Below, piece by piece: positions 1-53,557 of a stretch of 53,557 nt of DNA. The stretch is from assembly GCA_032718475.1 (NCBI GenBank), contig JAUCBJ010004582.1, forward strand, positions 1 to 53,557, written 5' to 3'. Below the pieces are notes generated by a model, which saw nothing but the letters and a program-made list of their open reading frames with translations, ran no database searches and was not told where the DNA came from. Source of the DNA: Nemertoderma westbladi. Taxonomy: Eukaryota > Animalia > Xenacoelomorpha. The number at the start of each line of letters is the position of its first letter. Position 1 is the first letter of the stretch. A program made the position numbers and the translations under genes.

Positions 1-470
1 TCGAAACCAGAACGCCAAAAAACCCCAATTGCGAAAAAAACAAGTTTCAAACAATCAATTTACAAAATTGACATATTTCAAAATTTGGTGCTGGCACCAA
101 AATTTGGCACCCGCCGTAAAAAACAAGTTTGAAATTTCTGAATCAATTTATATGAATTCCATCCAATTGCGAACACCAAAAAACCGGTGTAAATAAAAAA
201 TAGAGATGTTACAATTAGTATTTAATGAAATGTAATTTTCAAAAAACATCTCAAATAAAGTGCCAAAAGTAGGGTTAAACAATGGTGCTATAATTCGAAA
301 ATTACCCAATATTTTTAAAAACGGTTTTTACTACTAGGAAGACAATAGATTTTTAGCAAAAGTCATAAAATTTCAGATTCCCAACTGCGTTTGTTTCAGA
401 ATTATAATAAAAAAACCACGGGGGGGGTCATATTGACCCCCTCCCCCCCCCCCCCCCGGGTTTAATATGG
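1..470. mobile_element. End of a non-autonomous piggyBac-like DNA transposon/MITE, apparently inserted into the 5' part of LINE-A
   Basis: Ends ...CCCGGGTTTAATATGG immediately followed by TTAA (471-474), the piggyBac target. Subterminal palindrome GGGGGTCA-TAT-TGACCCCC. The other end is outside the window. Confidence 0.45.
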
Positions 471-474
471 TTAA

Positions 475-3400
475 CGGCTATTAAAATCCTTATCTACATC
501 ACACAATTATACCTCACATCAGGCATAGATATATTAATTATAATAAGTCTCACAATTCGACAGGCCATTCTAATGTCTGGCAATGTGCACCCAAATCCAG
601 GCCCACTAATACCACAAGGTCCCCTATGGACGAATATGTACCATATACCACAATATTTGAACAACAATACAGACCATATAAAATTAATTCACATAAACAC
701 CAGAAGCCATACAAAGCACTACAATGATCTCAGGGATCTCCTTCAGAACGACCAAGATTATAGGAATAGCACAATAATTGGCATATCAGAGACATGGCTA
801 AAGCGCAATATTTCATCACAATCTATAGGTCTGCCCGGTTACACTATTGTCAGGTCTGATCGTAAAAAGAAGAAAGGGGGAGGGCTAATGTACTACATCC
901 CGAGTAACACGAAATACAAATTAAGAAACGACATTAACACAAGCAATAGCACGAATAAACAATATGACTCACTATGGATTGAAACGTATGGCACTTTAGT
1001 AGGACTGTTCTACATACCACCAAAGGCTAATAACTTCTGGAGTGATATAACCGAGGAGCTCGAAAATGCAACAAACACATCCACCAACATTCTCCTTATG
1101 GGGGATTTCAATATCGATTATAAAGCTACGAAATCCTCTAATAAAAATAACACAGCAGCATATTACAAAAATACAAAATTTCAAGAAATACTGGCAACAT
1201 ATAACCTCATGACACTCAATACTGAACACCCAACAAGATATACACCAAAAAGTAGTTCTCTGATCGATCTATTCATCACATCAAATATAAACATAGCCAA
1301 AGAATGTAATACATTCCCATCAGATTTCTCTGATCACGAAATCATAGTATTAACCACACAGCTGAAAACCAATTCGAACACCACACAAACCAAAAAACAG
1401 AAGAAACCAGTAAATATCACATACCGAGACTACAAAAACTTAAATGAAAAATTATTCATAAGCGATGCAAGCAAAATTATATGGACAGAAGTATACCAAG
1501 AAACTGATGTCAATGTAGCATACAACCATTTTGAGGAGAAAATTGAACAATTATACAACAAACATATCCCCATAATAACAAAGAAATACAACAAAACCAA
1601 AGATAAAATAAAATGGCGCCGTGGTGGACACACGAAATAGTATCATTAAACTTAGAAAAACAGAAAAAACGTATACTGTGGAGACATTCAAAAAAAGAAT
1701 CTGATTACAACGATTTTAAACTAACAAGAAATAAATTTAACACGCTAAACAAAAACCTAAAAAACCAATACGTGAAATCAAAATTTAATGACGCCAAAAA
1801 TTCAAAAGAGAAATGGACCGTCATAAATAAAATAACAAACAGGAACAAACAAGTGGAGGGGGGGATTATTGCATTATTCAACACTGTTACTAAGAAACTT
1901 ATATACGAATCAATTCCAATAGCCAACATATTGAACGACGCATACTTAGGATTGGGAAACTTTCCATCGCGAGGGACATATAAAAATTCAAAAAAAATAG
2001 CTAAATATAGTTTCAGTTTCACTAATATATCAAAATTAGAAATATATGAGATAATTACAAAAATTGATACAAGTAAGCCAAATGCCCATCCATATTTTCA
2101 CCGAAAACAATTAAGCTTATTGCCCCTATCATACTAACTCCACTTACTCATACCACCATTAATCTATGTCTGACAAAAAGTATTTTCCCACACAAACTAA
2201 AGTCCACATATATTACACCAGTATTTTAAAAAGGTGATAGGGAAGACGCAACAAACTACAGACCAATATCAGTCACCACCATACTAAAACGAATCTTTGA
2301 AACAATTCTATACAAACAAATCATGAACTACCTAAATAAAAATAAAATATTACAAAATAAACAATTTGGTTTCAGAAAGGGATACAGTACAATGGATGCG
2401 GTCATTTACGCAACCGAATCATGGAGGTGGGAATTAGATAATAACAAGTATGAAGCAATTGGTGTGTTAGAATATCTGTGTTAGAACATATTCTCAGAGT
2501 GGTCTATTTGTAATAGGGGCATTCCACAGGGAACAAATTTGGGACCTATATTCTTCTTAATATACGTGAATGATATTCAGCCACAGCGATAAAGCTCCTT
2601 AATGAGCAAATATTAAACATTGAAAATATATTAGGATCACAATGCATGCAAATAAACACAAACAAAACAGAACTTATGCTCTTATCACCTACAAAAAGAA
2701 CCTCAGAAACAAACAATTATAGTCTCACATTACATAATAAGATTATTGCGCAATCGTCGGAAATTACATAGTTAGGAATTATAATCAACAATAATCTAAC
2801 ATGGGAAAACCAAATCGATGCCACATCACACAAAATGTCAGCAGCAACATCCGGGATACGCCAAATTAAGGGTCAGCTTCCCACATCAACAAAATTGATG
2901 CTCTACAAGACATTGGTCATGCCTTACCACAATTACTGCAGTGCACTATTTACACCCTTTCATGACAAACACGGATACAAAGGAAAATTATACAAAATGG
3001 ACAAAATACAGAACTATGCCCTGCGATTAGTTTATAACAAAAAGATACGAGACATGACAGGTACTCAACTTAGAAAATTAGCCAAATTGCCACACTTGAA
3101 TGCACTACGTGAATACCACGCACTCAAATACCTCTACAAATATGTTACAAATCAAATCGCGCCATTCCAAAACCTAAAACTACCATTCCTTTCACAATTA
3201 CTAAATAATAATAAATTACTAATTGTACGCACAAACACAATCAAGATACCAAAGACAAATAACAAGTATGGTACATACTCATTCTTTGTCGCCTGCAGTC
3301 GCACATGGAATAGATTAAGAAAAGTCGTACGTGATAAAATTCGCAATAATAACTTCATCCCACAATTCAAGAAACATTTCATGGAACAATACGACAGGTC

Positions 3401-3861
3401 AGCCATCACCTAGCAACAAAAAATAACTCAAATATATTATAAAATCACACATTACACATTATTATATTGCGCTCTCCGTCGTCAGATACGCCTACAATTG
3501 TGCTAGTACTTAGTTTCGTCTATGTTTGTATGGTTTGAGTTTGTATGTAGTGTGTACTGTATGTATGAATGGAAATCTTACCGTAGGTAGGCACATCTGT
3601 GTGATGAACACTTACCCTCTCCTGTATGTATTCTATCTGTATGTATGTCTAGGCCTGGTTTTAACCACTAACTTTAATGTATATTAAACTTATACTGTAT
3701 AAATAGCATATTAGTCATTATTACATTATACATTTGTTCTAAACATTTGAGCCCGTCGACTTTGGCCTTTTTAATTATCAGTTACGGTGTATTTAGTATA
3801 CTAATAACTGCCTTCAGTCAGCTTGCTGACTGAAGTTTTAAGGCTAATAAATTGAATTGAA
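475..3861 (+). mobile_element. Non-LTR retrotransposon LINE-A (CR1/L2 group), decayed ORF2 plus 3' UTR
   Basis: APE endonuclease then RT remnants. The 3' end has a hairpin (CTTCAGTCAGC-TT-GCTGACTGAAG, 3812-3835), AATAAA and a TTGAA-repeat tail. Confidence 0.9.
573..3413 (+). pseudogene. LINE-A ORF2: 2A-like peptide, APE endonuclease and reverse transcriptase, with frameshifts and deletions
   Basis: Endonuclease motifs HINTRS, GISETWL, GDFNID, LIDLF and SDH in 573-1640. RT pieces NYRPIS, QFGFRKG and GIPQGTNLGPIFFLIYVND in 2250-2580, but the YADD/FADD segment is missing. C-terminal part is ORF 2835-3413. Confidence 0.9.
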
Positions 3862-4555
3862 ACTTATGCACAAATTGCCTAGGTTCAGGACATAAGGTGG
3901 ACAAGTGTAACAGCATATGGAGGTGTAAGGCCCAAAAGTGTGGTAAGAAGCACAGCACATTACTGCATTGGGCATTGATTCCAGTAGTCGGGCGTATAGT
4001 TGAGCAGAGGGCAGTGAGTCAGGCTGGAGTTGCTCCGCGTGAGAGAAACACTGAGTTGGGAGTAGTATCGGTACAGCCGGTGGGTGGATCAGAGAAGGTA
4101 GGGTGAGTCGAGCAGTATTGAGTTCGTGGCTGAGTGACGTGGCCCGAGAGGTAGTATTATTACGAGTTGTGGCAGTGCGGATGTATGGTGTAGACGGCCA
4201 AGTTGAGGATACATACGCAGTGTTGGACCCATGTAGTGAGTTGACTCTGGTAGAGCATGGGTTGGCAGAGCGATAAGGTTTATGTGGACCAACTGAGGAG
4301 CTGACGATTGGGTCGGTGGAACATGACGGGAGTGCTAGGCCCGCCATGTTGGTGTCATTCTCAGTTGGGGTGTGTAATGGGTCGAAGGGGTCTACCAGGT
4401 GGACAAGGCGTGGACTATCCCGAAAATTAATGTCATCCCTGAGGTTGAGCATGGCGAGTGTGAAGGAGAGGTATCCGTATTTAGTGGATCTGCCGTTGCC
4501 CGAGAAGATCGACTATTTGAAAGTGACAGTTCTGTTGGGAGCAAGGTTCCCAGCG
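3862..4555 (+). pseudogene. BEL/Pao gag (zinc knuckles) and protease-region fragment
   Basis: Plus-strand translation LCTNCLGSGHKVDKC...RCKAQKCGKKHSTLLH matches BEL Gag knuckles. ERYPYLVDLPLPEKIDYLKVTVLLG resembles the BEL post-protease segment. Stops and frameshifts are present. Confidence 0.75.
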
Positions 4556-5389
4556 GAATCCCAACACGCGGAACAACTACCTACCTCTTCATGTGGTGCA
4601 GTGGTCCTGTGTTCTCTACCAATCCCAACCCGTCTGGCCCTGTCATGGCCATGTAGACAGCTTGCATGTCCCGGAGGTTGGGGGTCTCCGGTCTGACGAT
4701 CCTCTCCGCACCGTCGCGGATCGCTGATCCCACCTTCACTGTTGTCTTCTCTCTTACTAGGTCTTGTACCGCCCTTGGCAACCGGTTTAACTTCGGCCCA
4801 CACTTCTTGCCTTACGTTCCTAAATCGAATAGGAATATGTCTCCATTTGGCGCAGCCAAATGCAGTAGTATGGTTCTGGCCGACCCCGCCGACCCTCTTC
4901 TCGAACCCTCTTCGTCCTCCAGAGTCCCCTCGTCGTCTAGGACCATGTATCCTCCCCTGTTTACGGACTCTACGAACCTCCTCCAGTCCTTTCTCGGTGG
5001 TTCTCTTGGATACTTCGGTATCCCGAACTTCGCTTCGTCTCCTTTCACTATGTAGTGGAAATGCTCGAGGATCGCGTTGTCCAGCGACGGTGTCCCATAG
5101 GTCCCGACCAGTCGCCTCTCGTGCAACTCCCTGAAGTGGTCCTGCAGGGCTTGTGCTTTGTGACCCTTCGCTAGCGGTTCGTAGTATCCCCTCGTCTTCT
5201 CCTCCGGATGCCTTTGCGTGAAGTCCACTAGTATCTCTTTTCTACTCCTCTCCATCTTTCTCTTCTTAACAAGTCTCTCCGCCATTACGAACTCCCACGC
5301 TCGCTCACCTGCTTGGTGGTGCCTTGCCAAGGCTCAAGTAGATGAGTGACATTTACTAAGATGGTCTGTGTTGGTTCAGTAATGGCCAT
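4556..5389 (-). pseudogene. Decayed ORF with a DnaQ-like (DEDDy, WRN/Mut-7/EXD-type) 3'-5' exonuclease domain; inferred accessory ORF of the minus-strand BEL element
   Basis: Joined frames give ExoI-like YMVLDDEG, then TILLHLAAPNGDIFLFDL, ExoII-like VKVGSAIRDGAERI and LRDMQAVY. Probable original ATG at 5389. Truncated at ~4556 before an ExoIII motif. Confidence 0.65.
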
Positions 5390-5809
5390 CTCTCTCAAAT
5401 CCTATGTTTGTAGTATATTTTTACCTATACGCCCCCCAAAGTGCCAATTTTCCTAAATCCCCTAAATTTGTCAGTTACTTTTATTATGTTCTAGAATTTT
5501 TCACTTACTGTAACCATAATTCGTTGGATTTTATTTGTAATACTATTTTAATTTTTTATTAATATGCTATTATCGCTTATAGTGGGTTATTTTTACTTAG
5601 ATAACCCCTATAGTTTGTATACAGGGTAGACTAGCTATTTCCTACTGTGCTAGTCTGTACCAGGTAGCCTCCTGGCCCTGTATCAAACATCCTAACTTAC
5701 TCTATGGCCCGTGCAGTACAGTAGTCTGTCTCGTGCGGCCTACACGGTCTATCCTGCTGTACCCATGTGCCCCCCTCTCACTTTCGTGGCGCTTTCTGTG
5801 CCCACAACC

Positions 5810-6335
5810 TCTACGGTACTACGTACCCTACTACACTACTCTTATGATATATTTATATCATACTCTTTACTCTCTTGCTACTAACTCTTACTAACTCTAC
5901 TAACTCTGCTTCTAACTCTATCGGTACTACGTACCCTGCCACTACTCTCGTGGTATGTTTATATACCGCACTCCCTATACTTCTAACTTCTACCAGCGGT
6001 ACTATGTACCGTGCCACTACTCTTCGTGGTATGTTTATATACCACACTCCCTGTACTTCTATCTGCCTACTAACGGTACTATGTACCCTACTACTCTCGT
6101 GGTACGTTAATGTACCACACTCCCTATACTTCTGCCTACGGTACTATGTACCCTACTACTCTCGTGGTACGCCTATGTACCACACTCCCTATACTTCTGC
6201 CTACGGTACTATGTACCCTACTACTCTCGTGGTACGTCAATGTACCACTCTCCCTATACTTCTGCCTACGGTACTATGTACCCTACTACTCTCGTGGTAT
6301 GCCAATGTACCACACTCCCTAACTTCTGCCTACTT
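5810..6335. repeat. Tandem array of a 65-bp unit, each containing a GTGGTAY-N6-RTACCAC hairpin
   Basis: CGGTACT recurs at 6074, 6139, 6204 and 6269 (exact 65-bp period). More degenerate units lie at ~5920-6070. Confidence 0.9.
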
Positions 6336-6483
6336 ACTTCTCACTACGTACTATCGTCGCTGGATATACTGCAGTACTGCAGTATGCAACTATAGCTCAG
6401 TAGTAGTTAGATAGGCCTACCCTAATCAACTGACCCATACATCAGACTTTAGACCTTAAGACTTTAAACCAGTTACTATACCG

Positions 6484-7348
6484 GTGCTACGCTTACCGAA
6501 CGCATACCCTATTATGTCTGTCGCATGGAAAGACGTCGGACCAACTCTGATGGAAACGTTAGAACAAATAAAAAAAGATACTGCCTTGATCCCGATAATC
6601 GTGCAACAATTAGTTGAAACACGCACCGAAAACCACCAGCTTAAACTTGGAAACGACTCCCTTATGCAATACATCCGACGCTACAATGTACTTATTCATG
6701 CGGTTCCGGAATCAATAACTGTAGAAGAAGAAAGAGGCAAAGTTCAGAAAGTTGTGGAACAACTAGGTATAACATTCGAAAGCGTAGATGTATTCCACAG
6801 CTTAGGACCGAAACCGAGTAGGCCTATATCAAACGATTCGGATGGGACTGCAGTAGGCCAGTCATCAGAATTAAAGGCCAAACTACGTCCAATTCTGATC
6901 AAATTCTTAGGTCATCGCCACCGCCTGTCCGCTTTAATGAACCAACGCAAAATTGAGCCCGCTTACGTGTCTGACCACCTAACACCACGACGTGCCACTA
7001 TCTTACGCCAACTAAGAGAGTATAAAAAGAAAAATCCAGGATCCTATACACGCAGCCTATTCCCGTAATGGCAAAGTCTATATGAAGAAGACAGAATCTT
7101 CTCGACCGCTGCACGTAGTCGACGAGAATACTGCCAATTCCATAGTTGGCGTCGCACCCAAACCAAGTATAGAGCAGTCTATCCTCGATCTTCTCCACCA
7201 ACCAGTTGATCCGAATACCTACCATCAAGTATCAGAAAGAAGAACCAGTCGTCGGAATGCGAACGTACGTTCCGGCTCGCAATCAATGGCGGATACTTCG
7301 AATAGTAACGGCGCTGTCAACAACCGATATAACTACTTATCATCCTAG
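6484..7348 (+). pseudogene. LINE-B ORF1 (coiled coil plus RRM-like domain), frameshifted near 7060
   Basis: RRYNVLIHAVPE, RPILIKF and YVSDHLTPRRATIL are typical CR1/L2-type ORF1 motifs. Confidence 0.8.
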
Positions 7349-7539
7349 TATGGGGTTTGGCTCGCCATACCCATGTTATCTGTATGAACCCACCCAGTTA
7401 CCCTCAAACCGGGTCACCCTGGTCAATGGTTCTGACCCGTTTTCTTAAAACCTGTAACGAGGAATTATTGGTGATGGTCATTCTGTTTATTAGCCCATTT
7501 CTTTCTTGAGATCGACCACTTAAAGCTTAGCTTAATTTT

Positions 7540-8070
7540 TCAAAATATTGATACATATAATAACTCTAGACGATTTTTTTTTCTTTTTGCAAGTATGTCG
7601 TTGAAATATGTTTTCTTTTTATCTTATATTTCAGACTTTTTTCAATGCCCGTCACTAGTTGGTATGTAATTGGCTGTCTCACTATATAGTCTCATAAACT
7701 TAAAATGGATATTCAATTCTATCTACTTCAACTGGATCCGCAGTTTTACAAAAAAAAATTTCGTTTTCTTTTTTGAAAGTATATATAATAATTCATTGAG
7801 ATACGTTATTTTGTTTATCTTATCCCTCAGTTTCTTTTTTCAAAATATGACATATATATTATTGGTATAGAAACTTAAAACTAGATACTCAAATCCATTC
7901 TAATTTAGATCCACAGTTTCCTTTCCTTTCGCAAGTATATAATTTATTCATTGAGTTATGTTTTTTGGTTATCCTATCCTTCATATGGAATCACCCATAT
8001 ATTTTCCAAAATATGATATATATTACTGGTATATGTAATTGGCACTTTCCAAAATATGATATATTATTTG
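7540..8070. repeat. Degenerate AT-rich tandem repeats in the LINE-B inter-ORF spacer
   Basis: Recurrent CAAAATATGAYATATAT..TGGTATA and CAAGTAT..ATTCATTGAG..TTATC blocks. Confidence 0.55.
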
Positions 8071-8192
8071 TTCTTTAGGTAAAAAAAATATTACTTATTC
8101 AATATTGGGTTTTTTAGTTTTTTACCCTTTCAAATATATATGGGTACAGTTTAAACTCTATCTATTATTATAGCTATAAATTTGTATATTAT

Positions 8193-8679
8193 ATGTCCCC
8201 TCCCGTTCCACCTTCTTGTTCATTCTGTTTCTCAGTAGTATCCCCGTCTGATTTATTGCTAAATTGCTCAATTTGTAAAAACACTTTCCACTTCCCGTGC
8301 GGGACCTGTCTTGATTTATCTGATCTCTCCATATCGAAATCTGACCTCTCCATCACAACCTATTGTATTCACTGCTACTCTGATTCATTTCCCTTTGCTA
8401 ACACACTTTCCTCTGATACTGATATATTCCCATCTAATGACGACAACAATAATGACAATACCGACTTCACAGATTCAAATAACCGTTTTCATTCGATTGA
8501 CCCAGACAGTAATTTACTTTCCACAATTAACAGCTCTGACTACTATAATTAAGACTCATTCAATACCCTAGTAGACCAACAGACCAGTAACAAGAAGCAA
8601 CTATCCGTGCACTGTTAACCAACTGCAGAAGTCTCCGGAAAAACTTTCAGGATACAACAACTCATTTAGATTTACTTAA
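8193..8679 (+). pseudogene. LINE-B ORF2 N-terminus: PHD-type zinc finger, IDPD motif and start of the endonuclease
   Basis: CSFC...CSIC...FHFPC...YCIHC fits the C4HC3 pattern. The endonuclease motif TNCRSL follows. Confidence 0.8.
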
Positions 8680-9742
8680 CTAGAAAGCCAGCAAGCTGGC
8701 TGGAAGGAGCCCGGGGGAAAAATCCTAGCCAAGACTATTACAAAGAACTATGTCAGTCAGCAGTAAGTAAACTAAAATTGTCTAAACTGCAAGGCGTGAG
8801 GCTAGCTGACTTTGTGGCTCGCCCCACATAATAAAAAATGCAACTTAGCTACCACTAACAAAAATATAATATGAAGCAAATAATTTCATTATCAAGAACG
8901 TTTACAAGATATAAGATGCGATTACCGAATATTTATAAAAAATGCCCATGATGCACAACCAGATAAATAACAACGAATAGAGCCAAATAACAAATTTAGT
9001 TTCCTTCTATAGGTATTACCCCGTCGTCAAGCGGAATATCTCTTCCCAGTGAATTCTATGTGAATATGTAATATAGGTACTCCTTAGGCGGTAGGCCAGA
9101 GCGGGCTCCTTAAATACATGCAACTACTGTATTATAGTGTAGGTCAACTATAAAACATTTTGCAATCCACAGTGAGTATCGACTGCAATAGGACACAACA
9201 CACTGCTTTGTGTAACTAAAATTCATTCTCCTGATCCACCCCCTAACATAGCAGAGTGAGTAACCTTATTGTAGATATACCCTTAGGAAGCACTGGGAGA
9301 GCAATCAGCTTATGGGGTAATACATTAGAAACCAACAGCTTATGTGTGAGTAAACATTGCCTTTCCTTATAGCCTACTAGTAAAACTTGGCAACCAACAC
9401 GTTTTTCTATGACTGTGTATAACATATTAAGCCATATTTCATCATGAACACCAGCTGTTATTTTACCATTGCTTTTAATTTCGCGACAAAACAATGTCAA
9501 AAAACTAAATATATCGAATACCACACATAGAATCGATCTGAAATTTTGTAACGCGATTATGAACCACCAAAGCAATGTACTTGCAAAATTTCATCAAAAT
9601 CGCCAGGCAGGAAGTGCCTTAACCTAGATAATTATCAGTCAGTATGTCAGTCAGTCAGTCAGTGTAATGTATCCTGAGATTTTTACAGAAAGTATCCCTG
9701 AGATTCTTACAGTAAGTATCCCGCTGTCAAGCGGGCTCCTAA
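8680..9742 (-). mobile_element. Helentron-associated non-autonomous element (HINE/DINE-1-like) no. 1
   Basis: Removing it restores the LINE codons LLN-KQFD at an AA/TT site. It has subterminal inverted repeats AGGAGCCCG (~8705) and CGGGCTCCT (9732-9740), terminal hairpins CCCGCT-GTCA-AGCGGG and GCCAGC-AA-GCTGGC, and a (CAGT)n microsatellite at ~9636-9664. Confidence 0.75.
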
Positions 9743-10112
9743 TAAACAGTTTGACATATTAACTTTTACAGAGACATTTCTTACTGACGAAACAGACCTC
9801 TCTTTAACTAAACTTGACGGATACAGTGGACCTCTCACAAATAATAGACTATACGGGAAATTGGACAGGGGCGGAACCGCAATCTATATCAAAGACGGAC
9901 TACAATATTCTATACAGACAAAATTTAATTTGGATGGATGTGAATCTTCTTGGGTACTACTGAAACCAGGCGGAGTAAACAACACTAACAGAAAACCATT
10001 ACTCATAGGAACAATTTACCGACCAGATACTTGCCCAGAAGTTAAATTCTTAGACGAATTAAACCGCAATCTTAACATTATTTCTGATCTTAAATACGAT
10101 ACAATTATTACA
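9743..10112 (+). pseudogene. LINE-B endonuclease, middle piece
   Basis: FDILTFTETFL, RGGTAIYIK and LLIGTIYRP. Confidence 0.85.
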
Positions 10113-11359
10113 CGTTCGTGGGGCCTTCGCGCAACACGAGGCCCAGTTATGAGATACAAATTAATATCGAGCGACTGTATCACAAAATCAGTATTTAACT
10201 TTATAAATTAGTAAAATTTAGAAATTTAACCACACCGCCAATCAATCAAAAAAAGAGGGACAGTACGTGTTCAGCCCTTTAAATCTGCACCCCCACCCCA
10301 CCCCACCCCACCCCACCCCACCCCACCCCACCCCCCCCCCCCCACCCTTCCCACCCACCAATACATAACCGCGACATCTACCACCCACGGAAGGTAGCAC
10401 GAACTTATTTCCAATCGCACGTTCAATATGCGAAGCCAGGTGGTTTATAGGAATATAATCTACGCAGTACTAAATACAGTCGATGCAGTAATGAATGATA
10501 TTCAAATAATTTATTTAATATACTGTTAATGCCTCTGAAAACTTAGACAATTAAAATACACAGAAATCCCATCAAAAAATAATAAGCATAATATTTTGAG
10601 AAATAAACAATTTTGGATATAAGCCTTCTGCAGTGGTAATCTTATTGACTGACAATCATTAAATGAGATCTGTCTATTACCTGAGACTAAAGAACACAGA
10701 CTCTATAGTGTAATAGGAGGTAGGGAATGCAGGTTTCAATCTCGTTAGGTCTAGCTGGCAGCCGTGTGGCTAGTTACATACAACCCCCCTCCACTGGCAT
10801 TCCCAGCAACTGGCTCCCTTACACACACATCCCCCATCTATGTACCAGCCAACTTGCAAGTTGGCCAATAAATGATCAGTATTTAATGAGAATCCATTTT
10901 TTATGCCGTTTTAATTACTTTAGATCAATTAAAGACACAATTATTAAAGCAAATCACTTGAACTAATTAAAAACTATAATAGAATGGCGTATGTGGATTA
11001 CATCTGTATAATTTTTAATTATAATTATTTAAATCTTATACTGTAAAACAATTAATTTCCTTTAAAAGGCAGGTTGAAAATTGTGTTTTCACCGTAATCA
11101 ACTTAATTAACTAATTAACTGCTATTATCTTAGCTTCTCGAAGGCCACACGGAAATTCTACTTGGAAAATTTCTAAACTTTTGCCAAACAACATGTGTAC
11201 CAAGTTTGGATAGATTTCATCAAAGATTGGCTGAGTTATTAACGTTTAAAATTGAACACGACAGAACGACAGAACGACAGAACGACAGAACGACAGAACG
11301 ACAGGTTGATTAATGGTACCACTACGCTAAGGCTCACTCACTTCGTGGCTCGCCCCACA
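10113..11359. mobile_element. Non-autonomous insertion, probably HINE-like no. 2
   Basis: Removing it restores TIIT-GDINI. It has short subterminal inverted repeats GTGGGGC/GCCCCAC, (CAGAACGA)n at ~11255-11303 and (CCCCA)n at ~10290-10350. Its end GTGGCTCGCCCCACA also occurs inside element no. 1 at ~8814. Confidence 0.65.
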
Positions 11360-12632
11360 GGTGATATAAACATCGTTACCTTAAAACATAACTTATCAAC
11401 GAAAAACTACAATAACATATTACACACATACGGGTTTCAACAGATAATTAAGCAGGCAACGAGAATCACTCTATATTCAAAATCACTGATCGACCACAAA
11501 TATTACACATATTACCGACAAGTTCGTTTCCGCCGGAGTTTTCCTGACTCAAATAGGTACCACGGATCACTTGGCCACCTTTATTTTAATTAATGATTTT
11601 GATTCCTACCTAACCTCATCTGAACCAAAACGTACTACATTCGATTACACAAAATTCAACCAAAAAAGTTTTTTATCGGATCTTCAAAACAAAAATAACT
11701 GGACTTATAACGAAGATTTAATAGCAAAAAGGAAGATAAATTTTCAATTTTTTATGAAAACTTCAACTCATTGTGCACTAAACACTTACCAAAAAAGGAA
11801 ATTAAAACAAAATTCATTCCCAAAAAGCCATGGATGACCACAAATCTAGTAAAATGTGTAATAAAAAAAAATAATTTATACGCTGCGTTAATGTCAAACC
11901 CATCTAACTTAAAATTATCGCAATACTCCTGCTATAGAAATAAATTAACAAAAACTCTTCGTGCTGCAGAAAAAAACTTTTATGAAAATGAATTTATTAA
12001 AAACAGAAATAGCTCGAAAAAAACGTGGAAAACCATAAACTCAGCTCTACATCGATCAAAAATTTATCTAGCCCAATCAAAATCAAAACAGACCCATCCG
12101 GTACAACCACGAGTGATAGTGCATTAATTGCCGATATTTTTAATTCTCATTTTTCATCTATAGGACTTCAACTTGCCGACAAAATTCCAAAATCTAATAG
12201 ACAACCAACTCGCCTCATTAAAAATAGTAAATATAATTCCTTTTCTCTTTTAGAACCATGTGAAATAGAAATTGTTTATTTTTTACTTGACATAGACAAT
12301 AATGTATCTACTTATGATGAATTTCCCGTTTCACTGGTTAAATTAGCAGCACACATAATAGCTCCACACCTCACATATTTAATTAAATTATCTATTTTAA
12401 ATGGATTTTATCCGCAAATTCTAAAAAAGGCTAAAATAATACCTATTTATAAGTCAGGTGATCCGACAGACAAAAAAAATTACCGTCCAATTTCAATTTT
12501 ACCAATCTTCAGTAAAATCTATGAAAGACTAATTAATACTCAATTAATGGCATACTTAAATAAATATTCCCTACTTTCTTCAGCTCAACACGGATTCCGT
12601 AAACAAATTACCACTACTGACGCCATACTAAC
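11360..12632 (+). pseudogene. LINE-B endonuclease C-terminus and RT N-terminus
   Basis: GDINI, TRIT..SKSLIDH, KPWMT, AKIIPIYKSGD, NYRPISILP and QHGFRK, with several frameshifts. Confidence 0.9.
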
Positions 12633-13794
12633 TGTAAAGGCTTTTGCGGAATTAGCCGGTTATTTTCCCCGTAAAGTACTCTGTAGTTGGTTTAACAGGC
12701 ATAAAAGGCCGTGTCCTTACTGTACTGGTGTTTTAGAGGACATAAAAGCCATTTCTTCTGTATGTGTACTTTAGCGGACATAATTAGCAATTCTATGACG
12801 CAATACGCCAGATCCTCTTGAAACAGTGTAGCTACCATGACGACGGCTAACAGCTGATGCTGTACACGTGGAGCTTTTTCTTTGTTCTCTGTTCCTTCTT
12901 TGTTCGGTCGACCAATCAGAGCGTTTTTTGCCTCTGCGTTAGAGATTGTATATAGAAACTCGTGGAGTTGAGTCAGTATGTGATTTTGTCCACAGCCTAC
13001 AACACCGGCTTTGGAACCTCCGTGTTTCAGTCTTTATCCCAACATTAGTAGGCTTAATTATAGAACGTATATCTGTTATCATACCAAATCATAACGAAAC
13101 TGCATTCATAACCATTCACACCTTAAACTTTGTACTGCTATTTACTGTCGGTTATTCATTATATTTGTTGATGGAATATTATATTTGGAATACTGATAAA
13201 TAACCAGACACCCCAATCTTCTTGATATACTAAAGGTTAGAGAGACCGGTTACATATAACGATTGCGACTTACATTAAGTGGTTTGAAGTGAATCTAATG
13301 CTATTTTATAGGCCCTACATGTATTGTCTGTTGTTCTCTTTATATGTGACTAAAATTAGTGAAGGTCGGCAGATCAGTGTGCAGCATTGTGCAGTATTGT
13401 GTATGATTGTGACTGATAACAAAGCATCTCCTAAAGAATGCGCCATATACGTGAATCTATAGCCATCCTGTTGTGTCTAGTTTAAGTCATAACTCTGTTT
13501 ACATATTTAGAGCGCCACGTCCTAAAGGAACTGTTAATATTTCCCGAAAGTGAATAATATTTGTCAGAGATTATATATTACGATCAGTCGAATAATACAG
13601 TAGGCCTACCCCGCAATACGGTTAGGCTTCCGAATCCAGTCTCCCGGGTATATCCAGCGGGTGAATGATCGCGCATAGACTGGCTTCGGCTAATGTAGTG
13701 TATCAAATACTTGTCATAGGCTAAAGACGATCTATCATCTAAAAGACATCCCAATTTGGCAGGTTAAACTGCTAAAGGTCTGAAAGCTCGAACA
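12633..13794 (+). repeat. 5' LTR (1162 bp)
   Basis: TGTAAAGG...GAACA, a direct repeat of 24030-25191 with about 5 mismatches found by eye. Confidence 0.95.
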
Positions 13795-14116
13795 ATAACA
13801 GATATATACGTACAATCAGAAGATATAGTTGTATATTGTTCTGGTAAGAACAATAACAGATATAGCTTCTGTATTGCGGTAGGCAATAAAGCTGAAGTAC
13901 CGGTCAACCGGTACCTAGTAGGCCTGACTACCTAACCACCCGGACCGGTACCTACAGCAGTATTATTCGATTTTGATAATTATATACCGGTAGGCCTTAA
14001 TAATTAATCAGGGACTGCAGCCCTGGTTTTTTATTGAGATTTTACTTATTTCTGTCAGTTTTATTTACTTGTAGGTTAATATTGAGCAGAAGATGTGTAA
14101 GCCTGCCCAGATTGTA

Positions 14117-14685
14117 CAGATAATTTGTAGGCTGGACAGTTGTCTGACTGTTGTTAAGTCTGAGGGGACTGTAGTGTGTGTAGAGTGTATGTCCGATAAA
14201 TTGATAGTTAGGAAAGTAGGGGCTGCCAGTGCTGTGAGGTGAACCCCCTCGAAAGAATAAGTCGTACTACTCGGTTAGAACGCATACTAACTAACCATTT
14301 CGGAGTCTGCATATACTGTAGTTTATTTAGGCTTGATAGTAGTCTGCCAGCGTTTGGTCTGTACTTTGTTTGTGTAGTTTGTACGGGTAGCGTAACAGTT
14401 CTTATTTAGATAATTTGTAGGCTGGATTTTGTCTGGCTGTTGTTAGGTCTTGAGAGATTTCGGTGTGTGTAGAGTGTATGTCCGATAAAGTGCCAGTTGG
14501 GAACGTAGGGGCTTCCAGAGCTGTGAGGTAAACCCCCTCGAAAGAATAAGTTGTACTACTGGGTTAGAACGCATACTAACTAACCATTTCGGAGTCTGCA
14601 TATACCGTAGTTTGTTTGGGCTTGATAGTAGTCTGTCAGTATTTGGTCTGCATTTTGTTTGAGTAGTCTGTACGCGTAGCGTAAT
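14117..14685. repeat. Tandem duplication (~290 bp x2) in the BEL leader
   Basis: AGATAATTTGTAGGCTGGA...GTAGCGTAA occurs at ~14117-14395 and ~14408-14685. Confidence 0.85.
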
Positions 14686-15634
14686 ATTTATTATTCAGAG
14701 TTTATGCGATTATTCGCAACATTCATATCCCCAAGTTTATTCCTACAGTAATTGTGCTTGTTATATATACCGTTATAGTTAAACTAACCCCGGTACTACA
14801 TCAGGGCTGCTTGGCGTAGGTAAAGACTGGTGATTTTGTGCCCCGGTCACTCCAGCAGATACCGTGGTTCTTTTAGCTGTTCAAGTATTTTAACTACCGA
14901 TTATTTGTTGTATAAGTACTTGTACCTAATTTAGGGTTTAGTGTACAGTGCTTTCCGAAGGCAATTAGTGTGTAGGCAGTATATTTGTGTTGTAAAGTGG
15001 TTAATAGGCACGTTGGTTCTGGTAGACCGCGGTAATTAACTTCTAGGTAGGAACACTCCGTGATACATAACGTAGTACTTATAGCGCCACGGCTATAAGT
15101 CGTCAGACGGTGGTATTTTTCTATCTGGACAACGCAGTATATTTACTACTACTTATTATTTTCAAATACCGTAGTAACCTGTCCGTTGTAATAACCAGAT
15201 ATTCTAACCCTTTGTTAGGCTGGTTAGTAGACTTCTTGTAAAATTACCCTAAAAATTCGTACTTGTAATTTTTGTGTTTATTTACAGATTGTAATCTCAC
15301 CCAGAATTGTACGTAATTTGTAGTATTAAGTAACTTAGGTAAATTAGAATTATTTGTTTTAGTGTCGAACAAGTAACACTTCACTGAGAGCGCACAGCTT
15401 CTGTGTAGTGACTCCCCCCAGAAATTATAACATTTATTTCAAATATTGACAAAACCCATTAAAAACGGGTATATATATTATAAATCAACTCAAACGATTT
15501 ATAAATAGTAGGCCTGCCATACATCAATTAGGTCTAAATATCAGTTGGACTACTGCTTAAATAACGGTAATAAAGTAAGTTAAAGTAACCAAGTAACCCT
15601 TAAAATTCAGAAATTCAATTATTCTAAAATAATT

Positions 15635-16020
15635 GACATACCGGTATTTACAATAGGCTTATTACATTTATTTCTATAAATTTTAGGCTGAAATTATACC
15701 GGTATTCTGTAATTAATTCTAGTCTGTAATTATACTTATATATATACATTATAAGTGTAAGCTGTATACCGGTATTCACGATAGGCCTATTATATATTTA
15801 TAAATTTAGGCTGAAATTATACCGGTATTCTGTAATTAATTCTAGTTAATAATTATACTTATATATACTATAAGTGTAAACTGCATACCGGTATCCACGA
15901 TAGGCCTATTATATATTTATATATATTTGTGCTGGAATTATATACCGGTATTCTGTGACAAATCTAGTCTGTGACAATACTTATATATATACTATAAGCA
16001 TACCGGTATTCTAATATATT
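15635..16020. repeat. AT-rich ~122-bp tandem repeat carrying ATACCGGTAT palindromes
   Basis: TAGGCTGAAATTATACCGGTATTCTGTAATTAATTCTAG is repeated, with about 7 TACCGGTA palindromes in the interval. Confidence 0.8.
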
Positions 16021-16145
16021 ATATATATATTACGCTACACTGAGTAGCAGTATCGGTAATTAATTACTAGGCTAACGGTGATACTGAATTACTAGACTTG
16101 CTTAAACTGTAATATAGCAGTAGGCATTCAACTGTACAAACCAAC

Positions 16146-19100
16146 ATGTCTGACACAAAGCAAAACCTGTCAGACAGTCTCCTAGATACAACCATATGTG
16201 ACCCAGACAGGAGTGTGGAATGTGTGGGACCGAAGTTCACCTCACATCCTACTGTAAGAAAGATTATCCCTCCAGTAGTAATATCAGACCCTAGGCTAGT
16301 CCAACATCGTAGGTCTATCATAGGCACTCGAGCTCAGGTCAAGCGGGACCTTGAAGCAGCAGAACAGCAACTACCCGCGAGCCGAGAACTTATTTCTCAG
16401 CGGCCCGACAGCTCCAGTAGTGCGGATACTGTAGAGCTGACACCCGAGCACGGAGCAAAGATGACAGATGCGGTTTATTCGGACCCCCTTCTCATCCTTC
16501 CTGCAGCCGTACTCACTAGGTTATTGATTGCGGTGGAAGAACACCAGATCGATTGGGCGAGAAATAAGCGATCGACTAAAGATAGTTATGCGGGATACAC
16601 AAGGGAAGAACTGAAGTCTATTGTCGAGTCGCAATGAAACTTCCCCGGACCCGGACTCCCGTTTGATTTATCAGTAGCTGCCTGGGAAGACATACACAGG
16701 ATGGGAGTAACCAAGGAAACCATCGATCCAGCTGTGTGGAAGAGGTCCGCAGCAGGATACGTACAGGGATTCTTCAGCTCCATGGAGCGATTAGAAGAAC
16801 AACTGTTTCAACAACCCCAAGGACCTCAAGAGCAGGGACAGCTGCTTTATCAAGTTAGAGAAAGAATTCTACGAATCAGGCTAATCTTATCGGCCTTTGA
16901 GGAGGCTTCTAAAAGAAGGCAGGACACGTCGTTGCAAGTTGCCGTAAAGACTTGGTTTCAACGGGTGAGTCTCCAGGTTCAAGGAACGGCTCAGTGGAAA
17001 GTTCAACTGGATGAGCGCTCAACCCATGGAGAATCAACAGACGCTACATTTTCCCAAGTGGAAAGTGAAGCGACAGCAGAGAAACCGCATAAGAGGGATG
17101 CTATTGACATCTATCTGTCGGACTATCAACGTTTTGTAGGAGATGAAGAGTTGAGGAGAAGACTAGAGGGACTTAGCCCTAATAGTGAAGGAGCCAAGCT
17201 TGTGTTGGACGCAATCGATGTGGATAGGTTAGCTGCGAACCAAGCTAAATTCAATGAAAGCATCTGCATCGCTAAGGTTCAAGAAGAACAAGTAAAGAAA
17301 AAACGTATAGAAGATAGAAAGACAGCGGCAGTGGCAGCAGCAGTGGCAGCGGCAGAAGCGGAAAGAAAAGCGGCAGCAGCAGTGGCAGCGGCAGAAGCGG
17401 AAAGAAAAGCGGCAGTGGCAGTGGCAGCGGCCGAAGCGGAAAGAAAAGCGGCAGTGGCAGCCGCAGAGGCAGTGGCAGAAGCAGAATGGAGGGCATCTGA
17501 AGAGACAACCCAACTAGAGTTGGAAAATCTTCAAGAGAGGCAAGACAACTTCAATAAACAGTTAACAGCTAGTAATATGCAGATGATGAGTCGATCTACT
17601 CCCAAAAGGCAGGGATATACATCATCTGAGGAAGGCGATACAACTGATGCTGAAGGCGGAGGAAATAGATCTCGTCTAAGCAGACGTAGAAGAATATCCC
17701 ACCGTCAGAAATTGCCTGATTTGCCCCCAGCTGTTAGAAGGCAACTAACTGACACAAACTTAGGTAGTACAGAACCCACAGACCAAATAATTAATATAGA
17801 AAGACTCCCTACTATAGTAGATGAGCCTGAAATAATTAGGCCTGTTCTCGAAGCCACCCCTTCGGTGATAGAGACACCTGTACTCCCTGAACCTACCTCT
17901 AAATTCCCTCTGCACAGCACGAAGCTACCTGTGCCCCACAGAACCACTCCTGAAATTGTTCATGTCCTGGACTCCGAGCGAAATATTCATGACTTGTCGC
18001 CCGTTGTCCCTCGTCCGCCCGCTACAACGTTGGCGCCTCCCGCTTCGGCGGTCGAGTGGGTAGATGAGGGACGACGGGAGATGGGTCTCCTGCTCGGGCA
18101 ACTGAGGGAACACGGAACGGTGTTCCTCTCAGCAAGTCCAGGAGATGGAGGGGACTGTGCAGCAGTTAAAGGGAACAGTTAGAGAGAGTAGGTTAGAGTT
18201 GCAAGAAGTGCAGCAAAGTATCGCGTTAGAACGCAATAAATTAGTAAATACACAAAAGGGTATACCACCACCCCCTGTAACAATGTGTTAACCTGTTAGG
18301 TCTGAAGTATTTCATGCGCAAGGTGTGGAGCCTACACGCATCTATACTGCTAGCGAAGTGGAAACTCCTATAGTAAACCCTATTAAGGGTAATTATAAAC
18401 CTGTTGACAATGATATTCCATATAGACTTGATAATAATCCGAGAAATTTATATACCGATAACTCGATATTAAATAACACGATGGCCCAAGAAAGTTTTAC
18501 GCGTCAAATGGCTAGAACCGAAGCCTGTCAAGCGGTAAAGGTGGGAGAGATCGTCAAGTTCAATGGAGATGAGATGAAATGGTTACCTTTTAATGAATAT
18601 TACAAAGATAACGTACAGAACTCTGTGCTATCTAACGGAGAGAAACTTAGATTCCTTATTGAGTGCTTGGAAGGATCTCCCAAGTTAATGGCGTTAAAGT
18701 TTATTGGACATCCAGATGGATTAAGACAAGTTTGGGATACACTGAACATCAGGTATGGTAATAGGACTAACATAGCTAGGTATTTATATGCGAAATTAAT
18801 GGCGCCCCGAAAGTTTCTTAGCAGCGGGATTATAGAGTTTTCCGACGAGATTCAGGAGATCTGTAGACAACTAGATTGGTTAGGTAAGTCTCATGAATAC
18901 CAGAATTCTATGGTTGTAGGAGCCTTAGCATCTAATTTGCCCAAGGGCGGAGTAGGTACACGCTGGGACAAGACAGTGTTATATATGATGGAACAACAAC
19001 GAAGAGATCCTACCATGGCTGATCTCATGTCATTCTTAGATGGAGAGGTAAAATTACAGCTCCTAAAGCAGTCCAGAGAGAAGACACCGGAAAACAAGGT

Positions 19101-20778
19101 AAGTGAGAAACCCGTTTCTAGGAGAAAGGTAATACCAGTGTGTTATACAGACGACGGCGAAAGCCAGGCTTCTCAAGAGGAAGACAGTGGGAAAGACACT
19201 GAAAGATCTTACTATGACAACAAAGCGCCTAAGGACGTAAGTAAATTCAAGTCTCGAACCAATGACAGGAGAGAACAGGTAAGAAAAACTCCTCCTACGT
19301 CTCCTAAGAGAATTCATGTAAGAAAGCCCAAAGAAAGAACGAGTGTGCACAACGTTACTCAAAGTAAGGTAAGTAACATCAAACCAAAATGTGTGCTGTG
19401 CGACGGGCCCCACCGTTTAAGTGCGTGTGATGAATTCCTGAGGAAATCACTAAAGGACAGACGTGAAGTCATGTGGGATAAGCGGTTGTGTTATAATTGC
19501 CTCAGACGAGGACACCAACGGCAAACCTGTTACTCCGACGCAAGGTGTGCAAAGTGCGGCGCAAAAAGTCACGTAAGTGAGTCCGAACTACATGTCCAAT
19601 TCAGTGATGTGAACGACACTGACCAAAGTTCTGAGATGGAAGGATTCTATACGGATGAATTCTCCGACGAAAATGAATCCTGTTACATGATAAATACCGC
19701 AGTGTATCGAGCACTTACGTATGAAAAAGACACAGACAGCGACCTCACCCTAACTACTTCTGACCGACAACCATCTTGGAAAGCGCCAACTTCCAATGTA
19801 GGAATCCAAGAATTTCCTGTAGTACAGTTAAGGGTCCACGGACCTAAAAGGAGTTATATAGTGAACGCCCTCCTTGACTCCGGTAGCACAGGAACATTCA
19901 TCGACAAAGAACTAGCCGAAGACATCTTTGCTGGACAACCCAAGTTCCGAACTAAGCTAAACATGTCAGGAATTATGCAGGTTTGGAAATCTACCGTAAT
20001 AGCGGATTATTATGTAGGCGCGTTGTCCACCCCCCAGGATGAAGTAGGAGAACACAGCATAAGGTCAGTAAAAATGGTCGCGATAAAGAACTTCGCTACC
20101 AGCCAAGTGGAACCTTATAACTGGGATGAGGACGATTTCACCCAGCAGCTTGAAATACCTAGATTCAACACCGATTACCCTGGAGTCCAAATACTCATCG
20201 GTCAAAATGCGCATGAAGCGCTCAAGACATTGGAGAAACGGCCTGCTCAACCGCAACCACTACAAGCTTATGCGGGAAGAACTAGAGTGGGTTGGTACTT
20301 TACTGGCCCTTCCCGTAGAACTCTCATGGAAAGATTACCGAAAGATCAGGTATATCAATTAAGTGAACGGGAAGTGGAGAGCAGTGAAGTTGACGACCCA
20401 ACTGAGGGAACACCATACTCCTCAGATAATGACGATATCAACTCCAATGTAGATCAATGGAGACATTGCCCCGAGACGATTAATCTAGCCGACATTGCCT
20501 CCAGAGGAGCAACTCCTCAAGAACGGACAGATACTCCAGACTGGTTAGGTGAACCCGACTTCCTAAGTAAAGAAGATGAATGGCCTCCCCACCTTAACCC
20601 GGCTGAGATTAGACAGGCCAAGGGAGCGGAGAAAGTAACACAACCACTCAATCGCCCAGCTGGTCGTTTATGTTTACTGGAAAGAGACCGAAAACTGTCC
20701 GGAAACTATGGAAGGCAAGATACTCTTCCCACGACCACCTCCCTAATCCAACAAATATCTAGGGACTCCATAACGTAA
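16146..20778 (+). pseudogene. BEL Gag-protease polyprotein with a long N-terminal extension, fused to an RNase H C-terminal remnant
   Basis: ORFs 16146 and 16701 share a frame across one TGA, followed by a frameshift near 18120 and a TAA at ~18289. Motifs: FNGDEMKWLPF (DUF1759-like), CVLCDGPH..C, CYNCLRRGH..C, CAKC...H, protease LLDSGS, then WRHCPETINLADIASRG. Confidence 0.88.
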
Positions 20779-21329
20779 CAACATACGGAGTGGGTGTGTG
20801 ACTATATTATTTTATATTTATTTTATTATTTTATATTGTGTATGTATTATTATGTAATTTTGTTATAATCGTTTTCTTTAATTTTATTTAGTGGAATGTT
20901 GTTTTAGCGATTATTTGGTGGATTGGTGCAATATGTATTCGCGTTTATTACTTAATTACTTATATATTATATATTTAGTGCGACGGCGAGAAATAATTCT
21001 TTTTCTCTTTCCTTACTGTCCGTATTACATTATAAATACGTGACTACAGTAAGATGAAATATCCGTACTTATTAAAGTACAATAAAGCTCCTACTATATT
21101 CAAGTATTATTGGTAAGCAGAGTATTAGGAATGCAAAGTTCAGATCCTCGTGTCTCGGCTAAACCAAGCTCTGGGTAGACCTTGGAAACGACTTGCCTCT
21201 TCACACTGACATTGCTTCGTGCGATATTGCTCTCATACCGTATATTAAATAATACATATAGTAGCGTGATGTCCCTTTAACAGTAGCGTAAAACGCAAAA
21301 TAAATCTGTTAAACCCTTTGACCATCTGC

Positions 21330-21605
21330 AATTCTAGTCGATTAAGATATCGCGGCACCCACCGATATACTTGAAAGACAAAACTCTAGAATCAGTGGTT
21401 AACGTCCCCAGACTTGTTCTGGAATAAACTGGTGCCCATCCTAAATATTAATTATTAATATTTATAAAATCTGTCAAATTTTAGATCCTTTAAAATTCTA
21501 GTCTATTAAGATATCGTAGCACTTACCGATATTCTTAAAAAGATCAATTCCTAGAATCAAGGATCCCAGTCCCCAGACATGTTCTGGAATAAAATTGTGT
21601 CTATT
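21330..21605. repeat. Diverged direct duplication (~110 bp, ~164-bp spacing)
   Basis: AATTCTAGTC.ATTAAGATATCG...CTAGAATCA...GTCCCCAGAC.TGTTCTGGAATAAA occurs at ~21330 and ~21494. Confidence 0.8.
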
Positions 21606-22423
21606 TAATATTAAATAATAAAATTTACGGGAATAAATTTAAATTCATCTTTTAATGAATTTGATAAATTGTTATTTTATACAATTTATAATATTCCCAA
21701 AATTCCATTAATTAATAGATCATGGGAGCGGAGATTCATCTATTAAGTGTATTAGTGTGCGAGAATCCCCAATATAGAGTCAATAGCCGATAAAATTCAT
21801 AAAATCATATATAAAGATGATATTGACCATTAAAGACTTACTATTAAATAGCATCCCAGATCTGTATGCATGGGAATTACCCTAATTCTACCGCTAGCTT
21901 TCCATAATGTCACCATAGCAACAACCACGCTAGAATTAGAAGCGAGTTAACAGAACAATAAAAAAGCTTGCTCATTGAATAGCATACGGAATAAATAGCA
22001 CACCGCTAGTATCCAAGGATACATAATAACAACGTGACATTCTGGAAGGCACTTGACTAACGGACAAATGACCCGAATGTGTGATAGAATGTGTACCATT
22101 TGTGACAGTTACGTGGAATTTGTGCGTTTATAGATGAATGTTACTACTAAGGTGTGTTTACAGTAGCGAGTCGCAATTGTGAAAGTAGCCCTAACTCTCC
22201 AGTAAGAACCTGAAGTATATCTAAGCCTTTGGGACGGATGGTGGAGTGACTCGTGCTGGTTGTTGTAGTCGTTGTGCAGCTACGACGTTGGCGATAGGCA
22301 CATCGGCGAAAGTACACCAGCGCTGAGGATCTCGCACTGTCCGGGGGCAGAGAGGGGTAGGCAGCGACGCCCGCTCGCCTAAATATAAACTCATTATAAT
22401 ATGGATAAACTTATATAGCAGAT

Positions 22424-23951
22424 ATGATTGAGTTGATAGAAGATGATCCTGGTATCAGGGAGCGATATACTCTACCTTTACAAGCGTTTGTTGATAACTT
22501 GATACGCGGCGACGCTGGTCCAACTACTACGGAGGATGATGGTCGTTATATCTAACCGCCAATGTCCCGGGAGCAACTTGCGCGTGGGTTGGACTGTAGA
22601 AAATTCACCGCTCGCTATACGCATCGTAATGGTACGTATATGGACTTCTTAACTACTGGTCATCCTATCGACCTACACGATACGAACGATATAGACACCA
22701 AAAGGGAAACGGTTTTATTTAAATATCATACCCAGCGGAAGCGGAACGATAAACTGAGACTCGAACACGAAAATTCTATTCGAAACCGACTCGAAAGTGC
22801 AGATGTTGAAGAGCCGGATAAACGCAGCGACTTCACCAAATACCTGGAATTCTTGAGAGAAACCTATCTCGATATTACCAGTCAACAGAATCTGGAAACT
22901 CGATATCCTCAAGGTATACATCATGATCCTCATGATAGAACTCAAACGACTCTATTTCACTATGATGTATCTTACCGCCGATCGACCGCTACCTGTTGTA
23001 CCGGATAGCTTCGAACAGATGGAGGAATATTGTAAGCTGGAGAAAGATCACTCGCGTTTCCCCTACAAGACGTGCGTCTTTGGTATTATTGCGATGAATG
23101 CCCTAGACCCAACCAACAAACGGAAAGACCTAAACATCCGCGGAGACGTTGCACTAAACACGGTTTTACTCGCTATACTGGCGGGAGTTTCGAGCGAAAT
23201 TTGTTTGACGTATCACCTACGCTCGTTCGACTCAGACGATCCTTAAATAAACCAATGATCAGAGTTTCGGAATACTCGATCAGACCTCCTCATTCCCTAG
23301 TGAGACCTCAGACTCTTGATCCTATTAGTATGACGGATCCTCCCGAGCTGTACTCACTGTTCAAAGATCTAGTGTTACCTGAACAATTAGTCGGTGGCAC
23401 CCCGGTTGTGGGCTTCCTAGATATTAGCCCATCCTACCTAGCCGGATTGGGATGCGGACATTTAATATCGCCGTTTAACCCTTACCATCGTCCCGGCTTA
23501 ACACGATATAACCTGTCACCAAAGTGGCGGAGAGCGTTGTACCAAATGAGTGGGGTAGATGCTATTCTACAAAGATCAGAAAAGGAACTTACGCTTGTTC
23601 AGATAAACGTAAATTGCACTAGCAAGTCCAAGCGGTAAACAAAGTAACTTTATCTCAGTTCGATCGGGAAATCCAGAATCTCTAAGAAGTTATCGAACTT
23701 GGACGACCCTATTCTCTGCGAGAGTTTTTGGATGAACGTATCCAGCTACGAGCGGAGGAAAATCAGCTCGAGGAGAAGCATATCGAAACGGCGGATACCC
23801 CGACCATAATCCTACACCTTCTGATGCAATCATATTGCACCCTTCACCCAGGATTTATAGCCCTCCTAGTAAAGTGGCTCCCCCCAAAGAGAAAAGGACT
23901 CTTGCTAGCCTCAAAAAACTGCGTAAACGCCGTCCTCGTAAGAAAGACTAA
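22424..23951 (+). pseudogene. Decayed ~500-codon accessory ORF of unknown function at the env position
   Basis: Overlapping ORF pieces chain from ATG 22424 (MIELIEDDP) to ...LKKLRKRRPRKKD* via single stops and frameshifts, ending just before the PPT and 3' LTR. Confidence 0.6.
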
Positions 23952-24029
23952 CTGTTTAGAGTATTTTTATATTTTAGAAACTGTGATTTGTTATATTTTA
24001 TAGACTTAAATCCCATTTTCTGGGAGCGG

Positions 24030-25191
24030 TGTAAAGGCTTTTGCGGAATTAGCCGGTTATTTTCCCCGTAAAGTACTCTGTAGTTGGTTTAACAGGCATA
24101 AAAGGCCGTGTCCTTACTGTACTGGTGTTTTAGAGGACATAAAAGCCATTTCTTCTGTATGTGTACTTTAGCGGACATAATTAGCAATTCTATGACGCAA
24201 TACGCCAGATCCTCTTGAAACAGTGTAGCTACCATGACGACGGCTAACAGCTGATGCTGTACACGTGGAGCTTTTTCTTTGTTCTCTGTTCCTTCTTTGT
24301 TCGGTCGACCAATCAGAGCGTTTTTTGCCTCTGCGTTAGAGATTGTATAATGAAACTCGTGGAGTTGAGTCAGTATGTGATTTTGTCCACAGCCTACAAC
24401 ACCGGCTTTGGAACCTCCGTGTTTCAGTCTTTAGCCCAACATTAGTAGGCTTAATTATAGAACGTATATCTGTTATCATACCAAATCATAACGAAACTGC
24501 ATTCATAACCATTCACACCTTAAACTTTGTACTGCTATTTACTGTCGGTTATTCATTATATTTGTTGATGGAATATTATATTTGGAATACTGATAAATAA
24601 CCAGACACCCCAATCTTCTTGATATACTAAAGGTTAGAGAGACCGGTTACATATAACGATTGCGACTTACATTAAGTGGTTTGAAGTGAATCTAATGCTA
24701 TTTTATAGGCCCTACATGTATTGTCTGTTGTTCTCTTTATATGTGACTAAAATTAGTGAAGGTCGGCAGATCAGTGTGCAGCATTGTGCAGTATTGTGTA
24801 TGATTGTGACTGATAACAAAGCATCTCCTAAAGAATGCGCCATATACGTGAATCTATAGCCATCCCGTTGTGTCTAGTTTAAGTCATAACTCTGTTTACA
24901 TATTTAGAGCGCCACGTCCTAAAGGAACTGTTAATATTTCCCGAAAGTGAATAATATTTGTCAGAGATTATATATTACGATCAGTCGAATAATACAGTAG
25001 GCCTACCCCGCAATACGGTTAGGCTTCCGAATCCAGTCTCCCGGGTATATCCAGCGGGTGAATGATCGCGCATAGACTGGCTTCGGCTAATGTAGTGTAT
25101 CAAATACTTGTCATAGGCTAAAGACGATCTATCATCTAAAAGACATCCCAATTTGGCAGGTTAAACTGCTAAAGGTCTGAAAGCGCGAACA
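24030..25191 (+). repeat. 3' LTR (1162 bp), preceded by the PPT-like GGGAGCGG
   Basis: Direct repeat of 12633-13794. Confidence 0.95.
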
Positions 25192-25196
25192 CTAAC

Positions 25197-26347
25197 CATT
25201 ACTGAACAATTGCAAGAAACTCTGGACAACCAAAGCTCCGCCTGTCTTATTTCAGTAGACCTTAAGAAAGCATTCGACACCCTTGACCACGACATACTAT
25301 TAAAAAAAACTAGACTGTTACGGCATACGCGGACTCCCACATCAATTAATATGCAGTTTTTTAAATAATAGAACACAGGTCGTACACATTGACGGCACTA
25401 CATCTGCAACAACTAGCTCACCTTGTGGAACTCCTCAGGGAGCCATACTCAGTCCCACATTATTCTTACTCTACATAAATGACTTACCGAATTGCACTAA
25501 ATTACTGACAACACTCTTCGCTGACGATACGATATTACTTTACTGCAATAACAATACCAATACGCTTATTTCAACTGTTAACACAGAACTCGAGAAGCTA
25601 CACGACTGGCTTATAGACAACAAACTATCATTAAATTTAAAAAAAACTGAGTATATCGTATTCCACAACTCTAGACAACCACAGATTCCTACGGTTAATA
25701 TACAGTCCACCCCGCTGCCACAAAAAATAGCTTCTAAATTTTTAGGTATTTACATAGATAATAAAATTAACTGGAAATTACACTGTGAATATATTTTATC
25801 CAAAATCTCAAAACTTACAGGAATATTTTTCAAATTAAGGCACATTCTCCCATTACACATACTAAGAACATTATACTTTGCGCTAGTCCACCCACATCTA
25901 TTGTACGGCTTAGTTTTATGGGGAAACAGCTAAAATATTTATACCAACAAAATTAAAACTAAAGTTAACAAAATAATTAGAGCAATAACTTTTAACCACT
26001 TCCGAGAACATGCGGCCCCGATATACAAATCTCTAAATATTTTGCCATTTAATAAACTTTTTGAATTGGAGACCGCAAAGTTCATGTTCGACATCAAAAA
26101 TAGAACCAAAACTGAAGCTCTAACAAATATTTTTAAAGCCACATCCTCAATACACCACTACAATACCCGTTCTGCGTCAGCACAAAATTTTTTTATTCCC
26201 CGAGTTCGGTTACAAATTTCCCAACAATCACTAAAATTTACTGGACCTAAAATTTGGAACGATTTACCACTCGAAATTAAAACCTCAAAAAACAAGGTTA
26301 TGTTCACTTCTCGTTTAAAAAAACTATATTTGGAATCACTTCTATAA
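25197..26347 (+). pseudogene. LINE-B RT core and C-terminus
   Basis: VDLKKAFDTLDH, GTPQGAILSPTLFLLYINDL, LFADDT, KFLGIYID, HHYNTRS and GPKIWNDLP. Confidence 0.92.
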
Positions 26348-27044
26348 TATCCTCCCTAAAGCTGTTACCTGTCACATCCCCAAAAATATCCGATGGCCAA
26401 AACTTCATAGGTTTCACCTCCATACTCAGCTTTTATTACAGTAGGCTATTAATATGGAAACTACAGTTTTAAACTTCTTGCTATCCTATCCACAGTACCT
26501 ACGCTCCTTTTAGGAATCTACTATCCCACTATATAGATCCTGTATCTAGCCAGATTCCCGCACATTTCTGTCATATCCAACGGTATATAAGTTTTATTTA
26601 AAATTTGATACTACCGAGATTCCCCCCCCCCCTCCTCTTTTTTCGCTTATTTCTATCAATGTAACCCAATCAATGTAACCCCATCAATGTAAGCTTAAGA
26701 TTAAACGCCCGGTTGCTAGCTATACTAGCACTGCTACAGCTAAGCAACCGGCTGGTCTCATTATTCACCCTACCAGTATTCTTTCCAATTACACTGTATC
26801 TTCTGTTTATTAGTGTTGGGGTGCTACATATTAAAGCTATTCATATTATTGATTGGTAATAACAATGGACCGGGCCATCCCGGATTGATTGATTGATTGA
26901 TCTACTATTACTTTCTAACTTTCTATTTATCTCACTTTTTTAATTTTATTATTTTATTGTATTATTTTTTTTAATATTTTGTGTAGGAATGGCGTCTCGC
27001 CCTCATTCCCACCCCCCTCAGTCCAACATTTGGACGACTAAACT

Positions 27045-29134
27045 CTAAGGTGCCCCTTCTAATAGGCAGCACTTCCCTACAGCCCTCCTGTAGGTCTTCC
27101 TGTCCTTTGCTCCTATCTTGCCTCCTATTCTCGCTTCCACCGACCGGACTCTTCCGTCCTCGTCGGGGTAAGAATCTACCACTCTCGCTAGCCTCCACTG
27201 GTTATTGATAATTGTGATGTCAGTGACGATTACCAAGTCACCTTTCTTCAACTCCCTAGTGGTGTTTCTCCACTTACTCCTCCTGTGCAATGTGGGGAGG
27301 TATTCCTCTACCCATATCTTCCAATACTCGGCGCTTATCGCCTTGGCGACTTTCCAACTCTGACGGGAATGTATGTCATCTGGGTCTACACCCCGCATGT
27401 CGATGGTCGCCGGCCTTTCCATCAGAAAGTGTCCCGGTGTTATCATGTCTAGTGATTCTGGGTCGTCATTCTCCAGATATAGCGGTCTGCTATTAATGAT
27501 TCCCTCACACTTGGCTAGCACCGTTCTTAGTATGTCCTCTGTGACCATGTGGGTGTTCATCAACTTTGTCATTAAATGCTTAGAACTTCCCATAAGTCTC
27601 TCTACACATCCTAAGGTATGTGGCGCGTACGGCGTCCTCCTTTCCCACCTCACTTGCCGTCTCCTCATAGCCGCCCTGACATCGTCTCCCTCTAGGATGT
27701 CAAAGGCCTCTGCCAACTCGTTCTCCGCTCCCACAAAGTTGGTCCCATTATCTGAATAAATCACCGCGATTGTTCCTCCTTTGCAGTCTCTAAATCTCTC
27801 TAAGGCATTAATAAATGCCGATGCCATAGCGTCCCGCGCGAGTTCTATTCCTACCGCCCTCGTGTTGTTGCATACGAAGATGATGCCGTAGCGTTTCTCC
27901 GTGTGTCGCATCACCTTAATCTTGATCGGCCCGAACATGTCTACGCCACAGTGCGTGAATGGCAGGTCGTGTTGTCTCACTCTATTGGCCGGTAATGGCG
28001 CCATCTCATGTACGGCCCTCTCCTTTCTCGTCCGTTGGCAGGTCTGGCACTGCCCCACTACCGCCTTTACCTTCTTCCTTAACTGTGTGATCCAGAATGT
28101 TCTCCGTATCTCTGTGAGGGTCTGATTCGTGTCTCCATGTAGTATCGACTTATGGGAGTCCCAAATGATCTGGTGGACTATTGGTGATTTGTTGGGAATG
28201 ATTATGGGTTTTGGTGGTATAACTAGGCTGTTGTTGTTCACCACTCTGGAATTCATCACCAGAATCCCGTCATATTTTAGTTGTGGGGACAGCGTGTTGA
28301 GCTCGCTGTCTCGACGAAGGTGTTGTTGCTTGCCAACTCTAAACACTTCGTCGGCGTAGTTCTTCCGCTGCTCGTATCGTATTACGGCTTTGGCCCACTC
28401 GATGTTTGGTTTCCTTTTGGCATCCTTGCCAACTCCCTTGAGGAAATCCCTGTAGGCCCTCCAATATGCTACCAACTTCTTGGTCTTATACCAGCTGGAG
28501 CTGTGACTGAGTAACCTATCCATCGGGTTGTCGCATGGTTCTTCTGATTTCGGTGGCACCTCCTTGATCTCCCTCACCCTCTGACTGTATATCTCTTCCC
28601 CTTCTGAATCTTCCCCCTCTTCTTCTGGTACTACTTCCTCTGAGCCCGGGTCCACCTTCCTCATTGGTGGCCAGGCAGATCTATCGTTCAGGAAGTGTGG
28701 CCCGTGCTGCCACAACCCTTCCTTCTTTGAGAAAGTGTGGCGTGCCACGCCCCTTGATAACAAATCTGCTGGATTGTCGTCGGTAGGGCAGTAATGCCAC
28801 CTATCTAGCTCGGTCGTCGCCCTTATTTCGTCTACCCTATTCGCGATGAATATAGGGTGTCTCGTCTTCTCGTTATGCAGCCATCCCAGCACTACCATGG
28901 AGTCCGTCCAGTAGTGTGTCTCCACTATGTTGGGTATAGTGTCCATCAAGTAGACTGTGGCTCTTACTCCTAACCTCGCAGCTGTCAACTCGAGTTTCGG
29001 GACTGACGCTGAATCTGGTGGCATCGACTTTGCTTTACTAAATGCAAGTCTGGGCTTATGAGCCCCCCTTCGCTGTACCAGATAAAGTGCCGCTCCGTAT
29101 GCTTCCAAAGATGCATCGGAGAACATGTGTAGAT
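27045..29134 (-). pseudogene. BEL pol: RNase H, integrase and C-terminal domain (open frame)
   Basis: HMFSDAS, PKLELTAA, WTDSMVVL, DNPADLLSRG, HHCC (H..ILH..CQTC), GVDMFGP, YSDNGTNF, GCVERL and WRLARV. Confidence 0.95.
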
Positions 29135-31532
29135 TAGGGTGGAGTGAAAAAAAAAATTTTTTTACTTTTAAGGGAAGCACTATTTTTCTGATGCCAAATC
29201 GGTCTAAACTAACATTGCAAAAAAAAAATTTTGATTTTGAAAAATTCTAAGCGGGCCTCACGACACTTGAAAATTTCAAATTTTTGGGAAGGCAATGCCA
29301 GTTTTGAAATTCTTAGATATTTTGTATTTTTGATAAAAGTTAAGGAAGATGCAAATATTTAATGTCAAATAGGTTGGAAACAAACACAAAATGTGAAATT
29401 GTGATTTTCATATAAATCTACCCCAGCCTCATGGCGTTTAAAATTTTGCAAAATTTGCCAAATTCAGCCCTAAAAATACAGCAAACCAACTTCGTAGTCT
29501 CTATAGTTGAAATCGATTTACTGTGATTTGGAGTTCTTCCTGAGTGAAAACCAAGTCCCCTGATTTGATCATAACTATATTTCAATACTAGAAACCTAGC
29601 TAGCTGGCTGTGAATTTGCCTTTGGATCAAATTCCCAATAAGTATATTATAAACAACAGTAGGCCTAGGTCTAGGAAGAAGGATAATTCTAAATTAGGAA
29701 AACACTAGTAAAACACTAGAAAAACATATGAAAAACATTACAATTATTGATCAACAGGAAATTTAATACATCGATTACACTTAATTGGTAATCTTAAATG
29801 TACTCCTCGCATAGCACACGTTAAGTAATCTCCATAAAACATAGGGAAAACACTATAAACCCTCTGGACAACAGTGAAATTGTACCTATATTTCGCTAGA
29901 AAGCGGGGTAGATCAATTGGCTGAGCGCCAGGCCTGCAATCAATTGGTTGTAGGTTCAGCCCCACCAGGGTCCACTCAGCCGCCTTTCATCTCCTGTGTA
30001 CTGGGGTCGATAAATTGAGTACCAGTTAAATAACTGGGAGCAAATCTTGGGATAATAGTAGCGCCCACCCCTACCCTCGGTAGCATCTATCGAAAGAGGA
30101 GCCTTCGGGTCGCCCCAACTGTTTGCTTGATATGCTGCTAATAATACTAGGTGAAAGAAGAAATCAATCAGCATGCAGTTCAGCACTATCCTTGTTTTAC
30201 TGGTCAGCCAGTAGTACCAGTGTTGATGTATTCTGGTAGTACATAGTGTATTCCAGTATTGTTAGTGTTAGATCAATTCATCTGCTAAATGTTGGCAGTT
30301 GAAGTGCAGAAGTTGTGGTATTTATTATTAAGGATACCATTCATACCAGAAAACCGAACTGACTAGAAAATCATGTGTGATGTGTTCTAGATCTTGCATC
30401 CGCGCTTCTAGCCACACTGGTATGCCACTTCACTACAGTATCTCTGTATGTAGGACCTAACTGTGGCCCTCTTGCTGTCTTAATATTAAATACCGCAACA
30501 TCTGCACTTTAACTGTTCAACATTTAGCTGATGACAAGATCCAACACTAACAATACTTGAATACGGGAATACACTAATACCAGAATACACCATTAATGTG
30601 CCTCTACCGGCTGACCATGTAAAACTGTTGAAATGCATGCTGATTGGTTACTGTTCCTTGGTTGCCGGGCAACAGTGGTTTCTGTGTAGTACATATTAGA
30701 CACTTTCAACTTATTTTTTAGCAGCATATGAGGTAAAATTTAATGCTATTTAATGCCAATCATTTTTTCACTGTTTTCTGGACAGTTTATAGTTGTCCCT
30801 ATGTTTTATGTAGATTACTTAATGGTGTGCTATGCGAGGAGTACATTTAGGATTACCAATTCAGTGTAATACATGTATTAAATTTCCTGTTGATCAATAT
30901 TTTTACTTTTTCCGGGTGCATTAGTGTGTTTTTCATATGTTTTTCTAGTGCTTTACTGTTTTACTAGTGTTTTCCTAATTTAGAATTATCCTTCTTCCTA
31001 TACCTACTGTTGTTTATAATATACTTATTGGGAATTTGATCCAAAGGTAAATTCACAGCCAGCAAGCTGGGTTTCTAGTATTGAAATATAGTTGTAATCA
31101 AATCAGGGGACTTGGTTTTCACTCAGGAAGAACTCCAAACCACAGTAAATCGATTTCAACTATAGAGACTACGAAGTAGGTTTGCTGTATTTTAAGGGTG
31201 AAATTTGGCAAGTTTTGCAAAATTTTAAAGGCCATGAGGCTGGGGTAGATTTATATGAAAATCACAATTTCACATTTTGTGTTTGTTTCCAACCTATTTG
31301 ACATTAAATATTTGCATCTTCCTTAACTTTTATCAAAAATACAAAATATCTGGGATTTTCAAAACTGGCATTGCCTTCTCAAAAATTTGAAATTTTCAAG
31401 TGTCGTGAGGCCCGCTTAGAATTTTTCGAAATCAAAAATTTTTTTTTGCAAAGTTAGTTTAGACCGATTTGGCATCAGAAAAATAGTGCTTCCCTTAAAA
31501 ATAAAGAAAAAAATTTTTTTCACTCCACCCTA
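29135..31532. mobile_element. Non-autonomous hAT-type foldback DNA transposon (2398 bp)
   Basis: TIR TAGGGTGGAGTGAAAAAAA... and a perfect 8-bp TSD GTGTAGAT (29127-29134 and 31533-31540). The arms are inverted copies almost to the centre (~30333-30477). Confidence 0.92.
29903..30132 (+). mobile_element. tRNA-derived SINE, copy 1
   Basis: A-box-like TAGATCAATTGG, B-box-like GGTTCAGCCC, body GTCCACTCAGCC..TTCATC..GTCGATAAA.TGAGTACCAG and tail GAAAGAGGAGCCTTCGGGTCGCCC. It is absent from the opposite arm of the foldback. Confidence 0.75.
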
Positions 31533-34500
31533 GTGTAGATCCAGGTCTGTCATGTCCCCGTCCGGGAAATACACGCGTGGCATGCTGTACGTCCCCATCT
31601 GTTCTAAACTTCCTGTCCACTTACTCCATTGTTTACTTATTTCTTCCGGGACCTCCGTATCCCACTCGTCCTTCAACTTGTATACTTTCTTTAGTATCTG
31701 CTTCCCTGTGACTAACAATGGGGATGCTAGGCCTAAGGGATCGTATATCCTTGCTATATACGATACATAGCCTCGCTTTGTATGGATCTCTGCGCCCTCT
31801 TGGCTCAGTTGATACTCCAACTCATCCATCTCCCGGTTCCACACGATCCCCAGTGCCTTCTGCTGAGACTCCACTCTCTTGTTCGCCATGTCCTGTCCCT
31901 TGGCTGTTGTGGGGTTGTCCATGGTCGACTCTGGCCGCCTGTCTTCTATGGCTTTCATGAACTCCTCTGAGCTGGACTGGAACTTAGTCAGGTTGAATCC
32001 GGATCCCTTTAGGATGTCGCGAACCTCGCGCCCTATCTCCAGTATTTCTTCAACCGTGTTTCCAGATCCCATCCCATCATCTACATAGAAACCGCGTCGA
32101 ATCATGTCGATCGCTTTGGCACTATACTTTCCCTCTTTCCCCTCTACCTTATCTCATACAGCCATAGTCGACGTAAATGAGGACGACTTGGCCCCCATGT
32201 TTTGCACCACCATTTTGTACATCGGTATCACCGACGGTTCCTCGTCGCTGTTGTACCACAGGAAGCTCTGGCTGTCGCTGTCCTCTTCTGTCACACGGAC
32301 ATGGTTGAACATGCCTTCGATGTCGCACGTGAAGGCGTGCCTCCCATTCCTAAATCTCAACAAGACCTCTATCCCCGAGTTGCAGATATTGGGGCCCTCC
32401 ACCAGATAGTCGTTTAGGCTCTTGCCATTCGTTTTGGCCGATGCGTCAACCACCATCCGCAGTTTACCCCTCTTTGGGTCTAAAGCCACATGAAGTGGCA
32501 GGTAGTAGGTCCTGTCCGTGTTCGGTTCGTCGACCGGCAACTCCACGGCCCATCCCTTCTCGACGTACTTCTTTATTGTCCTATGGATGTACTCATCCTT
32601 CTCAGGGCTCCGTTTGAGTGTTTGCTTCAGTTTGCGAAGCCTCGTGAGTACCATCCCTTTATTGTCAGGCAACGGTAATTTTGGTTGTTTCCACACCATG
32701 CCTATGGTGTACCGTCCCTCGTTGCACTTCATCGACTCCTTCACACTTTCTATTGCCTGTTTATCCTCTACCGAGGTTCCGACCCCGGCCTCCCTTAATC
32801 CTTCGAAGTCCTGTCTTAACAGCCTCTTAAGCTGCTCTTCCGCTCCTTCATCCTCCATCTCTCTCATGGTCCCCGCGAACATGCACCCCGATGTCTCCGA
32901 CATCCTAAATGGAATTTTGGTTTTGATTGGGCCGCTAAGCGTCCATCCGAATGGTGTGAGAACTGCCATTGGATCACGCTGTCTGTCCTCTCCGAAGATT
33001 GTTTGTATTCTCTCGTGGGCCGTCGGACAGTCCATCCCCACTATAATGGATACCTTCCGGACGTCCACTTCCGGTATCGAGAAATCGATTTCGTCCAGGA
33101 ATCTGTATTGCTCGACCTCGATGTTAGTTGGTCGCCTGGCATTTATGTTGATCGATTCTATTACCTGGATGGGGTCGATGGTCGCCCCATAGTCACATCC
33201 CGGTGCTATTGCTGATATCTCGCACCTTCCCGTCCTCATCTCCAGGACCTCATCCTTGCTGGAGATAGTAGTTACCGCCATCCTGCTTGGCCTCGTCTGT
33301 AACCCTATCTCTCGGCCACCCAATTCTCCACCAATGTGAAGGCTGCTCCGCTGTCGACCAGCATCAACGTGGTAACTGATCGACCGCCCTCTCCTATTAC
33401 CCTCACCGGTACCACCCCGAGTAGTACCGTTCCCCTTTTCTTCGCTCCTATGGTGCTTGTCGCCATCGTCTGACCTTTGCCTTGACCGAATCTTACTTGG
33501 TGTCTCCTTTGCATTCTTGAGCCTTGTGTCCGCCCGCCACACATCGGTGACAGATTCCACTTCTTTTCGCATAGTCTATCCGATCTTGTTTGGGTAACGC
33601 CTGCCAGTGCCTGCAGTTCATGGTCTGATGAAGTGCCGTCTCGAATGCAATTGGCATTTGTTTCCTGGATTGTAGCCGTTCCCTATACAGCCCACTGCGT
33701 ATCGCATGTAGATTCATACTTACCGGTCTCTACTGTTCTTGGTTGTTTGGGTTTGGCCTACTGGGTGTGTTGGGATTATATTTGTTTGTGTTGTTATTTT
33801 GTCCCTGTTCGTGCCACGGTGTGGCCCTACTCCCAGCTATCTGTGGACTTGCAGTCCCCTGTGTCGCCGCCTATGGTAGGGATTGTCTTAATTTGGTAAC
33901 GCATTTGCCGCATTATGCTCTGGTTTCGGCCTGTTATATTCGGCCCTCGGCGCCTTCCCCAGACTATCCTCGCTGTAGACTGGGTCCGTGATCAATTCTG
34001 CTTCATAATTGAGGAAGTTCGACATTTCCTCTAGGCCCGGTTCCGCACCTTTCTTCTCCCGGGTGGAGAAGGCGATCTTCCTCCATTTGTTCCGTAGCCA
34101 GATTGGCAGTGCCTGCGCTATCGTGGTGATGTTATTCGATGCGTTGAGTTCGTATGGCGCATCCAAGGTCTTTAGCACGATTAGCGCCTTCTCGACCTTA
34201 TTCGCGAAAGTCTTTATACTGACAGGGTTATCCTGTAGGCCACCCGATGTTATTCCCCTCAAGGTCTGCCTGATGATCTTGGCAGGGTGTCCGTATTCCC
34301 TGTCTAGGGCCCGCCATGCAGCCGTGAAGCCACCCTCGATACCTTGATACTGCCTCACGATATCGTACGCTGGGCCCCCTGTGTAGACTTGTAAATATTT
34401 TAGGCACTCCGCCTGCGTCAGATTTTTAGTTAATATTTCATTACTGTACAGTACATGCGTTGGAATTGCAGGTATTCTTCCAGTCTGCTTCCGTCGAATT

Positions 34501-36388
34501 TAAATGGCTCAACTGGTGGTAGCTCGATCCTGGTCTTGAGCGCATCAATGAGTGTTGCCATACCCATCGCCTGTGCTTCCAATGAGCTCGACAGATGTTT
34601 TCTGTTTTCTGTTCTCGTCCTCATACCGGTACATCCTGTACCCTTCTCCCGGCATATGGTATATCTCGCCAGGCTGCGTCTCTCCGGGGTGACGGCAATC
34701 CACGACCTCCCGGTTAAACTCCACTGTTCTTCTTCCATCTTCCGACTGGGCTCGACATCTCATCGCTCGCCCGCTCACGACGCCAACCTCTCTCTATATA
34801 CCCGGTTGGACGCTCCTGGGGATATTCGCAATCCCCCTACTATTATCCGTCGTCGGGTGCCGCGGTTCACCTGACATGGCTCGCCCCGCGCATTATCCGC
34901 CGACGCTTGTGGGGCATTCTCTGCCCCCCCCCCCCCCTCTCGCCACTAATCTCTCGTGGTGGGGTGCCTGTAGCCCCCCCCCCCCCCCCCCTTCCCGTTC
35001 GCCACCTCTTACTTCACTACCTCCCACTTCGCTTCTACGCCCCTCTCTAGTCGACGCACTGTCTCTACTGCGGCTGGGTCTACTCACCCCCGCCTCTCCC
35101 TGTGCAACTGCGTGGCCTGGCAGGCCCCCGTCGGGTTGACTCACCCCTGCTGCTCCCTGCCTAACTACGTGGCCTTGCAGGCTCCCATCGGGGTGACTCA
35201 CCCCGCTAATCCCTGCGTAACTACGTGGCCTTGCAGGCTCTCGCTGGCCGGACCACCTATGTCTCCTACATTCGTATTAATAGCGCCGTTATCAATATTA
35301 TTGTTGTCTAGGTTATTTAAATTATTTGAATTATTTCGTTCGGAATCAGGACTATTATTTTGATTATTTTGTTAGTTTAAATTGAAATTGTTATTTGGAT
35401 TATTTTGTGTGTTTGAATTAAAATTATTATTTGGATTATTTTGTGCGTTTAATTAAATTAATATTAATATTTTGCACATTTGAATCAAAATTATTACTAC
35501 CGGGTAAAATATTATTTCCTGCAACAAAGGTTTGATTAGGGTTGTCCACTACGGTACTATTAATATTAATTCCTTCTAACGTATTATTATTACCCCCCCC
35601 CCCCCCCCCCCCCCCTCCCCCCGCTCGTACGGTTACACCAGTCCTGGGTCTGTCGCCCGGTGCCTGTAAGTGGGGTATTAACAAACGTTTTCATTACTTC
35701 TGGCTCCTCGTAAATACTACCCGAACCGGCCTCACACTCAGATAATCCCAACTGCGCCAGTTCTAATCGGCGCTTTTGCTTTGCCTGGTATTGCATAAGC
35801 CCCCTTAACCGGGCATGCATATCATCCGCATACGTTTTCCCGCTCTCTCTCTCTCTCTATCCTCTCGCAAACTTTGGTTCGCTAATTCTATCTCTCTCGC
35901 CTCCCACTCTCTACGCTCGCTCTTGCCTCTCACTCTTTACGCTCACTTGTCTCTCTCTCTTCTTGCTCTCTACAGTTCCTCGCCACCCTCTCGGCCCTCT
36001 CTCTACATTCCCTCGCTAACTCTCTCTCCTTTTCTAATAACGAGGTTCCCTCGTCCAGCTGCCACTCCAACTCCTTCTGATCCAGCGCCACCATGTCTAG
36101 TTGACACGCCAGATCTATCTCTAACACCCTTCTTGCTTTTGCGGAGGATGTAGCGGACTTATCGGTCGCGACGGACTCCCGTCGCCTCTCTGTCCTACTA
36201 ACTTTCCCCCGCTTTCTGGGGTTCTCGCTAACTGACGAGATCGAATCCCCGGGGTTAACCTCGGGTTCGGCCTCGTGCAGATCCGCCCAACCCACTAACT
36301 TAATTCCCCTAGCATCCACTAAGTAAGGCCCTACGTACACTACTTCAGGCTCCATTACCCCAGATCGCCACAATTCAAAGAGTTCCAT
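31533..36388 (-). pseudogene. BEL gag, protease and RT (frameshifts in gag; one in-frame TGA in RT at 32154-32156)
   Basis: PFKFDG (DUF1759-like), CHRCVAGGHKAQEC, protease LVDSGA, YYLPLH, LRMVVDAS, SLNDYL.EGP, CDIEGMF, FYVDD and IYDPLG. Confidence 0.92.
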
Positions 36389-36425
36389 GGCGACCCCCCT
36401 CGCTCTCTCACTCGCCAGTTCTCCC

Positions 36426-36934
36426 TGTCCAAAACGGACTAAATATCGAAAGTGTTTATTCGACTCACCTAGCCTCTGATGTAGTAATGTGAGATAATAT
36501 ATGATTAATACATTGAATATTGGTTCACCTCTTACTCTACTTTAGCCCTCTACCCAATGGATGCTTCCCTGCTCCCTATCACGTGCTTCCCTCCCCACTA
36601 TTGGCTAATATACTACATCTCACCTTGGCACTCCCTGGGAGTGTTTCCCCTCCGCTGCTAGCCCCTATTAGCTGTATTCCCTCCGAGGTGGTTTGACCTC
36701 TCACCTCTCTCTATGGCTTTGGGGCTTGTGCCCCCCCCCCCCCCCCCAATGTTGGTTATGATACGAGATTAATATTGGTAATCTCGTATCCCCAACATAT
36801 TGCTAAAATGCCACTAGTCCCATTTTCTGGTGGGTAATGAAGTGGAATTGAATCCGCTTACAATAACACTCATAAGAGTTACAGACAGACTCGTAGCGGC
36901 ATCCGTTGGTTAGCCTCCCGTAAAAGCCTTGACA
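36426..36934 (-). repeat. Probable 5' LTR of the minus-strand BEL element (~509 bp)
   Basis: Minus strand reads TGTCAAGGCTTTTACGG...AATAAACAC...TTTTGGACA (TGTC/GACA termini). The start resembles the other element's LTR start. There is no partner LTR to confirm the inner boundary. Confidence 0.6.
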
Positions 36935-38250
36935 ACACTACCCCCCCCCCCCCCCACACTATTTGGCCCCCCTACACTACTCGGCCCCCCTACACTAATC
37001 GCCCCCCCTATATTATTCGGCCCCCTTACACTACTCGGCCCCCCTACACTACTTGACCCACCTACACTAATCGGCCCCCCTACACTAATCGGCCCCCCTA
37101 CACTACTTGGCCCCCCTAAACTACTCGGCCCCCCCTACACTACTCGGCCCCCATACACTACTCGGCCCCCTACACTACTTGGCCCCCCTTCACTACTCGG
37201 CCCTCCTACACTACTTGGCCCCCCTACACTACTCGACCCCCCTACACTACTCGACCCCCCTACACTACTCGACCCCCCTACACTACTCGACCCCCCTACA
37301 CTACTCGGCCCCCCTACACTACTTGGCCCCCCTACACTACTCGACCCCCCTTCACTACTTGGCCCCCCTACACTACTCGGTCCCTCTAGACTACTCGACC
37401 CCCCTACACTCCTCGGCCCCCCGACACTACTCGACCCCCCTACACTACTCGGCCCCCCTACACTACTTGGCCCCCCTACACTACTCGGCCCCCCTACACT
37501 ACTCGGCCCCCCTACACTACTCGGTCCCCCTACACTACTCGGCCCCCCTACACTACTCGGCCCCCCCTACACTAATCGGCCCCCCTACATTATCCGGCCC
37601 CCCTACACTACTCGGCCCCCCTACACTACTTGGCCCACCTACACTACTCGGCCCCCCTACACTAATCGGCCCCCCTACACTACTTGGCCCCCCTACACTA
37701 CTCGGCCCCCATACACTACTCGGCCCCCTACACTACTTGGCCCCCATACACTACTCGGCCACCCCTACACTACTCGGCCCCCCCCCTACACTACTCGACC
37801 CCCCTACACTACTTGGCCCACCTACACTACTCGGCCGCCCTAGGCTACTCGGCCCCCCTACACTACTTGGCCCCCCTACACTACTCGGCCCCCCTACACT
37901 ACTCGGCCCCCCTACACTACTCGGCCCCCCTACAATACTTGGCCCCCCTACACTACTCGGTCCCTCTAGACTACTCGACCCCCCTACACTACTCGGCCCC
38001 CCGACACTACTCGACCCCCCTACACTACTCGGCCCCCGTACGCTACTCGGCCCCCCTACACTACTTGGCCCCCCTACACTACTCGGCCCCCCTACACTAC
38101 TCGGCCCTCCTACACTACTCGGTCCCCCTACACTAATCGGCCCCCCTACACTACTCGCCCCCCCCCCCCCCCCTACACTACTCGACCCCCCTACACTAAT
38201 CGGCCCCCCTACACTACTAGCCCCCCCACCCCCCCCCCCCCCCCCCCAAC
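36935..38250. repeat. 18-bp minisatellite (ACACTACTCGGCCCCCCT)n, roughly 70 copies
   Basis: Directly visible tandem array. Confidence 0.97.
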
Positions 38251-38308
38251 CAGCGACCAATCTAGCGCAGTTGATAAAGCTTACAATTATTGTCGCAATT
38301 ATTATATT

Positions 38309-38547
38309 GTAACTCAGTTGGTTAAGCACCCGGCCTGCAATATATGTTCGAGATCGAGACCCGCCAGGGTACACTCAGTCTTTTTACACTTCATCCCCTA
38401 CTGTCGATAAAATGAGGACCAGTTGACTTACTTGGAGCAAAACTTGGGAAAGGTGAAGCGCCCACTTCACCCCTTCCTTCGGGTTGCAGCTATTGAAAGA
38501 GGAGCATTCAGGACGCCCCCAGCCTCGGTCGACTGTTAGCTTGATAT
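38309..38547 (+). mobile_element. tRNA-derived SINE, copy 2 (diverged)
   Basis: Colinear with 29903-30132: GGCCTGCAAT, CCAGGGT.CACTCAG, GTCGATAAAATGAG.ACCAG, GAAAGAGGAGC and ACTGTT.GCTTGATAT. Confidence 0.75.
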
Positions 38548-38602
38548 TCTATACAGTAGTCTATCTTCATTGAGTTCATTGCGTTTGGATTATTGCTTAG
38601 AG

Positions 38603-38645
38603 AGCTACTACTACGATTGGCATGCCTTGCATTGCAGCTGCATTA
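38603..38645 (-). mobile_element. Tiny RTE-type 3'-end remnant
   Basis: Minus strand AATGCAGCTGCAATGCAAGGCATGCCAATCGTAGTAGTAG matches the 3' UTR of the RTE fragment at 51599-51634. Confidence 0.55.
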
Positions 38646-38689
38646 TATATATATTGCATATATATTAAGAATGCTGTGCAGATCGGTGC

Positions 38690-39145
38690 AAATCGGTACC
38701 ACATCGGACCAAATTGGCACCACATCTGACCCAATCTGTACCACATCGGTCCTAATGGGTACCACATCGGACCCAATCGGTACCACATCGGACCCCAATC
38801 GGTACCACATCGAACCAAATCGGCACCACATCGGACCAAATCGGTACCACATCGGTCATAATGGGTACCACATCGGACCCAATCGGTACCACATCGGACG
38901 CAATCGGTACCACATCGGACCCAATCGGTACCAGATCGGATCCAAAAGGTATCACACCAGACCCAAGTGGTGACATCGGACCCCATAGGGAACACACCGG
39001 TCTCAAAAAGGTTCCAAGCCAGACTCAAAAGGTACCATCACGAGCCCAAAAGGTACTACACTGGACTCAATCGGTACCACACACTGGTCTCAATATATTC
39101 CACACTAGACAAAAAAGGTACCAGTCCGAACCAAAGGTACTGGTC
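38690..39145. repeat. 21-bp minisatellite (TCGGTACCACATCGGACCCAA)n, degenerating rightwards
   Basis: Visible tandem array. Confidence 0.92.
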
Positions 39146-39299
39146 GCAATAAGCACTACACTGCCACACAATAAACAAATAAATTTGAGAGATGTTTCTA
39201 TACTGCTGCAATATTGGCATACAGAGGAGACCTGCAGAAGCAACAAAGGCTTCACTAACTCTCGGCCAAAGGTGTGGTACTACATATTTGCTCAGCTCA

Positions 39300-39520
39300 A
39301 ACTGGACGCAATAAAAATTCCTCCCTCTCCAGGGGAAATTCGACGCAAATAACAGCTGATTACTATGAGAAATAATAATTGTGTTTAGTTTATTGTTTTG
39401 GTTAAATTAACGTGCCACTGCAACCTGCTCCTTTCCCTAATAAATTTAGATTATAACATTTTTATGGATTTTAAAGATTTTAATTGCCAAGATGGGGTTT
39501 TGCGTCCAGTGCCCCCCCCC
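39300..39520. mobile_element. MITE-like dispersed repeat (inverted copy at 48646-48880)
   Basis: Terminal ACTGGACGCAA...TTGCGTCCAGT. The core TTGTTTTGGTTAAA.TAACGTGCCACTG.AACCTGCTCCTTTCCCTAA is the reverse complement of 48712-48765. Confidence 0.65.
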
Positions 39521-39867
39521 CCCCCCCCCCCCCCTCAAATGATTACAAACAATGCATTGATAAAGTTTTCTCTTTCAAACCGCTAGCCTTCAGGCGGCAG
39601 ATTGGAGAACTGAAGATTGACTCGTGCACATGTTATATGAAATATAGTACAGTATAGTATAATTAAACAAATACAATAACTGCCAAGATCATGTCTATAC
39701 TGTATATCACAACATAATCGATAAACACTTTATTGCGTGGAGTGAATTGATATTTAACCAGCCCAATTTAACCGCCCATCTAACTTTACTTCCTACACCC
39801 ACATCTATCTATATATACATACGGCCCACATAAAGCACAAGTCTTTCCTGCAGTACTTAAATATGGT

Positions 39868-40580
39868 TACGCGAACTTTTTTCCAATGAGCGTGGATCAA
39901 CTGCGAACTTTGTTCCAATGGTTGCGAACTTTGTTCCAATGGTTGCGAACTTTGTTCCAATGGTTGCGAACTTTGTTCCAATAGATGCGAACTTTGATCC
40001 AATAGATGCGAACTTTTTTCCAATGGTTGCGAACTTTGTTCCAATGGTTGCGAACTTTGTTCCAATGGTTGCGAACTTTGTTCCAATGGTTGCGAACTTT
40101 GTTCCAATAGATGCGAACTTTGATCCAATAGATGCGAACTTTGTTCCAATGGTTGCGAACTTTGTTCCAATGGTTGCGAACTTTGTTCCAATGGTTGCGA
40201 ACTTTGTTCCAATGGTTGCGAACTTTGTTCCAATAGATGCGAACTTTGTTCCAATGGTAGCGAAATTTGTTTCAATGGTAGTGAACTATGTTCCAATGGT
40301 AACGAACTTTGTTCTAATGGTTGCGAACTTTGTTCCAATGGTTGCGAACTTTGTTCCAATGGTTGCGAACTTTGTTCCAATAGATGCGATCTTTGTTCCA
40401 ATAGTTGCGGACTTTGTTCCAATGGTTGCGAACTTTGTTCCAATAGATGCGAACTTTGTTCCAATGGTTGCGAACTTTGTTCCAATGGTTGCGAACTTTG
40501 TTCCAATGGTTGCGAACTTTGTTCCAATAGATGCGAACTTTTTTTCCAATAAATTATAGACGCGAACTTAGTTCCAAAAA
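39868..40580. repeat. 21-bp minisatellite (GCGAACTTTGTTCCAATGGTT / ...AATAGAT)n
   Basis: About 32 tandem units with two recurring variants. Confidence 0.97.
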
Positions 40581-42009
40581 ATGCGGACGATTAAACTAAC
40601 TGATGAAAATAAGGTTAGGCCATAACGGTTAAACTAACTGAGAAACAAAGTGTAGTGCATAACCATTAAACTAACTGAGTAACGAATGTTAGGACATATA
40701 AACTGCTTTAGTTTCAGAAAATTAAAAATATTGCTTCTGCTTTTAAATTTGTTTATATCAAGTGTAAAATATTTATCAGCATACTGTAGCTTGGTTAAAT
40801 TTATAAAGGCTTGACTGGGCGGCATGTTAATTCAACAACTGTACAACTAGGCGGCAAAAATGCTGCCCATTGGCAAAGTTAAACGAGGCCATGTTCATGT
40901 TGACCTATGGAATGAAAAGAATAATTTAATTATAACTTACCGCCAGGTGTACTGAAACTGCAAGTCAGAAAGTACAGTACAGAATAAACCATCTGTATTG
41001 TTACAGTGTCTGTCAATCACTCTAATGCTCTGTGGGATTCCAACAGTAGCGTGGCCAATAGATGTTTGAAGTAGCCGCCCTACTCTTTGAGCTTAGTCTA
41101 CCCGCCTAGCCGCTCTGCTCTTTATTCCTTTAGGTATGGATAAGCCTGCCCTACTAACCCATGGCATCTCTGCACAGAGGGATACTTCGGCTCTACATTT
41201 TCAATCTGTTAAATCTGATCAATCTAGATAGAAAGTCTGGATTGAAGAAGTTGAAAGTAGGTTCAATTTGATGAATTGAATCTAACTATTATTTTTCTAT
41301 GGGACTAGATTGACTGAGATTGATTGAGATTGAAGAATGGACTTTAATTGTGAACAGGACTGTACTATAATAATTATTTTTGTTTCAAATTTGCTAGAGC
41401 CGGCAGCCTGGTGTTTGAGTTATAAAGCGGACAAACTGAATGTAAATCACAGTATATTATAAAGTACACATGTTTTCACTCCTACATTTCCTATAATTAA
41501 TGGACTACTCGTCTATTAACGTATGATTCACTCCCTTTGATTGACTCTACAGTATAAACGCATTTACACAACATTACACACCATTTAATCATAATCACTA
41601 TTATTATCTCTATAATGACATTTTTTTCTAAAAATAGTATACTACTACTGTATATATAGTAGGCATTCTCAGGTGCCATGGGTCATTTAAAATAGACAAT
41701 AAATTTGTTACTTGTTCATCGTTGGCCTATAAAGTAGATTAATATTTAATTTTATTAGGAGCGAAACTGAGAAGAAGATTTTATTGAAAATCTGTATTAA
41801 ATATTATATAACTCCACAGATCTAGAGTACACTGTAGGAAGGAGTCCCAATTCCTAGTGAGTAGAGTTGTTACAGTACAACATCTATAGTACCTACATAC
41901 ATCACTTTATGTGAAGGACGATTTTATAAATTATTGAAATGAAATATATGCCAGCACCTTCACCATCATAAACAACTTAATCTGTTAAGGGTTCCTATTG
42001 ACCTTAAAA

Positions 42010-42210
42010 CACTATGCCGCCATATGAAATATAGGCCTAACTGCTAAAAATAACTTTTTCTTTCTGAGCACTTTCTACCGGAAGTAGCCTACCATGTAGG
42101 CCGTTAGCAGTTAGCCTACCTACAATTGTATCGTTAGGCTACACCTCACAAGGCTTATTGGCTGTGGTTAGACCTAGCAGCCTGGCAGTCAGCAGTAACG
42201 TGATTTAGGC
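42010..42210. promoter_or_regulatory. Candidate housekeeping-type promoter
   Basis: Clustered YY1-like GCCGCCAT (~42017), ETS CCGGAAGT (~42078) and reverse CCAAT box ATTGG (~42157), about 3.5 kb upstream of RhoA copy 1. Confidence 0.25.
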
Positions 42211-42841
42211 TGTTAGGTAGGTCCTACTGCAAATTTAATACTGTAATAGGGCCTACAGGCTACAGCACTGCAGCATGGCTGCAGACATGACCTACTGTCT
42301 ATATTTTTCAAGTTCCAGTTTTCAATTTTATTACACTTACAGACTTACTGTCAGACTGTCAGACTGTTACAGTGTTAGTCATACTGCTGTACTGCCCTAC
42401 TGTCTTACCGGTATGCGGTCTGGCACTGCCTGACTGGCTGTACACAGGCTGACAGGTACAGACTGACAGAAGAGTACCGGTAATGCATTTCTGGAAATAC
42501 AGTTGTACTGGACCGGTCTTCAGCAGTCATAGGGCTAGGTTGCTACAGTCTGACAGTCAGACTGTCAGACAGTGCTAGGTAGTTTGCGGTAGCCTTACTG
42601 CCTTAGCGGTGTATACCGCGGTAGCGGTAGTGAGTTATAGCTGTATAGTTCATTCATACCCATACTGCAGTACTGCCATAGGCCTACCTGTGGTATTTTC
42701 GTATGGCAAAAATAAGACTACCGGTCTGCCGGTACTGCAGTACTGTAAACTGTAGGTAACCTATTATGTTATTGAGTTAATGTTTATCAGTTTATTGACT
42801 AACAAGCCGGTACAGCATTCTTAATAGGGGCCTATATATAT

Positions 42842-42878
42842 AATGCGCTGCAATGCAGCATGCCGATTGTAGTAGTTG
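42842..42878 (+). mobile_element. Tiny RTE-type 3'-end remnant
   Basis: AATGCGCTGCAATGCAGCATGCCGATTGTAGTAG matches 51599-51634. Confidence 0.55.
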
Positions 42879-43288
42879 TATGTGGTGAGGTGATAGCGAT
42901 AGGGCTGGCTGTAGCAGTGTAGGGCTCCTTCAATAGGTAAAGTCAAAAGTAGCCGTTTATTGTTTTAGTTAGAAAAGCCTGCCTCTGTAACCTGTTCCTT
43001 TCCCTCAATTGGTTTATGATTATGAAATGTGTTACTTCTTACTTCTGTACTTACTGACTTATTATCTGATTATGTGGAGACCCCAACACGTATTTGTTGG
43101 AGCATAATCTAATCTAGTCCTAAAGACTCTAAAGTCCTGGGTATATAAGGCTGTAAGGTTAGACAACATGAATGTAAATTGTAAACTAAACAATACTGCA
43201 ATATGCTAAAAGTAAAGTACAAAGTACCTAGAATGCTAGAATGTACCATTATCAGATTATATTCTAAGTACAGTACACTGAAGGAAGA

Positions 43289-44497
43289 GTGTCCTACTAA
43301 ATACTACAAAAAGCACAAAACAAGCACAAAAAAGTCAAGAAAAGCACAAAAAAGCACAAAAAAAGCACAAAAAAGGTTAAAAAAAGCACAAAAATGTAAA
43401 AAAAAGCACAAAAAAGCAAACTGATCGTTCATTGAGCTTGTAATAGAACAGATGATAGAAGCAATATCATGTAGTGCAGTAGTGTCTAGGCTACCAGAAG
43501 GATAATCACATGTCCAGTATGCTTTCATGTCATATAGCTGCCAGTGAGTGAGCACCAGCCAGCCAGCACGAGCACTTACATAGGTACAGCCCTACCACGA
43601 GCACCCAAGTGCAATATCAGGCTAATGTCAGAATGTAAAGATGGTTCAATTCAAATATCAGGATAGAACTTATAATACTGTAGGCCTAATAGACTTTGTT
43701 ATTGTCACATTATGTCAACTTATCAGCGTTCTGGTTAATTACTTTAATTTATTCACCGATAAATCGACATACTGCTGTACTGTACAATTATCACATCACG
43801 GTCTGCCCGAACCTCTCGAGTGGGTGATCGATAACGTCTGAGGACAAGTATGATGATATTAGTCATAGTCATACTTGCAAGAATCTCGCTTAGGTTGGAA
43901 CTGCCTTGGTTACGATATCTGCGTCTGTTCAGCTGTTGGAAACACAGTTCCTGCCTGGGTTTAACCACTGCTGTTGTAACACTACTGTATACTTTGAAAT
44001 TTCTATAACTGCCAGATTGTTTGCAATGTTGTTTAGGAGTTCATGCGTACTTATCTTATATGTCAATATTCTATTTTATTTTACCTTAATTAACGACCCC
44101 CATGAGTGCCTTAGATCCTGGGTGTTCTTTCCCACGATCGTAATTTACTGTAGTTTTATTAAGCTATTAATCTATACTGTATGTGTTTTATTATGTTTAT
44201 TTTCTTATTATATTTATTATGGTTATTTACATACTGTAGGTCAGAACATTGCAAATTAATCAATCATAGGCGTATGGGTTACCTTCGTATGAGGGGGGTG
44301 TCTGTAACAATATCTCTTATATTTTCGCCCCCCCCCCCCCCCATGTCTCTTGATGTGAGAATGTTTTTTTGTGCTTTTTTTTTACTTTTTTGTGCTTTTT
44401 TTTAATTTTTTGTGCTTGTTTGTGCTTTTCTGTGCTTTTCTTGACTTTGTGCTTTTTTGTGCTTGTTTTGTGCTTTTTGTAGTATTTAGTAGGACCC
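43289..44497. mobile_element. Non-autonomous Mutator/MULE-type element (1209 bp)
   Basis: TIRs of ~135 bp, G(T/G)GTCCTACTAAATACTACAAAAAGCAC..., built of AAAAGCAC repeats. Perfect 9-bp TSD GAAGGAAGA (43280-43288 and 44498-44506). Confidence 0.88.
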
Positions 44498-45648
44498 GAA
44501 GGAAGATACATACAGAGCTGCAAAGGTAACTTTCCATAACCTAATAGCTGTCTGGCTGTCTCTCATCTGTCATGCTTCATGCAGTCGTGTACCTTTAAGT
44601 TTGATTCTCAATGTCACGTCCAAAATTGGACTTTTGTAAAAATTCAAAGCCTTATTAAAAAAGTTCCCCCTGGTGAATTTCAGGTCCCCCTGTTCAAAAC
44701 TCTTTGGACTTGAACTGGAGTCGAAGTCCAATTTTGGACTTCTCACCGACTGACAGATGACCACAGATAGTAAGTAAGAAGTGCACAGACAAACACACGC
44801 TGGAGATTTCTATATCACAGTATCAGTATGCCCTATATACAGTATACCAGTATACTGTAGTAAAGTACTGTAGATTTGGGGTAGGCCTACCGGTCAGCCG
44901 GTAGAAGATACAAAAATACACCGGGAGTGAGAATACCCTACTGCTCTAGGTGCTAGGGGAATTTAACCGGGGATGGATTTACACAGAGTGAAAATTGGTA
45001 AATGCAAGTATAAGTATTCACTGGCAGACTGGAGGCCCGGAGGGGGTTAAAAAATACCGGTATACGGGCTGGCGGGTAAATACACCCTGAGAATGAGAAT
45101 ACACTAGGGAATTTTAACCGGCAGACCGGGGAGTGATTTTTCACAGGGAATGAAAATTATATGTTACACTACACTGGTTTCAAATTCTATTAAATGGTGT
45201 GCTTGTCATTGCCAGATTGCTTGTACAATAGATGTAGAGCTTGCTGGCTTGTACTGGCTTGTAGCTGAAGGCCTATGAAGTAGGCCTAGTTATTGTAAAT
45301 AATATAATAAAATCCGAAAACGTGAATTAGAGCTAAAATGTGCCTGGCTTCTGCTTTGAGCTGTTGAGGACTAGTGGAAGTACAGCAAAAATATGTCCGG
45401 AGTTATAATATGTATAATCGCAGTTTGTGACTGACAAATAGTGCTGCCGTGCTGTAATTATGTGAACAATTTTTGTCTGAAATCCAGCTGCCAGCCAGAA
45501 AGTGAGCAATGTTCCTAACTGTATTGTGTGGGTGGGGTACGGTAAATCTACACTGTAATTAGAACCACGGTTGATGTTTTAGGCCTATCTATCCACTGTA
45601 TACCTACCGGTAGAGCTTTTGTGTTGAAGGCACAAACAATATATCTAA

Positions 45649-46233
<585 letters not shown>

Positions 46234-47359
46234 ACTATCTAGCTAGCTGGTTCTAATTTATATAAACTGAAACTTTCATATTTATATATTGGTGTGGTTC
46301 ACAGAATTTTCTTGAATATATATATATATATACTATACTATACTGGATTGCATAGAAATTTTGATTTTTTTGTCATTTATTTCAAACCTTGTTTTGTTGT
46401 GTTCCGATCTGTTTATTATCAGTATTAATTATTTAAAATAACCAAACATGTAGACCCATATAATATTTATTTCGAGCTTCTAATTAACAGTTGTATGTAC
46501 CGGTATCATAATATTATCTAATGTTTATAATTTATAATATTGATTTCGTGTATTAAATTTGTTTTGTCAATGTCAGAGTAATGATTGATTAATTAGGAAA
46601 GTCTTATTGTGGATCAAAAATGCCATTTTCTAGCTCCCTTATTACACTCATCGATGTAATAGTATATTCGAAAAAAAACCGTCAGTCAGACTATGCATAT
46701 TTGTTGATGCTTAGTATCAGTATATAACCGCACCATGCATGTAATAAGCAAAATATTATCAGGATAAAAATTTATAGAAAGTGGGAATATAATTATATAG
46801 GCCTGGCCTATTTGTTGTTCTTGAATAAATTTATATACGGTAATTTATATAGCATAATAATATAAAGTTATATAATATAAAATTACATAATATATATAGC
46901 ATTATAATAAATATAGTGTCTCATAATAACATAAAATGATATAATATATATATATATATAGTGAACACTGAATCTGAAATTAAACAAACACTGAAGTTAT
47001 TTAGCTCGATAACCAGTAATCTAAAACTTGAAAGTATACATTGTTTTCGCACATTTATATTTAATAATCCTAGAGGAAAAACGCCTAAAATAATTCCAAC
47101 AAGAGTTATTAGAAATTTCCAATTCAATAAAAATAATTCACACACAGCATTTACAGGAATCGTGTTAAAGAAATTGAGAATTGCGAAATCCACAGGCTCA
47201 AATCAATTTGGTGCACACCACCTCCTCCTTTTCAACCGTTTCTAATTGTCATTCTACGGCTAGCTGCGTATCAGTACCTATTGCGTGACTGACTGATTTT
47301 TTGGTTATAGAGTGACTACTGACTGTCTGAACATGTGACTACTAACCGTCTGACCATAT

Positions 47360-47520
47360 GGTTTCCCTCAATTGGTAAAGTGATCGTTTATTGTTTTGGT
47401 TAGAAAAGCCTGCATCTCTCTCTAACCTTGTCCTTTCCCTCAATTGGTAAAGTGTCCGTGTATTGTTTTGGTTAGAAAAGGCTGCCTCTGAAACCTGCTC
47501 CTTTCCCTCAATTGGCTGAT
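47360..47520. repeat. Short tandem/dispersed ~71-bp repeat
   Basis: TATTGTTTTGGTTAGAAAAG.CTGC...CCTTTCCCTCAATTGG occurs twice here and once at ~42958-43015. It is related to the core of the 39300/48646 repeat. Confidence 0.7.
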
Positions 47521-48053
47521 TAGTATACATATATTTATATATAAATATAAATAAAGTACCGGTATAAGTCTTTTCCCACGGGACAGGGAAAACACTATTT
47601 CCACTTTTTCCACACTATAAATGGGCAATTTTGAATAAAAAAACACAAATGGTGTTTGGCACAACAGCTGAATTTATAGGCATATATTATGTTGTAAACT
47701 GAAGCTGAATTAACAGGCGATCCGGAACCCGACAATGCAACTTAACTTACAGCCATTGTCTAGTGTCTAGTGGAGACATCATGGCCCTAAGTTTGATCCC
47801 AGGATGGAGGAGAAATGGCCGCATGCTTTTAATGCTGCAGCCTGGCACTACCATAGCACTTATAACCTTATTAACTGTTTGATAAATGGGAACTAAGGTA
47901 ACTGGGATACTATGCGGAAGGGTTTACTGTGGAATATCATACATGGTGAAAAGGCATTTCCGACGTTATTAACCAAAATATTCTACCTTAATTTATTCTT
48001 TATATATATATATGGTGACTCATAATGGTTTTATAGTCACTTGTAGTATATAT

Positions 48054-48532
48054 TAGTGTTTAAATAGGATCAGACTTATCGGAATTTCCGGGATCGGGAC
48101 CGGGATTGCCGCTCTCTAGATCCCGATTTTCGAGATCGGGATTGCAATTTTGAATAAAATTTTCGTAAAGTTTTCAGTTCGGTATATATTGCTGTGTTAA
48201 TAAAAGAACGTGTTTTTGGCAAAATTATATCACTTTATTTCGTACTGTTGAAATATTAGTAAGATACAATTATATTATAATTTAATTATAGTTGATTACT
48301 GGATGGTTTACAAACACCAGTAATCAGACAATTCGATATAATCAATACATTTATATTCTGGTTCAACTATATATCCATCGGATATTTAAAGAAATTTATT
48401 TAAAGAAATTTATTCTCTCTATCTATACTATTTATACTTCGGGATCCCGTTCCAAAAGTCTGTATGGGGACCGAGATTGCAAAATTCGCCGGGATCTCGG
48501 TTTTTCGGGAGCATGATCCCGTGTAAACACTA
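48054..48532. mobile_element. hAT-like MITE
   Basis: TIR TAGTGTTTA/TAAACACTA with CGGGAT/ATCCCG subterminal repeats at both ends. The candidate TSD matches at only 5/8. Confidence 0.55.
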
Positions 48533-48645
48533 GATTACATTAATTGTGTGTTTGGGATAATAAAAATTATTTTGAATACCGAAAATTATATAAATGATTT
48601 CAAATTTCAATAATAGCGCTGATTAATCTCTCAGAGCTAGAGACA

Positions 48646-48880
48646 GGGGGGAAACTGGACGCAAATACCGCCACTTGGCGAGTTAATATCCCACCTCAAT
48701 GTTAAATTCTCAATTTAGGGAAAGGAGCAGGTTACAGTGGCACGTTATTTTAACCAAAACAATAAACTAAACACAATAGAACAGGTTACAGTTTTATTTT
48801 AGAGAATAATCAGCTGTTATATGCTTCGAATTTCCCTTGGAGGGGGTAGAATTTTTATGGCGTCCAGTTCCCCCCCCCCC
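48646..48880. mobile_element. MITE-like dispersed repeat (same family as 39300-39520)
   Basis: Inverted termini GGGGGAAACTGGACGC...GCGTCCAGTTCCCCCC and a shared core. Confidence 0.65.
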
Positions 48881-49206
48881 CCCCCCCCCCCCCCCTATCT
48901 GCAAAACTAATAACTTTTCTACGGCACGTCGCCATCGCTACACACTGACAATCACCACCCATATAGGCAAACTGTTTTGTAATGTGTTATGTAATGTTTT
49001 ATTATAAAATATTAATAAATAATATTGTTATTACTAAAAAGCTATACATCATGACCTAACTATCTACAGTACATATAAACAATTCAATTTGATCTTGTTT
49101 AATTATTTCATTTACATATAAAATTTATTTGATATTTTTCACGATACATTCTGGTTCTAGTTGATTATATGCTATCAATAAATATATTGGATGCGAATTC
49201 ATCTGA

Positions 49207-49791
<585 letters not shown>

Positions 49792-49883
49792 ACTATCTAG
49801 CTAGCTGGTTGTAATTTATATTATATATATACCGATAATGACTATTATTATATTTGGTGTGGACATCAGGACATAGGTGTCAA

Positions 49884-50785
49884 TCTATATGCCAAAACAC
49901 AGTATTTCAGTTTTGAATCACTTCCGGAAAATATGAATAATTGTGTATCTTCGAAGCTATTAAATATAATATTGCATTTGAAATTCAAAAACCAGTTCTC
50001 ATTTACTTCGGAATTCAATATCTAAAATCATATTGTTTTAGGTGATGACTGACAGTGTATATCTGACAGTACATAACCACTAGACTGCATTTCCGGTCTA
50101 TAAATTATTGGCACTAAATATATTCACATGACCGCGTTACTCCATGTTATGCGATGATATATTGATCGTTATCAACTTTAATGCAACGCGATACGATTGC
50201 ATACATTATTCCGTACGCTCACATTTAGTCACATTAGGCCAATTCATATCGGAATGTACATACATAATCTTTCAATTGGGAAGTGAAATTATCGGAATTT
50301 TATAAGTGAAATACCTGGAACTGTAACTATCTTTTGACAGCCAGTTATAATCGTTTAGTTTCAAGACTTCAAGTTTTTTTATCAAAATTTACACAATTAA
50401 TGGATTACGCTGTTAAGGGTCTGAATAGTTCGAAATAAATTTACAAGACTTTTGAGATATATTGTAATATCTATCCCCTTAAAAATCTAAATAAACTTTT
50501 AAGTCGGGGTATAACGTCCCGTCCCCCCTTGTACCATTTTTAAAATGTGACGATCCATCAAAACTCAAAAATTATATTATATAATTTTTAATTAAATTTG
50601 TAATAAGCCATTTTGAATTTTATTAATTATAACTTAACTAATTAAAATCCGGTAATTACACAATATTATAACATTATAAAATGTCATTCCGAGATAATTG
50701 CCTGCCATTTTAAATTAAATATGACACGGAGGGGGAATACCCCCCCCCCCCCCATAGTTTTGGAATACTGTGTTTTGCTATGTAG
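49884..50785. mobile_element. Possible old TIR element
   Basis: CAAAACACAGTATT (~49892) is inverted relative to AATACTGTGTTTTG (~50764). No TSD recognised. Confidence 0.35.
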
Positions 50786-51329
50786 CAACCTCACAACCTT
50801 TATTTAGGCTCAATTTAATGCTATACTGGTTTTCTTTTTTTTTTTGATTTGATACATTGATTTTCTACTACAACCCTCCTGAACTGTTAACCCAAACAGA
50901 CAATTGGATTTGGAGTTATATTATATTATCGCGAGGTATGTTGATGGCATAGGCAAACATACGTATTCATTCAATTGTAGCTTATAGTGGCTTGCTAATT
51001 AATATCTGTAATCGTTGCATGTTTCCTTATTTTATTGATTACATTGTGCCCTATTTATAATTCAATGATTTGATGATTTTGCGTACCGTACATGTTTGTT
51101 TCGTCAGTGTCGTTTGAAAGATTAACATTGCGTCTGCAATTTCGGCCATATTCCATTCCTGTTTTTCTTAAAATTGGTTTAGCCCTATTCCTATTATCTG
51201 CAATAGAAAGATTCATCTGTTTTATATTGAGTTCCGATGAATATTTAGTTATACGAGACCCATACGCCGGGTTCATTGTGTCAAGTACAATGCACACATC
51301 TCCAACCAGACACTATATAACATTGGAGG

Positions 51330-51634
51330 TGTCTCATTGGTTCCCCCAAGCTTGACACTAGAACAAAATCGCCTCCGCTTTGCAGGACATTGCTTTCGCC
51401 GTGAGGACCAGCCAGTGCATAATCTTGTACTTTGGCAGCCTCATGGAGTGAATAAGCATGGTGGACAGCCCATGACTTTCTTGAGTCGCATCTTAAAGGA
51501 CACTGGCCTTGAAGATGCGGATGATCTAGCAAATGTCATGGGTGATAGGGAGTTGTGGCGGTGCAATTTTGTTGACAAGCCGGCACAGCATTCTTAAAAA
51601 TGCAGCTGCGATGCAGCATGCCGATCCTAGATAG
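51330..51634 (+). mobile_element. 5'-truncated RTE-clade LINE fragment
   Basis: RLRFAGHCFRR...LVLWQP...MGDRELWR is an RTE ORF C-terminus, followed by a short 3' UTR with a GCTGC-GAT-GCAGC hairpin. Confidence 0.8.
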
Positions 51635-51679
51635 AACTCATATTAGGTCAACACTTTACCAGCATTTCAGTACAGCAGT

Positions 51680-52250
51680 AAGGGTATTGGCTCTGCATGG
51701 GACGCGATAATATATCTAATGGATAGTGGGGCATGTTGGCTCGGCTCGGGGCGCGAGCGCAATAGGGCATGTTGGCTCAGCTCGGGACGCGATCGCAGTA
51801 GGGCATGTTGGTTCAGCTCGGGACGCGAGAATAAATCTAATGGAGCGCAGGAGGGCGTGTTGGCTCAGCTCGGGTCGCGAGAATAGATATAATGGAGCGC
51901 AATAGGGCATGTTGGCTCGGGGCGCGAGAATCAGAATTGATCAAATTGAGTGTAGTAGGGCGTGTTGGCTCGGCTCGAGACGCGAGAATAGATCTAATGA
52001 AGCGCAGTAGGGCGTGTTGGCGCGGCTCAGGACGCGAGTGCAGTTAGGGCGTGTTGGCTCAGCTCGGGTCGCGAGAATAGATATAATGGAGCGCAATAGG
52101 GCATGTTGGCTCGGGGCGCGAGAATCAGAATAGATCAAATTGAGTGTAGTAGGGCGTGTTGGCTCAGCCCGGTACGCGAGAATATATCTAATGGAGCGCA
52201 GTAGGGGGTGCTTTCTCGGCTCGGGACGCCAGATTAAATCTTATGGAGCA
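51680..52250. repeat. GC-rich minisatellite with mixed ~35-bp and ~52-bp units
   Basis: GGGCRTGTTGGCTCRGCTCGGGACGCGAG(AATAGATCTAATGGAGCGCAGTA) is repeated about 11 times. Confidence 0.9.
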
Positions 52251-53557
52251 CAGTGTTCCTAAATCGGACTGACCTGGTTATTGATAGTTAAATACAGTAT
52301 AATTTCGACCAAAGCATCTCGTTAAGTTGTTTACTACAGTAATTCAAATAAAACGAAATCCGCCAATAAATATTCGCAAATGCATTAAAGAAGGCCCATA
52401 GACCATTAAAAATGTATAAAAATATAGTCTGTTTGTGGTTTTTAATTTAATTTAAATTTTGAAACACTACTTTTTATTTTTGTTATTTTAAAAAAATATA
52501 TTGGATTTGCTGTGGTGCCAGTGTTCCCAAATGGGAACAGATCATTTTTGTGAGAACTATCAGGGAAAATCAGAATCTACAAAGTTTAAGTTCACTCGAT
52601 TTGAAACTGTTTTATGATTTAAAGTCGCAAATACTGTAGAAGATTTAAAATCAATGAAATTATTTCAAACATCAGAATTTATTATAGAATACTAATTGAA
52701 TACTCTAAGCAGTCAGTACTAACTGATATTATCTCAAAATTGAGCTGGAAGTGCAATGAGTTGCTCAGAGTTGCATTTCTTAGTCAAATTTGTAACTGAG
52801 TAATAGTGTAAACGCGTTATGTTGGTGTAATAAAACATGTTGGAGATATACAGTAGAAGGTTGTTACTTGGATTGGCATCCGTTCCTCCCTCCTTATCCG
52901 CATCCGTTCTCTCTGTCTGCGTTCCGCCCATCTCAGTTCCGCCCTTCTACTGTAATAAGTCTATGTATTCTCCGTATACGGCGTTGGCTCTTTAAAGCAA
53001 CTGGACAGAGGGGCTCTGCTCTGCATATACAAGTTGGTTGGAGGAATTGCAAATGTGATGAGAATTATTATAAGAGAACAATCATAAAAAGTTGTAAGAA
53101 AATAATAGAACCCAAAAGATCATACATAAGAAAATAATAATTGTTGCAATTTACTGTAATATAATAAATTATCATAATCAATATTTTAGCTTAATAAATT
53201 AAATATGTTGAAATCGGCTTGTATAGGCCTACTTTTCATTTGGTTACGCGTAGGTATCATTATAGGTAGGCCTATGATTGGTGATTGGTCTATGACTGAA
53301 CGTTCTTACAAATTACTTTACTTTAGTATTGCACTGTATTTGAGGAAGGTATTATACTGTAGTTGGAGAAAGGTGCGTCACACAAGTTACTTTGCTCTTA
53401 TCGTTAATACTGTAGGCCTATAGTGTTACATGGTGGGGACTACTGCATGCTTGCTCAAGGTTTAAAACCAAATAGCTTAACCCTATTATGGCGATTAATC
53501 CTCGCCTAGAGTTTTCCAACTGAATGACGTTATAAATCGTCAAAAAGTCAATGACAC

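What the first reader, a model, noticed from the sequence alone, without database searches (positions are those of the whole stretch)
4556..5389. BEL/Pao retrotransposon apparently carrying a DEDDy 3'-5' exonuclease accessory gene
Seen: minus-strand frames give VLDDEG...LLHLAAPNGDIFLFDL...VKVGSAIRD(G)AERI...LRDMQAVY, the motif order of WRN/Mut-7/EXD/RNase D-type exonucleases. The GGT at the ExoII acidic position is one base from GAT. Deleting LINE-B (6355-26902, candidate TSD TACTAT, CT-rich flanks on both sides) places this ORF about 1.1 kb downstream of, and co-oriented with, the integrase ORF ending at 27045, i.e. in the env/ORF3 slot. Known: DEDDy exonuclease ORF3s occur in bdelloid rotifer LTR elements, and Mut-7/Nibbler/EXD1 act in small-RNA pathways. 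Inference: a BEL lineage that captured an exonuclease, possibly for anti-silencing or nucleic-acid end processing. I do not know of this being described for BEL/Pao, but could not search.
Basis: partly seen in the sequence, partly recalled or inferred. Interest (0 to 1): 0.88.

Follow-up and report, generated by a model that had tools for sequence, protein, structure and literature searches.

The report
Likely exonuclease cargo in BEL/Pao retrotransposon
A broken gene in a high-copy animal repeat likely encodes a DNA/RNA-trimming enzyme and likely is the third gene of a BEL/Pao jumping gene that a later insertion split, which would extend a cargo described in Gypsy-type elements to this family.

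Summary
The motifs are real and lie in one minus-strand frame (5285-4604) with one in-frame stop. The frame is cut near 4604 by an unrelated BEL fragment, so ExoIII and any 3' LTR are missing.

No library search or fold hit it. A purpose-built WRN/EXD2-like profile matched weakly but specifically: 2 of 2000 shuffles reached it and it topped 2130 window tiles; glocal z was 4.3. Most other copies are acidic at ExoII, where this copy is not. Differences among copies are mostly synonymous, 12 of 17. DEDDy identity is about 80% likely.

The link to the BEL element is about 75% likely. It rests on a single nested LINE with a 6-bp duplication, co-orientation, shared codon bias and high contig depth on both sides. 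No contig was seen to bridge the two parts.

Exonuclease ORF3s are published for rotifer elements; I found none for BEL/Pao in 10 library searches. Verdict: probable new variant of a known kind; this copy is dead.

The parts
4604..5285 (-). Exonuclease-like ORF: about 110-residue N-terminal part of no known family, then ExoI (D-x-E) to just past ExoII of a WRN/EXD/RNase D-type DEDDy domain; one in-frame stop (4814-4812); ExoII acid absent in this copy; cut at about 4604 before ExoIII
5286..5389 (-). Possible 5' part of the same gene, starting at an ATG in another frame (inferred frameshift in this copy)
   Evidence: frames; depth stays high and loose ends lie at 5333
5390..6348 (-). Non-coding spacer with a 65-bp tandem array (5922-6333), high copy like the ORF
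6349..6354 (.). Left copy of the candidate target-site duplication TACTAT
6355..26902 (+). One CR1/L2-like LINE (ORF1, endonuclease, RT, (GATT)n tail), itself interrupted by several inserts and by a second BEL element at 12633-25191; not part of the element, but it splits it
   Evidence: LINE contigs end at 26892-26901
26903..26908 (.). Right copy of the candidate target-site duplication TACTAT
26909..27044 (-). Non-coding stretch after the pol stop, with a purine tract; not an LTR start
27045..29134 (-). BEL-A RNase H (Peptidase_A17), integrase and DUF5641
   Evidence: PF05380 E 2.7e-16, PF17921 5.5e-11, PF18701 2.2e-22
29135..31532 (.). Foldback insertion inside BEL-A pol
31533..36425 (-). 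BEL-A gag (DUF1759), protease and RT (YVDD), broken by stops and frameshifts
36426..36934 (-). BEL-A 5' LTR, 509 bp, TG...CA
3851..4603 (+). Gag-knuckle/protease fragment of a different BEL family that replaces the end of the ORF and anything downstream
   Evidence: frames; lower depth; no match to BEL-A

Best explanation
This broken open reading frame in a high-copy repeat is likely the third gene of a BEL/Pao retrotransposon and likely encodes a DEDDy-type 3'-5' exonuclease that would trim the ends of the element's own RNA or cDNA. Shown: the motifs, the stop, the cut at about 4604, the high contig depth, the excess of synonymous differences among copies, and a BEL element on the same strand beyond one nested LINE. 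Inferred: a roughly 10-kb element LTR-gag-pol-spacer-ORF3-LTR; a LINE landed in the spacer, then a second BEL landed in the LINE, and a rearrangement removed the end of ORF3 and the 3' LTR. In working copies ORF3 would be made from a spliced or internally started RNA, and the two-metal DEDDy site would remove 3' nucleotides. Selection on the gene along element lineages favours a benefit to the carrying element. Given that it is an exonuclease ORF3, I put end-trimming or editing of the element's own replication intermediates at about 45%, degrading or trimming host silencing RNAs at about 35%, and binding without catalysis at about 20%; none is tested.
For: Profile of 46 bacterial WRN/EXD2-like PF01612 proteins: 4.7 bits, 2 of 2000 shuffles reach it, and the ORF gives the top 3 of 2130 six-frame window tiles. 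Glocal ExoI-to-helix score 27.0, z 4.3, 0 of 2000 shuffles, inside the 19.5-46.9 range of 46 true DEDDy proteins left out of that profile. A merged profile aligns 99 columns in DEDDy register. At the ExoII codon nearly all summed contig depth in three runs differs from the window (1273 of 1493, 2451 of 2451, 1681 of 1681), and that reading is acidic (read by hand). 12 of 17 listed differences are synonymous in this frame, against 2 and 3 of 17 in the other minus frames and 23 of 37 in integrase. Codon use fits BEL-A pol (+0.243 bit per codon; negative for BEL-B, both LINEs and RhoA; 0 of 1618 other tiles reach it). Mean depth of ORF to integrase is 0.37-0.79 in three runs, both far above the LINE. 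6355-26902 reads as one LINE with a 6-bp duplication at its tail.
Against: No hit in Pfam, NCBIfam, PHROGs, PDB sequences, 5.8 billion proteins at near or longer lengths (16, 22) or 1.84 billion representatives. Four other profiles (short RNase D, RNase D, PolA, merged) gave nothing: 134-423 of 2000 shuffles scored as high. The second merged profile ranked the ORF 4th and 8th among tiles, with hhalign probability 5.6%. Models had pLDDT 33 and 40 and no fold hit. ExoIII cannot be seen. No listed contig bridges the integrase end and the array, and no loose end near 26903 was listed (323 loose ends not shown). No 3' LTR. The right flank is no more like the array than many other tiles. Summed contig depth is not a copy number. 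The codon bias may be only a purine-rich strand bias: the ORF scores above BEL-A's own held-out pieces (0.05-0.11) and a G-rich satellite comes close (0.228).
Confidence: 0.6

Rival explanations
1. The ORF is a DEDDy-like gene, but it belongs to another high-copy element (a Gypsy, Penelope-like or non-autonomous family) whose fragment happens to lie next to the LINE; BEL-A is an unrelated neighbour.
For: The window is a dense nest of elements. No bridge and no 3' LTR were seen. TACTAT recurs in the array. DEDDy ORFs are shared between Gypsy-like and Penelope-like elements in rotifers (PMC5408684, passages).
Against: The duplication abuts the LINE tail exactly. The LINE is continuous in gene order. 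BEL-A has no LTR after its integrase, so its 3' part must lie beyond the LINE or be lost. Strand, base composition and codon use match BEL-A and not the other elements.
Confidence: 0.2
2. The ORF is a real, selected ORF3 of BEL-A but not a DEDDy enzyme; the motif order is a chance likeness in a protein of unknown family.
For: No public profile or fold hit. The best score is only 4.7 bits, and six profiles were tried.
Against: Four motif blocks lie in the right order and spacing, z 4.3. An acidic residue sits at the predicted ExoII site in most other copies.
Confidence: 0.15
3. It is a decayed host-gene fragment or chance open frame inside a repeat, with no function for any element.
For: This copy has a stop, a missing catalytic acid and a cut end.
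Against: Depth in the thousands to 40,000. 7 of 8 minority variants are synonymous and all 8 fall at third positions. No host homolog was found.
Confidence: 0.05

Closest known systems
DEDDy-exonuclease ORF3 of Juno and Vesta LTR retrotransposons and Athena/Terminon elements of bdelloid rotifers (PMC5408684, passages read; PMC6431247 and PMC5718144, passages)
   Same: RNase D-like DEDDy ORF downstream of pol in the env slot; catalysis not demonstrated there either.
   Different: The carrier here is BEL/Pao (PF05380, PF03564, PF18701). That Juno and Vesta are Gypsy-type is recalled; the passages read do not place them in Bel/Pao. ExoI here reads D-D-E. I could not compare sequences with the rotifer ORFs, so common origin is untested. 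[quoted passage not shown]
Belpaoviridae / Semotivirus with an env-like third gene (ICTV profile PMC8742986, whole text; Tas and Cer7 in PMC554778, Atlas and Cer13 in PMC9094657, passages)
   Same: LTR, gag, PR-RT-RH-IN order; a third gene after integrase; LTR length within 0.2-1.2 kb.
   Different: The third gene is a small soluble enzyme-like ORF, not a fusion glycoprotein. The profile lists only gag, pol and env. I recall, without being able to check, that an RNase D-like domain may have been noted in nematode Cer elements (Malik et al. 2000; not held).
WRN/EXD2-like 3'-5' exonucleases of PF01612 (bacterial standalone '3'-5' exonuclease domain-containing protein 2' used as reference; WRN, Mut-7/Nibbler and EXD1 recalled)
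   Same: Order and spacing of D-x-E, the Q/H-L-A strand, the F-L-F strand, helix-K-V-G and the D-x-x-x helix.
   Different: Below every curated threshold; longer loops after ExoI and after the third strand; an N-terminal extension of unknown family; ExoIII not visible; no eukaryotic member was available for comparison.

Membership tests
DEDDy 3'-5' exonuclease (PF01612 group) | ExoI D-x-E at the end of the first strand | tested here: met
   VLDDEG aligns with profile GFDTE
DEDDy 3'-5' exonuclease (PF01612 group) | ExoII acidic residue | tested here: inconclusive
   Absent in this copy; acidic in nearly all other copies by summed contig depth in three runs (read by hand)
DEDDy 3'-5' exonuclease (PF01612 group) | ExoIII Y-x3-D | not testable with these tools
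   Copy is cut at about 4604; no whole natural copy was retrieved
DEDDy 3'-5' exonuclease (PF01612 group) | Score over the curated PF01612 cut-off | tested here: not met
   0 Pfam families at E up to 10; the query is a truncated, broken domain
DEDDy 3'-5' exonuclease (PF01612 group) | Profile similarity above shuffles | tested here: met
   2 of 2000 and 0 of 2000 with the WRN/EXD2-like profile; not met with four other profiles
DEDDy 3'-5' exonuclease (PF01612 group) | DnaQ/RNase H-like fold | tested here: inconclusive
   Single-sequence models, pLDDT 33 and 40; Foldseek 0 hits at E up to 0.001
DEDDy 3'-5' exonuclease (PF01612 group) | Metal-dependent 3'-5' exonuclease activity | not testable with these tools
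   bench assay needed
Belpaoviridae (BEL-A element) | BEL-type gag and pol domains in the order PR-RT-RH-IN | tested here: met
   PF03564, PF05380, PF17921, PF18701 over cut-off; YVDD in 31533-32153
Belpaoviridae (BEL-A element) | Two LTRs flanking the genes | tested here: inconclusive
   5' LTR of 509 bp with TG...CA; no second copy in the window; the 3' end is replaced by another BEL fragment
Belpaoviridae (BEL-A element) | tRNA-Arg/Gly primer-binding site | not tested
   No tRNA set to compare; a TGG lies 8 nt after the LTR; no self-complement to the LTR
ORF3 cargo of an LTR retrotransposon | Downstream of and co-oriented with pol in the same element | tested here: inconclusive
   Fits once the LINE is set aside; no bridging contig listed
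ORF3 cargo of an LTR retrotransposon | Carried by many copies and kept by selection | tested here: met
   Depth in the thousands in three runs; 12 of 17 listed differences synonymous (a subset of rows)

The most novel reading that the evidence does not exclude
A large, successful BEL/Pao lineage carries, in place of env, its own deeply diverged DEDDy exonuclease with no detectable relative among 1.84 billion representative proteins. It would be an independent capture, the first in Belpaoviridae, and would act as an editing or anti-silencing nuclease for a roughly 10-kb retroelement.
Probability: 0.4. Interest if true: 0.7.

Novelty: new variant of a known kind. Interest (0 to 1): 0.5.

Why it matters
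Belpaoviridae are described with gag, pol and at most an env-like gene. An exonuclease in the third slot would show that the DEDDy cargo described in rotifer elements recurs in a separate family of LTR elements, which points to a shared need in their life cycle. Because the family is high-copy and the gene shows selection among copies, it is a better system than the low-copy rotifer families for asking what such a nuclease does. The caveats are that the concept is already published for other elements and that this copy alone proves neither the fold nor the linkage.

Tried and rejected
No whole genome is held, so uninterrupted copies could not be sought directly.

Homolog searches were blank: viral contigs; plasmids 9 records, phages 5 records, all at E 2 or worse; the best lies on the opposite strand of an ABC-transporter-like frame. 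The 2 metagenome loci lie in a bacterial CTP-synthase-like frame (checked for L001; name recalled from the sequence). The integrase found nothing in prokaryote genomes or plasmids. A pairwise comparison with E. coli RNase D gave E 1.0.

Profiles of short RNase D (32 of 40 loci kept by a motif filter), RNase D (6 of 10), PolA (8 of 10) and their merge did not separate the ORF from shuffles. Both structure models were too poor to use. The wide structural search never ran because the queue was full, and the ESM Atlas comparison of this ORF was not obtained, so a language-model or wide fold test remains open.

No RNA holder was listed, which says nothing on expression. No contig with the same length and depth appeared in both read lays (most pieces not shown). 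A flank-similarity test across the LINE was negative.

Paper searches gave no BEL/Pao exonuclease. 'Exonuclease' occurs 0 times in the main text of PMC3118150, PMC2774666 and PMC554778 (term searches and passages only, supplements not read; they may hold element sequences that bear on this). PMC11662393, PMC6338049 and PMC3985635 passages were irrelevant or cited the rotifer work. Subscription papers and Repbase were not searchable.

Earlier scan notes by sequence and by place were empty.

Full report
1. What is in the sequence. An upstream ATG at 5389 is in another frame. Below about 4604 the window is no longer this gene. The plus strand of 3851-4603 reads as the zinc knuckle and protease of another BEL family. 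Public contigs of the same species run on differently at 4604-4606, and summed depth falls from thousands to 47-400 there. This copy is therefore broken by a stop, lacks the ExoII acid, probably has a frameshift near its start, and has lost ExoIII and everything downstream.

2. Is it a real gene of a repeat? Contigs from three DNA runs (two samples, two studies) give summed depth of about 560-40,000 across 4531-6345, against 84-720 in the LINE start beyond it; a fourth run covers little. Depth is not a copy number, but the step is large. Of the 40 differences the tool listed (506 more not shown), 17 fall in the ORF. Twelve are synonymous and 12 at third positions (P 0.002), against 2 and 3 synonymous in the other two minus frames. 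Among the 8 minority variants, 8 are third-position and 7 synonymous. Integrase gives 23 of 37 (37 of the 40 rows listed). The rows are the best-supported subset, not a full dN/dS, but they point to purifying selection on this frame.

3. Is it a DEDDy exonuclease? Public searches say nothing: Pfam, NCBIfam, PHROGs, PDB sequences, the word-indexed protein search at near and longer lengths (16, 22), and phmmer over 1.84 billion representatives (67) were all blank. Single-sequence models had pLDDT 33 and 40 and no Foldseek hit (24, 73, 92, 101).

I therefore built profiles from bacterial PF01612 proteins. Short RNase D, RNase D, PolA and their merge did not beat shuffles (134-423 of 2000). A WRN/EXD2-like set (16 genome loci plus 30 of 120 close homologs) scored 4.7 bits; 2 of 2000 shuffles reached that, and the ORF gave the top three of 2130 window tiles. 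A merge of all sets gave 1 of 2000 shuffles but ranked behind three LINE tiles, and hhalign laid 99 columns in DEDDy register at only 5.6% probability. A glocal score over the ExoI-to-helix slice gave z 4.3, 0 of 2000 shuffles, rank 1 of 2130, within the range of 46 true DEDDy proteins outside the profile; the merged profile gave z 3.6 and rank 8. Allowing for six profiles, P is about 0.005 for a hypothesis stated beforehand.

Independent of the score, the alignment puts the ExoII acid at a position that is not acidic here but is acidic in nearly all other copies by depth (read by hand). I put DEDDy identity at about 80%. It works like a DEDDy domain on this evidence, but I do not file it as a PF01612 member, because the cut-off is not met and ExoIII is unseen.

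4. Does it belong to the BEL element? BEL-A runs on the minus strand from a 509-bp LTR (36934-36426) through gag and pol to a stop at 27045. After the stop comes a purine tract and AT-rich sequence, not an LTR. 6355-26902 reads as one LINE: ORF1, an endonuclease split by inserts, an RT split by the BEL-B element, and a (GATT)n tail; its contigs stop at 26892-26901. TACTAT follows the tail exactly and stands at 6349-6354, though the word recurs in the 65-bp array.

The ORF's strand composition (A 0.30, C 0.21, G 0.34, T 0.15) matches BEL-A pol (0.31, 0.22, 0.29, 0.18). Its codon use scores +0.243 bit per codon under BEL-A pol, negative under four other references, and none of 1618 other tiles reaches it, although this could be a general purine bias. 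Mean depth of ORF to integrase is 0.37, 0.55 and 0.79. Against this, no listed contig bridges the two parts, flank similarity across the LINE is not above background, and no 3' LTR is present. I put the link at about 75%.

5. How it would work. Inferred: an element of about 10 kb, LTR-gag-pol-spacer-ORF3-LTR, with ORF3 made from a spliced or internal RNA as a protein with an unknown N-terminal part and a two-metal 3'-5' exonuclease domain. Selection along element lineages suggests a benefit to the carrier. I favour trimming or editing the element's own RNA or cDNA ends (about 45%) over attacking host silencing RNAs (35%) or binding without catalysis (20%). The rotifer paper raises the same options and states that activity is undemonstrated (PMC5408684, passages).

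6. What is known. DEDDy ORF3s are published for rotifer Juno and Vesta elements and Terminons (passages). The ICTV profile of Belpaoviridae lists gag, pol and env only (whole text). Ten full-text searches found no BEL/Pao exonuclease, but the library lacks most subscription papers, and I have an unverified recollection of an RNase D-like domain in nematode Cer elements (paper not held). Unchecked notes from this scan describe exonuclease cargo in Gypsy elements of other genomes and none with the words Pao and exonuclease; they lower the surprise of the general idea and are not evidence for this locus.

7. Verdict. New variant of a known kind; interest 0.5, rising to about 0.7 if whole copies confirm the fold and the linkage and no prior BEL report exists.

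Noticed in passing
window 12633-25191 (+): A young second BEL element inside the LINE RT: 1162-bp LTRs 99.5% alike, 5-bp duplication CTAAC, gag-protease present; after the protease pol is reduced to a short remnant. It looks non-autonomous.
   Followed up: partly
window 13795-13806: The 12 bases right after BEL-B's 5' LTR are the exact complement of LTR position 436-447 and there is no TGG start, a self-priming-like signature; BEL-A shows none. Tested after seeing unchecked earlier notes on other genomes.
   Followed up: partly
window 22556-23638 (+): BEL-B has its own extra frames (150 and 200 residues) in the third-gene slot. No Pfam or PHROGs hit better than E 0.016, no NCBIfam hit, no Atlas hit for the first, and no similarity to the exonuclease-like ORF.
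   Followed up: partly
window 26967-27028: The non-coding stretch after the BEL-A pol stop has far higher summed contig depth (up to 226,000-361,000) than the integrase beside it; possibly a conserved cis signal shared across subfamilies.
   Followed up: no
window 45655-46233 and 49213-49791 (+): Two intronless Rho-family GTPase copies, 4 bases apart in sequence, both with open frames.
   Followed up: no
window 29135-31532: Foldback insertion with arms of about 750 bp inside BEL-A pol; TGTAGA stands at both ends.
   Followed up: no
window 36949-38227: An 18-bp satellite of about 71 copies abuts the BEL-A 5' LTR; 21-bp arrays follow at 38691-38966 and 39902-40550.
   Followed up: no
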